DNA from: Torpedo marmorata
Lineage: Eukaryota
Reading direction: 5' to 3'
NCBI GenBank assembly: GCA_977017645.1
Contig: OZ360222.1
Location: 120,652,001-120,716,000, forward strand
Length of the DNA stretch: 64,000 nt
Both the position numbers and the translations under genes were made by a program. Below are positions 1 to 64,000 of this stretch, piece by piece. A model generated the notes under the pieces. The model was not told the origin of the DNA, ran no database searches, and saw only the letters and a program-made list of their open reading frames with translations. How positions within the stretch are numbered: the stretch's first letter is position 1; each line of letters begins with the position of its first letter.

Positions 1-3000
1 TGATTACATTTTCTCCCCCCCCCTTCCCACCCTCCCCTCCCCAGCCCCTATATCCCCCTAATCTAAATTTAAAATAAAATAAAATAATAAAAAAAAAGAA
101 AGGAAAAGATAGAAAAATAGAGTGAGGAGTCAGTAAGTTTAAAAACTAATATATCTTAGAGGTTATTTCGCCGACGGATCCGATTTCCAGAGAATTTACA
201 ATGTTAAACCCATAATCCTCATATATGGGCCCCAAATTTTCAAAAAAGAATGATATTTATTTCGTAAATTATAAGTAATTTTTTCTAATGGTATACATGA
301 CCGTAACTCTGCATGCCATCGCTCTAGATTTAAATCAACATCCGATTTCCAAGTAATAGCTATACATTTTTTCGAAACTGCTAATACTATACGTAAAAAT
401 TCTACTTGATACATATTTAATCTATTTCTAATACTGAATTTTTTAATATCTCCAAATAAAAATAACATAGGATCCATTGCAACTTCAACATTAAAAATTC
501 TTTCTAAAAAATTCTTAACTTTCAACCAAAAATCTTGAATTTTTGGACATGACCATGTACAGTGTACAAAAGATCCTATTTCAGTTTTACATCTAAAACA
601 CATATCTGATAACGCTGGATTAAATTTCTTCAATTTTTTAGGTGTCAAATACAATTGATGAAAAAGTTATATTGTACTAATCTATATCTCACATTAATGA
701 CTTTTGTCATACTTAATTTACATAAATCTTTCCAATGATTTTCATCTATATTAACATTCAAATCTAATTCCCATTTCAATCTAGACTTATGTACTCCTAC
801 TTTAGACATCTTTCTTTGAAACAACTTATACATTTGTGATATAAATTTATTAACATTGACTTTAGTAATTAATAATTCCAATTCATTTTGTCTTGGTACT
901 GTTAATTCATTCCCTAATCTCTCAATCAAAAAAGCTTTAACTTGAAAATAAACTAACATTGTATTATCTAATATATTAAATTTTTCTTTTAACCTCTGGA
1001 AAGTAATAAATCTACCTGCTTCAAAACAATCTTTTAATGTCTTAATTCCCTTTAAAACCATAACTTAAGTAACTGATTATCCATAGAAAATGGTAAAAGC
1101 GGATTCTGATATATTGGTGTATTTAAAGAAATTAATCCTTTTTGACCTATCTCTTTGTCTACTTGTGACCAAATTTCCAACAAATGTTTAATAATTGGTG
1201 TTTTTTTCTTTTTAAGTAATAATAATTTAGAATTCCATTTATAAATAATATCTTCTTTATGTGTTTCTCCCATATTATTCAATTCTATATTAATCCAAGC
1301 AGAAGATTTATTTAAATCAAAGAATTCATTAATAAATTTTAATTGAGCTACTTTATAATAATGTTGAAAATTGGGAAGTTGTAACCCTCCCATCTCATAA
1401 TTCCATGTTAATTTATCTATACTTACTCTTGCCAACTTTCCTTTCCATAAAAATGTCCTAATAATAAATTTTAAATCTTTAAAAAATTTATTTGGAATAC
1501 CATAAGGAATCGATTGAAAAAGATATTGAATTCTTGGAAAAACATTCATTTTAATACAATTTACTCTTCCCATTAAAGTTATAGGTAAATCTTTCCAAAG
1601 CTCTAAATCTTTTTTTATTTTCATAAACAAAGGTATATAATTTAACTTATACAAATTTTCTAATTTTGTATCCACTTTAACTCCCAAATATTTAATACTC
1701 TCTGTAGTCCATTTAAAGTCCGTAACTTCTTTACATCTAGTATAATCCCCTTGAGATAAAGCCAAAATCTCACTTTTATCTGAATTAATCTTATATCCTG
1801 ATATCTCACCATATTCTGTCAATATAATAGCCAATTGCTGAAGTGATGTAACAGATTTTGTCATATATATTAATACATCATCTGCAAACAAACTAATCTT
1901 ATGTTCTTCCCTACCGACCTTTATTCCCATTATATTTATATCTTCTCTAATCATTTCAGCTAAAGGTTCTATTACTAACACAAACAAAGCAGGTGACAAA
2001 GGGCATCCCTGTCGTGTTGATCTTGATAATAAAAATTTTTGCGATATTTGTCCATTTGTAACTACTTTAGCCGTAGGTTCTTTATATATAGTTTTAATCC
2101 AATTTATAAAATTATCTCCAAATCCGAATTTTTCCAAAACTTTAAATAAAAAATTCCACTCTACTCTATCAAATGCCTTCTCTGCATCCAATGTTACCAC
2201 CAATGGTAAATCTTGTTTCTTCTTATATACATTGATCAAACTTATCAGTCTAGCTATATTATCTTTCGAATATCTATTTTTAATAAAACCAGCTTGATCT
2301 AAATGTATTAAATTTGGTAAATATTTAGCTAATCTATTTGCTAAAATTTTCGCCATTATCTTATAATCTACATTTAATAATGAAATAGGCCTATAAGATT
2401 CTGTTTTTAACACATCTCTATCTTTCTTTGGTATAACCGTAATAATAGCATTTAAAAATGTCTTCGGTAATAAATGGGTTTCCATAACTTGATTCAATAC
2501 CTCCATATATAAAGGTATCAATAAATCTTTAAATTCTTTATAAAATTCTACTGGAAATCCATCGTCACCTGGAGATTTACCACTTTTCAACGTCGATATT
2601 GCTTCAGTAACTTCTCTCATCGTAAAAGGTAAATCCAAAGAATATTTACTTTGAACATTCAATTTAGGTAAAGTGATTTTAGATAAAAATCTATTGATCT
2701 TCATATCATCTTGATCAATCTCAGATCTATATAAATTCTGATAATATTCTTTAAAAGATTCATTTATTTCTTGTGGCTTAAGTTATTTCCCCAGTATTTC
2801 TCTTCCTTATAGCATTAATTGTTTTAGAAACTTGCTCTTTTTTCAATTGCCATGATAAAACCTTATGCGCCTTTTCCCCTAACTCATAATATCTTTGTTT
2901 TGTTCTTACTATCAACTTTTCGATCTTACGTGTTTGCAATAAATTATAATGTAATTTCCTCCTTACTAAACGATTTCTCTTAAGGATAGACTTATTTCTC

Positions 3001-3605
3001 TGTAAATCCTTTTCCATAAATTCAATCTCCTTCTCTAATTTTTCTTCTTCTTTCAAATAATCTTTTTATCTTTGCTGAAAAGCTTATTATTAAACCTCTT
3101 AGATAAGCTTTCAGAGCCTCCCATACCATAAATTTATCATCTACCGAATTGTTATTTACTCTTAAAAATTCCTGAATTTCTCGTCTCATATATTCACAAA
3201 AATCCTTTCTTTTCAATAAAAAAGAATCAAATCTCCAGTTATATATAGTTTTTTCTTTCTCTGGGATTATACATGTCATTAATAAAGGTGAATGATCTGA
3301 AATTATTCTTGCTTTATAAGATATTTCTGTTATTCTTTCTTGAAGTTGTGAAGATAATAGAAATAAATCTATCCTAGAAAAAGAATTATGTCTAAATGAA
3401 TAAAATGAATAATCTTTCTCTCTTGGTTTCAATTTTCTCCAAATATCCACCAAATTTAAATCCTCCATCAAATTAACTATCTTTTTAACTATTTTTGGTC
3501 TAACAGATGTTTTAGAAGTTTTATCCATTATTGGATTTAAACAACAATTAAAATCTCCGCCAACTAAAATATTCTCTTTAGCATCTGATAGATGTAAAAA
3601 AACAT
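1..3605 (-). mobile_element. L1-clade LINE, 5'-truncated: ORF2 (partial APE endonuclease, RT, Cys-rich C-terminus) and 3'UTR
   Basis: GGDFN/SRID/SDH, YRPISLLN, RQGCPLSP, FADD and CFRC..HCTWSC motifs across frameshifted ORFs 196-3627; G-rich 3'UTR. Confidence 0.93.
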
Positions 3606-4070
3606 ATTTTAGAATCATCTTGATCAAACTGAGATTTATATAGATTCAAATAATAATCTTTAAAAGAATCATTTATTTCTCGAGGTTTATAGGTTATTTC
3701 TTTAGAATTCTTTTTCCTTATAGCATTTATAGTTCTAGAAGTTTGTTCTTTTTTTAATTGCCATGCCAAAACTTTATGAGCTCTTTCCCCTAATTCATAA
3801 TATCTTTGTTTAGTTCTTTCAATTAGTTTTTCCATTCTATATGTTTGTAATAAATTATAATGTAATTTCTTCCCAATTAAACGATTCCTTTTTTGAATTG
3901 ATCTATTTTTTTGTAAATCTTTTTCCAAACATTCGATCTCCTTCTCTAATTGTTCTACTTCCCTAAGATAATCTTTCTTAATTTTTGCTGAATAGCTTAT
4001 TATTTGACCTCTTAAATAAGCTTTTAATGCTTCCCAAATAATAAATTTATTATCAGTGGAATTAAAATTT
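3606..4070 (-). mobile_element. Second L1 ORF2 fragment (post-endonuclease linker) fused upstream of the first
   Basis: WEALKAYLRG...YELGERAHKVLAWQLKK repeats the region at 2700-3160 as a diverged copy. Confidence 0.85.
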
Positions 4071-4166
4071 AGGTGAAGTTGTTCTTGATTAATAGCTGTA
4101 GCTTCCTTATCTACTGTTTACAAAAACATATTCTGGGCTTCCTGCCAATTCTGCCAACATTCCTTT

Positions 4167-4818
4167 TTAAGTCTTCACTCCAAGATCTGGAGCCCAGGGA
4201 ATTTCATCTGGAAGCTCATCTGGAGCCCAGGGAATTTCATCTGGAAGCTCATCGGGATCTTGAGCCGAAGGCATGGCCATAGGATCATCTACTGCTCTTA
4301 ACTGGTCGATGTGTCGTTTCCAAATTTTAGTTTGAATCCTCGTCGCCAATCTGTCATGTATTCTATGTTAAGAAATACACTGCAGACAAAGGTATAATGC
4401 TTCGTTAGTTGTTTAATACAAATCTGAAAATGGTTCTCCCACCACACACAGTATATATCAGTCAGAACATCATCACGTTGACGTAATGATGTTATACGCC
4501 TGTTGGCGTATACATAACACTCTTCCACCCCCCCCACAAAATATGGAGTGTTATGTATACGCCTACAGGCGTATGACGTCATTACGTTGACTTTTCCAAA
4601 CACCTTGACCTTCTCCCCCGTAACTTTTTAACACCATGTCGACCTCTTTAATGGTGAGGTGGGGTAGCAGTCGTCTTTTTAAATATAGTGGCATTAACGA
4701 CACTGCTGCCCCTGTGTCCAACTCCATATTTTAGTTCCCACCACACACAGTATATATCAGTCAGAACGTCATCACGTTGACGTAATGACATCATACGCCT
4801 GTAGGCGTATACATAACA
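4167..4818 (-). mobile_element. Rearranged, internally deleted Mag-like Gypsy remnant
   Basis: LTR 4352-4519 (TG...CA); PBS TGGCGACGAGGAT 4336-4348; purine tract 4520-4535; pol tail WKRHIDQL; protease piece MELDTGAAVSLMP at about 4690-4727; extra LTR pieces 4549-4591 (+) and about 4731-4818 (-). Confidence 0.82.
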
Positions 4819-5699
4819 GTCCGCAGTCCAAACTGTCAGTCATGGTCCATAACACTTACCACCTGCCACTGACCCAGATCAATCCAGGCATGCCAAATAG
4901 ATGATCCATCTCATCTTTCTCCTGAGATCCCCACCATCAAAGAATCCAGTCTTCAGCCACTTCTGTTCTGCCCATGTAAACAGCAAGAACTAGCTGAGAA
5001 CATTGGATGCTAGTGCACTGCTGAAGTGGGGCAGCCCTGAATTGGTTGCATCTCTTGTCAAGCTGTTCCTGAGCCTCCTTCCTTTGCAGTTCCCCACCCA
5101 GAGTACTGCTGAGCTACTGGATGCTGTTCAGCATGGAGGAGTACTGATTCATTAGCTGAGGAAGGGTAATAGATTATCCTGGAACATGGTTTCTTGTCAT
5201 TTTAAATCTGATGCCATAAAACTTTATTACTGGAGGAAATGCTGAAGAATCTCAGGGTTACTTGTTGCCACCTTTTTTGTTGCCCTTGAAACAGGATGTT
5301 CTAAAGGTTTCTGAAGGAGTCTAGTATGTTGTTTGTATGGTGCAATTCACAGATTACAACTCTTTAAAACTTGCTTAGTCTACGGGACACTTCCTTGAAA
5401 ACATCTGGGGAGGCCTAAGCAAGTTTAACAGGACTGAATAATTTTGCCATGAGTTGTCATGCCAAAGTTGATGCAGGATTGTTTGTTTGGCTTTGACATC
5501 TATTAAATCTTTCAATGCCACTTGTAAGAGTAAGTATCACCCACTTGCATTATTGAATTACATTCGTAGAGGTTCCACAGGCTTCACTGGCCAAGTTTGT
5601 TTCTGCTTTAATATAGCAATTGTTGAGTAGCTTGTTTGTAATGCCTTTTGCCCATTGCAATTTGCCTATTTAATGTTTCTTGTGCGGATTCCATGTTTT

Positions 5700-6792
5700 A
5701 TCTGTTCTTTTTAATGAAGACAGTGACCACAACTCTGACCTTTAGCATAGCTATGGACAAGGACAGGAGTAAACAAAATGGGGAAAGTCTGATTACCATG
5801 GAATAATGCAGGAGCTTAGAGTAAATTAGGAACAGGTTCTCAGTGGTTGGGGGAGCACAGCAGAAATGTGGAGGATTTTTTAGGGACAACATAGGGGTCC
5901 GGGATAGGTTCGTCCCAAAGAGACGGGGCAGATGGTAGAGTAAAGGAGCCTGGTTGATGAGAGAGGTGAAATTCCTAGTCAGGAGTAAGAAGGAAATATA
6001 GATAGGTTTCGCAAACAAAAGTCAGAAAGGGCTTGTGAAAATTGTACGGTAGCCAGGAAGGAGATTAAAGGAGAGCTGGAAGGGGGCATGAGAAGACCTT
6101 GGAAAGTTGGATTAAGGAAAACCATAAGGTGTTCTATATGTACATAAACAACAAAAAAGACTAGCGCAAGGGTAAGACCGATTATGGATAAAGGGGGTAC
6201 ATGTGCCTGGAGGCAGAGGATGTAGGGGAGGTCTTAAATTAATACATTGTTTGTGTTCACCATGGAGAGGGATTTTGGTGAGCGTGAAGTTCATGTAAAA
6301 CAGGCTACTGTGCTGGTGCATGTTGAGGTTAAGAAAGAGGAACTGCTGGATCTTAAAACTAAGTCCTCAGGACTGGACTGGATATACAGGTGCCTAACCT
6401 TTTATCTGTAATTCCGAAAACCGAACATTTTTCCAGTATATTTTCAGGTGTTTAGCTTAGTTTGAGCCAGTTAATGTTTGAAGTTTTACTGTATGTTTTA
6501 CTTAAAAATAAAAAGTACGCTAGTAATTTTATGGTCTATCTTTATCTCACTTCATTTACCACCCCTCACCCCCGTCCAGCGCCGCCGCGAACACCCCCGT
6601 CCAGCGCCGCCGTCCAGAAACCCTTCTAATTGGAGTGTCTTTGTTTTGGCGAATCTGAAGCAACGCAATTATTTAAAAGTACCGCCGTTAAATAATTCTA
6701 TAATCCGAAAAAATCCGAATTCATAAAAGTGTCCAGTCCCAAGGTTTTCGGATAAAAGGTTAGGCACCTGTACCTCAAGTTATTACAGGAAG
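5700..6792 (+). mobile_element. Degenerate CR1 LINE ORF2 fragment, 5' part (continues at 16317)
   Basis: Similar to the CR1 copies at 25.5-31.5 kb; interrupted by a MITE and an L1. Confidence 0.75.
6387..6770. mobile_element. Tc1/mariner-pogo (Tigger-like) MITE
   Basis: TIRs CAGGTGCCTAACCTTTTATC / GATAAAAGGTTAGGCACCTG; TA on both sides. Confidence 0.9.
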
Positions 6793-8987
6793 GGGGGCAT
6801 GGTTTGATGGCGTAGGTTGGAGACGTGGAAATACACCTCTCCCCACAGAATTAATTAAAAACTGTTTAAAAGAAACTTTATTTACTTTTAAAATAAGTTA
6901 AGAGCATTTAGTAAAGGTTTAAGAATGACTACAAGAAAAACGAAGGAACAAAAGGCAAGGAAAGTAGTGCTTCAACAAAGTTTATTTCAAGAGGAAGATC
7001 GGCCTACCTGCTTGATGGAGCCTCAGGCTCAAGTTTCTCTCCCTCCTAGGAACACTCGGACGAGGGCGCCTAGAGCGATTGAAGCGCCAGCGCTGCCATC
7101 CCGGGGAGCTGGGGAAGATGGCGCTGGTGCTCGAAGGAAGACTACAAAACTGCAAATTCCAAGTGAGCAACCGCGCATGCGCGAAACGTTGCGCATGCGC
7201 GATAGACAACGGGAGCTGTCAGCTAAGGCTGACGGCAGAAGAGAGGTCCCACAATCATTACAATGTGATGTGGGACTTGAAACTCCATCAAATTCAGAAG
7301 ATAAAAAGAGAGAGAAGAAAGAAGAAATGGAGGAGGAAATAGAAGAAATGGAGGGAGAGGTTGAAGAATCAAGTGGAGAAGAGATTGAAGTATCTGTAGC
7401 TCAACAACAAATAGTTAAGGCTATTGATAACTTAACAAAGCAGGTGTCAAAGATGGAACATCGTTTGGAACTTAAACATAATGGAATTGAAGAAGAAATA
7501 AAAACTAACAAGCAAGATATGAGAAAACAGACAAATACTGTGAATATAGTAAAAGCGAAAGTTCAATAAATTGAAAAGGATGTTAAAGAGCATTATGAAG
7601 AAATGGTGGATTATAAAGATAGAGTTGATAAAGTAGAAGATTCATTTACAGGTTGGGAGCAGCAAAGAAATGAACTTTTACAAAAGCTGGATGTATTGGA
7701 AAACCAGAGTTGGAGGAACAATATTAAAATTGTGGGACGACCTGAAATTTTTGAAGGGTATGATACGACTGAATTCTTTCAAAAATGGATTCCAGATGTT
7801 TTGGGTATTAAAAATTTTACGTATGGACTGGAGTTAGAGAGAGCACATAGGGTTGGTAGAGGGAAACTGTATCCTGGTCAAAGGCCATGCTCAGTTTTAG
7901 TTAAATGTCTTCGATATCAGGATAAAGAGAGAGTATTGAAACTAGCTGTTCAAAATGCTAGGCTGCAAAAAGGTCCATTGATGGTTCAGGATAATAGAGT
8001 TTTCTTTTATCCTGATTTAAGTTCAGTAATAGTTAAAAAACGAAAGGAATTTAATCCAGCAAAAGCAATTTTTTTGGAATAAGGAATATAAGTTTTCATT
8101 TAGATATCCTGTGGTTTTGAAGGTTCAATCTACAGGGAATCAATCTTGTTTTTTTAATGATTGTCAACAAGCTTTGCAACATGCAAATTCCCTTCTGTAT
8201 TTGGAGAAACATCAAGATTTGATGGAACATCATCAAGTTCAAGATATTTCACCATCTCAAGTTTCTTTGCCAAGTACTTCAGAAAAGGAGGATGAGGTCG
8301 GGATCGAGATCGATGACGACCAAACTAATAAAGAGCTCGAAGAAGTCAAATGAAGATATGATAATAAATGTTGTGTAAAATCTTTTTGAGGGGAGGGGGG
8401 TGGACTTTTTGTTTTCTCCTACCTAGTCACACACCACCTTAGTGGCGATGGCCACTTCCTGAGCAATGGAGGGGGGGTAATACTAGGGTAATTTTGCCAG
8501 TATTGTATACAGTGGGGTTTTTAGTTTTTTGTTTCTTTTTTATTTCCTTTCTCTTTCTTTTTCTTTTTAAGGAGATGTCAAATAGATTACGAATGTGGAG
8601 GAGGGTGCTGGTGGATCTGATGGAGAGAGTTATTAAGAATTAGTAATGGTGGATAGTAAATCAATAAATGTAGTAAGTATTAATATAAATGGGCTAAATA
8701 ATCCAATTAAAAGGAAAAAAACTTTAGCGTATATTAAAAAGTTAAATGTAGACATAGCTTTTTTTACAAGAGACACATTTGACAGATTTAGAACTTCAGA
8801 AGTTGAAAAGAGAATGGGTTGGTCAAGTGGTTGCATCTTCATTTAATTCTAAAGCAAAAGGAGTTGCTATATTAGTTAATAAAAAGTTACCTTTTAAAAT
8901 ACAATCTGTGGTTATAGATGTGGCAGGTAGATATGTTTTAATACATTGTCAGATATATTCAGAAATGTGGACACTTATGAATATATA

Positions 8988-9754
8988 CCGTATATTTCTG
9001 CGTATAAGTCGTGTCTTGAAACCCTCAAAAATCTCAAAAAACGGGGGTCGACTTATACGCCAGATATACTTTTGAGACCTTAAAATCAGCTCAAAAACCA
9101 CTCCACGCCGATTCGGCGTATAAGTCGACCCTTGAAAACCCGATTCGGCGTATAAGTCGACCCATGAAAAACTGATTCGGCGTATAGGTCGACAGTGGAA
9201 GCACCTCCCCACCGCCGGCGTCACCGCTTCCCGACACCTCCCCACCGCCGGGCGCCGCCATAAACCACCCAGACATTCTACAATTGTAGAGCCTGAGGTC
9301 GCCGCTCCTGCCCGGGAGAACGAGGTCGCCGCACCTGCCCGGGAGAACAAGGTCGCCGCTCCTGCCCGGGAGAACGAGTCCCCGCACCTGCTCGGGAGCC
9401 GACACGTACAGTGGTTCCTGCACCGAGCACACTTGGCAGCGAGGCGACTTCTTTAATGAGGACTCTGGCTGCAGCCGAAGCTGAAGACTTGGACCCATCT
9501 CCGTTTGGCATCTTCCCGGCCAGAAGCAAAGGTTTTTTTTACTGTTTTTTTTTTTTACTTACTTGCTTAATTTACAGCTTTGTTACTTGGCGATTGGGGT
9601 GTTGTAACAAATTTCGGGTTGTTGCTGGGAGGCCCGGACAGCCTGAAAATTGGGGGTCGACTTATACACCGGATATACAATAAAACCATTAAAATTAGGC
9701 TGAAAAAGGGGGGTCGACTTATCCACGAGTCGACTTATACGCCGAAATATACGG
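8988..9754. mobile_element. Non-autonomous pogo MITE of the same family as 10207-12169
   Basis: TIR CCGTATATTTC.GCGTATAAGTCG, TA TSD; the L1 frame (NIY|VPN) resumes when it is removed; internal 29-bp repeats at about 9295-9380. Confidence 0.92.
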
Positions 9755-10206
9755 TATGTACCAAATATGGAAGATGAACAATTTATTCAAGATTCTTTTA
9801 TGCATTTGTCAGAAGCTAATGATAATATTTTAATTGCTGGGGACTTTAATTGTTGTTTAGATCCGATAATGGATAAAACATCGAAATCAATTATTAAAAC
9901 TAAAATTGCTAAAATAATTCTTATTTTGATGAAAGATTTAAATTTAATAGATATTTGGAGAAAGTTGAATCCAAGAGAAAAGGATTATTCTTTTTATTCT
10001 TTTAGGCATGACTCATATTCTATGATAGATATGTTTTTATTGTCCTCACAAGTACAAGATAGGGGAACTCAAGCACAATATAAAGCAAGAATAATTTCTG
10101 ATCACTCGCCTTTATTAATGTCTTGTATAATTCCAGAAAAAGAAAAAATTATATATAGGTGGAGATTTAATTCCTCTTTATTAAAAAGAATGGATTTTTG
10201 TAATTA

Positions 10207-12169
10207 CCGTATATTTCAGCGTATAAGTCGACCCTTGAAACCCTCAAAAAACGGGGGTCGACTTATACGCCGGATATACTTTTGAGACCTTAAATTCAGC
10301 TCAAAATCGAGTTCACGCCGATCCGGCGTATAAGTCGACCCCTGAAAACACGATTCGGCATATAAGTCGACCCCTGAAACACGATTCGGCGTATAAGTCG
10401 ACCCCTGAAAAACCAAAAAAAAACCGACTGCAACAAATTTTCATTGAAAACAACAAGACATTTAGAACCCTTCAAAATCACTTTCGCTATCATCATCTGA
10501 GGCAAAGATCTCGGCAAGCACATCCGGGGTCTCACTGTTAAAACAGTCATCGTACGGGTCCCAGTCTGTATCTGATGAGGCGTCTTCAGCTTCGTCGTCA
10601 GTGTCCCACAATAAATCATCTTCTGTACCATCAATTGCACTAGAGATACCGCACTTTTTAAATGATTTTATTATAGTCTTTACTTTCACTTTGTCCCATG
10701 CCTTGAGCACGAAGTCACACAGCACATCAAGCGATGCAGCACGCATTGCCCCGCCTTTTGTAAATGATTTTTCTGCACTCGCCATCCATGTATTCCACTC
10801 TTCACGCACGTGGTCTTTGAATGGCTTGTTCAAGCAGATATCGAGAGGTTGCAATATAGACGTCAAACCACCCGGGATAACCGCCATGTAAGTATTATGT
10901 TGTGCTAATGTACTTTTAGTCTTCTCAGTTAAGTGGCTACGAAACATATCCCAGACCAGCAAACTCCGTTCCTTGCGTAAACCGCCTGGCCGCCTGTTCC
11001 ACACATTGTCTATCCATAGTATTACACCATTTTCATCCATCCATCCTTTTTCATGAAAATGTACAAAAATACCTGCTGGGAAATTTATTTTAGGTTTAAG
11101 TTTGCGCTTGAAGATTACCATGGGTCTTAACTTTGTCCCGTCGGCCATGCACGATAACACCACAGTAAACCTGGTCTTTTCATGTCCTGTACTCCTGGTT
11201 TGCACAGTTTTCACACCTTTCCATTCCACTGTTCTATTGCCTATCATGTCAAAATTCATGGGGGTTTCGTCCATGTTTCCAATATTTGCCAATGCAAACT
11301 TGTGTTTCTTCCGGTTACGTAAAATAAACTGGTGAAAACTTACAACTTTATGATCAAGATCTTTTGGTAGTTTCTGAGCAATTTTTGTTTTTTGTCATAA
11401 TACCAGATTTTTCCTGTTCATAAAACGGTTGCACCAGCCTACTGAAGCTTCAAAATCATTACTGAGTTCTGGGTGCGATTTTGCCCAGTTCAGTGCAAAT
11501 GTTCTTATTTTATTTCGGGTGACTATGTAGCAATCTTGCCTCTGTTCACGTACCCATGCTGCTACATGATTTTCCAACTCTGGCCAACGAGTGATTCCTC
11601 TTCTCATGGAACATTGCCTTTTTGGTATTTTTCTTAAAGTATCTTCTTTCTTCCTCCAATCTCTTACCAACTTCTCATATATATCAAATTTTCTTGCAGC
11701 AGCACAGTTGTTGGTTTTCTTGGCCATTTCTATTACTTTCAATTTAAAACTCGTCTCATACTTTCGTCGTTTCAATTGAGCCTTCAATGGAGCCTCCATG
11801 ATAACAATCACCTCCAGCCAACGCCCAGCAGCTCAATGATCGCGATCGTTGTGGGTCGACCTATACGCCGGTCAACGCCCAGCAGCTCAATGATCGCGAT
11901 CGTTGTGGGTCGATCTATACGCCAGTCAACGCCCAGCAGCTCAATGATCTCGATCGGTGTGGGTCGATCTATACGCCAGTCAACGGCCAGCAGCTCAATC
12001 ATCGCGTTTTTTGAGGGTCGACTTATACGCCGGTCAATGCGCAACATCTCAGGCATCGCGTTTTTTGGGGGTCGACTTATACGCCGGATATACCATAAAA
12101 CCATTAAAATTAGGCTGAAAAAGGGGGGTCGACTTATCTGCCGGTCGACTTATACGCCGAAATATACGG
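10207..12169 (-). mobile_element. Autonomous-type pogo DNA transposon (DD35D, Passer/POGK-like)
   Basis: About 24-bp TIRs, TA TSD, transposase on the - strand. Confidence 0.95.
10462..11811 (-). pseudogene. pogo transposase (Brinker-type DBD, CENP-B-type HTH, DDE_1) with one in-frame stop
   Basis: NMDETP, VWDMFRSH and LQPLD, with 35 residues between D2 and D3; ORFs 11395-11811 and 10462-11292 share a frame and are split by TGA at 11395-11397. Confidence 0.9.
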
Positions 12170-14756
12170 TATATAAGAAGAGAAATTCAAGAATTTTTAC
12201 AGATTAATTCTAATTCGATTGATAATAAATTTATTATTTGGGAAGCTTTAAAGGCTTATTTAAGAGGCCAAATAATAAGTTATTGAGCAAAAGTTAAGAA
12301 GGAATACGTTCGGGAAGTGGATAATTTGGAGAGGGAGATTGAATTCTTGGAGAAGGACTTGTTAAAAGAGATCAGAAGAAAAGAGGAAAAATTTACCGGT
12401 AATTGGAAAAAAATTGCATTATAATACATTACAAACATATAAAATGGAAAAATTAATTGAAAGAACTAAGCAAAGATATTATGAATTGGGAGAAAGAGCG
12501 CATAAACTGTTGGCGTGGCAATTAAAGAAAGAACAAACCTCTCGAACTATAAATGCTATAAAAAGAATTCCAAGAAAATAACATATAAACCTCGAGAAAT
12601 AAATGATTCCTTTAAGGAATTTTATTTGAATTTATATAAATCTCAAATTGATAAAGATGATTCTAAAATCAATGAATTCCTATCTAAAATTAAGTTACCT
12701 AGATTAAATACTCAAAGTAAAGAACTTTTAGATTTGTCTTTTTCGATGAGGGAAGTTAATGATGTTCTTAGTTCTCTAACAAGTGGAAAATCTCCAGGGG
12801 AGGATGGTTTCCCATCAGCATTTTATAAGGAGTTTAAAGATTTATTGATAACTCCATATATTAATGTGTTGAAACAAATAACGGAAACTCATTCGTTACC
12901 GGAAATATTTTCGAATGCAATAATTACAGTTATACCTAAAAAAGATAGAGATGTGTTGAAAACAGAATCATATAGACCAATTTCATTGCTAAATGTGGAT
13001 TATAAGATGATGGCAAATATTTTAGCAAATAGAGTGGCTAAATATTTACCAGATTTAATCCATGTAGATCAAGCTGGTTTTATTAAGAATAGATACTCAA
13101 AAGATAATATCGCTAGATTAATTAGTTTAATAAAAAAAAGAGGACCAAGCATTAGTATTAACATTAGATGCTGAAAAGACTTGACAGATTAGAGTGGAAT
13201 TATTTATTTAAGGTATTGGGGAAATTTGGTTTTGGAACTACATTTATTAATTGGATTAAAACTATATATAAAGAACCATCTGCTAGAGTGGTGACAAATG
13301 GACAAATTTCTTCAAAATTTTCTTTGACTAGGTCAATTAGACAAGGATGTCCTTTGTCGCCTGCATTGTTTATTTTAGCAATAGAACCTTTAGCAGAATT
13401 AATTAGACAAGATATTAGGATTGCAGGTATTAAAGTTGGAAGAGAAGAGCATAAAATTAGTTTATTTGCAGATGATGTATTGATTTATATGACAAAATAT
13501 TACTTTAATACAATTGAATGTTTTATTCAAAGAATATGGGGAAATATCTGGTTATAAGATTAATTCTGATAAAAGTGAAATTATGGCATTGACACAAGGG
13601 GATTATAGTAAATGTAAAGAAATTACACAATTTAAATGGTCAAATGAAGGATTTAAATATTTGTGAATAAAGATTGATATAAAATTAGCTAATTTATATA
13701 AATTAAATTATTTACCATTATTTATGAAAATTAAAAAAGATTTAGAAAGTTGGAAGGATTTATCTATAACTTTAATAGGAAGGGTAAACTGTATTAAAAT
13801 GAATCTCTTTCCAAGAATTCAATATCTTTTTCAATCAATTCCTTATGAAATTCCTCCGAAATTCTTTAAGGATTTAAATTTAATTATTAGCAAGTTTTTG
13901 TGAAAAGGAAAGTTGGCTAGCGTAGGTATGGAGAAATTAACTTGGAATTATGAAATGGGTGGTTTACAACTTCCTAATTTTCAAAATTATTATAAAGCAG
14001 CTCAATTAAAATTTGTTAATGAAATGTTTGATTTAGGAAAATCTTCTGCTTGGATTAGAATAGAACTAAATAATATAGGAGAAGATTTGAAAGAAGAAGT
14101 TATTTATAAATGGAATTCTAAATTATTATTAACAAGAGGGAAGAATTCTCCTATTTTTAAACATTTGTTAGAAATATGGAATAGAGTGGATAGGGAGATA
14201 GGAGGGAAAGGGTCAATTTCTCGAAAATGCCTTTATATCAAAATAAACTTATTCCATTTACTGTTGATAATCAATTATTTAAAATTTGGTTCCAAAAGGG
14301 AATTAAGAAAATAAATGATTGTTTTGAAGCTAGTAAATTTATTACTTTTGAAAGAATGAAAGAAAAGTTTAATGTATTAAACAATACACTTTTTGCTTAT
14401 TATCAAATCAGAGCATTTTTAGTTGAAAGGTTGGATTATAGTTTGACTTTACCAAGACAGAGTGAACTGGAATTATTAGTTACTAATGGAGGTGTAAATA
14501 AATTTATTTCTCAAATGTATAGATTGTTACAGATGAAAATGCCTAAATTAGGAATTCACAAATCAAGATTAAAATGGGAATCAGATTTGAATGTAACAAT
14601 AGATGAAGATCACTGGAAAGAATTATGTAAACTAAGTATGACGAAGATTATTAATGTTAGATATAGATTAGTGCAATATAATTTTTTTCATCAATTATAT
14701 TTAACGCCTAAAAAATTAAAGAAATTAAATTCGACATCAGGTTTATGTTTTAGATG

Positions 14757-15661
14757 TGTTATGGACCATGACTGACCATTTGGACTGCGGACAGTTAGCA
14801 GGAAGGATGAATTCTTTTGGAGTATACACTGGGGCCAGGTACTGAAAGAGTTAACTTCCCCAGCTACTTGGTGTACCCAGACAAGATACATTGTTGCACA
14901 CTTCTGGTGTACCCAGACAGAGAGAGACCAGAGAGAGAGACAGAGACAGGCTGAAGAAGATACATTTGTTTCACTTCTGCAAAAAGCAGGGGCAGATCTC
15001 TGCAAAGCAGACAGTTGTGAGTTGCAAGGCTACAGAACACAGCCAGATCCAGTTTTGTGTGCAAAAGTCAGAGAAAGACTGACAGAATAGCACATGGCCT
15101 CCTGTCTCAGAGAAAAATTCTGAGAAAAGCAACTTCTGTGGAGAACAGGCGTGAGATCAGCGAGACTAGCTGTGAGATTCAAGCATACGCCTAAATCAGT
15201 GGTATACTGATCTGGAACTTGCAATCCTTATGAACCCACAAGAAGGGGACGTCATCAGAGAAGAAAACAAGTATTTGTAAGCATAATCAGTCATTGTCTC
15301 TCTCCAACGTTCATTCAGAAGTACTTCTACCAGACCCAGAGCTGAAGTGAAGCCTGAACTTAGAGAGTGAATCTTGTGGACTGTTTATCTTTTTTTTGAC
15401 TGACTTGTTGTTTTATGACTGACCTGGGGTTTTTGGGGAAAGTTTTTCCATTTTTTTTCATAAGGGTTGGGCACAGACTGTAATGGTCTGGGCTTTACAC
15501 ACACACACATACACCTTTTAGATAAGAATAGAGTTTATAGACGTTTATAGTGGGGTTAATTGTTGTGAAATTATATGTTTACTTGTGTTTAATAAATAAT
15601 AATTTCAGTTTTACCCCTTTTGCATTGCGTCTTCTGTCGTTGCTGGTTTGATTCTGTAACA
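14757..15661 (+). mobile_element. Solo LTR (905 bp) inserted in L1 ORF2
   Basis: TGTTA...TAACA ends; 4-bp TSD GATG (14753-14756, 15662-15665); the L1 frame CFRC|NRE is restored on removal; a 36-bp piece of the same LTR lies at 4819-4854 (-). Confidence 0.88.
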
Positions 15662-16316
15662 GATGTAATAGAGAGGAAGGTTCTTTTGTACATTCTACAT
15701 GGTTCTGTCCAAAGATATATGATTTTTGGTTGAAAGTTAACAATTTTTTAGATAAAGTATTAAGTATTATACTTCCTATGATATTTTTGTTTGGGGATAT
15801 TAAAAGAATTAGTATTAAGATGAGATTAAATATGTATCAAATAGAATTTCTGCGAATTGCTTTAGCTGTTTCTAAGAAATGCATTGCTATTACTTGGAAA
15901 TCTGATGTAGATTTAGGGTTAGAAAGATGGCATGCAGAACTTCGTTCAGCTATACCACTTGAAAAAATTACTTATAATTTATGTAATAAATATCATTTCT
16001 TTTTGAAAATATGGAGCCCATATATAAAAACTGTTGGTTTAAGGATTTGAAGATCTCTGGATATCAGATCTGACTGGCGAACCTATCTTCCACAATAAAA
16101 TTAGTTTATAGTTCTTTTTTAGATTGACATTCTCCTTACTCTATCTTTTTTTTTTCTTTCGTTTTCTTTTTTATTTTAGTAGATTGGTAGTGGTGGGAGG
16201 GTTAGGGAGGGGGGGTGAAAATGTATCACATGTATTTTGATAATTTTTTATTTTGTATTTTGTGATTTAAAAATTTTAAATAAAATATTTATATTAAAAA
16301 AAGTTATTACAGGAAG

Positions 16317-17803
16317 CAAGGGAAAAGATTGCTGGAGCTTTGGTGATGGTATTTGCATCCTCCCTGGCCACAGGAGAAGTACCGTAGGATTGAAGAATGA
16401 CAAATGTATTCTCTTTGTTTAAGAAAAGTAAGAGGGAGAATCTTGGGAATTGTACACCAGTGAGTCTCACATCAGTGGTGGGCAAACAATTGGAGAGGAT
16501 TCTTAGGGGCAGGATTTATGGGCATTTAGAGAAGCATAGTCTTATTGGGGATAGTCAGCATGGCTTTGAGAGGCAGGATGTGCCTCATGAGGCTTATTGA
16601 GTTTTTCAAGGAGTGGACAAAGGAAATCTACAGAAGGTAAGCTTGTGGATGTGGTGTGTCTGGATTTTAGTAAGGCGTTTGACAAGGCCCCCCCCCCCCC
16701 TTCCTCCATGGCAGGCTCATTCAGAAAGTCATGAGAGGGCATGGGATCCAAAGAGCCTTGGCTGCTTGGATTTGGAATTAGCTTGCCTGCAGAAAACAGG
16801 ATAGTAGTAAATAGAATGTATTCTGCCAAAAGGTCAGTGACTAGTGGCATTCTGCAGGGATCTGTTCTGGGAACTCTGCTCTTTATGATTTTTAAATGAC
16901 TTGGATGAAGTGCAGGGGTGGGTCATTGAGTTTGAAGATGATACAAAAGTTGAAAGTGTTGTGGATAGTGTAGAAGGTTGTCATAGGTTACAACAGGAAA
17001 AAGACAGGATGCAGAGAAGTGGCAGATAGAGTTCAATCCGGATAAGTATGAAGTGATGCACTTTGGAAGGTTGAATTTGAAGGCAGAGTGTGTGGTAACA
17101 ACAGGATTCTTAAAAGTGGAGATCAGAGATCTTTGGGTCCAGGCCCTTTGATCCCTGAAAGTTGCCACACAAGTTGATAGGGTGGTTAAGAAGGCGTAAG
17201 GGTGTGATGGCCTTCATTTGCCAGGAGATTGGGCTCAAGAGCCGTGAGGTAATGTTGCAGTTCTGTAAAACTCTGGTTATACCACACTTGGAGTATTGCA
17301 TTCAGTTCTGGTTGCTTCATTACAAGAAGAATGTTGATGCTTTGGAGAGGATGCAGAGGAGATTTACTAAGGTTGTTGCCTGGATATGAGAACATGTCTG
17401 TGGAGCAAGGTTGACTGAGCTTGGCCTTTTCTCTGTGGAGCAACAAAGGATGAGAGGTGACTTGATAAGAATTAGGGGCTTGGATAGGGTTGACAGCCAG
17501 CACCTTTTTCCTGGGGTGACAAAAGCAAACATCAGAGGACATCGGTTTAAGGTGAGTGGGGGGAAATTCTGAGAGGCAAGTTTTTTTTGTGTTTTTTTTT
17601 TACTCAGAGTGGTGGGTGCCTGGAATGCATGCCAGGGCTGGTACAATAAGGGCATTCAAAAGACTCTTTGATAGGCACATGGATGTAAGGAAAAATAGGT
17701 TATGTGTGAGGGAGGCGAAAAATTAGATTGTTGTGGAGTTGGTTTCCATAGGTCGACACAACATCCTGAGCTGAAGGGCCTGAACTGTGCTATTATGTTC
17801 TAT
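16317..17803 (+). mobile_element. Degenerate CR1 LINE, 3' part (RT and 3' end)
   Basis: PVSLTSVVGK, SQHGF and PHLEYCIQFW motifs; CR1-type 3' end. Confidence 0.88.
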
Positions 17804-19024
17804 GAAAGCTGTGAAATAGCGACAACTGTGTAAATCCTCTCCAATGTATTTTTGAATTCCAATTTTTGCCTTTGCAATGACTGAACATCTGCCACCATTG
17901 ATTGTCATTATACTGTGAAACTGATGGGGACTCCTGCTATATCCATATATGCAGTGAGGTGGTCAATGCTATGACTCACTGCTTCTGATCTCCAGAAATC
18001 AATGTATTAACCAAACTTGAAAGATTTCCACATTATTCTTGCTGCAATGTCCCTGGATGTATTACACTTGGTGCTGTGAGGTAACATTTATTGGAATACC
18101 TAGTCATCATTACCACTCAGCAAACTCCGCTCCTCTTTCTAAAAAGATACTTATGCAGGTTGTAAATCTCTGAACACATTTCAAAATTCATTGGATTCTA
18201 AGTTACTTAAAAGATGGATGTTTCAGCGAAACAAATCTTTTATTTGCATTCTGAAAAATGGTTAAAATATTTCTTAAGTTATACTTTATCCTTTCCCTGG
18301 GTTGCTGTTGGAGAATACTTTTATAGCTGGCTGCTCTATGACCTGAACACCAGAGATCCATTTTATTTGGAGTCATGAGCAGCATATGCCAGGAGTGTGA
18401 TGCTGTGGAGCCCACAAGGCTTTGGTGGGCTACATCCTTCACTGTTTGTTTGCTGCTGACTACAAAATCCAGGCCGTTGTTTGCTCAGGATGAAATGATT
18501 AGGAATAATGAGTATAGTGATGCCTAACAAGCTGAATTCAAATGTTCTCATTTTTTTCTCAGGGGGCAAAGGTATTCTATTGATATGATTATTGTGCTGG
18601 TAGTGCATGCTGATGCATGGTTCTGCATGTGGTTTTATTCCTTTGCTCCCTTCTGAATTCTTGAAAATATCTTCTCAGTGCTGCCTTCCTTGTCTGATGC
18701 TTTCCTTTATTGAATTGTGTTGACCAGGGATGCTGAGACAAATGGTAGTTCAGCCACTCTTCACCTGTTGAAATTGTCCTCCTATTTTTAGTGGAGGGAA
18801 AACTGAGTGGGAGATGGATCTTTAGTGGAATGGTTAATTGTGAACCAACTTTTTGCATAAAAAAAGCAGGTTGCAGTAATGCCCCATTGAACCTTTCGGT
18901 CTTCAAGACTGCTAAGGGATCTTTTCTGTTTAGTGCTCTCATTAAATTTGGCAGTATTTTTGTCTAGTGGTTAAAACTGAAAACAGTATTAAAACTATTG
19001 TTTGCTGTTGCCTGTTTAATGTAG

Positions 19025-19173
19025 GTGCTTCTACTGAACCGCCTGGGTCGAATATTCCAAACGTGTTTTCCTCCAGTGCTAGTACTAGAGGCAAATGAAG
19101 GAGAAGTCTCTTCTCTGAGACAGCTTTTGCAGTCTGGATTTGGGAAAAGAGAGCAGATCCAAGCAAACAGTGG
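19025..19173 (+). CDS. AFTPH: Aftiphilin coding exon (VLLLNRLGRIFQTCFPP...QANSG)
   Basis: AG at 19023-19024 and GTAAG at 19174; 149 nt, phase 0 to 2. Translation resembles vertebrate AFTPH 'LLNRLERIFEACFP' (recalled) and joins the next exon in frame. Upstream exons were not found in the window. Confidence 0.88.
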
Positions 19174-19493
19174 GTAAGATTTACAGAAAGTACAAGAGGC
19201 TGAGGATTAAGTTGATATTCAGTTCGTTTTAAAAATTATTATATGGATTGAGGTTCAAAATTCAGCTGATGTTTTAGAATTGTATTTGATAACAGACATG
19301 TTCTGTTGGACTGATTTAAGGTAAAATGTACTTTGTTTTGAATTGTGTAATAATTCTGTATGCTAAACCAGATTTTAAATTGTAAGATGTAAAAGAAATC
19401 TAATAAACAATATAATGAAGAAAATCATTAGTTAATGTACTTTGTCATGTGTTATGCTGAATAGCCTTGTTTTTTTTATAAATGGTTGTGTAG

Positions 19494-19620
19494 GGAGTTA
19501 TTGGCTGTGTGGACGGAGCTGCAGGACGTAGAAGATGCTCATGGCCTGAGGTACCAGTGGGGGGGCTCCCATAGCAACAAAAAGCTTCTGATTTCCCTGG
19601 GAATTGATACCCGAAACATA
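19494..19620 (+). CDS. AFTPH: Aftiphilin exon, conserved C-terminal region (ELLAVWTELQDVEDAHGLRYQWGGSHSNKKLLISLGIDTRNI)
   Basis: TAG acceptor and GTAAGT donor at 19621; 127 nt, phase 2 to 0; carries the AFTPH motif YQWGGSHSNKKLL. Confidence 0.95.
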
Positions 19621-20220
19621 GTAAGTCATGTTCTGTGGGGAAGGGGGCAGAGTTTTATTTTGCATGTTTATTATGCATGGCATGTATCATGGATTGCTTG
19701 GAACCTATTGTTCTTTGTCTTAGGCAAACACTATATGTTAAACAAAGAAAAGTGAGTTGTGTGAACAGCTCTTTTTGTTCAAACAATTGCATTTCAGTTT
19801 ATTCTTTTTCAGCTCATTTTCTTCACAACTTAGTACAGGTAAATGATTCTTTGTGCAGCAGCAATACCCATTAACAATGAGCAGAACACTTATTTAACTT
19901 TTTATTTCAAGAGAACTATCCTGACTACATTGAATTAGCCACTAAAACAAGCAATTACTGAGCAACTTAAATGCCCCTTAAGCTTTTGACTCATGAGAGT
20001 GTGATATTTCATAGTTCTGCTCTGAAGTTTAACTTGGATTATGAACAACTTGTATGACATGGTTTTTATTTCTGAAATGCATAGATTTTGTGCTTTATGA
20101 AACTTATGTAGAATTTGTAAACTACGTGTTCATCATTGTCATCATAATTTATGATTATCATGTGCTATTTTGGTATTACAATTTATAAATATGTATGTCA
20201 TTTTTTTTCTGTTTTGCAAG

Positions 20221-20277
20221 CTGTTTACTGGGCAAAGGAAACAGCCTGTTATAGTTCCTGCTTATGCATCTGGACTG
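20221..20277 (+). CDS. AFTPH: Aftiphilin exon (LFTGQRKQPVIVPAYASGL)
   Basis: Polypyrimidine tract plus AAG acceptor, GTAAGT donor, 57 nt, phase 0/0; resembles AFTPH LFTGNKKQPVIVPMYAAGL (recalled). Confidence 0.93.
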
Positions 20278-20864
20278 GTAAGTCCAAATTTATGAAAAGT
20301 ATTTTAGTCATCTATATTTAAGCTTTGTCTGAATTAGTCAGAAACTTGACATTGTGTCATTTTGGATTTTGACCTTTTGAACATCATATACACTACCATT
20401 TTTATTTGCAAACCGTGTGAATTGAAGTTTATAAATGGTGAGATAAGCACTTACAATTGTTATAAACTACCAGCTACTTCAGGTGTACATCCAGACAGTG
20501 AAATATGGAAATCCATAAACTGCTATCATTGATGCCATATTCCTCTAACCAATACATTTATGGTTGCAGTCTTTGTATATCTATTTAAGATTCACAAAAT
20601 AAAATACCACAGTAACAATTATGCTTGCATTATGCACTTTAACTATGAACACAAAATTCACACAGTATTATCCAATGACAATCTGAGGTTTTTAAATGTG
20701 TAGTAGATTATTGCAGCTGAACCATTGCTGGCCTTAAAATAAATAAATAAATAAAAAGTTAGAAGTGTTGTGTCTCCGACAAACGATGTTGTTGGGTAAA
20801 ATGTTAATTTTTTGTGATCTTTCTGATTAATTCAGGTTTGAGTCCAACCCTTTTACTTTTCAAC

Positions 20865-21252
20865 TTGAACATTACATCACAGTACAGGCCCTTTGGACCA
20901 CGATGTTGTGCTGATCTATATAAATCTACACCTTCTCTACCTCACACCCATAACCCTCTGTTTTTCTTGCATCCATGTGTCTGTCTAAAGACATTTAAGA
21001 GTCTTTTAAATGTCCATATTGTACCAGCCTCCACCTCCACCCATAGCAATGCATTCCAGGCACCCACTGGTCTTTTAAAAAAAAAAAAAAAAATAAATAA
21101 AAAAAAAATCTTAGCTTGACGCCTTCCCTAAACTTTCCTTCTCTCATCTTGTACAGATGTCCTCTGGTATTTGCTACTGTTGGCCCGGGAAAAAGGTGCT
21201 GGCTGTCTACCCTATCTATGCCTCTCGTAATCTTGTAGACCTCTATTAAGTG
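20865..21252 (-). mobile_element. CR1 3'-end fragment
   Basis: Reverse complement resembles the CR1 tails at 17450-17800 and 27260-27610. Confidence 0.75.
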
Positions 21253-21736
21253 CGATTTGTGATATTTCTTTCCTGTTCTGTGGCTTACAAATTTGCAGTG
21301 ACAATATCACATGAAATTAATTGCTTAATGTGCTATCTTTTATATACAGTTATCTATTTTATTTAAGTTCATTAGTTCCCAGAACAATCTTGATTCCTCC
21401 TACAGTGTTCTATTTGTAATGAAAGTTTATTTGGCTGAAAGGTTGATTATTTATTTTTCTCAATAATTCAGACTGATTTTAGTAATTCCAGCATTTTGAT
21501 TTTTGTTTGTGTTACTTGCATTTGTTAGTGATTTTTTTTTGTTTTATTCATGTGAAAGGTAAATTTTGCAACTACATGTGCACAATTGGATTATCAAATA
21601 CTGGCTGTACAACATCTTTGAACTGAATTAGAAGTTGAGAGCAATTTTGTTCTTGCGCACGCTTGCCACTTTTATCTGACAAACAGAAATGTAACTTCTA
21701 ATGGTATAATTTAAGTAGATTACTTGTTTATTTTAG

Positions 21737-21868
21737 GGCATGTTAGAACCCACCAAAGAACCAGTCAAACCAATATCAGCTGCAGAGAAAATAGCTTCAA
21801 TAGGTCAGACACCAACTGCAAGTGTTTCGGCATCTGAGATGAGCTCTTCTGCATGTGATCAAACTCAG
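21737..21868 (+). CDS. AFTPH: Aftiphilin exon (GMLEPTKEPVKPISAAEKIASIGQ...CDQTQ)
   Basis: TTTTAG acceptor, GTAATG donor, 132 nt, phase 0/0. Confidence 0.95.
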
Positions 21869-22337
21869 GTAATGATAAACTACATTTGTTTGCACTATAA
21901 AATAAGGGATATCTCTGTCCCCTTGCTCGTGGGTAATTATAATTACCAGTTGGTTGAGGAAGGGGGGAACGTCATGGAATCATTCAAGTTTGCACTATTT
22001 GTATTGGCTGAAGAGCTGTCCAACTTGGTCTCTCTTTCCAGTTCAATTCATTTTCAGGAATCTGGGTGTTAATGACAAGACAAGCATTTGTTATCAATTC
22101 TTAATTATTCTAGATGCTGCTGTCGTCTTTTGGTGGAAGTGCTCCATCCATGATTTAGACTTAGCAATCAATGATGAAGGGTCAGTAATGTGCTTCCAAG
22201 TTAGAATTGTGTGTGACTTGAATGGGAACCTGCAGTTGGTGGTGTTCCAGTGCTGCATTGCCTTTATCCTTCTTGGAGATAAAGGTCACAGGTAATAGAA
22301 ATATTTTTGGAGTCTGAGTGAATAACTTGCATTTTGT

Positions 22338-23790
22338 ATTCAAGTCAAGTTTATTGTCATCTGATTGTACAAGTACAACCCAACGAAACAGCATTCTCCG
22401 GTCCTCAGTGCAAAACATGCAGCCACACAACCAGACATAACACACATACAGACAAATAATACATATGCAGGACAAGTATGTCATCTATAAAAATAAATAA
22501 ATAAATATTGTTTTGTGCAAATGAGAGTCTCAGATGATTAGTGTGAGCAGTTCCTTTGGTCGTTCAGCATTCTCACTGCTCGTGGGAAGAAGCTGTTCCT
22601 CAGCCTGGTGGTGCTGGCTCTGATACTCCTGTATCTCTTCCCCGATGGGAGCAGCTGAAAGATGCTGTGTGCAGGGTGGAAGGAGTCCTCAATGATTTTA
22701 CGTGGCCTCTTCAGACAACGATCCTGGTAGATCATGTTGATGGCGGGGGGAGACTCCGGTGATCCTCTCTGCCACTCTTATGATCCTGTGGATTAATCTC
22801 CGATTCATTTCTCTACAGCAACTGTACCACACTGTGATGTAGCCGGCCAGGACGCTCTCGATAGAGCGCTTGTAGAAGGTTGACATAATGGTGGCCGGTA
22901 GCCTTGCCCGCTCCAGTCTTCTCAGGAAATGCAGTCGCTATTGCGCCTTCCTGACAAGTAAAATTTAAAAATAATGGAGGTCAGTGCCACAGGGCAGTAG
23001 TCATTAAGGCCTGTTTATGTTGCCCTCTTGGGTTCCGGGATGATGGTGGCTGTCTTGAACCCTGCGGGAACGATGGACTGCTGCAGTGAGGTGTTGAAGA
23101 TGTCCATGAAGACCTCTATCAATTGGTCTGCGCAGTCCTTCAGTACCCGACCAGGTATGTTGTCTGGTCCCGCCGCCTTGTGTGGGTTCACCTTGGATAG
23201 GGTTCTCCTCACCTCAGCAGTGGCTATGCCGGGGGCCTGTTCATCAGGGGGACACGGAGCTTTCTTTGTCGACATCCTGTTCTTCTCAGTGTGTCCAGAA
23301 GGGCAGCGTCATTGCCCTTAACTCGCAAGGTTGACTTGTGATCCGTTATAGTCTTGATCCCTTGCCATATGTGCAATCGTGTCGCACAGCTGTCTGAATC
23401 TCCTGTGCGAACCCATGCTTTGCCTTCCGGATTGCATGGGAGAGTTCAGCCCTGGCTGATCTTACTGCCATCCTACACCCTGTCCTGAAAGCAGCATCAC
23501 AAGGTCTGGGAAGGGCCTAGACCTCTGTATCCAACCATGGTTTCTGGTTGGCCCTGGTTGTGAAGCATTTGATCTCGGTTTCATCCTCAATGCACTTGCT
23601 GATGTAGCCAGTCACTTAGCTCATGTACTCCTCTATGTTTACATGACCGTTGTAGGTGGCTGCCTCCCTGAAACTGCTCCAGTCCATGGTCTCAAAGCAG
23701 ACTTGCAGCGCTGCTGTGCCCCTCCCTCCCCGGACACATCCAGATCTCCCTGTGAACTGACCTCATTTGCTTTGCCAGCGGTCTGTAGAT
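22338..23790 (-). mobile_element. Rex1/Babar-like LINE fragment with the RT core deleted
   Basis: KAAGPDNIPGRVLKDCADQL, FYKRSIESVL and LLPSGKRYRSIRASTTRLRNSFFPRAVR motifs; (CTTGA)n-like tail; junction near 22965. Confidence 0.85.
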
Positions 23791-24489
23791 GATATACCTT
23801 GCAATCACTATCCTGAAATGCAGTTACTCAGACTCCAAGAACACTTCCTCAACCTGTAATTTGTAGCACCATAAAGAACAAGGTTATCAAATGGAAATGT
23901 GAACTGTTGTGCTTCACAAATGCTGCACCAACTATCTTTTCTGCACCTACATTTCTCCACTTGAACCTCCACATCATTACTTTGGGGAGTTCTAAATAAA
24001 ACAAGTACTTGCCCACAAAGACAGTAATCTGTTAGACAGTAACATTTTTTTGTCACAATCGTAGAAAAGATCTTAAACTAACTTCCTAACAGGTGACACA
24101 TCATAAAACGTGATGTGGAAAACAATACAGTACTAGAATGAGCAAGTCACAGACAATTATTCATTAGCCTTTAAAGTAATAGGATCATTGGATGGTGGGG
24201 GCATGAGAACTTCACCACCAGCAGGTTCCCATCCAAGTTGTACAGCATTGTAACTTGGAAAGCTATTGCTGGACCTTGATTGTTGCTGGGTTTCAGTCCT
24301 GCAGTACTCTTTCTAACAGTGCATTTGCAGCATTTTCGAGTTCAAGTTCATTATTATCTGACTGTACATATACAAACAGATCAAACAGATGAAACAGCAT
24401 TTCTCCGAATCACTGTGCACACACATACACAAAAAAATACACAGCACATAATAATCGCATATTTACATAACAAAATAATATAAAAATGA

Positions 24490-24705
24490 GCAGCACGGTT
24501 CGCATAGCAATGCTGTTACAGCGCCAACGATCGGGACCGGGGTTCAATTCCCGCGCTGTCTGTAAGGAGTTTGTACATTCTCCCCATGTCTGTGTAGGTT
24601 TCCTCCGGGTGCTCCGGTTTCCTCCCACCCTTCAAAAGGTACCAGGGGTTGGAGGTCAATTGGGTGAAATTGGGCAGCGTGGGGCTGGTACCATGCTGTA
24701 TGTCT
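24490..24705 (+). mobile_element. tRNA-derived V-SINE (HE1-like)
   Basis: B-box GGTTCAATTCCC followed by the V-domain GTTTCCTCCGGGTGCTCCGGTTTCCTCCCAC. Confidence 0.85.
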
Positions 24706-25544
24706 TTATATATTAAAAAAAATAATTAAAAAAAGTGTTGTTATTTTGGAATTTCAGTAGTAAAGGCTTTTAACTGCATACACCTTATAACTACTGCACC
24801 TGTGGTAGAAGGAATGAATATTTTCAGCGATGGAGTGCCAATCAATCATGCCGTGTGACAAAGCATTCTTTGTTAATAGCCACACAGTCAATAGTATTTC
24901 AAGTGAACATGTGCTTTGTAAATGTAGCGAGGGTGTGAGTTCTAATGCCCCATCATCCAAAAATCCTGTTACTTTAAAGGGTAACTATTAATTGTTTGGT
25001 AAATGGGAGAGGTGGGTGGTGTCATGAAGATAGTTTGGCAGCTCTTGGTGGAACAGGATAGAAGTTAATAAATTGGCATTGGATTCAAAGGACAGCAAGT
25101 TTGTCAGATGTTAGATTTTGGAGGTGAGTGAAATAAGTGTCAGTGGTGAAAATTGTTGCAGCAGCCAGACGGTCTTGGTTTTGACAATATTTGATTGGAA
25201 GGAATTGGTTTGCTATTTCAGCAAACTAACAACCTAATCAGTGGAGGAGTTTAAATATTAGTGACAATTCAACGGTGGCTGTCTTAGCTGCTGTGAAGAA
25301 ACCTAATCCCAAGGTTACAGGTCATATTGCCATGGAGGAACATGTAATGAAGAGATGTACAAGGATGAATTGACACCATTCCACAGAAATATTGTGATTG
25401 AAAAGGTAAAAATGGAAAAACTCTTGGTATTTCCACAAAACTGGAAGACTGTCTTTGGAGATGTTGTAACGGTTGATTGGTGAAAAATTCCAGTTGCTTG
25501 CACCCCAAAATTTGGCATTTTAGGTGCATCTTTATGCATTATGC

Positions 25545-27612
25545 ATCACAGAAGTACCGTAATGTGGAGGATGTTTAGGGACCACTTGCGCGGGGTTCTG
25601 GATAGGTTTGTCCCACTGAGACAGGAAAAAGATGGTAGGAAAAGAGAACTGTGGTTGACAAAATAGGTGAAGCAGCCAGTTAAGAGGAAGCATACATTAG
25701 ATTTAGGAAGCAAAAAACAGGAAGGGCTCATGAGAATTATATGGTAGCCAAGAAGGAACTGAAGAAAGGACTTGGGAGAGCGAGAAGGGGGCATGAGAAG
25801 GCCTTGGCAAGTAGAATTAAGGAAAACCTTCAGGTGTTCTGTGCTTGCGTGAAGAACAGAAGAATGACGAGAGTGAAGCTAGGGCCGCTTAGGATAAAGG
25901 AAACAACATGTGCCTGGAGGCAGAGGAGGTTGGGGAGGTCGTAAATAAATACCTTGCTTCAGTATTCACCAGAGAAAAGGACCTTGGTCAAGGTGAGGTC
26001 AGAATAGAACAAGGTTGTGTGCTGGACCATGTTGAAATTGAGAAAGAAGTGCTGAATCATCTTAAAAACAATAGGATTGATAAGTCGCCGGGTCCGGATG
26101 AGATGTACACCAGGTTGCAATGGGAAGGGAGCAAAGAGATTGCTGGGGCGTTGGCAATGATCTTTATGTCCTCGTTGTCCACAGGGGAGGTGCCAGAGGA
26201 TTGGGGAATTGCAAATGTGGTTTCTTTGTTTAAAAAGGTAATGGGGAGTATCCTGGTAATTATAGACCAGTGAGCCTTGCATCAATGGTGGGCAAACTAT
26301 TGGAGAGGATTCTTAAGGACAGGATTTACAAGCATTTAGAGAATACAGTCTTCTCATAGATAGTCAGCATGGCCTTAAGAGGGGAAGGTCATACCTCATG
26401 AGCCTAATTCAGTTTTTTGAGGAGGTTACAAAAGAAATTGATGAAGGTAGGCTGGTAGATCTGGTGCATATGGACTTTAGTAAGGGATTTGACAAGATTT
26501 CTCCCCCCACCCCCTCGGGAAACTTGTTCAGAAAGTCATGAGGCATGGGATCCACGGAACCTTGGCTGTGTGGATTCAGAAATGGCTTTCCTTGGGAAGC
26601 AGAGAGTAGAAGTGGACGGAAAGTATTCTGCCTGGAGGACAATGACGAGTGGAGTTCCGCAGGGATCTGTTCTGGGACCCTTGTTCTTTATGATTTTTAT
26701 AAATGACCTGGACGAAGAAGTAGAGGGATGGGTCAGTTTGTTGATGATACGAAGGTTTGGAGGTATTGTGGATAGTGTTGAAGGTTGGCATAGGTTACAA
26801 CAGGATATAGACAGGATACAGAGTTGGGCAGAAATGGCAAATCGATAAGTGTGAGGTGATGCATTTTGGAAGGTCAAAGTTGAAGGCAGAGTACATGGTT
26901 AATGGTAGGATGGTTAACAGTGTGGAAGAACAGAGGGACCTTGGGGTCCAAATCCATACATCTCTCAAGGTTGCCGCGCAGGTTGATAGGATAGTTAAGA
27001 AGGCCAATGGGATGCTGGGCTTCATTAGTCAGGGGATTGAGTTCAAGAGTCATGAAAAAATGTTGCAGCTCTATAAATCTCTGGTGAGACCACACTTAGA
27101 ATATTGGGTTCAGTCTGGTCACCTCATTACAGGAAGGATGTGGAAGCTATGGAGAGGGTACAGTGGAGATTTACTAGGATGTTGCCTGAATTGGAAAATA
27201 TGTCTTATGAGGCAAGATTAGCAGAGCTGGGACTTTTCTCTTGGAGCGAAGAAGGGTGAGAGGTGACTTAATAGAGGTCTACAAGATGGAGATGCAAAGA
27301 TAAGGTAGACAGCCAGCACCTTTTTCCCAGGGCAGGAGTAGCAAACAGAGGACATCTGTACAAAGTGAAGGGAGGAAATTTAGGGGAGACATCAGGAGTA
27401 AGTTTTTTTTAAACAGAGTTGTGGTTGCCTGGGGATGGTGGTGGAGGCTGGAACAATAGGGGCATTTAAAAGATTCTTAGACAGGCACATGTTTGAATGA
27501 AAAATAGAGAATTATGAGGTAGGGATGGTTTAGTTTTTTTTGGTTGGTGTATATATAGGTCGGCACAACATCGTTGGCTGAAGGGCCTGTTCTGTGCTGT
27601 AATGTTCTATTA
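25545..27612 (+). mobile_element. 5'-truncated degenerate CR1 LINE
   Basis: KSPGPD, SGVPQGSVLGP and RPHLEY motifs; CR1 3' end. Confidence 0.9.
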
Positions 27613-27680
27613 CAATCAGAAGATTTTGGTGTAATACAAAAGAAAAATTGTAGTTATTTTGGGGAAGAATTGAGTACTGT

Positions 27681-30600
27681 GTTGGAGTGGGAGGAGCGAC
27701 TGGTGACTAGTGCTTGGTGAGTAAGTATTTTGTGGAGTTGTAAAATTGTTTAAAAAGGGAGCTTTTTCGGGCCTAGGTCTTTTCAGTTGCGTTGGAGTGG
27801 GAGGAGCGACTGGTGACTAGTGCTTGGTGAGTAAGTATTTTTTGGAGTTGTAAAATTGTTTAAAAAGGGAGCTTTTTCGGGCCTAGGGCTAGGTTAAGTG
27901 GTGATTAGTAGTCGTAAGAAATTTTGTATTAGAGTTAATTAGCAGTGACCTATAAAAGGAAGGGAAGTTGAGGGAGCGGCCAGTGAGTGAGTGGCATAGG
28001 GAAGGAGTGGAGCTCTGAGGCTTTGGCTCAAGAGGCTTCGGAGAGAAGAGGCTGAGGAAGGTTTGCTGGACGAGATTGGAGCTCCCGGTTGGTATGTTGC
28101 CTTCCAGGTGCCAGGGCCAGGGATGTCTCTGATCGAGTACTCAGCATTCTGGAGGGGGAGGGCGAGCAGCCAGGTGTCGTGGTCCACGTGGGGACCAATG
28201 ACATAGAAAGAAATGGGGATGAGGTCCTGAAGAAGGAATATAAGGAGTTAGGAAGGAAGTTAAAAAGCAGGACCTCGAGGGTGGTAATCTCAGGATTGCT
28301 GCCTGTGCCACGCGCTAGAGAGGGTAGGAATAGGAAGATGTGGAGGATGAATGCGTGGCTAAAGAATTGGTGCTGGGGGCAGGGGTTCACATTTGTGGAT
28401 CATTAGGATCTCTTCTGGGGAAGGTCTGACCTGTACAAAAGGGACAGGCTGCACTTGAACTGGAGGGGGACCAATATCCTGGCAGGCAGCTTTGCATGAG
28501 CTGTTGGGGAGGGTTTAAACTAGTTTGGCAGGGGGTGGGAATCAGAATGTAAATGCGGAGAGTAGGGTAGAAGAACACCTAGATTTGAAGGAAGAGAGGA
28601 ACCAGAATGTTAAAGTTAATGAAGGAGAGGGTAATCAAAGGAGTGTATGTGGGGGGGGGGACATTCTCTCAAGTGTATATATTTCAATGCAAGAAGCAAT
28701 GTAAGAAAGGTGGATGAGCTGAGAATATGGATTGATACATGGAAATATGATATTGTAGCCATCAGTGAAACTTGGTTGCAGGAGGGGCATGATTGGCAGC
28801 TAAATATTCCTGGATTCCGTTGTTTTAGGCGTGATAGAACAGGGGGGATAAAAGGTGGAGGGGTCGCAGTGCTTGTTAGAGAAAGCATTACAGCGGTGCT
28901 ATGGCAGGATAGATTGGAGGGCTCGTCCAGTGAGGCTATTTGGGTGGAATTGAGGAATGGGAAAGGCATAAAAACACTAATGGAGTGTATTATAGACCAC
29001 CGAATGGGCAGAGGGAATTAGAGGAGGAAATTTGTAAGGAGATAGAATATATGTGTAATAAGCATAAGGTGGTGATTATAGGTGATTTTAACTTTCCACA
29101 TATTGACTGGGACGCCCATACTGTAATAGGGCAGGATGGGTTGGAGTTTGTCAAATGTGTTCAGGAAAGTTTTCTCAATCAATACATAAAAGAACCGACG
29201 AGAGAGGGGGCAGTATTGGATCTCCTATTTGGGAACGAGATAGGTCAGGTGACAGAGGTTTGTGTTGGGGAACACTTTGGGTCCAGTGATCATAATACCA
29301 TTAGTTTTAGGTTGATAATGGAGAAGGATAGGGCTGGGCCTAAGGTTGAGATTCTTGATTGGAATAAGGCAAATTTTGAGGAGATGAGGAAGGATTTAGA
29401 GGGTGTGGATGGGATAATTTATTTTTAGGAAAGGATGTCACAGATAAATGGAGGATATTCAAAGGGGAAATTTTGAGAGTACAGAGTCAGTTCCTGAGGA
29501 TTAAAGGAAGAGTTAGAAAATATAGGGAGCCTTGGTTTTCAAAGGATATTGGGAATTTAGTTCGGAGGAAGAGGGATGTGTACAACAGGTATAGACAGCA
29601 GGGAATAAATGAGGTTCTTGAGGAATATAAGGAGTGTAAAAAAAATCTTAAGAAAGAAATTAGAAAGGCTAAAAGGAGATATGAGGCTGCTTTGGCAGGC
29701 AAGGTAAAAATAAATCCAAAGGGTTTCTACAGGTACATTAAAAGCAAAAGTATAGTGAGGGATAAAATTGGGCCCATTGAGGATCAGACGAGTAGGCTAT
29801 GTGAGAAGTCAGAGGAGATGGGAGAGATTTTAAATGAATTTTTTTCTTCAGTATTTACAAAGGAAAGGAATATTGAGCCAGGTGAAGTAAGGCAATCTGG
29901 CAGGGAGGTCATGGATAATATAAAGATTAATGAGGAGGTAGTATTGGTTATTTTAAAGAGTATAAAGGTGGCTAAATCTCCAGGTCCTGACAGGATATTC
30001 CTGAGGGAGGTTAGTGTACAAATAGTGGGGGCTCTGACAGAAATATTTAAAATGTCACTGGCCACGGGAGGTGCCGGAGGATTGGAGGGTAGCTTATGTT
30101 GTCCCGCTGTTTAAGAAGGGCTCCAAAAGTAAACCTGGAAATTATAGGCCTGTGAGTCTGACATCGGTGGTGGGTAAATTAATGGAGAGTGTTCTTAGAG
30201 ATGGTGTATACAGTTATTTGGAAAGACAAGCATTGATTAGGAGTAGTCAACACGGTTTTGTTCGTGGTAGATCATGTTTGACAAATCTCATAGAGTTTTT
30301 CGATGAGGTTACTAAGAGGGTTGTCGAGGGGAAGGCTGTGGATGTTGTCTATATGGACTTTAATAAGGCATTTGACAAGGTTCCGCATAAGAGGCTCGTT
30401 AGGAAGGTTCAAGCATTAGGTATTAACGACGAAGTAGTGAAATGGATTCAACAATGGTTGGATAGGAGATGCCAGAGAGTAGTGGTGGAAAATTGTTTGT
30501 CAAATTGGAGGCCGGTGACTAGTGGAGTGCCTCAGGGATCGGTACTGGGTCCATTGTTGTTTGTCATATATATTAATGATCTAGATGATAGGGTGGTAAA

Positions 30601-31534
30601 TTGGATTAGTAAGTATGCAGATGATACGAAGATTGGTGGTGTTGTGGACAGTGAAGAAGGATATCAAAGCTTGCAGGGGGATATTGGACAGTTAGAAGAG
30701 TGGGCGGAAACATGGCAGATGGAATTTAATAGTGATAAATGTGAGGTGCTACATTTTGGTAGGATTAATCAGCAAAGGTCATACATGTTAAATGGAAGAC
30801 AATTGAGAAGTGCAGTAGAACAGAGGGATTTAGGAATTCTGGTACATAATTCCCTGAAAGTTGAGGCACACGCAGATAGGGTGGTGAAGAAGGCATTTGG
30901 TATGTTGGCCTTCATAAATCAGAGTATTGAATATAGGAGTTGGGATGTCATGTTGAAGTTGTATAAGGCATTGGTGAGGCCAAATTTAGAATATTGTGTG
31001 CAGTTTTGGTCGCCGAATTACAGGAAGGATATAAACAGAAATAGAGAGAGTGCAGAGGAGATTTACAAGAATGTTGCCTGGGTTTCTGGGTTTGAGTTAT
31101 AAGGAAAGGTTGAACAGGCTGGGACTTTATTCCCTGGAGCGTAGAAGGTTGAGGGGTGATTTGATAGAGGTATTTAAAATTATGAAGGGGAAAGATAGTC
31201 AATGTGGACAGGCTTTTTCCATTGAGAGAGGAGAAGATTCAAACAAGAGGGCATGGATTGAGATTGAAGGGGGAAAAGTTTAGAGGAAACATGAGGGGGA
31301 ATTTCTTCACTCAGAGGGTGGTAGGAGGGTGGAACGAGCTTCCGGCAGAAGTGGTAGATGCAGGTTCAGTTTTAATGTTTAAGGAAAAGTTGGATAGGTA
31401 TATGGATGAGAGAGGTGTGAAGGGTTATGGGCCGTGTGCGGGTCAGTGGGACTAGGTGGGAGAATGTGTTCGGCATGGACTCGAAGGGCCAAACTGGCCT
31501 GTTTCTGGGCTGTAAATGTTATATGGTTATATGG
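27681..31534 (+). mobile_element. Near full-length CR1 LINE (5'UTR, SGNH-esterase part of ORF1, ORF2 APE-RT)
   Basis: HVGTND and LHLN esterase motifs at 28089-28470; APE motifs SETWL, GDFN, SDHN; RT motifs PQGSVLGP, YADD; (TTATATGG)-like tail; 110-bp 5' duplication. Confidence 0.93.
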
Positions 31535-31599
31535 CAAGTTAGTGGGGCTGAAGGCTGATGGATTTCCAGGATCTTATGGTGGTATTCTAGGATCCTAAA

Positions 31600-32450
31600 A
31601 GAAGGGTATGTAGTGGTTCTAAACTTCCAAAAATCCTTTGTCTTCAGAATTACTAGATGACTGGAAATCTCCTTGCTCAAAAACCGTATGCTGGTTAGCT
31701 TAATGTCCATGATTGGACTATTAAAATCAGTTGTTTAATCGTATTTTCAAAATATTTGAAAAGATATCTAATTGAGCACTGTCAGCATGGTTTCATGTCG
31801 GGGAAGTTATGTCTGACAAATTGATTTAAATTCTTCGAGGAAGTTTTAACCGGAGTGGGTAGAGGCGAACCAGTCGATATAATACATTTGGATTTTCAGG
31901 AGATGTTCACAGAGGGTGTTCCAAAAGGTTATTTTGTAAGGTACGAACGCAACACAAATTTAAGGGGAAAGTTATTAGCATGGAGGGAGGATTGATCAAC
32001 TGGCAGGAAGCAGCAAGTGGGGATAAAGGGGGTCATTTTTAAATTGCTAACTATCCAGTGGAGGTATTCAGTGCTCTGTGCTGCGACCACATCAATTTAC
32101 AATATAATTGATCAAGAGAAAAGAAACAAATGGACTTTGGTCACATTTGCAAATTATTCCAAAGAGGTGGAAAGGCAAGTGGTGAGGATAACACCAACAG
32201 TTCTCTGAAAGAGGATGCAACAAATTGACAAATGGATTATAATGTGGGAAAATATGTTCTTCATTTTGGAAGAAAGAATCTTAAAACAGTATTGAAAAGG
32301 AGAACAACAAAGCAACAGTAGAAAGGATTTTAGGGTGTTTTGGGGATTGGCATATCAGGTAGGGAAAGTGGACAAAAGGAAAGTTTCATCATTGATCTTG
32401 ATGCATGGCTAAGAAGGCTTGAGAGGTGTATGGCCTATCTCAGTTTCTAT
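31600..32450 (+). mobile_element. Highly decayed CR1-like RT fragment
   Basis: Remnants of CAGCATGGTTTC (QHGF) and TGTCTGACAAAT (CLTN). Confidence 0.55.
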
Positions 32451-32514
32451 TTCTAATGGTTTTTGTGTGGTTTAGTGCAGAAGAATGATACTGTGGACGT
32501 TTTGCATGTTAACC

Positions 32515-32992
32515 ACTATATATGCTGTTGTATAGGACGACTGTATTGGACGACCCTGCAATTTCTACCTAAAATGTTTGTTTTGAGCGATACCCTTTGT
32601 AAAAGACGATGACCCCAAATCTGGCACTTACCACTGACCAGTGGATTCTATTAAAAGCAAATCACAATATTTTAATAACAAATTATCATTTAAAGTTTAA
32701 ATTTTATTTGGATATTTTAAAATAAACCACTTGGCTCTTGTAACAGTTCCATTTATAGCCTGTACAGAGCCGACAGCAGTCGGACCAGGCAGATGGACCC
32801 CACGGAGGAGCGCTGAGACTTCGCAAATAACTAACGGGGCATGTGCGAGATTCCATCGGAGCTGGCAGGAAGATGGCGGCGGCGGTGTTGAGACCGTCGT
32901 CAAGGGAAGAATTTTAGACCCTTTGTATAGGATGACCCGATTTTAAGGTGAAATGTTTACGTTTCGGGTCATCTTTCCAACGGCATATACAG
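32515..32992. mobile_element. Old pogo-like MITE
   Basis: Imperfect inverted ends TATATGCTGTTG... / ...CAACGGCATATA; repeated GGACGACC-like subterminal motifs. Confidence 0.55.
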
Positions 32993-33819
32993 CAAAGCCA
33001 TGCTTGTTCTTGGACTCTGTGCCTCAATACTCTTTACTTGGCATTTTGGTATCTTGAACCTGAAAATACCACTTCCTGATATTTGACTGAATAGGACAGT
33101 AAAACTTCAACTGTTCCAATCTGTATTGATCAGCATCTTTGAGATTGCAATATTAATTTGGAGAATAATCTATTTAAAAATATTTTTGGGGATTTTTGGC
33201 CATCAGTTGCATTTATTCCAAGATGAAAGCAAAATGCTTTTGGAGCTTAGATTTTGCTCTCTACATTTTTATCAATTTCCTTTGATCACCATGTTAATTT
33301 AAAAATCATGATTTTAAATGCCCTTTAAAAAGTGCAGGGAAGACGATAGTGGAGCAATTGGCAGGAGTTTTTGGGAGTCATTAGGGAGGTAAATTGGGGG
33401 GAGTGGCATTGCTAATCAGGGAGGATGTTGTGGAAGGATTGTTGTCAGAGTATGGGTGGAAGTCAGAAGCAGGAAGGGAGTGATTCACAGGCCCTCAAAT
33501 AGCCACTAAGGAGCAGATTAGTCGGCAGATTTTGGAATGATTCAAAAATAACATTGTTGTTATGGGAGACCAATTTCCCTAATATTGACGGGCAATATGT
33601 TCAGATGGGGCATAATTTGTCAGGTTTGTCCAAGAAGGATTCCTGACACAATATGTGGACAGGCCAACTGGAGGAGAGCCGATACTGGGTAATAGGGTTC
33701 CCTTCCAATCAACTTCGGCCAGCTCTGCTCTCGTGACTTTACTTAACTGTAATAGCGACACATCCGATTTTAGCTTCTCTCCTTCAAACTGTAGAGTAAA
33801 TTCTATCATATTGTGATCA

Positions 33820-34174
33820 TGTAGCGGCCCGCGACCTTCTCAGCAGGCCGACACGGAGCCATGGTCGAACACGGCGATCGCGCAGGCGGCACGTTATTCG
33901 GAAGGCCCGTTCCCATAGGCCACAACGGCAAGGAGGGAACGGGCCAATCCCTAAGGATGGATCGTGGCCCGACCAATCCTGGGCGTCACGCCTTAGGCCA
34001 CGCCCCAACAGTGACGCAGCAGTCAGGCTCGGCCCGCCTATAAAAGGCAGAGCCGACGGTGGAATAGGCAGTTCTGTCTTGATGCTCAGAGGGTGTGCAT
34101 CTCCCTCTTGAGCTCCAGAACTAGAGCGACGACTAACTAGACGCGCAGAGCTATAACCGTAGTGACGCGCTACA
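33820..34174 (+). mobile_element. Solo LTR (355 bp) inserted in a CR1 fragment
   Basis: TGTAGCG...CGCTACA ends; 4-bp TSD ATCA; CCAAT, GC box and TATAAAA inside; CpG-rich. Confidence 0.85.
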
Positions 34175-35259
34175 ATCACTGCATTTTTAGGGTTTCTGTA
34201 CCATACCACCCTAATCAAATCCAGAATTGTCTTTTCCCTCGTCGGCTGTACCACAAGTCTTTATATAAAAAAAACCCAAAAAAAAACATCTTATGGGCAT
34301 TCTACATGCTTCATGAAACCCTGCCAGTTATTCATTTACTATGGCGCAAAAATACTTGCTAAAATTTTGGAAAATTAAAAAGTTAACTAGACAGTTACAT
34401 TGTGTATTATTTCCATCATGTGTTATTCCGCCGTCTATAAAAGTCAGTTATGTGTTGAGACAAATTTGTGGGAAATGTTGGTCTCGGCGACCATTTGAAT
34501 TTTTGTTAGTAAGACTTGCATTAAAAATAAAGACTAAAGTTTAAAAAAAAAAGACCTGTCTGTACCCTGATGTGCATAGGTGATGGGTGGATAAGAAACT
34601 ACAAAATGACACGTTTTCCCCACTCACAATTTGGTAGGGATTTAGATTGTTCCCTCCCCTAGCACTATAATTGGGATAACTAATTTGCCTCACCAGCTGT
34701 TTTTCTCGTGACCACTTGTATTCTGCTCAACATAGTCAAAATGTGATTTCATTTTGATTCTTGGGGAATCTGAAAGACGCAAGATAGACTTTCGATATTA
34801 TTTTCTGATCTCATTGTACGTTACTACTTAAATGGAGGAGCAATTAGTAATACATTTTTACCATTGCTTTTGTATGTTCCTTTAGAAATTATGATGCTTA
34901 CGGTAGTTACAGCAAAAGCAGTTTTCTGGTAATTGGGTTTTGAAATACAGTAGATATGTAACGGGCTGAGGTTTAATAATTGACCAGGTAAAGTGCATGT
35001 GGATGAAATTATGAAGCAAGTTTGCACAAACTAGATTTGAATTCCCTGCAATTTAGTCAAGTGATGTCTTGATTGGTTTTCAACCAAACTTACAAAGCAC
35101 AGGGTAGATAAAATAAATAAAATGCTGATTAGGGTGCTGAGGACAAGATGGCAGATAACAAAAATAAACCCAGATCTTTCACGATTAAGTGTAAGAAAAA
35201 AATTAAGAAGCATTGCAGCAAATTTAGGAAATATTAAATGCAAACATACTGGAACAAAA

Positions 35260-35695
35260 TAGTATCTGACAGCAGACTGAGACCACCTGCAAATTGGAGT
35301 AACAAAACCTTGTATTCCATCTGGGCACCCTCCAACCAGACAGCATTAACGTCAACTTCTCCGGTTTCAACTAACCTGCCCCCTATCTCTTTCTTTCCCA
35401 GTCCCTATGTCTCCTTTCTTCAAGCTCTGCATTCATAGAGCCATACCCCTCCCCAGATCAATTCTCCCCTGTCCTTCTATTCATATCCAATTATTGCTTT
35501 TTTACCTGTTGGCCTGTGCTCCTCCTCCCCCAGCGTTTTTAAACCTGCTTTTTGCTCATACCTTGAAGGACTTGGGCCCGAAACATTGTTAATATATCTT
35601 TACCTCCCATGGACGCTGCGAGACCTGCTGAGTTCCTCCAGCACTTTTGTTTTTACTACAATCACAGTGTCTGCAGTCTTTCATATTTCACTCTA
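35260..35695 (+). mobile_element. Penelope-like element 3' remnant
   Basis: Decayed GIY-YIG C-terminus (KLE*QNLVFHLGTLQPDSINVNFS), a pyrimidine tract and the CCCGAAAC...CCTGCTGAGTTCCTCCAGCA motif. Related remnants lie at about 42510-42700 (-), 52325-52410, 55165-55275 (-) and 57065-57520. Confidence 0.7.
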
Positions 35696-36029
35696 GTAGC
35701 TGACAAGTAAAGCTTTTGGATGTGAATTCATCATTCATCTGAATCCAAAAAGTTTGTTATATTGAGCTCTTATTTTTCAATTTAAAGACTAAATTCAACC
35801 TGCTGAAATACTTTTAAAGATGCTGTTTAGTTAGGTGTTTTTCCAACAATTAATGAATTTAAGTGTTAGAACATGGGAAAATAGTACTTCAGAAGCTTGT
35901 TCATAGACCAAAATTTTGTTGCATTGCAGTCTGTTCCAAGATTTAGTATATTTTTTGTGAATATTCTGAATCGGCCTTGGTTCCTGACCTTTATGTAGGC
36001 TTCCTTTTTCATTTTTAATTTTTTAAAAA

Positions 36030-36262
36030 ATTTAGACATACAGCACGGTAACAAGCCCTTTCGGCCCATGAGCCTGTGCTGCCCAATTACACCCAATTCA
36101 CCTACAACCCCATACATTTAGAAGGGTGGGAGGAAACCGGAGCCCCTGGGGAAAACCCACACAGACACTAGGAGAACGTACAAACTCCTTACAGACAGCG
36201 CGGGATTTGAGTCCCGGTTGCTAGCGCTGTAACAGTGTTGCGCTAACCGCTACGCTAACTGT
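36030..36262 (-). mobile_element. V-SINE (HE1-like)
   Basis: Reverse complement of the family at 24490 (GGGAGGAAACCGGAGC...CTCCTTACAGACAGCG). Confidence 0.85.
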
Positions 36263-36618
36263 TCCTTTCTGGGACACAGTTCCAGCATCTTAACCAAGAT
36301 AGCATTATTTAAGCATTGGTCTTGACACTGATTACCAGCAGGGTTTATAGTTTTTTAACAGTATTGTAACCGAGCCCAATTCTGTCTACAATCATGCATG
36401 TGTGAACTCTTCCAGCAAAGATTTCTGCATTAAATGAGCAATGGGGATCTTGATGTCTTTGGACTTTTAACACAAACGCTGTGATGGAAATTGGTTAACT
36501 CTGCACATATTGGATACTTGTCTCCTAATTGTATTGTTTAGGCTCAGTGCGTCATCCAGAGATATTATTTTGATCTTTCCTTCACTGCTTCATTGAGCAG
36601 TTTTGGTTTAGTTTAATA

Positions 36619-37394
36619 CAGGTAGTCCTCGACTTGCGACCTACGCGAGTTACATCTACCCTCCCATTTGACCGAAAAATTTTTTGTATTAAAAGTACTG
36701 TATATATGTTGAGATTCTTTATTAGAGTATTTACTTGAAGTTCATAAAAATCGCATCGCGAAAAAAGCGGGTTGCGCTAAATCGGGGTTTCAATAAAGCG
36801 TTGTAACAGTTGAAATTAAAACACAGATCAATGGCCGTCTTCGTTACCCATAATCCCCCATGCAGCTGGAACCGCTCTGCGTTTCCCTGGCACCTGCAGA
36901 GCGGTTCCAGCTGCGTGGGGGATTATGGGTGACGAAGATGGCCATTGATCTGTGTTTTAATTTCGAAGACATGTTCGGGGCGTCGGGAGCTCGGATGGAC
37001 AGGCGGCCCAGGCAAGGATCTGCGTTCGGGGGCGTCGGGAGCTCTGGTGGGCGGGTGGCTGAGGCGTCCGGAGCTCGCAATGGTGGGCGGTCGGGGCGTT
37101 TGGAGCTCCGATGAGCGGATGGCTGGTGCGTCGGGAGCTCGGATGGGCGGGCGGTCGGGGCGTCGGGAGCTCGGATGGGTGAGCTGTTTCATAAGGATGG
37201 GTTTCCCTTGAATTAGCTAGGACCAGAATCCAAGTAAATACACCAACTAGAGTTGGAAACAAGGCTTTAAACTGAAAATAATGTTGGTGGGGGTGGTAGC
37301 AGATATGCGCGGCAGGATGTATCCGACTTACGACCAATCTGAGTTACGACCACTCCTTCGGTCCCAATTACGGTCGTAAGTCGAGGACTACCTG
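36619..37394. mobile_element. Tigger-like MITE with an internal hairpin and GC-rich repeats
   Basis: TIRs CAGGTAGTCCTCGACTT.CGACC / GGTCGTAAGTCGAGGACTACCTG; TA TSD; CGTCGGGAGCTCGGATGG repeats at about 36975-37180. Confidence 0.9.
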
Positions 37395-37547
37395 TATAAA
37401 TTTTGAGAATAAAAATATTATGTATTATTTCTGTAATGTTAAGAGATGCTCAACAAAACTGCTTTGGTTTTTGTAACTGAAGACATTTTTCTCCTCGTAT
37501 TGGACTTCAGAGTCCCAGTGTAATGTAATGTTTTCCTCTCTCCTTAG

Positions 37548-37608
37548 GATCACGTCCCGCCTGTCCAGTTTGACTGGAGTAGCAGTGGCCTTACTAATCC
37601 TCTTGATG
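37548..37608 (+). CDS. AFTPH: Aftiphilin exon (DHVPPVQFDWSSSGLTNPLD)
   Basis: Pyrimidine tract plus TAG acceptor, GTACGT donor, 61 nt, phase 0 to 1; matches AFTPH PPVQFDWSSSGLTNPLD. Confidence 0.93.
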
Positions 37609-37952
37609 GTACGTCCCTGCATAGAACCTCTAGCACCAGAGCTAGAGTTAAGAAATCTATCAGACAGACTTCTCACTGCTGATTTATTCCTTCTTTCCAT
37701 TTCTTTCTCATTGTGGAAATCCAGGCTTTCTTTTAGCCTTGTTGATTTATGCTGGTCTTAATTACGTAAGCAATCAACACAAAAGTAAATAAGAATAGGT
37801 GAGCATTAGAAGGCTATTCGTGTTCTTCTAAGTCTACTAGCTGCTTTTGATCATTTTATTTCTATTAAGGTTACAAGTAACATAGTGTCCTAAATTGCAA
37901 TTATAGAAAACGGTTGGTTTCATAATTCCATTAATTATTAAAGACTTGAGTA

Positions 37953-38734
37953 CAGGTGCCTAACCTTTTATCTGGAATTCCGGAAACCTTCGAAAACCGA
38001 ACTTTTTTTCATGGATGTTATGTGCTCACCAAACATGACGCGACCTGCACTTAACTCACGCTTGAAAATCCCGTGTCGGTAGTTAGTGGGACGTCGGCCT
38101 CCTGGCAGCAACAGAGACGTTGTACAGGTACAGACGCCGCTGCAACCCCCCCCCCCCATTGTCCAGCGCCGCCGCAACCCCCCCTTGACCAACGCCTCCG
38201 ATTTGGAATGCATGCGCAGATTGCCGTCGCTGGGGAGGGAGAGAGATTGAAGAGGGAGAGAGAGCGGCGGAAATCTGCGTATGTGTTCCAAATCACAACG
38301 CAGGAGCGGTGTCGACGTCGGCCTCCCGGCAGGTCAGGACTAGGACCAGCGTCAGCCTCCCGGCAGGTCAGGAGCTGCACTGGCGTCCGCCTCCCGGCAG
38401 GTCAGTAGCTATGCCGGTGTCGGCCTCCCGGCAGGTCAGTAGCTGTGCCGGCATTGGCCTCCCGGCAGGTCAGTAGCTATGCCGGCGTCGGCCTCCCGGC
38501 AAGTCAGTAGCTGTGCCGGTGTCGGCTTCCCGGCAGGTCAGTAGCTGTGCCGGCGTCGGCCTCCCGACAGGTCAGGACCTAATATGGCGTTCCAAATCAC
38601 AACGGGGCCGGTGACGTCGGCCTCCCGGGTAGGCAGAAGCGTGGACGTCGGCCTCCATAATTCTATAATCCGAAAAAATCCGAATTCCGAAAAGTGTCCG
38701 GTCCCAAGGTTTTCAGATAAAAGGTTAGGCACCT
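37953..38734. mobile_element. Tigger-like MITE (same TIRs as 6387-6770) with a minisatellite of about 33 bp
   Basis: CAGGTGCCTAACCTTTTATC ... GATAAAAGGTTAGGCACCT, then TA; CGGCCTCCCGGCAGGTCAGTAGCT repeats at about 38315-38580. Confidence 0.88.
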
Positions 38735-39823
38735 TATTGATGTATTGTTTCTAATTATTGGCCATTTGAAATTTAAGTGCTTTAACCAATTCCTTTGCAC
38801 AAAGCCAGTACATGTTTTGAGATACATGTAGAAAAGCTCATTAAAACATTGACAAGTATAATGAAAAATTTCTAGCATTATGTTTGCGTTTTAAAAATAT
38901 GCATTTAAGTGTAGAAAATATGGTATTGTCTTTGAATTTGGCACGTCACAATTTTTATCTATTTACCCTATTTTATGACCTATATTTCCTTTTAATTGAG
39001 CAGCTATCAGCACAGATTTGCTTACTGTAACAATAAAATAAGATTACTAATTTGCTGAAATATTGCTGTTGAATGTTTGTTAATGCTCAATGTATTTATC
39101 TAGCACATTTACACTTTTGTGCTTACTTTATCACTGTTATAACATGTACAAAAAAAACACGTGCTTGGCTTTAGATGAGAAATTCATTGGAAATTGGCAT
39201 TGCTGTGTTTTCAATGGGTCTCCAGTCCTTTGAATAACAAAAAATTTCGTATGTTGTCTGCAGTCATCAACATGACCACAAACATTTTCTGTTTATGTAA
39301 ATAAAATCTCAATTTAGTATGTAACTTGCAGGGTTAAAATAGAATGATTTTGCATCTTTCTGTAGTACTCCAAAGATTAATATGTATTGATCAAAGGTCT
39401 ACCAGCAAATTCCTAGTCTAAACCTAGAAAGTCTGGATGAGCTCTCCATTGTTTTGATGTCCATTAACTACTCCAGTCAAATCTACCTGTTTAGTTTACT
39501 ATCAGTTTTTTCTGCTTGAAAATTGTTCATTGGCAACTTTAAATGTAAAGCAGAAAACAATTTTATTCCATTCCATGGAATTTCTTATGGTTTTGGTTGT
39601 TTCATCAGTGTTTTTTTTTATCTGCTTCATTAGTTTTAATTGTAAAGCTTGTTTTGTTAATTTTAATTAGAAATTGCATTATTAATCTTCTAAGTATTTT
39701 GGATGTCTAATTTTGTTGTATATAGTTATAACCTGCATGTTGGTTTGTTTTGTTATCTATTTTGCACATCATCCTCACGCTGACTTATCCTCTCATTTCT
39801 ACCTATGGTTATTGAATCTCATT

Positions 39824-39906
39824 CTAATGGAGGATAAACTCTTCTGAGCCTTGATTTCTTGGGCTAATGGATGGCACAAGCACTGCCAACAGCAAAACAA
39901 TCTCAG
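39824..39906 (+). pseudogene. AFTPH: Decayed AFTPH cassette exon (ANGG*TLLSLDF-GLMDGTSTANSKTIS)
   Basis: 83 nt at the expected position in the exon order; TAA at 39835-39837, an apparent 1-nt deletion near 39860, no AG acceptor (CATT), GT donor kept at 39907. Confidence 0.8.
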
Positions 39907-41018
39907 GTCAACAGAATGTATTAACTGCAGTCTGTCATGCTTGTAATATTGCACTCGCATGACTGTCCCAGATGTGAAAAGCCATATCATGAGTTGGCAC
40001 TGAACCAGCTTTAGCAAATGGTACTTTAACGTGCTCATTTTTAAATTTTTTGCAATTTTTTTGAATCATTTTGTCCAGAAGATGCTTTGTTCCCAAGCTG
40101 TGCTCCTACATTCGCATGTCGCAGAGGTCTAGTTACTGTGAAAACTTGTCATGGAGGTTTAATGAAATTGGACAAATTTTACTTTCAAATCCATGGTTGG
40201 TTACATATTTGGCTTAGCGTCATTGCTCAACATTTGTTGTCTGGGTTGAATTGTTGTAGTACTTGCATATTGTTAGACAGGAAATTCCAGGATGCTGGTA
40301 AATTGTTTGAAGTACTGGGGATATCCATACAAGTCATGATAATATGTGGCCTGCTTGTGATGTGCCATTGCTGCTTGTCTTCGGTGGTAGTTGCTAAGTG
40401 AATTGCTGTTGAATAAACATTGAATAGGAGTGCATCGTCAAAGTAGCACATATGACACCAATAGTGTGCCACTGGTGAAGTAAGGTGAATATGAAGTCCG
40501 AAGGAAGGATTGCAGATCATTTAAACAGCTTTGTGCTGGATAATGAAGTTCTTGAGCGTTAAGCTTGTCTGAGAGTCTGAAGTTTTCTGTGGGCATTTGA
40601 GTTCTTTGATTTTTTCTTGGTGTGTTTCTGTTGTGGCTGTTGTTTTGGTACTAGGTGATGGAAATAAGTCCAGCAGTTGTTGGTACCTGTCATAGCATGG
40701 TTGATGAAAGCATCCTTATGATTTCAATAGGTGTTCGTGCCTGGACCAAGAGTCTTGCCATGAAGTCATGCACTTGTCTCTCTGATGAAACAGGTTGTTG
40801 GATATGACTTGGTTGTGATCCAAAGATTTGCTCAGGAGGAGAACTCCTTTTGAGTTCGCTTTCCCAACTAATTGTCCCTTTCCCAAGGTTTGCATCCTTT
40901 CACTCTTGGCAATGAAGTCACCTGGGAGCATTTAAGAACATTGAACAGTACAGCACAAGAACAGACCATTCGGCCAACCAACTCTGCACCGAACAAGAAG
41001 CCAAATTAAATGAAAAGG

Positions 41019-41224
41019 TGTAGCGGCGCGCACTCGAGGGTCTCGAACCGCCATCGGACACAACGGAGCGACCGGAACTACGCGCTAGGGGCGGGACTTC
41101 CGGAAAGGGTGCTGATGTCACTTCCACCCGGGAATAGTTCAGTGTTTTGAATCCAGTAAAGACTCCATGATTGAACTCCATGTCTCTGCGTCTTTAATCG
41201 ATAGTGCGCCGTAGCGCGACTACA
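41019..41224 (+). mobile_element. Short solo LTR (206 bp)
   Basis: TGTAG...CTACA ends; 4-bp TSD AAGG; CpG-rich with GGGGCGGGACTTCCGG. Confidence 0.8.
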
Positions 41225-43366
41225 AAGGCGCTATTTACACCTGCAGTATTTGGTCCGGATGGACACTTATTCAATCAGACATTTATCATGTATCTACATT
41301 GCTGGCAGGGACCATGTTTATTGTCTTATATGTACTTGAGGGGCTGATTTTGAGTGACTGCTTTGAATAACTGTAGCCCTCCTGGTGAAAATACTCCAAC
41401 AGTGCTGTTGGGGATGCAATTTTGGATTTGAAGACAATAAAAGAGTGGCAATACATATCCAGATCTCTATGATGTGTCTCCTTGATCTTAATAATGCATG
41501 TCATGAGTTTGGGAGGTGCTGTCAGAATGGCCAACATATCTACTGGTAATTGCATCTTGTAGAATGTGTACTTTGCAGCCACTGTTTGCGAATTGATGTT
41601 TAAGGTAGTGCATGGGATGTCAGTCAAGCAGACTGCTTTGTCCTACGTGGTGTTGAGCTGCTTGTGTCATTGGATTGTAATCATCTTGGGAAGTGGGGAG
41701 TATTTCATTGTGCACCTGACTGATCCAAGATGTTCTGGTTACTTAGCTGGCACTGATATATGTGCTCCAGCATCAGCTTGCCTGAAAACAGACATAACAT
41801 TTCTGGGATCTTGGCATCACAGCTAAGGGTGTAAATGATGTGAAGACTTTGGTGTTGATATACTTGGCTTGTGACTAGTTTATTTGAATTTCTGGTTGGT
41901 GGTGACCCATAGTCTGCTGATCAGATGGGATCTGGTGATGTGAATGATATTGAATGTGAGTTAGATTTTGGTTGGAGATGCTTATTGCCTGACACTTCTG
42001 TAAATGTGACTTGTCTCTTGACAGCCCATATCTAAATATCAGCTGCATCTTGCTGCATGCAGGTGCAAATTGCTTTGTTTGCTGGGGAGTAACAGTCAGA
42101 ATTGGACATCGTGCAGTTATCAGTGAAATCCTCATTTCTGACCTTGTGATGAAAGGAAGGTGTTTTGAAGTAGCTGAACATGCTTGGTCCTTGGACATTG
42201 CCTGAAGAAATCTTGGGTCTGGAATAATTGACCTCCAATAGTTGCAAAAATCATCCTTTATGTGAGATACAATTTATCACTGGAGTTTATTCCCATTGTG
42301 AATTATATCAGTTTCAACAAGTCACCTTGATTCCACACTTGCTGCCAAAATTTCTAGTTGCTTCTGGAATTTGGCTCTTGCTCCAAGGCTGTGATGGTCT
42401 GGAGCTGAGATGTCCAAAAACTGGGGTGAATGTGAATAGGTCATTGGTGAGTAAGTGCTGCTGGATAGCATTGTTGACAACTCATTTCATTACTTAAAAA
42501 TCAAAACAGATGCTGAAAATCTAAAATAAAAACTGGTGCTGGAATCATTCAGCAGGTCAGGCAATACTTGTGGGGGCATAGGAATGTTTCATCTTTTGGG
42601 TTGAGACCTTGCATCTGGACTGAGTATAGAGAGGAGATAGAGATGAGAAGGAAGGGAGAAGCAGGGGCTGGCAGGCAATGGGCAGAACAATGTGAGGAGG
42701 GGGATGGTGGGCAGATCCACCCTTTTCTACTTTCTACAGGGACCTCTTTTTCCATGACCCTCTATTTGCTAATTTTAATGTTTTTTAACTTGTTAAGAGG
42801 GGTGAAGGCAAATCTGATCAACTATAATCCTGATGAATTGTACTTTTGGTTTGGTCTGTTACTCTATTGAAAATAATTTTGGTGTACTCAAGATGTTGCT
42901 TCGGGAGAGCTTTCTAAACTTGGCTGTGACTGAAGCTGATGATAGTGAAATGCAGACACTAATTTTTGATACCTACCTTGTGTTTTTCCATTTAACTTTT
43001 GAGAGAAATCCATTTATCTAAGCATGCATGTGAATTCGAAGAAATTGGTAGTTCTGATTGTATTTCTAGCTTGGGTGAAAACACATTTCTTGGTACACAC
43101 CAATGTTGTGTCTCTGTTTTAAGTAAAGCTGATGGCACACAATGGAAAAAATAAAATTGCATATGCTGGAAATGTAAAATAAAAATAATTACTGTGAACA
43201 CTCTCCCAGTCAGATAGCATCTGTGTTAAAAGAAACTAAATTAATGTTTTGTGTCAAAGATTTTGTCAGACGTGAAAAGTTGACTATTTTTCTTTCCACA
43301 GTTGCTGTTTGACTCTAGTTTTCAGCTTTTTGTTTTGATAGTATGCACTAATTTATTCCACACATA

Positions 43367-43862
43367 CAGTGAAACCCCGATTTTACGCGCCCCGATTTAA
43401 CGCGAATTCGGATATAATGCGATGAGTCTTGGACTCGGGTGTCGGGCAGGAGCAGCGGCTCAATGCGGGATCAATGGCCATCTTCGTTACCCATAATCCC
43501 CCACACAGCTGGAACAGCTCTGCGTTTCCCTGGCGCTGGCACTGACAGAGCGGTTCCAGCTGCGTGGGAGATTATGGGTAATGAAGACGGCCATTGAGCA
43601 GCCGCTCCTGCCCGACGCCCGAGTCCAATGACTACTTCTAAACGTGTTTAAACATGCTGCTGAGGTGAGCGTTCAGCGTCGTTGCACACTTTATTTGTTT
43701 CCTGCTGGCGAATTGCCATTTCTGGTTTACTAAAAATTAATTTGTATTTTAATTTCAACTGTAACAACGATTTATTGAAACCCTGATTTAGCGCGACCCC
43801 GCTTTTTTTGCGATGCGATTTTTTTTGGATCCAAACTATCGTGTTATAACGGGGTTCCACTG
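43367..43862. mobile_element. Tigger-like MITE with a long internal palindrome
   Basis: TIRs CAGTGAAACCCCGATT / AACGGGGTTCCACTG; TA TSD. Confidence 0.87.
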
Positions 43863-44105
43863 TAAATCTGAGGATTTCACACGTTCTTTTGTGGGAAGTC
43901 ATGTGTCACATCTTTGTGCTTGCTAGAACTTGGATTTGAATATTTCTCCTTGCATGTATGGTATTTTTCTGAAATTTGTGTAAAGTTTAATTTTTAAACA
44001 TTAAGTTCCACTGCTTGTAATTCTCCCATTGGTTTGAATGTGAATTTCCTGCTTTTCGTACCTAGAGGTACAGCAGTATTAATAAAATTAAAAACCGTTT
44101 TTGAT

Positions 44106-44168
44106 ATTACATAAGAGAAATTCCTTGTGACATTTCTTGAATGTCACAAGGAATTTCTCTTATGTAAT
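44106..44168. repeat. Perfect 29-bp inverted repeat with a 5-nt spacer
   Basis: ATTACATAAGAGAAATTCCTTGTGACATT-TCTTG-AATGTCACAAGGAATTTCTCTTATGTAAT. Confidence 0.95.
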
Positions 44169-44455
44169 TTCAAAAACTATTTTTAATTTCATTAATTAGC
44201 CTGGTTTTGGGCCAGCTGATGATTGCAAAGTCATGTGATTTGTTTAGTGTAAATTGTTTATTTAAATAAATGTAATGAATAAGTACAGTATTTGTGTAAC
44301 ACTTAATCATTTTATTGTAATGTTCAAAGGATACAAGATCCGTGACAATATTTCTTTTATTACATTTGGTACATCTGAATCGCACGCATTTGAACGAAGT
44401 GTATACAGCAAACATTGATGCAAATAGTTATCACTCCTAACTAAATATGATTCTT

Positions 44456-46601
44456 TTTTTTAAATATTTTATTTAAAATTTTAAATCACAAAATACATAA
44501 AGCGTAATATAAAATTATCAAAATACATGTGATACATTTTCTCCCCCCCAACCACCCTCCCCACCCTAACCCTCCCACCCCTACTAATCTATAAAATAAA
44601 AGAAAGAAAAAGATAGAATAAGGAGAATGTCAATCTACAACAAAGAACAACTATAAACTAAATCTATTATGGAAAATAGGTTCACCAGTCTGATCTGATC
44701 TCTGGAGATCTTCAAATTCTTAGACCAACCGTTTTTATGTATGGGCTCCAAGTTTTCAAAAAGAAATGATATTTATTACGTATATTATAAGTAATTTTTT
44801 CAAGTGGTATACATGAACGAAGTTCTGCATGCCACCTTTCTAAACCTAAATCTACATCAGATTTCCAAGTAATAGCAATGCATTTCTTAGCAACAGCTAG
44901 AGCAATTCTCAAAAACTCTATTTGATACATATTTAATTTCGTCATAATACTAATTCTTTTAATATCTCCGAATAAAAAATCATAGGATCCATTGGGAGTG
45001 TAATTCTTAATACTTTGTCCAAAAATTCCTTAACTTTCAACCAGAAATCTTTGGACAAAACCATGTAGAATGTACAAAAGAACCTTCCTCTCTATTACAT
45101 CTGAAACATAAATCTGATAATGTCGGATTAAATTTCTTTAATCTTTTAGGTGTTAAATATAATTGATGGAAAAAAATTTACTGCACCAATCTATATCTAA
45201 CATTAATGATCTTAGTCATACTTAGTTTACATAATTCTTTCCAGTGTTTTTCCTCTATAGTTACATTCAAATTTGATTCCCATTTTAATCTTGATTTATG
45301 GATAGCTACTTTAGGCATTTTCCTCTGTAATAATTTATACATTTGAGAAATAAATTTATTTACACCTCCATTTGTAACTAATAATTCAAATTCACTTTGT
45401 CGAGGTAAAGTCAAATTATGGCCCAATCTTTCAACTAAAAATGCTTTAATTTGGAAATAGGCAAAATACGTATTATTTAATATATTAAATTTATCTTTCA
45501 TTCTTTGAAAAGTAAAAATTTTCCAGCTTCAAAACAGTCATCTATTTTCTTAATTCCCTTTTGAAACCAAATTTTAAATAATTGATTATCAAAAGCAAAT
45601 GAAATAAGTCTATTTTGATATAAAGGCATTCTTGACGAAATTAAACCTTTCGTCCCTATCTCTTTATCGACTCTATTCCATATTTCTAACAGATGTTTAA
45701 AGATAGGAGAATTTTTACCTCTTGATAATATTAATTTAGAATTCCACTTATAAATAACTTCTTCTTTCAAATCTTCTCCTATATTATTTAATTCTATTCG
45801 AATCCAAGCAGAAGATTTTACTGAGTCAAACATTTCATTAATAAATCTTAATTGAGCTGCGTTATAATAATTTTGAAAATTAGGAAGCTGTAAACCACCC
45901 AATTCATAATTCCAAGTTAATTTCTCCATAGCTATTCTAGCCAATTTACCTTTCCACAAAAACTTCCTAATAATTGAATTTAAATCTTTAAAAAGTTTCT
46001 GAGGAATTTCATAAGGAATTGATTGAAAAAGATATTGAATTCTTGGAAAGACATTCATTTTAATACAATTTACCCTTCCTATTAAAGTTATAGGTAAATC
46101 TTTCCAACTTTCTAAATCTTTTTTAATTTTCACAAATAATGGTAAATAGTTTAATTTATATACGGTAAATTAACTAATTTAGTATCTATCTTTATACCTA
46201 AATATTTAATTCCTTCTTTTGACCATTTAAATTGTGTAGTTTCCTTACATTTACTATAATCCCCTTGTGTTAATGCCATAATTTCACTTTTATCAGAATT
46301 AATTTTATAACCAGATATCTCCCCATATTCTTTCAATAAAACATCCAATTGTATTAAAGAAGTAATAGGTTTTGTCATATAAATCAATACATCATCTGCA
46401 AATAAACTAATCTTATGCTCTTCCCTTCCAACTTTAATACCCACAGTCTTGATATCTTGTCTAATTAATTCTGCCAAAGGTTCAATTGCTAAAACAAATA
46501 ATGCAGGTGACAACGGACATCCTTGCCGTGTCGACCTAGTCAGCAAAAACTTTGAAGAAATTTGTCCATTTGTAACCACCCTAGCAGAAGGTTCCTTATA
46601 T
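44456..46601 (-). mobile_element. 5'-truncated L1 (RT 3' half, C-terminus, 3'UTR)
   Basis: 15-bp TSD CTAAATATGATTCTT at 44441-44455 and 46602-46616; RQGCPLSP and FADD motifs. Confidence 0.94.
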
Positions 46602-47387
46602 CTAAATATGATTCTTAACTGTGGGATTTTCAACTGCTGGGGAATGTATTTGAGAGAATTTAGTTTGTGTATGTAATTGTGGTGAGTTACCATGTTTTTC
46701 ACACTGAAACAAAGCATGGTCCTAACATTGCATCATTGCCACAAAATATTTCATTTTGTAGGAAATAACCCAGGGACTTTAAGGTTATAAGCTCATCATG
46801 ATGCATTGTGCAAAGGAATGACGTTTAGAAGCTGATGGTTTTTTAAGTTGCAGAATTTATTTTTTTTAAAAAAAGCTTTGGCTTTGTTACAGCTCCAGTT
46901 AGTGATTGTAATATTCTATAAACGTGTGTGCATGAAAACAAGCATTGAAATGAAGAGTATTTGGGTGCTTCAAAGTAATGGGTCATGATATCAGTGCAGA
47001 AGTATTTGTAACCTTTTTATAAAAACAAATATCCACTAGTAGCCTTATTCTTTGACCGCCTTTGGAAATAAAACTTGATATAACTGCTTAATAAAAGTAG
47101 CAGAATCATAGAGTTCGGAAACTGGCCCAACTTGTCTTTGCCCTCTTGCTTTAGTCCCACTTGCCCACATCCCTTCACTGCCCTTCCATCCATGTAGTTA
47201 TCCAAAGTTTTTTTTAAAAATGAAGCTAATGTACCTGCCTCTGCTACTTTGGCAGCTCATTTAATATGCCCACCACTGTCTGAGTGAAGAACTGTCCCCT
47301 CATGCCCCTTCTTAATCCTAACCCCCTCACTTTGTAGTTACCCCCTCATCTTAGATTCTCCCACTCTAGGAAACAGGCTGTCACTAT

Positions 47388-50300
47388 TGTTGTATATGTC
47401 ACGTATGACGTGATGACGTCATACGCACTATATAAAGCGTAGCGCTGGATACCATTTTAGTTTAGTAATAAAGTTTGAATGAAGAAGCACGTCTCGGTGT
47501 GTTATTGTATGTTTTACACCCGAAATATACAACAGATTGGTGACGAGGATAAAAACGAACTTCCCTAACAAGGAAAGGGAGGGGAAGAAAGAAGACCTAC
47601 CACAACAGTGAGCTCCACAGGCTCACTCACAGAGAACAAAGGAAAAACACAGTGGAAGACTCAAAATGGCGGACAGCCGTTTCGGAGAGTACAAAGACTC
47701 AGAAGACTGGTATGACTACGTTGAAAGATTCAATATGTACTATATTGCCCACAATGTAGTTGATACACCAGTAACAAGGAGAAAACAAGCTTTGTTCCTA
47801 AGTGAAGTGGGAAGTAAAATTTTTAAACTTATGAAGTCTCTTTTGGCACCTGAAAGACCAAGTACTAAGACTTATGATGAACTATGCACAGTAATAGGAG
47901 AACACCTGTGTCCCAGACCTGTAATTATTGCAGAACATTATAAGTTTTACTCTAGGAAACAAAGAATAGGCGAGCCAATAAGCGAATATTTGGCTGAATT
48001 ACGCAGGTTATCAGAACGTTGTGACTTCGGTGAATTCTTAAATGATGCATTAAGAGACAGATTGGTCATGGGTTTAGCTGACCGTCACACCCAACAACGA
48101 TTGCTGAGTAAACCAGATTTAAATATTGGGACTGCTTATGCTACAGCATTGAGTTTCGAAATGGCTGGGAAAAATATTGATATTATACAAGGAGAAACCT
48201 CGACAGTAGGGTATGTTACCAAACCTGGCAGACAACAGTGCTTCCGCTGCGGAAAGAGCAACCACAGCCCTGACAACTGTTACTTTAAAAAGGCCAAATG
48301 CCATTATTGTGACAAAGAAGGACATATTAAATCCAGATGTCCAAGCAGAAAATTACTATACCAGAAAAGTAACAAGCAGAAGTCAAAAGTTAACAGACAA
48401 TCATCCAAAGTAAAAAAAGTTAAAGAAAAAGATGCAGCGGAAACCCCTAGTAGTGAGTCGACTAATGACTCGGATGAGGAAAAAACAGGAGATAGAACAC
48501 AAGCAGTGGATGTAATGCATGTCCACAGTGTGGGGGACAAGAAGTCGGAAATTTATGTAGATGTTAAAATCAATGGCAAACCCATTCGAATGGAATTAGA
48601 CACCGGAGCCTCCGTAACTCTAATGCCGAAAAACATATTGTTTGAATTTTGGCCCAACATTACCATAAAACCATCCGACATCCTATTAAGAACAGTCACA
48701 GGGGAAAAAATCACAGTGATTGGTAAATGCAAAGTGGAAGTCGAATATAAGGGTAAGATCTCAAAAGACTTACCCATGATCATTATTGATGCAAAGGGAA
48801 AAGCCTTATTCGGAAGGAACTGGCTATCACATATTCCGTTGGATTGGATGGAAATTGGATCAGTACTAAAGGTTCAGGCTGAAAATGAACCAAAGTTGGC
48901 ACAAGTACTGAATAAGTATCAGACATTATTTAAGAAAGGTCTGGGGAAAATCAAAGGAGTCGAGGCACAATTAAAATTGAAACCGGAAGCGGAACCAAAG
49001 TTCTATAAGCCAAGGACAGTGCCTTTGCGATAAAAGGAAAAATTGATGTGGAACTCAGCAGATTAGAAAACGAAGGAATCATTGAAAAGCTGCAATATAG
49101 TGATTGGGCAGCACCCATTGTGCCGGTTCGGAAACCGAACGGAGAAATTCGAATTTGTGGAGATTATAAAGTCACCATCAATCAGGCTCTGCAAATACCA
49201 CAACACCCAATGCCCAGAGCCGAAGATTTATTCCAATCCCTAAATGGTGGGGAAAAGTTCACCAAGCTGGATCTCTCTCAAGCGTATCAACAAGTTAAAT
49301 TAGATGAAACATCTAAGAAATATGTGGCAATTAATACTCATCGGGGATTATTCACATATACAAGAATGCCGTATGGAATATCAGCAGCACCAGCGATATT
49401 TCAATCAATTATGGACAAATTACTACATGGAATAGATGTAGGGTGCTACCTAGATGATATCATTATCACAGGACGAGACGATGCAGAACATTTATCAAAC
49501 CTGGAAAAAGTCTTAACACGACTACAACAAGCGGACGTCCGTCTGCGTCAAGACAAATGTGTATTTATGGTGCCCTCAGTAACGTATTTAGGATTTACAA
49601 TTAACAAGGAAGGCGTACAAATGAATGCAGCAGGTACCGAAGCCGTCCGAAAAGCGCCTTGTCCAACCAGCAGATCGGAGTTACAATCGTTTTTGGGGTT
49701 AGTCAACCATTACCGAAAACACATTCCAGACATGTCCACCTTGTGCAACCCATTGAACCAGTTACGAAGAAAAGACCAAAAATGGTACTGGAGTACGAAA
49801 GCAAATGATGCCTTTAACCGGTTAAAAAAGCTATTAACTACGAGCAATAATATACTCGTCCACTACGATCCTAACAAAGAGGTAACTTTGGCGGTAGATG
49901 CCTCACCGGTGGGTCTAGGAGCAGTACTGTCACAAATCACCGAAAAAGGAGAACAACCAGTAGCGTATGCATCTCGGTCCTTGACGGCTTGTGAACGCAA
50001 TTATGCACAATTAGAAAAAGAAGGACTGGCCATAATATTTGGAATCAAAAGATTCCACCAGTATTTATATGGAAGAAAATTCACATTAGTAACGGACAAC
50101 AAACCATTGAGCTTGATTTTGGGACCTAAAAAAGGCATTCCAGTATTGGCGGCAACAAGAATCCAGAGATGGGCAATAATGCTCGCCGCTTACGATTGAG
50201 TTGAAACATAAACCAGCGACACAAAACGAACATGCCGATGCTTTATCACGTTTACCCCTGCCAGAAACGGGTCAAACCGAAGAGATAGTTCAATGGACAG

Positions 50301-52020
50301 CAGAGGCCACAGCTGTTAACCAAGAACAGCTTCGCCATCTGCCCATTACAGCCAAAATAATCAGTAAAGAAGTAAGAAATGAACCCACACTGGCCAAGGT
50401 TTTGTATTTTACATTAAATGGATGGCCAGAAGGGGACACCATTTCTTCAGACCTTAAACCTTACTATATCCGACGGAATGAAATAACTATTGAAGAAGGT
50501 TGCTTATTGTGGGGTGCCCGGACAAATATCCCAAGGAAATGGCTAAAGGACATATTGGCAGAACTTCATGATAACCATCCTGGGATAGTCCGCATGAAAG
50601 CGCTAGCACGAATGCATGTTTTGTGGCTATCAATGGATATGGATATCGAGCAAACTGTACGAAGGTGTGGCATTTGTCAAGATATGCAACCGAAAGCTCC
50701 CCAGGCCGAAGCAAATCCATGGAAATGGCCGTCTCGACCATGGCACAGAATCCATGTAGATTTTGCAGGTCCATTTATCGACGCACACGCCAAATGGCCA
50801 GTGGTATCACACATGCGTACCACAACAACCATCCAAACAATTGAAAGATTAAGAACTATGTTTGCATCATATGGATTGCCAGTGGAATTGGTCTCAGACA
50901 ATGGTCCTCAGTTTACTTCAGATGTTTTTAGAATGTTCCTGCGTAACAATGGTATACGCCATGTACTTTCCGCACCGTACCACCCAAGTACTAATGGAGA
51001 AGCGGAGCGTTTTGTGCGAACATTTAAAAATGCTATGAAAGCAGGCAAATCGCTTAACTTTTCATGGAATCATAGAATAGCAAATTTCCTTGCAGGATAC
51101 AGAAATACACCTCATTCAACAACTAAAAGAACACCAGCAGAATTAATGTTTGGACGGAATATTCGAACGCGGCTATCAGCAGTGCACCCGGATATCAGCG
51201 GTCGTATTGAACACGACACCTCACCAACTAAACCAACCAGATCTCTGGAAGTGGGTGAAAGAGTGTTGGTAAGAGATTACAGGAATAATAAAGAAACATG
51301 GATAAGAGGTGTTATCATTAAGAAGTTAAGCCCTTGCTCATATGCCATACAAGTAGAGACTAACATATGGAAATGACATATTGACCAACTGAGAGCAGTA
51401 GAAGATCCAATAATGACAGATGAGCCGAAGGATTTGCCATCTTGGGTCAATGACGATGATGCTGATCTAGAGACAGACTCCAGGTATCAACAATACTCAT
51501 CGAGATTCCAGTTTCCAGTTTGAAGAAGATATTACGGCAGAAAAGACAAAAAGTCCAAGTCCAGAGAAGACAAAAAGTCCAGAAAAGACAGAGTCCCATG
51601 GTTCCGACAGTTGTAGGGGATCCACCCCTAAGAAGATCACACCGTCAACGACGTCCGCCGGAACATTTGAGAGACTATGTACCCTAAATAATTTTTCACT
51701 ATTGTGATTATCAGTATTATACTAACAGTTAGTATTGGTAGTTTTACTTGTATGATTTTTTTTAGTTGTAGTTGTAGTTTCCCCGCTATATTTCAGTAGT
51801 TACGGTAGTTTACAAGTGATCGGGGAATATGTAATCGTATAATAATAATCTATATTATGTGGGGGGGGAAGAGTGTTGTATATGTCACGTATGACGTGAT
51901 GACGTCATACGCACTATATAAAGCGTAGCGCTGGATACCATTTTAGTTTAGTAATAAAGTTTGAATGAAGAAGCACGTCTCGGTGTGTTATTGTATGTTT
52001 TACACCCGAAATATACAACA
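47388..52020 (+). mobile_element. Full-length Ty3/Gypsy LTR retrotransposon, Mag-like (gag-PR-RT-RH-IN)
   Basis: Identical 147-bp LTRs (47388-47534, 51874-52020) with 10-bp terminal inverted repeats; 5-bp TSD ACTAT; PBS 47538-47550; PPT 51861-51873; inserted in a CR1 3' end (-). Confidence 0.97.
47666..51376 (+). pseudogene. Gypsy gag-pol, disrupted
   Basis: Two CCHC knuckles, LDTGA protease, YLDD RT, DAS/EKE RNase H, HHCC and D,D,E integrase; frameshifts at about 49024 and 50197; stop at 51374. Confidence 0.93.
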
Positions 52021-52489
52021 ACTATTCACCTTATCAATGCCCCTCATGATTTTATAGACCTCAATAAGATCACCTTTCAATCTCCTACGACCCAAGGAAA
52101 ACAGTCCTAGTTTTTCCAGTTGTAATTTGGTCTTCAATGCTAAAAATAGCTTTTGGATTTATTTTGATAGAATTCAATTTTCATCTTTATTTCTGATTTC
52201 TTTGCATTGCTTAATTTAAGAGGACATTGTATTTATTTTTTTTTTAAAAACCAAGTATTTTAGCTTTGGTAAACAGAATACTGGCAGATGTATATGTGGG
52301 ATATGTCACAAACAAGACCAACTTAGGCCAGAAACGTCTCCTATAGACGCTGAAAAGACCGGCTTTTCGGTGTGTTTTACTACAATCACAGCGTCTGTAG
52401 ACTTTCGTGTTTCACCAGTTAATTTGTACACCATTATCAAGAAGCATTCGGGGAAACTGATTTCTCTCCACTTTTTTCCCCTTGTTGAT

Positions 52490-54280
52490 TGTGGTTCAAG
52501 TTTATTTGTCACAAAATACCAAGTACAGTGAGAAGCATTCTTCTGTGAGCAGACCAACTAGTTATCTCTAACATACAGCCATGCAAAGAGCACAATTTAC
52601 AGAGTATAGGGTGTAATAAAAAGAAAGATAAATTAGCACCAAGTAAGGGCAGCATGATAGCATTTTGGTGTCTGATGACTGTGGGGAAGAAACAGTCTTT
52701 AAGCCTGTTCAATCGTGCTTTCACATTCTTCAGCCTTCTCCCCAATGGGAGGAGGGAGAAGAAAATGTGTCTGGGGTGTGTTGGGTCCTTCAGTATGTTG
52801 GCTGCCTTTCCTAGGCAACGGGAGATGTAGTTGGAGTCCATCGAGAGAGGTTTCCATTATGTTCTGAGCTGCAAGGTTGGAGGAGTTATGGATAGTGTTG
52901 AAGGTTGTCATAGGTTACAAAAGGATACAGACAGGATGCAGAGTTGGGCAGAAAAGTGGCAGATGGAGTTCAATCCGGATAAGTGTGAGGTGATACATTT
53001 TGGAAGGTCAAACCTGAAGGCTGAGTACAGGGTTAATGGTCAGATACTTAACAGTGTGGAAGAACAGAGGGACCTTGGGGTCCAAATTCATACATCTCTC
53101 AAGGTTGCTACGCAGGTTGAAAGGATAATTAAGGTGGCCTATGGGATGCTGGGCTTCATTAGTTGGGGGGTAGAGTTCAAGAGTCGAGAGGACATGTTGC
53201 AACTCTTTGTTCTATGTGTGCTCATTATAAATTCAATATAATCTCTGTTAATGGAAGTAATAGTTCATTCTTGACCGCTACATCGTGTTTATCCCAAGTC
53301 AGGCCATTGGAGATATTTATTGCTCAGAAATTGAGGCTATCTACTCTTTTGACTTCAATGCCATAATATGAACAGGGGTGAGGACTCTACTTCCTTTCTT
53401 GAACTCAGTGATCATCTCCTTCATCTTACTGATGTTGAGAGAGACATATTGTAATCTGGGCACCATGCCACTAGACTTCAAATATCTTGCCTGTATTTTA
53501 TCTTGTTATTATTTGATCCCTGACATATTACTATGGTGTCATTGTCAAATTTGAAGATGGAGTTGGAGCAGCATTTAGCAGTACAGTCGGGAATGTAGCG
53601 AGAGTGTAGGAGGGGGCAGAATACATGTCCTTGAGTGATGGTGTGATTGTGGCGGCGATGTTGTTACCCATCTTAACTGATTGCTGCATGTTAGACTGGA
53701 AGTCAAGAATCCAGTTGCATAGGGAGGACATTGAGGCCTAGATTCCGGTTTGGGAATGAGTTTGCTTGAGACTACGGTATTGAAGGCAGAGCTGCAGGCT
53801 ATGAATAGTAGTCTTAACGTGGCATTCAGGTGTTCCAGGGCTGAGTGGAGGGCTGTGGATCTGTTTGGTAGGCAAATAGAAGTAGGTTAAGGCTGGCTGG
53901 GAGGTAAGAGTTGATGTGAGCCATGACCAGCCTCTCAAAGCACTTCATGATGGTGGATGTGAAAGCCACTGGTTGGCAATCACTTCAACCTGTTATTATG
54001 CTTTAGTACTGTATGATGGTAGACTTCTTGAAGCAAGTGGGGACTGTGGCCTGTTGTAGAAAAGATTTAACATGTCTGTGAATAAGTCCGCCAGTTGATC
54101 TATGCAGACTTCAGGACGCATCCTGATACCCTGTCTAAGCTGGTGGCTTTCACAAGTTCACCTGCTGGAAGGCTGCCAAGACTTTAGCAGCAGTTACCAT
54201 GCTTCCAACCTCACTTGAGGAGGTAACATCCACATCAACTACCTGCTGGCTCCCTGTTCAAAACAAGCTTAGAACATGTT
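52490..54280. mobile_element. Cluster of LINE remnants: Rex1-like 3' end (-, 52490-52870), CR1 RT piece (+, 52870-53205), decayed Rex1-like RT (-, 53270-54280)
   Basis: DPTHP..FSLLPLGRR, WAEKWQMEFNPDKCEV and LCNWILDF motifs. Confidence 0.75.
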
Positions 54281-54555
54281 TAACTCTTTGGGGACTGTTG
54301 CATGCTGGTCATCATCAGCTTAAACTGAAACCTATAAATTGATGACCTGTACTGAACCCTTTGCATTTATTGCCAAATAACAAATCATTTATGCTTTAAG
54401 GAGAGCTGTTGTGTTTCCACTAAATTAGAGCGAGGGAATCTGTCATCTTCAACTCTTGAGGCACCAACTGCTATTTTTAAGAGCTCAGTGGGAAATGGTG
54501 TGACACCATTTATCTTAAAACAAATATAAATTTATAAACTAGAAAGATCCTTGTT

Positions 54556-54805
54556 TTTTTTATTTTTTATTTTATTTAAACTTTTAAATCACAAAATACA
54601 TAGAGTAAAATATAGAATTATCAAAATACATGTGATATATTTTCACCCCCCCCTCCCTCCCTTCCCTAACCCCCCCCCCCCCATCCCCACTAATCTAATA
54701 ATAAAGTAACAATAAAAAATAAAAATAGTAAAAAAGAAAGAAAAGAAAAAATAGAATGAGGGGAATATCATCTATAAACTAAATCTATTACGGAGGTCAA
54801 ATTTG
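54556..54805 (-). mobile_element. Short L1 3'-UTR insertion
   Basis: 17-bp TSD CTAGAAAGATCCTTGTT at 54539-54555 and 54806-54822; T-tail; G-rich tract like the other L1s. Confidence 0.9.
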
Positions 54806-57800
54806 CTAGAAAGATCCTTGTTAATCTCCAGCTCCAAATGCCTTGTTAATTAACTGGTTTTTGCCTTCACTCAGACAAAACTTTTTACACTTTGATACCA
54901 GAGAATATCTTAAAAGTTGGTAGTAATGGATTTTTCTTTCCCAATCATCTTGGCTGCCTAACCACATAATTAACATTTCATTGGAAGAGAGACCTCTGTT
55001 AAATTTTGTGTTCTATTTTGTTTTCTGATTTAAGATTCCAGCATAAAATTTACTATCAGTAATCTTAATTTCTCAACCCTCACTCTGTTAATGGAAGTAA
55101 TAGTTCTTTCATTCTGAATCTAAATTTGGCTATTTCAAAGAGAAACCACAAAGAATAAAATGGTAAAAACACAATGCTGGAGAAACTCAGCAAGTCAAAC
55201 AGCGTACTTTATATAGCAAAGGTAAAGATACATAACCAGTGTTTCGGGCCGGAGCCCTTCAAGGTGTGAGCAAAATGTAGGCAGGTTCCGGAATAAAATG
55301 GATTGTATTATGTCAATTACAGGCGCAGTAAGGGAAAATTTAGAGTCTGATGTCTGGAACTATTGGCTGTGATGGTAAATGGGGTGTTTGTGGTTTCTTG
55401 AAGGAGTTCTGATGCTGTTTTCAGTGGAATAAATGTATTTAAAGTAGTTTTTTAAAAATTAAGTATTGCAAGAAGATTTTTCAGTTGCAAAATAAATTCT
55501 GGGGAGCATTTTGACTACTCAGACCTTATTAATGTCAAGCTGTAAGAAAATGCTTTGTGCATTTTATTCCCTCAAGAATGTTTAAGTTGGGCTTGAGAAA
55601 ATTTGTATTTGTGACTTCAGATGTCAGTTGATTTAATAAAAAATGACAATTGGTTTGAGATGGGCTGATCACCAATTCAAATATGGCAATGGATACTGTT
55701 TGCGATCTCATTTTTCACTTTTTAACAAGTAATGTTACTAACATGGCTTGGTGGTGTTATTTTTCCCATTTGGTCCCCACAGTATTGGTTTGATGCAACT
55801 GGATGGCTTGCTGGGCCATTTTGGGAGCAGTTCAGAGTAGACTACTTTCCTGTTGGTCTGGAGTCACACATAGATAAGGTCAGCAGATTTCCTTCCCTGC
55901 AGAATATCAGTGAATCAAATTGTTTTTACAACAATCAAGTAGGTCACCATAACTGAGGCTTTTTAAAAAGAATTCCAGGTTATTCAATTGAGTTGTTTCC
56001 TCAGCTGCTATAGTGAATTTGAACTGTCTTTGGGTTACTTGTCCTATAGCTTAAGTTCTGGCGTATTTAAAGATTACGTAAATGATTATAATTGGAACTT
56101 TTTAACTTTTTATTCAATTTGTGTGTTTTCATTGTTCTGCAAAATTGATTAAACTTGGTTGTCAAGAAAGCTTCAGTCAATAAGATGCACTGACTTTTAG
56201 TCTAAGTAAATTAAAATAAGTTAGTAACTTGGCAAAAATGTCTCTACACTGATTTGGCAAGCTGGTCCATGATTTGAAATCCACTTGCTCTAATGTTAAA
56301 GGACTACATGTGCAGGGCATTTGATAAAGGCTGTTCTTACAATTCACACAATTATTGCTAGGCTAAAAACCTTCAGGAGCAAAATCTCTTACTATGACAA
56401 TTTGGGCAATGGTAAGGTAATTGCATCAAATTATGCTTCCCTTCTGAATTTTTGATTTTACTCTTAATCACTGACCATCATACTCCAAAAACAATTGGAT
56501 GTTCACTTGTCTAAATGAGTTTGGAAAACCACATGGACTGTTCTAAAAAGAAATTGTAAATTCTGCGCAATTGCCAGTTATTGTAGGCATAAAATATTAC
56601 TTATTTGGAGGTGGGATGGACGATTTCTTTCCCAGAAGGCATTTAGCTTGTATTGAGTAATGCAGGAAAAAAAAATTCAAATGCTTATTATTTAGTGACT
56701 TTACTATTTGCTTGAACAGGAACCTTGTAACAGAGGAACTGTGTGCAATAATCATTTAAAAATTGTTTTTTAAATTGCACACATGAATAAGCCTATATAT
56801 ATTAACAAAATAATTGCAAAGGATGGCAGAAATAGAAACATGATTGACAGCATGCAATACAAGTTTGTCATTTCTATTGTACTCAGTATAGTTCAAAGGT
56901 CTTGAGGTTTTTGCCTGTACCCTGGCTTGGATCGGCTCACTGTGTAATAGGGAAAACCGGCAACCTTGCTTATGAGTACAAATCAACAAAATACTATGTA
57001 GTGCTTGCATGTACTGAAGAATTGGACTCTGCTGAATTTGTACAATTTTTAAAAAGCTACCCGAGGGGGGAAAAACTCAGCAGTCCCTCTCTATCACTTT
57101 CTCTCTTCTGTCTGACCCAGGACCACATGCATGCACGCACATGCACACACACTACCTATTCCATCTTCACCCAAAATTCTTCTCCCGCTCGATCCCCATT
57201 CCCCTTCCCCCACTATTCTTCCCTTGCTTCTCCATTCTTCATCCTCCTTTTTTATCAGATTCTATTATCTGCAGCCCTTTTCCACCTCCATTACCACCCC
57301 CAGTCTCTGTTGCTTTCTCCACCTTTTCTTCCCACCTGACTAGATCTGCCAGTCAACCCCTCCCCACCTGGATCCAACTATTGCTTGCCAGCTCCCCCTC
57401 ACCACCTCCTATTGGCCATCTCCCCTCTACTTTTTTCAGTTCTGATGAAGGATTTTGCCCACCACAAATGCAGCCTGACCCGCTGATCTTCCCCAGTAGC
57501 TATTTTTTTGTTCCAGCATCTGTGTCTCTTGTCTCATTTTACTATCTGCACAAATTTTCTTTCAAGATTGGAATTTTTAAAGTGATGAGGTCTGTGTTTC
57601 TGCTTTCTCTGAAAGTATTTTGACCAGCTTAGAAAGCATTTCTGCAGTCTTGTTAGTAAAGATCTTGTGATCCAGCTTTATTTTTTTGGTCCAAATCGTA
57701 TTTTTGTCCAGTAAATCTCATGCTTAGTTACCAGTACTTGAGTTTATGTTATGGGTTGAAAACGTTTGCTTTGTTTCTTGTGCAGCAGGAAATATTCAGC

Positions 57801-58542
57801 GTTGCCTTTGACATTATTTGTCAATGACATTTTTCCACCCACTTATTACATTCTGTGGGTCTATTATTAAATTGCTTGCTTTTCAACATTCACTATACAG
57901 TTTTTTAGATTTGTTTTTCATTTTGACTTTCACCAGTAAGGTGGGATAAGATTTATCGTGTTCTATGTGACAATTGTCATGTGTTGTTTTGTTGTTTCCA
58001 TTGTATTAGTCAAATGGAATAATCCTAATTTTACCACAAAAACTTTCTTTAACAAATGTTTTTGTTTACCATTCACTATCCTAAATTTGAGTGACCCATT
58101 TGCTGAGAAGTCGCAACAAAACCAAGTGGTTGAAATGAACTGCCACAATATTGAGAATTGCCACAATATTGAGAATGAGAAAATGTGAATAATTTATGAA
58201 GTTTCAATAGTAAACACTTGTTAACTTTTTGAAAATTTGAAAGTTGAGTGTAACTGCTTCAATTACATTGAAAGAAAACAAAAATGCATGTATCCTTTTG
58301 GGAAAAGAGGGGTAACGACCTGTCCTTCCAAACTGAGTCTCAACGTTGTGCAAAATGTCACTTTTATAGAATATTTTGCTATACTTAGTAAAATGTCATC
58401 TTGATGGAATACAAATTGAAATTTGTCCTCCTTTTCTTGCTTTTACATAAATCAGATGTTTGCAGAATGTTTTGGGTTTCATATTTAATTTGTAGCTATG
58501 CAGCCAGGTTCTGTAAAACTGATTCTATTTCTTGTATTTTAG

Positions 58543-58666
58543 GTGTTGATCCAGAATTGTATGAGTTGACTACATCCAAACTGGAAGGCTCAAGTACTGT
58601 CAATCAAATGACCGATGCATTTGCTCGACTCATGTCTACAGCAGAGAAGATGAGCACATCTAGCAG
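58543..58666 (+). CDS. AFTPH: Aftiphilin exon (GVDPELYELTTSKLEG...DAFARLMSTAEKMSTSSR)
   Basis: TTTTAG acceptor, GTAAG donor, 124 nt, phase 1 to 2. Confidence 0.95.
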
Positions 58667-59132
58667 GTAAGAAATAGAATCCTTTAAAGTTCTATTTTGA
58701 GAACTACTTTGAACTGCAGTTTGTATCCCAGTTGTTGTATGTAGAGCATCTTGTTAAATAACCAAATATATTTTCACACTGTTTAATGTACAAATCTGTT
58801 CATTATCTAATGGATTTTTGTGAACCTGTTAATTTTACATAAAAGATGAAAGTAAAGATGATTGGTGTGAAATTGGAATCTATATTGAATTAAAATTCCA
58901 TGTTCCATTGGCTGTCTAGGTCTTAAGTTCTGAGATATATTTCCAAAATACTTTAGGCCAGTCTTCATGGTAAAAGGCACTACAAACAGCCCAATAGTAA
59001 CAAGACAATAAAATGACTATGGGGAAGGAGAAACTCTTATCACCAGAGAACACATAGTTGGCAAACTGAGATAAAGGTGGACAAGTCACCTGGACCTAAT
59101 AACTTGCATTTTAGGAACTTACAGGAAGTGTA

Positions 59133-60125
59133 CCGTATTTTCACGCCTAGCACGCGCCTAGCCCGTCCCGCGCACGCAATCATAAATTGTGTAAAAATAT
59201 TTTCGTATAGTGCGCACACCGCGCAGGTGTAGTATTCTAAATTCTAACTGACAAAAGCAATTTGCATTTAATTGTGAGACAAAACACATTCCATAGTCCC
59301 AGTATCTGCCACAGTTAATCTCCCGCTATTTACACCCATTCAACTTCCCCCAAAGGTGTCAATCGCCCATTATATAGATGATATCCTCCTGCAAACCATT
59401 AACAAGCTTTGGAGAGGAATTAATTAAATATATCGAAGACAGGCTTCAGAGTTAAGCAGGATTTAATTCTGTCATGATTTAAAAAGCCTTTAAAAGAAAC
59501 TTTATCTTGTTAAAAATAGTGTGCAATTGAGAAATTTATGGTTTGATTTGATGTAATGAGGATGATTAAACTGATGCCATAGGGCAGAATCATCCTAATG
59601 TTGTCTCAGATCAGAGGCACTTGATATGTTAATCTCCTCCCTCGGGATGGGTCTGGGCAATTAACATTGATAAGGTGCAGTGCCCTAGCCAGAATATCCC
59701 GTTTCTCGGAATACCATGGCACAGGCCAAAGAGATATTCCCAAGATCAAAATTTTGAATTTTGCCATTTTGTATGTACCCAATTCCCACGCTCGCTATAA
59801 ATTGCCGGTGCGACTTTCCCACGCCCGCTATAAATTGTGCGTGTTCTTGGGACATGAGACAAAACACATTCTTGTCTCATTTACCCGGTACTTGGGACAT
59901 GAGACAAAACATTTACTTGGGACATGAGACAAAACACATTCCATAGTCCCACTATCTGCCACAGTTAATCTCCCGCGATTTACACCCATTCAACTCCCCC
60001 CAGATGTGTTAATCGCCCATTATATAGATGATATCCTCTTGCAACACATTAACAAGCTTTGGAGAGGAATCAATTAAATAGATCGAAGACAGGCTTCAGA
60101 GTTAAGCAGGATTCTGTCATGATTT
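59133..60125 (+). mobile_element. pogo-like left terminus followed by retroviral RT fragments and an internal duplication of about 200 bp
   Basis: TA|CCGTATTTTCACG start; HSPxICH and AHYIDDILLQ in two copies; WAINIDKVQ..FLGIPW; no right TIR found. Confidence 0.65.
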
Positions 60126-61425
60126 AGGGATTGGAATAATTCCTCCGCTCTTGGCATGGGATGTTCCGATACTTGCAGAGCCTGATTAACAGTGCCTTTA
60201 TAATCTCCGCAAATTCGGATTTCTCCATTCGGTTTTCGGACTGGCACAATGGGAGCTGCCCAGTCACTATATTGAAGCTTTACAATGATTCCCTCGTTTT
60301 CTAATCTGTTGAGTTCCGCCTCAATTTTTCATTTTATTGAAAAAGGCACTGTCCTTGGCTTATAGAACTTTGGTTCAGCTTCAGGTTTCAATTGTAATTT
60401 TGCTTCGGCTCCTTTGATTCTCCCCAGGCTTTTCCCAAATAAGGTTTGATACTTCTTCAGCACTTGTGTCAGTTTTGGTTCATTTTCCGTCTGAATCTTC
60501 AGTACTGACCCGATTTCCATCCAATCCAATTGGATGTGTCATAGCCAGTTCCTTCCGAACAAGGCTTTTCCCATTGCGTCAATAATGACGATGGGTAAGT
60601 CTTTTGAGATCTTACCCTTATATTCGACCTTAACTTTGCATTTACCAATCACTTTTACTTTTTCCCCTGTGACTGTTCTTCATTGTAATCGTTGTTGGGT
60701 GTTGCGGTCAGCCAAACCCATGACCAATTGGTCTCTTAACGCATCATTTAAGAATTCTCCGAACTCACAACGTTCTGATAGCCTGCGCAATTCAGCTAAA
60801 TATTCGCTTATTGGCTCTGGCTCGCCTGTCATTTGCTTTCTGGAATAAAACTTATAACGTTCTGCAATAATTACTGGTCTGGGGAATAGGTGTTCTCCTA
60901 TTACCGTGCATAGTTCATCATAAGTCTTAGCACTTGGTCTTTCAGGTGTCAAAAGGGACTTCATAAGTTTAAAAGTTTTGCTTCCCACTTCACTTAGAAA
61001 CAGAACTTGTTTCCTCTTGGTTACTGGTGTATCAGTCACATTGTGGGCAATACAGTACATATTGAATCTTTCAATGTAGTCATACCAGTCTTCTGAGTCT
61101 TTGTACTCTCCGAAACGGCTGTCCGCCATTTTGCATTTTTTCCCACGTTTTCCCTTCTTTCTTCTTTGTGAGTGAGCCTGTGGAGCTCACTGATGTGGTA
61201 GGTTTTCGTTCTTCTTTTCTTCTCCCTTTCCTTGTTAGGGAAGTTCGTTTTGATCCTCGTCGCCAATCTGTAGTGTATTCTAGGTTTAGATATACACAAG
61301 CACACGGAGACGTGGTGCTTCATTCATCCTTTATTATTAATCTAACAATGGTTTCCCGCGCCACGCTTTATATAGTGCGTGATGACGTCATACGCGGCGT
61401 ACCAAGACTGCGTGTATCCACAACA
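60126..61425 (-). mobile_element. 3'-truncated Mag-like Gypsy, a sister family of 47388-52020
   Basis: 157-bp LTR 61269-61425; PBS TGGCGACGAGGAT 61253-61265; gag MADSRFGEYKDSEDW; gag-PR deletion at about 60680; ends early in RT. Confidence 0.92.
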
Positions 61426-61587
61426 CTGTGGCTTGATTCAGATTTTATTTTTTGATATTATCATGAAATATTTTAGGACTTTTACCATGCTCGAGGTGCT
61501 ACAAAAAGTACATTGTTTATTGATACTGTAACTCCCTCATTAACTTGAGGATTAACCTCGAGGATTAACATTAATTTGTTTATTTTA

Positions 61588-62420
61588 AGATTCAAGATTC
61601 AATTTGTTGGTATGTAATAAAACAGTGTCATATTACACGGAATTGCTTTTGCCTGCTGTAAGGCAGACAGATTCGCTATTGGCAGAAATTGCCTGAAGCG
61701 CCTCTTATAATCAGAGAAAGAGAAGCAAAAGAGAGTCCCCTCAGAGTCACCGTGTGTCCATGGATTCGCCTCCAGCGCTCCCGCAGCCACACAGAGTCCA
61801 GTCCAAACCATTGGCAAACCGAGCTCCAGATCTGAACCTCCGACACGATCAGGAACCCTTCAGCACCCCCTCGCATCCTGGTTCCGATACCTGGTACTCC
61901 TTCAGCCAATTTCGAGCCAGTCTCCAGCAGTCCGCAGCCCGGCACGAGTCCCCCGGCAGCTGTCTCCAGCAGCCCACAGCCTCCGTGGGTTCCTCGCCTC
62001 GAGTCGCCAGCAGCCCGTCGCATGCGTGGGTCTTTCAGCCTCAGGGCCCCTCTCTGGTTCGCCGCCGTGGTCATCGTCCCGTGGGTCGTCTCCTCTGCTT
62101 CTCCTTCTCAGACGGGGGATGGTCTCCCCGTTTTTTGGCGCCCTGCACCAGTCTTCCGCTTCCCTGGAGTCTGCAACCCCTCGTGGCTGCTGCCGATCAG
62201 AGGTGCCGCCATCTTGGGCGCAGACCCCGTGGTCGCGGGATTTTAAATAAATCTACCGTCGGCTCCTTTAACGGGCCGTTCAAAGCCTGTGCGGAGCTGA
62301 CGGCAGTCGGACTGGGCGGTTGGACTCCACGGGAGTGCTGTATCTCCGCTCCTCGCTCTCCGTGGGTCCGCACCAGCTGCGGCGCTGCCGTTACAGCGGC
62401 TCTGGCAGTGCCGCCATTTT
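61588..62420 (-). mobile_element. Non-autonomous LINE/SINE-like GC-rich element with a (TCTTGA)-type tail
   Basis: GC-rich body starting AAATGGCGGC on the - strand and ending TTGAATCTTGAATCTT; family not identified. Confidence 0.55.
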
Positions 62421-62579
62421 AGAATAATTGACTTAAATAAAAGATTTGTGTACTTGACCTTTGAGGATTTATTCAGACAATTCAAATAAAAGTTTAATGT
62501 TGCATGTTTTATTGCAATCTTTGAAGTTGCACAGCAGATTTAAAGGAGAAAATAGTAATACATATTTTTTGCTTTGTAG

Positions 62580-62724
62580 GAAACCAAAAAAGGAGGAAAT
62601 TCTTAGTAATGAAGCTGCCCAGGTGATTGCAAGCCTTCCAGATCTGTCATTCATGCATGCCAAGGTGCTGATGTTTCCAACCACATTAACACCTTTGGTA
62701 AGCTCTCATGAAAAGGCAGACTGA
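62580..62724 (+). CDS. AFTPH: Aftiphilin last coding exon (KPKKEEILSNEAAQVIASLPDLSFMHAKVLMFPTTLTPLVSSHEKAD*)
   Basis: TTTGTAG acceptor; C-terminal motif LPDL(S/T)FMHAKVLMFP; TGA stop at 62722-62724. Confidence 0.96.
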
Positions 62725-63850
62725 ACGCTGGATCATAGTTTTATTTTATGAACATTTTAAATTACATTTTATCTTTCTCAAAATTAAAACTAATCAGTCA
62801 ATCAGATGATTTATTGGTCAGCAGTTCGTTCTAGCGTGTTCTAATAATACCAATAATACAATACTGTTGTATATTTATTTATATTGAAGTCATTTAAGGA
62901 TGTTTATATTTTAAAAATCTGTAAATATCAGGTGGAAGGATTTGCAGATTATTTTTCTTTGCCTGTGCTGGGTTGTAAAAATTATTTTGTTTGCTCATCT
63001 GGCATTGACCTTAAAACATTGGAAATTTGGATGTTCAGATTTTGTTTCACACTGAAATCCTGGTGAATCTTTCAATGTTATGTTTGCTTTATTACTGATT
63101 CAGAAACCTTTCAGGGTATCTCAAAGCCCCTTTGATAATACATTGACTACTTCTACTGTGTGTACCCTGTTTTCATCAAGCTACTGGTCTGCTTGGTATC
63201 TCTCTCGCTCAAATGGAACAGAGGTAGATACTATTGAAGCCACTTCCAAGATCAGAATTTCTGAACAATGTTGGAAGTGGCTGAGCACATTTGAGAATAA
63301 GATGCTATAATTCGCAACCCTGAACACATTTGGGGAATGAGGTACCAAGATTTGGTCTGGTTATTTGTTTTATTTTGCCACTAATACATATTTTATTGAG
63401 GATTTGCACAGTGTAAAGATATAGTGGACATAATCATAGTTTGCAGTGATTTGGGCTGTATGTACAGTAATAACTATGGATTGTAAATGGTGAAATTCCT
63501 ATGGAAAAAAAACAATGATTCAGTAAAGAACCTGAAATAGGTTGATGTGCATGCCCAGGTTCTTTTATAACTGTAGTATGTATATTTACTTTTAGAATAC
63601 AGAAAAATAAAAGATGATTTGAAACAATTCTGTCCTAAGATTTTCATTGAAACAGAAGTACCATTCCAATTTTGTGAACATATTCCAAATAAACATCCCT
63701 GTTGAAAGGGCAGAAATTTTAATCAAATGGGAATTTGTATACCGTAATTATCCATTGTTCAAACATTGCCATATTTTTAGAATCTCCTGGGCCTTTTAGA
63801 CATGGATGTCTTAAGAAATTAAATAAAGGATTTATCTGTTATTGCAAATC
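62725..63850 (+). other. AFTPH: AFTPH 3'UTR with candidate polyadenylation signals
   Basis: AT-rich, with no recognisable TE; AATAAA at 63606, 63688 and 63822. The true end is unknown. Confidence 0.6.
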
Positions 63851-64000
63851 ATGTACTTGGATGTAAACACAACAATTTGGCTTGGACCATATAATGGTGC
63901 AAGTAATTTTGATTGCTTGATGTGAATTTTTTTCTAATTCAGATTAGAATGATAGGGCTTGCCATTTTACTGCTGGTAAACCTTGAAATTATGATTTGTT

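What the first reader, a model, noticed from the sequence alone, without database searches (positions are those of the whole stretch)
39824..39906. Fossil AFTPH cassette exon: apparent loss of the clathrin-box exon
Seen: between the NPLD exon (phase 1) and the GVDPE exon lies an 83-nt segment that reads, in phase 1, A-N-G-G-*-T-L-L-S-L-D-F-[1-nt gap]-G-L-M-D-G-T-S-T-A-N-S-K-T-I-S and ends at AG|GT. Recalled: human AFTPH has an alternatively spliced 28-aa (84-nt) exon at this point, ASGGSTLLNLDFFGPVDDSSSSSSTTIP, whose LLNLD fits a type I clathrin box. This copy has three lesions: TAA, a frameshift and no AG acceptor. The flanking exons still splice in frame without it. Inference: the exon predates the shark/bony-vertebrate split, and this lineage lost the clathrin-box isoform while keeping the gene.
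Basis: partly seen in the sequence, partly recalled or inferred. Interest (0 to 1): 0.85.

Follow-up and report, generated by a model that had tools for sequence, protein, structure and literature searches.

The report
Dead aftiphilin exon in electric ray
An electric ray carries the decayed remains of an optional aftiphilin exon that chimaera, some sharks and bony vertebrates keep intact, so it can make only the short form of this vesicle-trafficking protein from this gene; this is a real new example of a known process, exon loss.

Summary
Bases 39824-39906 are the orthologue of the 28-residue AFTPH cassette exon. A frameshift-aware scan scores them 69, against 25 for the next site and at most 35.5 in 100 shuffles; the window has no intact copy. 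The window is an electric ray, sister to Narcine, not a shark. Intact exons occur in chimaera, 3 of 9 shark rows and many bony vertebrates, but in 0 of 8 ray and skate rows. The weak-looking donor is ancestral and intact. The acceptor AG has become TT, and there is a stop, a 1-nt gap and nine further residue changes, which indicates old decay. Flanking exons join in frame. Two corrections follow. All 4 intact cartilaginous-fish exons read V/I-LNLD and miss the strict clathrin-box consensus, so 'loss of a clathrin box' is borrowed from bony vertebrates. The separate Pfam clathrin-binding domain is intact. How widely the exon is lost is open: six shark rows also lack it, and no relative's DNA could be fetched. 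Verdict: a genuine, apparently unreported case of ordinary cassette-exon loss.

The parts
39824..39906 (+). Decayed AFTPH cassette exon (83 nt; the intact form is 28 codons): TAA at 39835-39837, 1-nt gap in the T run near 39859-39860, nine further residue changes against sawshark
   Evidence: 17 of 28 residues identical to Pristiophorus P0121; intact cartilaginous-fish exons are 21-27 of 28 identical to each other
39820..39823 (+). Destroyed acceptor: CATT where relatives must have CAAG
   Evidence: Bird (P0028, P0078, P0080) and Xenopus (P0087) records that read in from the intron end in Gln-Ala at this junction, which with a phase-1 exon start requires CAAG; the window reads His-Ser. Inferred from protein, not from DNA
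39726..39821 (+). Relic of the 3' splice region: 96 AG-free bases, weakly homologous to the bird intron and about 7 nt shorter
   Evidence: 0.5% of intron positions have so long an AG-free run upstream; best local match, but 7 of 20,871 intron positions match as well; span 80 vs 87 nt
39907..39962 (+). Ancestral donor GTCAAC and conserved downstream intron; GCATG at 39957 (RBFOX-type motif, recalled)
   Evidence: The sawshark read-through isoform P0121 needs only 8 base changes over 57 nt to match, none in the first 8 codons, and has its stop at the same place; best of 20,877 intron positions. The pocket mouse record P0124 reads through the same donor
37548..37608 (+). Live upstream exon, 61 nt, phase 0 to 1
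58543..58666 (+). Live downstream exon, 124 nt, starts in phase 1
19494..19620 (+). Live exon carrying Pfam Clathrin_bdg (PF15045), including the YQW tripeptide
   Evidence: E=2.6e-16
19025..19173 (+). Live AFTPH exon (first in the window; the rest of the gene was not found in the window)
20221..20277 (+). Live AFTPH exon, 57 nt
21737..21868 (+). Live AFTPH exon, 132 nt
62580..62724 (+). Last coding exon, to the stop codon

Best explanation
This is a pseudo-exon: an ancient, frame-preserving cassette exon of aftiphilin that an ancestor of this electric ray stopped using. Shown: orthology, the lesions, and the intact skipping frame. Inferred: because the skip form was already a normal product, losing the 3' splice site (AG to TT, perhaps with a small deletion in the branch region) cost only the long isoform. 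The exon became intron and then decayed, gaining a stop, a 1-nt gap and residue changes at positions that are invariant or nearly so elsewhere. The spliceosome should now join 37608 to 58543 constitutively. Any rare use of a nearby AG gives a premature stop and probably decay of the message. The order of the lesions is not known. The motif had probably already drifted from the strict clathrin box (V for L) in cartilaginous fishes, which may have made the loss cheap. The loss is old, and may well be shared by other rays and skates.
For: The site is unique and far above chance. Orthology is confirmed independently by the downstream intron. There are at least 10 residue-changing base differences from sawshark in 61 such sites, 0.16 per site (Poisson 0.08-0.30), against 0.07-0.09 for the live exons versus sharks and chimaera. 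Fisher P for dead versus live exons is 0.0005-0.02; chimaera and sawshark, split about 421 Ma (PMC3692497), still share 26 of 28 residues. All 10 AGs between 39600 and 39906 give a premature stop when spliced in. Skip forms are common in species or groups that also have the exon (55 of 208 rows). 0 of 8 ray/skate rows carry the exon. The Narcine record has no isoform number, which suggests a single annotated protein (naming convention recalled).
Against: No reads, no RNA-seq and no DNA of any relative could be examined. The 1-nt gap lies in a T run, where sequencing errors are common (error bias recalled). The first 24 bases after the donor show no detectable change (chance about 0.05 at the exon's rate). 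The 96-nt AG-free zone survives (chance about 0.19). Both mildly suggest remaining constraint. Only 8 of the 40 sequences in the ray/skate clusters were seen, because cluster members could not be listed. Six of 9 shark rows also lack the exon, so absence from annotation does not prove genomic loss.
Confidence: 0.85

Rival explanations
1. Assembly artefact: the exon is intact in the animal and the lesions are sequencing errors.
For: The 1-nt gap falls in a T run.
Against: The stop, the two acceptor changes and nine residue changes are all substitutions within about 90 nt. The 792 coding bases of the seven live exons have no stop or frameshift and are 252 of 263 residues identical to Narcine.
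Confidence: 0.03
2. Recycled as a poison exon: the intact donor pairs with a cryptic acceptor (nearest AG at 39831-39832) to make a stop-containing transcript that tunes AFTPH level.
For: The donor and the next 24 nt show no detectable change against sawshark, and a GCATG lies at 39957. Splicing at 39833 gives an immediate stop.
Against: The internal AGs have 8-11 pyrimidines in the preceding 20 nt, against 12-17 for the seven real acceptors. The whole 57-nt flank has diverged as much as the exon (0.18 vs 0.16).
Confidence: 0.07
3. Division of labour: a second AFTPH-like locus in this genome keeps the exon, so the long isoform is not lost from the animal.
For: Most named cartilaginous-fish records are called 'aftiphilin-like', and gar and sturgeon records are called 'aftiphilin a', which leaves room for a paralogue.
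Against: The tree of the C-terminal part follows the expected groups (chimaera, sharks, rays), as for one orthologue. No ray-like exon-bearing protein appeared among the best 120 of 334 near-length hits or the 18 short hits. Lower-ranked hits were not seen.
Confidence: 0.07
4. The exon is dead, but what was lost was not a working clathrin box, because the motif in cartilaginous fishes no longer binds clathrin well. This is compatible with the best explanation and changes only its meaning.
For: LLNLD occurs in 147 of 153 exon-bearing rows; the 6 exceptions are all 4 cartilaginous fishes and 2 Xenopus rows. The consensus needs L first (PMC5182127).
Against: The same paper reports that binding to the clathrin terminal domain is degenerate. 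The rest of the motif (LNLD, then FFGP) is invariant across all intact exons.
Confidence: 0.35

Closest known systems
AFTPH cassette exon of bony vertebrates (mouse 'exon 8', in-frame, regulated; PMC4601534 passages, PMC12705855 passages)
   Same: Same position, phase, donor and sequence family. That the mouse exon 8 of the paper is this exon is my inference: the paper gives 81 nt, while 150 of 151 protein rows give 28 residues.
   Different: Here the acceptor is gone and the frame is broken.
[quoted passage not shown]
   Same: An optional, frame-preserving exon lost while the gene stays.
   Different: The exon is far older (shared across jawed vertebrates, about 450 My per PMC10787021 introduction) and otherwise strongly conserved; the remnant and its flanks are still legible.
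Clathrin-box motif LΦxΦ[DE], e.g. LLNLD of the AP2 beta2 hinge (PMC5182127 passages)
   Same: Bony-vertebrate exons carry the identical pentapeptide.
   Different: Cartilaginous-fish exons start with V or I; the dead copy is not translated.

Membership tests
AFTPH (aftiphilin) gene | PF15045 Clathrin_bdg domain and homology to named aftiphilins | tested here: met
   E=2.6e-16
Orthologue of the AFTPH 28-aa cassette exon | Significant, unique, positionally correct match | tested here: met
   (69 vs shuffle maximum 35.5); lies between the two expected exons
Orthologue of the AFTPH 28-aa cassette exon | Homologous flanking intron | tested here: met
   downstream best of 20,877 positions; upstream only weak (7 of 20,871 as good)
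Pseudo-exon (lost cassette exon) | Splice site or frame destroyed while skipping keeps the frame | tested here: met
Pseudo-exon (lost cassette exon) | Faster divergence than live exons | tested here: met
   (protein-level proxy; no orthologous DNA)
Pseudo-exon (lost cassette exon) | No inclusion in transcripts | not testable with these tools
   No RNA-seq; only indirect (0 of 8 ray/skate protein rows include it)
Type I clathrin box in the cartilaginous-fish exon | LΦxΦ[DE] consensus | tested here: not met
   0 of 4 intact cartilaginous-fish exons match (consensus; regular expression recalled)
Type I clathrin box in the cartilaginous-fish exon | Binds clathrin terminal domain | not testable with these tools
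   Bench assay; no held paper testing this aftiphilin motif was found
Poison exon | Usable acceptor and regulated inclusion | tested here: inconclusive
   Cryptic AGs are weak and all give stops; inclusion not measurable

The most novel reading that the evidence does not exclude
The exon is dead in all rays and skates and independently dead or silent in several galeomorph sharks. This would be repeated loss of an otherwise 450-My-conserved isoform after its clathrin box weakened (L to V/I) in cartilaginous fishes. Electric rays, whose electric organ is a classic model of synaptic vesicle cycling (recalled), would then be a natural knockout of the long aftiphilin isoform. Hints: 0 of 8 batoid rows and 0 of 6 other shark rows include it, and the one galeomorph exon seen (Stegostoma) is the most diverged intact copy (21-22 of 28 identical).
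Probability: 0.25. Interest if true: 0.55.

Novelty: new member of a known kind. Interest (0 to 1): 0.38.

Why it matters
The exon's N-terminal half is almost invariant from chimaera to mammals, and its function as an isoform switch is uncharacterised (PMC4601534 says the effects on the protein are unknown). A vertebrate lineage that lives without it shows that the long isoform is dispensable in at least one setting and offers a comparative handle. The process itself is well known, and no phenotype is linked, so the importance is moderate. I found no paper on it: 'aftiphilin'+'shark' gave 0 papers. 'AFTPH'+'alternative splicing'+'exon' gave 13, none on fishes by their listings. The library lacks most subscription papers.

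Tried and rejected
Intact copy elsewhere in the window: none; the best ungapped score on either strand is this same site, and 39500-40300 has no other meaningful match in the window. Rescue by another acceptor: 10 of 10 nearby AGs give stops. Broken donor: rejected, GTCAAC is ancestral. Structured RNA: no Rfam match in 37000-64000. The ESM Atlas search gave only sub-0.9 leads to Clathrin_bdg clusters. The first tree used a boundary wrong by one base for the first exon and was redone. Dating: no neutral rate was found in the passages read, so no age in years is given. Cluster members could not be listed, so hidden isoforms of ray and shark clusters stay unseen. The genome collections on offer hold no vertebrates, so no orthologous DNA was compared. 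Hirst et al. 2005 was not held, and Burman et al. 2005 was seen only as a citation, so the experimental basis for calling this aftiphilin motif clathrin-binding is recalled, not read. The 50%-representative protein search, structure prediction and complex prediction were not run.

Full report
Locus. The window holds the 3' part of AFTPH on the + strand as seven live exons (19025-19173, 19494-19620, 20221-20277, 21737-21868, 37548-37608, 58543-58666, 62580-62724). All have AG acceptors, the six internal ones have GT donors, and they join into a 264-residue open frame. The second exon matches Pfam Clathrin_bdg (E=2.6e-16). The best hit of the downstream exon is Narcine bancroftii (98%). Over all live exons the window is 252 of 263 residues identical to Narcine and groups with it at 97/98 support, inside a ray-and-skate clade at 100/97 (21 rows). 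The animal is therefore an electric ray related to Narcine, and not a shark.

Observation. The 83-nt segment, its translation, TAA, 1-nt gap, missing AG and AG|GT end are as described. I scanned both strands of the window with 28-column profiles that allow one frameshift. The cartilaginous-fish profile scored this site 69.0, the next site 25.0, and 100 shuffled windows at most 35.5. Bony-vertebrate and human-only profiles gave 52.6 and 61, against shuffle maxima of 34.2 and 40. No intact copy exists in the window. Plain tblastn with full-length proteins is much weaker (human reference E=3.4, chimaera 0.016, sawshark 2e-7).

The exon elsewhere. Three protein searches listed 120 of 509, 120 of 334 and 18 of 18 hits, giving 214 stored proteins. 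I used 208 and dropped six unnamed ones. Of the 208, 153 carry the exon and 55 skip it; it is 28 residues long in 150 of the 151 rows where both ends are spliced. Among 18 cartilaginous-fish rows it is present in chimaera (1 of 1) and in Heptranchias, Pristiophorus and Stegostoma (3 of 9 shark rows). It is absent from all 8 ray and skate rows, three of which are unnamed records that the tree places with the skate Rhinoraja. So the exon predates the split of cartilaginous and bony fishes. These rows are cluster representatives: I saw 8 of 40 sequences in the batoid clusters, and six shark rows also skip, so annotation absence cannot be read as genomic loss.

Anatomy of the decay. Against sawshark the segment keeps 17 of 28 residues. 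It needs at least 10 single-base changes (one making the stop) plus the gap, whereas intact cartilaginous-fish exons share 21-27 of 28. That is 0.16 changes per residue-changing site against 0.07-0.09 for live exons compared with sharks and chimaera; Fisher P is 0.0005-0.02. Several changes hit columns that are invariant or nearly so among intact exons. Records that read into the introns give a protein-level view of the flanks. The sawshark read-through isoform matches 39906-39962 with 8 minimal changes in 57 nt, the best of 20,877 intron positions, with the stop in the same place. A pocket mouse record reads through the same donor. The odd donor GTCAAC is therefore ancestral and intact. Bird and Xenopus read-ins imply an acceptor CAAG where the window has CATT. 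The window's upstream stretch is about 7 nt shorter than the bird one; the missing codons could hold a branch-point-like ACTAAY, which is a guess from translation only. A 96-nt AG-free zone remains.

How it works now. Shown: direct joining of 37608 to 58543 keeps the frame, and all 10 AGs between 39600 and 39906 give a premature stop if used with the old donor. By my arithmetic these stops lie more than 55 nt before the last junction, so decay of such messages is expected (rule recalled). Inferred: the exon is constitutively skipped and evolving without coding constraint. The order of the lesions cannot be read from one sequence. The amount of change in a slowly evolving group (PMC3692497, passages) says the loss is old, but I have no rate with which to date it within the 306 My since sharks and rays split.

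What was lost. LLNLD occurs in 147 of 153 exon-bearing rows and is the same pentapeptide as the AP2 beta2 clathrin box (PMC5182127, passages). But all four intact cartilaginous-fish exons, and two Xenopus rows, begin with V or I and miss the LΦxΦ[DE] consensus. The dead copy's first L is most simply a later change from V (inference). None of the 15 cartilaginous-fish proteins scanned has a consensus box anywhere, while all keep YQW and 2-5 gamma-ear motifs (gamma-ear consensus from PMC7714068, passages). Binding to clathrin is known to be degenerate, so the V form may still bind. 'Loss of the clathrin-box isoform' is thus plausible but unproven for this group. In mouse an in-frame Aftph exon is regulated in motor neurons (PMC4601534 and PMC12705855, passages); that it is this exon is my inference (81 nt is quoted there).

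Rivals. An assembly error could explain only the gap. A poison-exon role has two weak hints (unchanged first 24 nt after the donor, P about 0.05; AG-free zone, P about 0.19) but lacks a good acceptor. A paralogue keeping the exon was not seen but was not excluded.

Novelty and verdict. Loss of alternative exons in single lineages is established (PMC2231371, passages). I found no report for AFTPH in fishes (search listings only). PMC12952301 and PMC10787021 were seen as passages; the first added nothing and the second gave only the 450 My split. No supplements were read. The finding is real and well supported: a new instance of a known kind, notable for the age and conservation of the exon. Interest 0.38; higher if loss proves batoid-wide or repeated.

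Noticed in passing
window 47612-51376 +: LTR-retrotransposon-like pol in three overlapping ORFs (protease, RT, RNase H, integrase order, as in Ty3/Gypsy; class name recalled) inside the intron downstream of the dead exon; a related gag-like piece lies at 60680-61186 on the minus strand.
   Followed up: partly
window 10462-11832 -: Pogo/Tigger-like DNA transposase (BrkDBD, HTH_Tnp_Tc5, DDE_1) split into two adjacent ORFs.
   Followed up: partly
window 196-4117 -, 12506-14775 +, 28635-31102 +, 45498-46732 -: Several fragmented LINE copies of at least two kinds; RT or endonuclease domains confirmed for 1052-2782, 28934-29428 and 30038-31102.
   Followed up: partly
P0121, P0124; window 39907-39962: Sawshark and pocket mouse records show isoforms that run through the cassette donor and stop within about 18 codons; a possible conserved alternative last exon, or just retained-intron annotation.
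   Followed up: partly
window 62698: GTAAGC inside the last coding exon, at the point where the Heptranchias record P0007 switches to a shorter C-terminus; a possible alternative donor.
   Followed up: no
P0040: The Stegostoma exon is the most diverged intact copy (21-22 of 28 identical to the other three), hinting at relaxed constraint in galeomorph sharks.
   Followed up: no
window 39734, 39957, 40114: Three GCATG motifs within 600 nt around the dead exon, against 0.69 expected from the intron's density.
   Followed up: no

Follow-up and report, generated by a model that had tools for sequence, protein, structure and literature searches.

The window, meaning the whole stretch of 64,000 nucleotides that was analysed, contains a mosaic of transposon and retroviral sequence. 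Positions 59133-60126 are a single copy of an element that ends in terminal inverted repeats and has TA on its flanks. In this copy the left inverted repeat is decayed and no right end remains; that it is a transposon is judged from its sister copies. The features are, in order:

59131..59132, +: TA target-site dinucleotide at the left end
59133..59232, +: left arm of a pogo (Passer-type), with decayed terminal inverted repeat and subterminal repeats
59240..59394, +: captured retroviral reverse transcriptase (RT) part A, as far as the YIDD block; with frameshifts and an internal deletion, and an approximate start
59397..59609, +: spacer of ~210 nt, which splits the RT cargo in later subfamilies
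59611..59765, +: captured retroviral RT part B, placed by DNA match to proviruses and by BLASTX
59768..59847, +: captured LTR piece of the donor endogenous retrovirus (ERV), with a ~50-nt tandem unit, placed by LTR match
59843..60126, +: three short RT-derived repeats, then RT part A a second time (59925-60044) and 87 nt from the start of the spacer
60122..61427, -: truncated Gypsy LTR retrotransposon in place of the element's right end; outside the element

The original prediction read RT motifs here, and three-frame translation agrees with it on what they are and where they lie. FHSPSICH, LISR and QLPP..IAHYIDDILLQ are read at approximately 59289-59394 and again at 59939-60044. SEALDMLISSL is located at 59611-59643, WAINIDKVQCPSQNIPFLGIPW at 59654-59719 and GQRDIPKIKILNFA at 59724-59765. 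Both YIDD blocks are contained in a direct repeat of 189 nt, whose units share 94% identity and lie 650 nt apart; the two copies of RT part A differ by a K2P distance of 0.061. Sister copies align from 59129-59133, and 59169-59219 of the left arm is 84% identical to the parent pogo L129. RT part A shares 83-85% identity over 59290-59394 with proviruses L072 and L086-L089, with further extension upstream; RT part B (59611-59741) matches proviruses at 83-85%, with E-values down to 3e-36. Positions 59801-59847 match the LTRs of L071, L072 and L088 at up to 93%, and the LTR piece is longer in sister copies. The spacer maps as a block apart from the pogo and ERV pieces; its 190-nt core has no match in 16 proviral loci (L161-L176).

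No right arm was found as far as position 64000. The element joins the Gypsy at 60122-60126 with a 5-nt microhomology (ATTTA), which suggests that the joint arose by deletion. This Gypsy is 86-87% identical to the one at 47413-49245; the family is present twice in the window, at 47413-51996 (+) and as the internally deleted, truncated copy at 60122-61427 (-). There is a likely host coding exon at 58543-58667 (+), read from its sequence and its AG/GT edges, for which no gene identity was found. The RT stretch lies ~460 bp downstream of it and is thus probably intronic.

BLASTX of 59270-60060 was run against seven Pol proteins of class III type, together with the Gypsy and CR1 RTs of the window itself. 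The best score is 37.4 bits and the best sum E-value is 2e-7 (stingray P0002); the top score among 100 shuffles of the region is 25.8 bits. The best match is of class III type, as anticipated. There is no match at E<=10 to the window's Gypsy or CR1 RTs, which upholds the earlier view that the motifs differ from the Gypsy and LINE RTs nearby. At the DNA level the RT pieces match the closest proviral subfamilies in the same genome at ~80-92% identity (E-values to 3e-36). A 55-aa cargo piece from a sister copy, searched alone, found no match in the protein database, PDB or Pfam; the RT identification therefore rests on the longer proviral copies. With phmmer the proviral RT scores 173-351 bits against class III-type proteins, 86 against MLV-type, 71 against foamy, 31 against HIV RT and 21 against Gypsy.

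The RT tree (careful IQ-TREE run, LG+G4, 47 rows, labelled from source names, Pfam and characteristic motifs) includes the older cargo copies L035 and L036, because the window's own pieces are too short. These two rows join the subfamily A proviruses (100/83), then a stingray protein (99/97) and then a ray clade (96/95). The ray clade falls inside a 25-row group with the mouse ERV-L-type Pol P0014 (85/94), which is inside a 34-row clade (97/100); class I-like and Gypsy RT rows fall outside the clade holding the ray RTs and the mouse protein. Quick trees under a mixture model have the same nesting. Genome rows which cross frameshifts inflated branches in one quick tree and were left out of later trees. 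The tree agrees with the predicted affinity in that the cargo nests with proviruses near a mouse ERV-L-type Pol; its rows hold no labelled HERV-S, XtERV-S, SnRV or lokiretrovirus, and P0006 (X. tropicalis) is not an established XtERV-S. Together, these comparisons support assignment of the RT cargo and its donor to a class III ERV related to ERV-L and ERV-S. On BLASTX, phmmer scores and the RT tree, derivation of the RT from a Gypsy, CR1 or class I element is rejected.

The original prediction proposed a search for a longer source provirus, and proviruses of ~7 kb are present in the same genome. An exact two-motif search of the genome for an uninterrupted RT gave 0 matches and a looser motif search gave 142. 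Twenty of the 142 loci were read: six are proviral and the others are transposon copies or fragments. A gag-protease search of the genome gave 2,347 candidates, 40 of which were scored. The donor sample consists of 36 loci, being twenty 10-kb stretches around RT-motif matches and 16 loci from the gag-protease search. The donor family is abundant in the genome and has several proviral subfamilies, organised as LTR-gag-pro-RT-RNase H-integrase-env-LTR. Their reading frames are interrupted by stops and frameshifts; the LTR-gag-pro-pol(-env)-LTR structure is present together with a primer site. Over 18 nt the primer site is complementary to a host tRNA-Ser(TGA) gene (L093) at its 3' end plus CCA, and it is recognisable within 3 mismatches in 28 of the 36 loci; ARAGORN calls a tRNA in one of four loci. 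TLV_coat matches are found in 4/4 env frames scanned. The env transmembrane protein is of gamma type, with an ISD-like motif in three of the four frames and CX6CC in two. A 5-bp target duplication is exact in L163 and matches at 4/5 positions in L088; the ends could not be placed in six further loci. A tblastn search with the dUTPase of P0003 found no match in the 36 donor loci of 10 kb. ERV-L proper has no env and has a dUTPase after integrase; judged by its genes, the donor family would not be ERV-L proper. Across a long stretch free of gaps, none of the 36 proviral loci comes closer to the cargo than ~88%.

The donor has much in common with XtERV-S and ERV-S as described in the available part of PMC8278194: a class III RT with YIDD, a tRNA-Ser primer site and a gamma-type transmembrane protein with ISD and CX6CC. 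Those elements have a 5-bp target duplication, which among the donor loci is exact in L163 and 4/5 in L088. According to the same text, a dUTPase-like region follows integrase in XtERV-S; no such region was found in the donor, which resembles ERV-S in this respect (PMC8278194). Unlike XtERV-S and ERV-S, the donor RT sits in a ray clade with stingray proteins. Among 1.84 billion representatives, the protein that matches it best comes from a stingray (64% identity), and IMG/VR holds no relative of the family. With a stingray as the nearest named relative, the data fit the cartilaginous-fish host suggested by the original prediction. Related class III ERV gene models are found in the stingray Hemitrygon akajei (the P0007 cluster); several of these carry the annotation 'Friend virus susceptibility protein 1-like', which is consistent with a gag of ERV-L type.

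The original prediction regarded the RT as a trace of a lineage of a kind poorly sampled in chondrichthyans. The lineage is not a rare trace: the donor family is abundant in the genome, and a review, in the portion available, places ERV-L/SnRV-related retroviruses (clade Huo) in all major vertebrate lineages (PMC8922424). In the accessible text of an elephant-shark survey only SnRV-like and epsilon-like lineages are reported (PMC4422223), and ERVs with gamma-type env are known from six cartilaginous fish (bioRxiv 10.1101/2021.11.23.469661, as far as its available text goes). On these partial sources, the donor is a new member of a kind of ERV already known across vertebrates. As a by-product, the analysis describes a class III ERV family that is abundant in a probable ray, bears env and is primed by tRNA-Ser.

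A genome search (6.2 Gb) with window positions 59270-60130 gave 2,927 first-look candidates; 40/40 of those scored match at 84-100%. Sister copies stop sharply at ~25-nt inverted repeats starting CCGTATTTT, with TA outside. The exact left 22-mer with TA occurs at 691 genome sites and its reversed control at 0. Among the first 30 of these sites (all on one contig), RT is found in 29; a right end follows within 1.5 kb in 17, with TA after it in 17/17. A right-end pattern searched without TA has TA outside in 28/30 loci and RT within 1.5 kb in 22/30. The exact 22-mer is present at 26 of 57 cargo-bearing left ends collected with other queries, which gives ~1,460 copies in the genome; this is probably low, because the 57-end sample leans to well-preserved copies. 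The overall estimate is 1,500 or more sites. The junction between pogo arm and RT is bridged by contigs of four organisms (from four studies, one of the organisms possibly being the window's own source), and the loose ends are unrelated at both termini. Copies L014, L016, L017 and L018 have internal duplications or tandem partial units, which adds to the rearrangement within the family.

The same ends also flank a 1.8-kb element with a single transposase frame, the parent. A search with the transposase gave 1,023 candidates, of which 40 were scored and 20 loci fetched; fifteen lack the RT cargo and five have it, a ratio biased by the cargo-free query. Nine of the fifteen show both ends, seven at ~1.8 kb and two at 2.5 kb. 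L129 encodes a 439-aa frame with BrkDBD, HTH_Tnp_Tc5 and DDE_1 domains. The catalytic motif is DD35D, with the third Asp in 21/24 copies. Passer elements are described as having a TA duplication, inverted repeats of <30 bp, Brk and HTH domains and a DD35D transposase of 400-500 aa (PMC9976928, PMC7386202, both in part). The carrier has the TA duplication and inverted repeats of <30 bp, and its transposase, with Brk, Tc5 HTH and DDE (DD35D), is within the 400-500 aa range; by domains, DD35D and ends it fits the published family description and can be regarded as a Passer-type pogo. The available portions of these accounts make no mention of retroviral cargo or a regained transposase. The window also contains a second Passer-like pogo with BrkDBD, Tc5 HTH and DDE_1 at 10207-12169 (-). 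It is ruled out as mobiliser, as its inverted repeats differ and its transposase is only ~32-42% identical to that of the cargo family. A short derivative with the same inverted repeats as this second pogo lies at 8988-9754; both are TA-flanked and inside a LINE.

Mapping of copies onto the parent pogo, the provirus and the spacer defines three stages. In stage 1 (0.65-0.95 kb), pogo ends surround ~340 bp of contiguous RT, which has a 24-nt deletion, and then the LTR piece; the spacer is missing. In stage 2 (mostly 1.1-1.5 kb), to which the window copy belongs, the ~210-nt spacer splits the RT and a second RT part A is located near the right end. Stage 3 consists of composites of 3.2-3.7 kb (one of 4.2 kb with an insertion), in which parent positions 140-1765, including the transposase, lie between the RT halves. 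The transposase body is found behind RT part A and the spacer in all twelve fetched loci, and RT part B follows it in eleven. Arrays of the LTR unit are directly upstream of the body in 11/12 and slightly further upstream in the twelfth.

Columns were compared among 14 stage-1, 38 stage-2 and 11 stage-3 copies and 7 proviruses. At seven columns stage 1 keeps the provirus state and stages 2 and 3 have a common change; stage 1 is thus the oldest. Stages 2 and 3 each have derived columns of their own. A deletion may have turned stage 3 into stage 2, or a gain may have turned stage 2 into stage 3. Stage-3 transposases form their own clade (0.997), with no fixed indel and no shared stop. Since it sits inside the later-acquired spacer, the transposase was most likely regained after cargo capture. 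The differences that are fixed between the transposases of parent and composites number 12 synonymous:10 non-synonymous, and private differences are 285:590 (Fisher p=0.029). This ratio is modest evidence that selection may have acted, on a side of the parent/composite branch that is not assignable.

The stretch is very probably a decayed, TA-flanked Passer-type pogo derivative which carries class III RT and LTR pieces, likely captured from a resident ERV, and was likely mobilised by pogo transposase. Pogo ends, TA flanks, parent, donor family, mosaic breakpoints, stage order and dispersed copies are the directly observed parts of this account. In stage 1, an internally deleted pogo would have taken up ~340 bp of RT and an LTR piece from a resident class III ERV. 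The capture may have occurred by template switching during break repair, judging from junction anatomy only; the left pogo/RT junction has ~12 nt of filler and clear microhomology is absent. The stage 1 element would then have acquired the spacer, with RT part A becoming duplicated (stage 2), and one branch would have regained the transposase body of the parent and dispersed as the 3.2-3.7-kb composite (stage 3). Copies were likely dispersed through the genome by the pogo transposase, with the RT pieces as probable inert passengers. The window copy would later have lost its right end, probably by deletion into the adjoining Gypsy. That a non-autonomous, retrovirus-laden derivative regained its parent's transposase by template switching and spread as an autonomous chimera is somewhat favoured.

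The original prediction implied a decayed class III provirus integrated at this locus. Its claim of an ERV-L/ERV-S-related origin stands, given the tree, the proviruses and the stingray protein, but the notion of a provirus remnant at its integration site does not, as the RT is pogo cargo. RT motifs and an LTR-derived piece are indeed present; however, the locus lacks gag, integrase, env, paired LTRs and a primer site, a pogo arm and TA are found instead, and the mosaic recurs with identical breakpoints at many unrelated sites, each time framed by pogo ends and TA. Integration of a provirus here is extremely improbable. Nested insertion followed by trimming, either of a provirus into pogo or of a whole pogo into the cargo element, with stage 3 as a passive form moved in trans, is also unlikely, though less so. 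The cargo does consist of an RT piece and then an LTR piece, oriented as in a provirus and as expected of the remains of a deleted one, and the inner pogo body lacks only its ends. Nesting is also known in the family: the cargo-bearing copy L048 has a member of the window's other pogo family (83-93% protein identity) further along inside it, probably as a nested insertion. Against this, the cargo edges have no LTR start, primer site or 5-bp duplication, the stage-3 transposase body lies between a duplicated spacer piece and LTR-repeat arrays with no TA duplication, and the 12:10 versus 285:590 differences (p=0.029) modestly suggest selection on that branch.

The RT/LTR cargo could instead have been retained because it is useful, for example with LTR repeats as promoter or enhancer for the regained transposase. 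The position of the LTR-unit arrays directly upstream of the transposase body in 11/12 composites is in keeping with this, but array length varies widely, the RT pieces are frameshifted, and short copies without RT part B or the LTR piece have spread too; a useful cargo is therefore rather improbable, and the reading of a pogo derivative with passenger cargo is preferred.

Ten donor LTR pairs have K2P distances of 0.026-0.109. For the transposases the pairwise K2P is 0.060, both among parent copies and among composites, and cargo arms within a stage differ by 0.067-0.078. The LTR-pair and transposon divergences overlap, so virus and transposon were active over overlapping periods. Under two substitution rates given in the available part of PMC4422223, 3% from a founder corresponds to some 14-140 million years.

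The closest precedent is human RICKSHA, a MuDR element with the 3' portion of HERV-L and its MLT2B LTR (PMC1431705, PMC5753468, both in part). Both are inverted-repeat DNA transposons holding part of a class III ERV, and a cargo-free form, RICKSHA_0, exists as well. According to the same partial sources, RICKSHA is a MuDR with 79-bp inverted repeats and its cargo is the 3' portion of HERV-L plus LTR; the element described here is a pogo/Passer with ~25-nt repeats and TA flanks, and its cargo is RT plus an LTR piece. Unlike RICKSHA, it has its parent, donor and three stages in one genome, and one branch codes for transposase. The two are independent, parallel cases. Pack-TIRs, in the model called FoSTeST, capture DNA by template switching and amplify by further transposition (PMC8277862, in part). 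They are defined in that text by non-TE cargo, whereas here the cargo is retroviral; being ERV-derived, it puts the element outside the Pack-TIR definition, though it works like a multicopy Pack-TIR. Only four multicopy families are given there for 100 animal reference genomes (PMC8277862); here the estimate is 1,500 copies or more. No description of the element was found by literature searches; it may be catalogued in Repbase, Dfam or supplements. A superfamily other than MuDR, RT cargo, high copy number and the likely regain of autonomy are likely to be new.

This is a class II element which amplifies class I retroviral sequence at large scale. RT-based ERV censuses in rays would score its cargo copies as retroviral insertions. 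The preservation of parent, donor and intermediates makes capture models (gap filling, FoSTeST) testable in one family. If stage 3 is autonomous, it would be a documented regain of autonomy, opposite to the normal course in which elements only decay towards non-autonomy, and the regained gene might be driven by LTR repeats. Stage-3 composites (L149-L160) also have in common an insert of ~190 nt just after the transposase (L151, approximately 2523-2714 in element orientation). The insert is present at very high depth in contigs and may be a tRNA-derived SINE, which it resembles.
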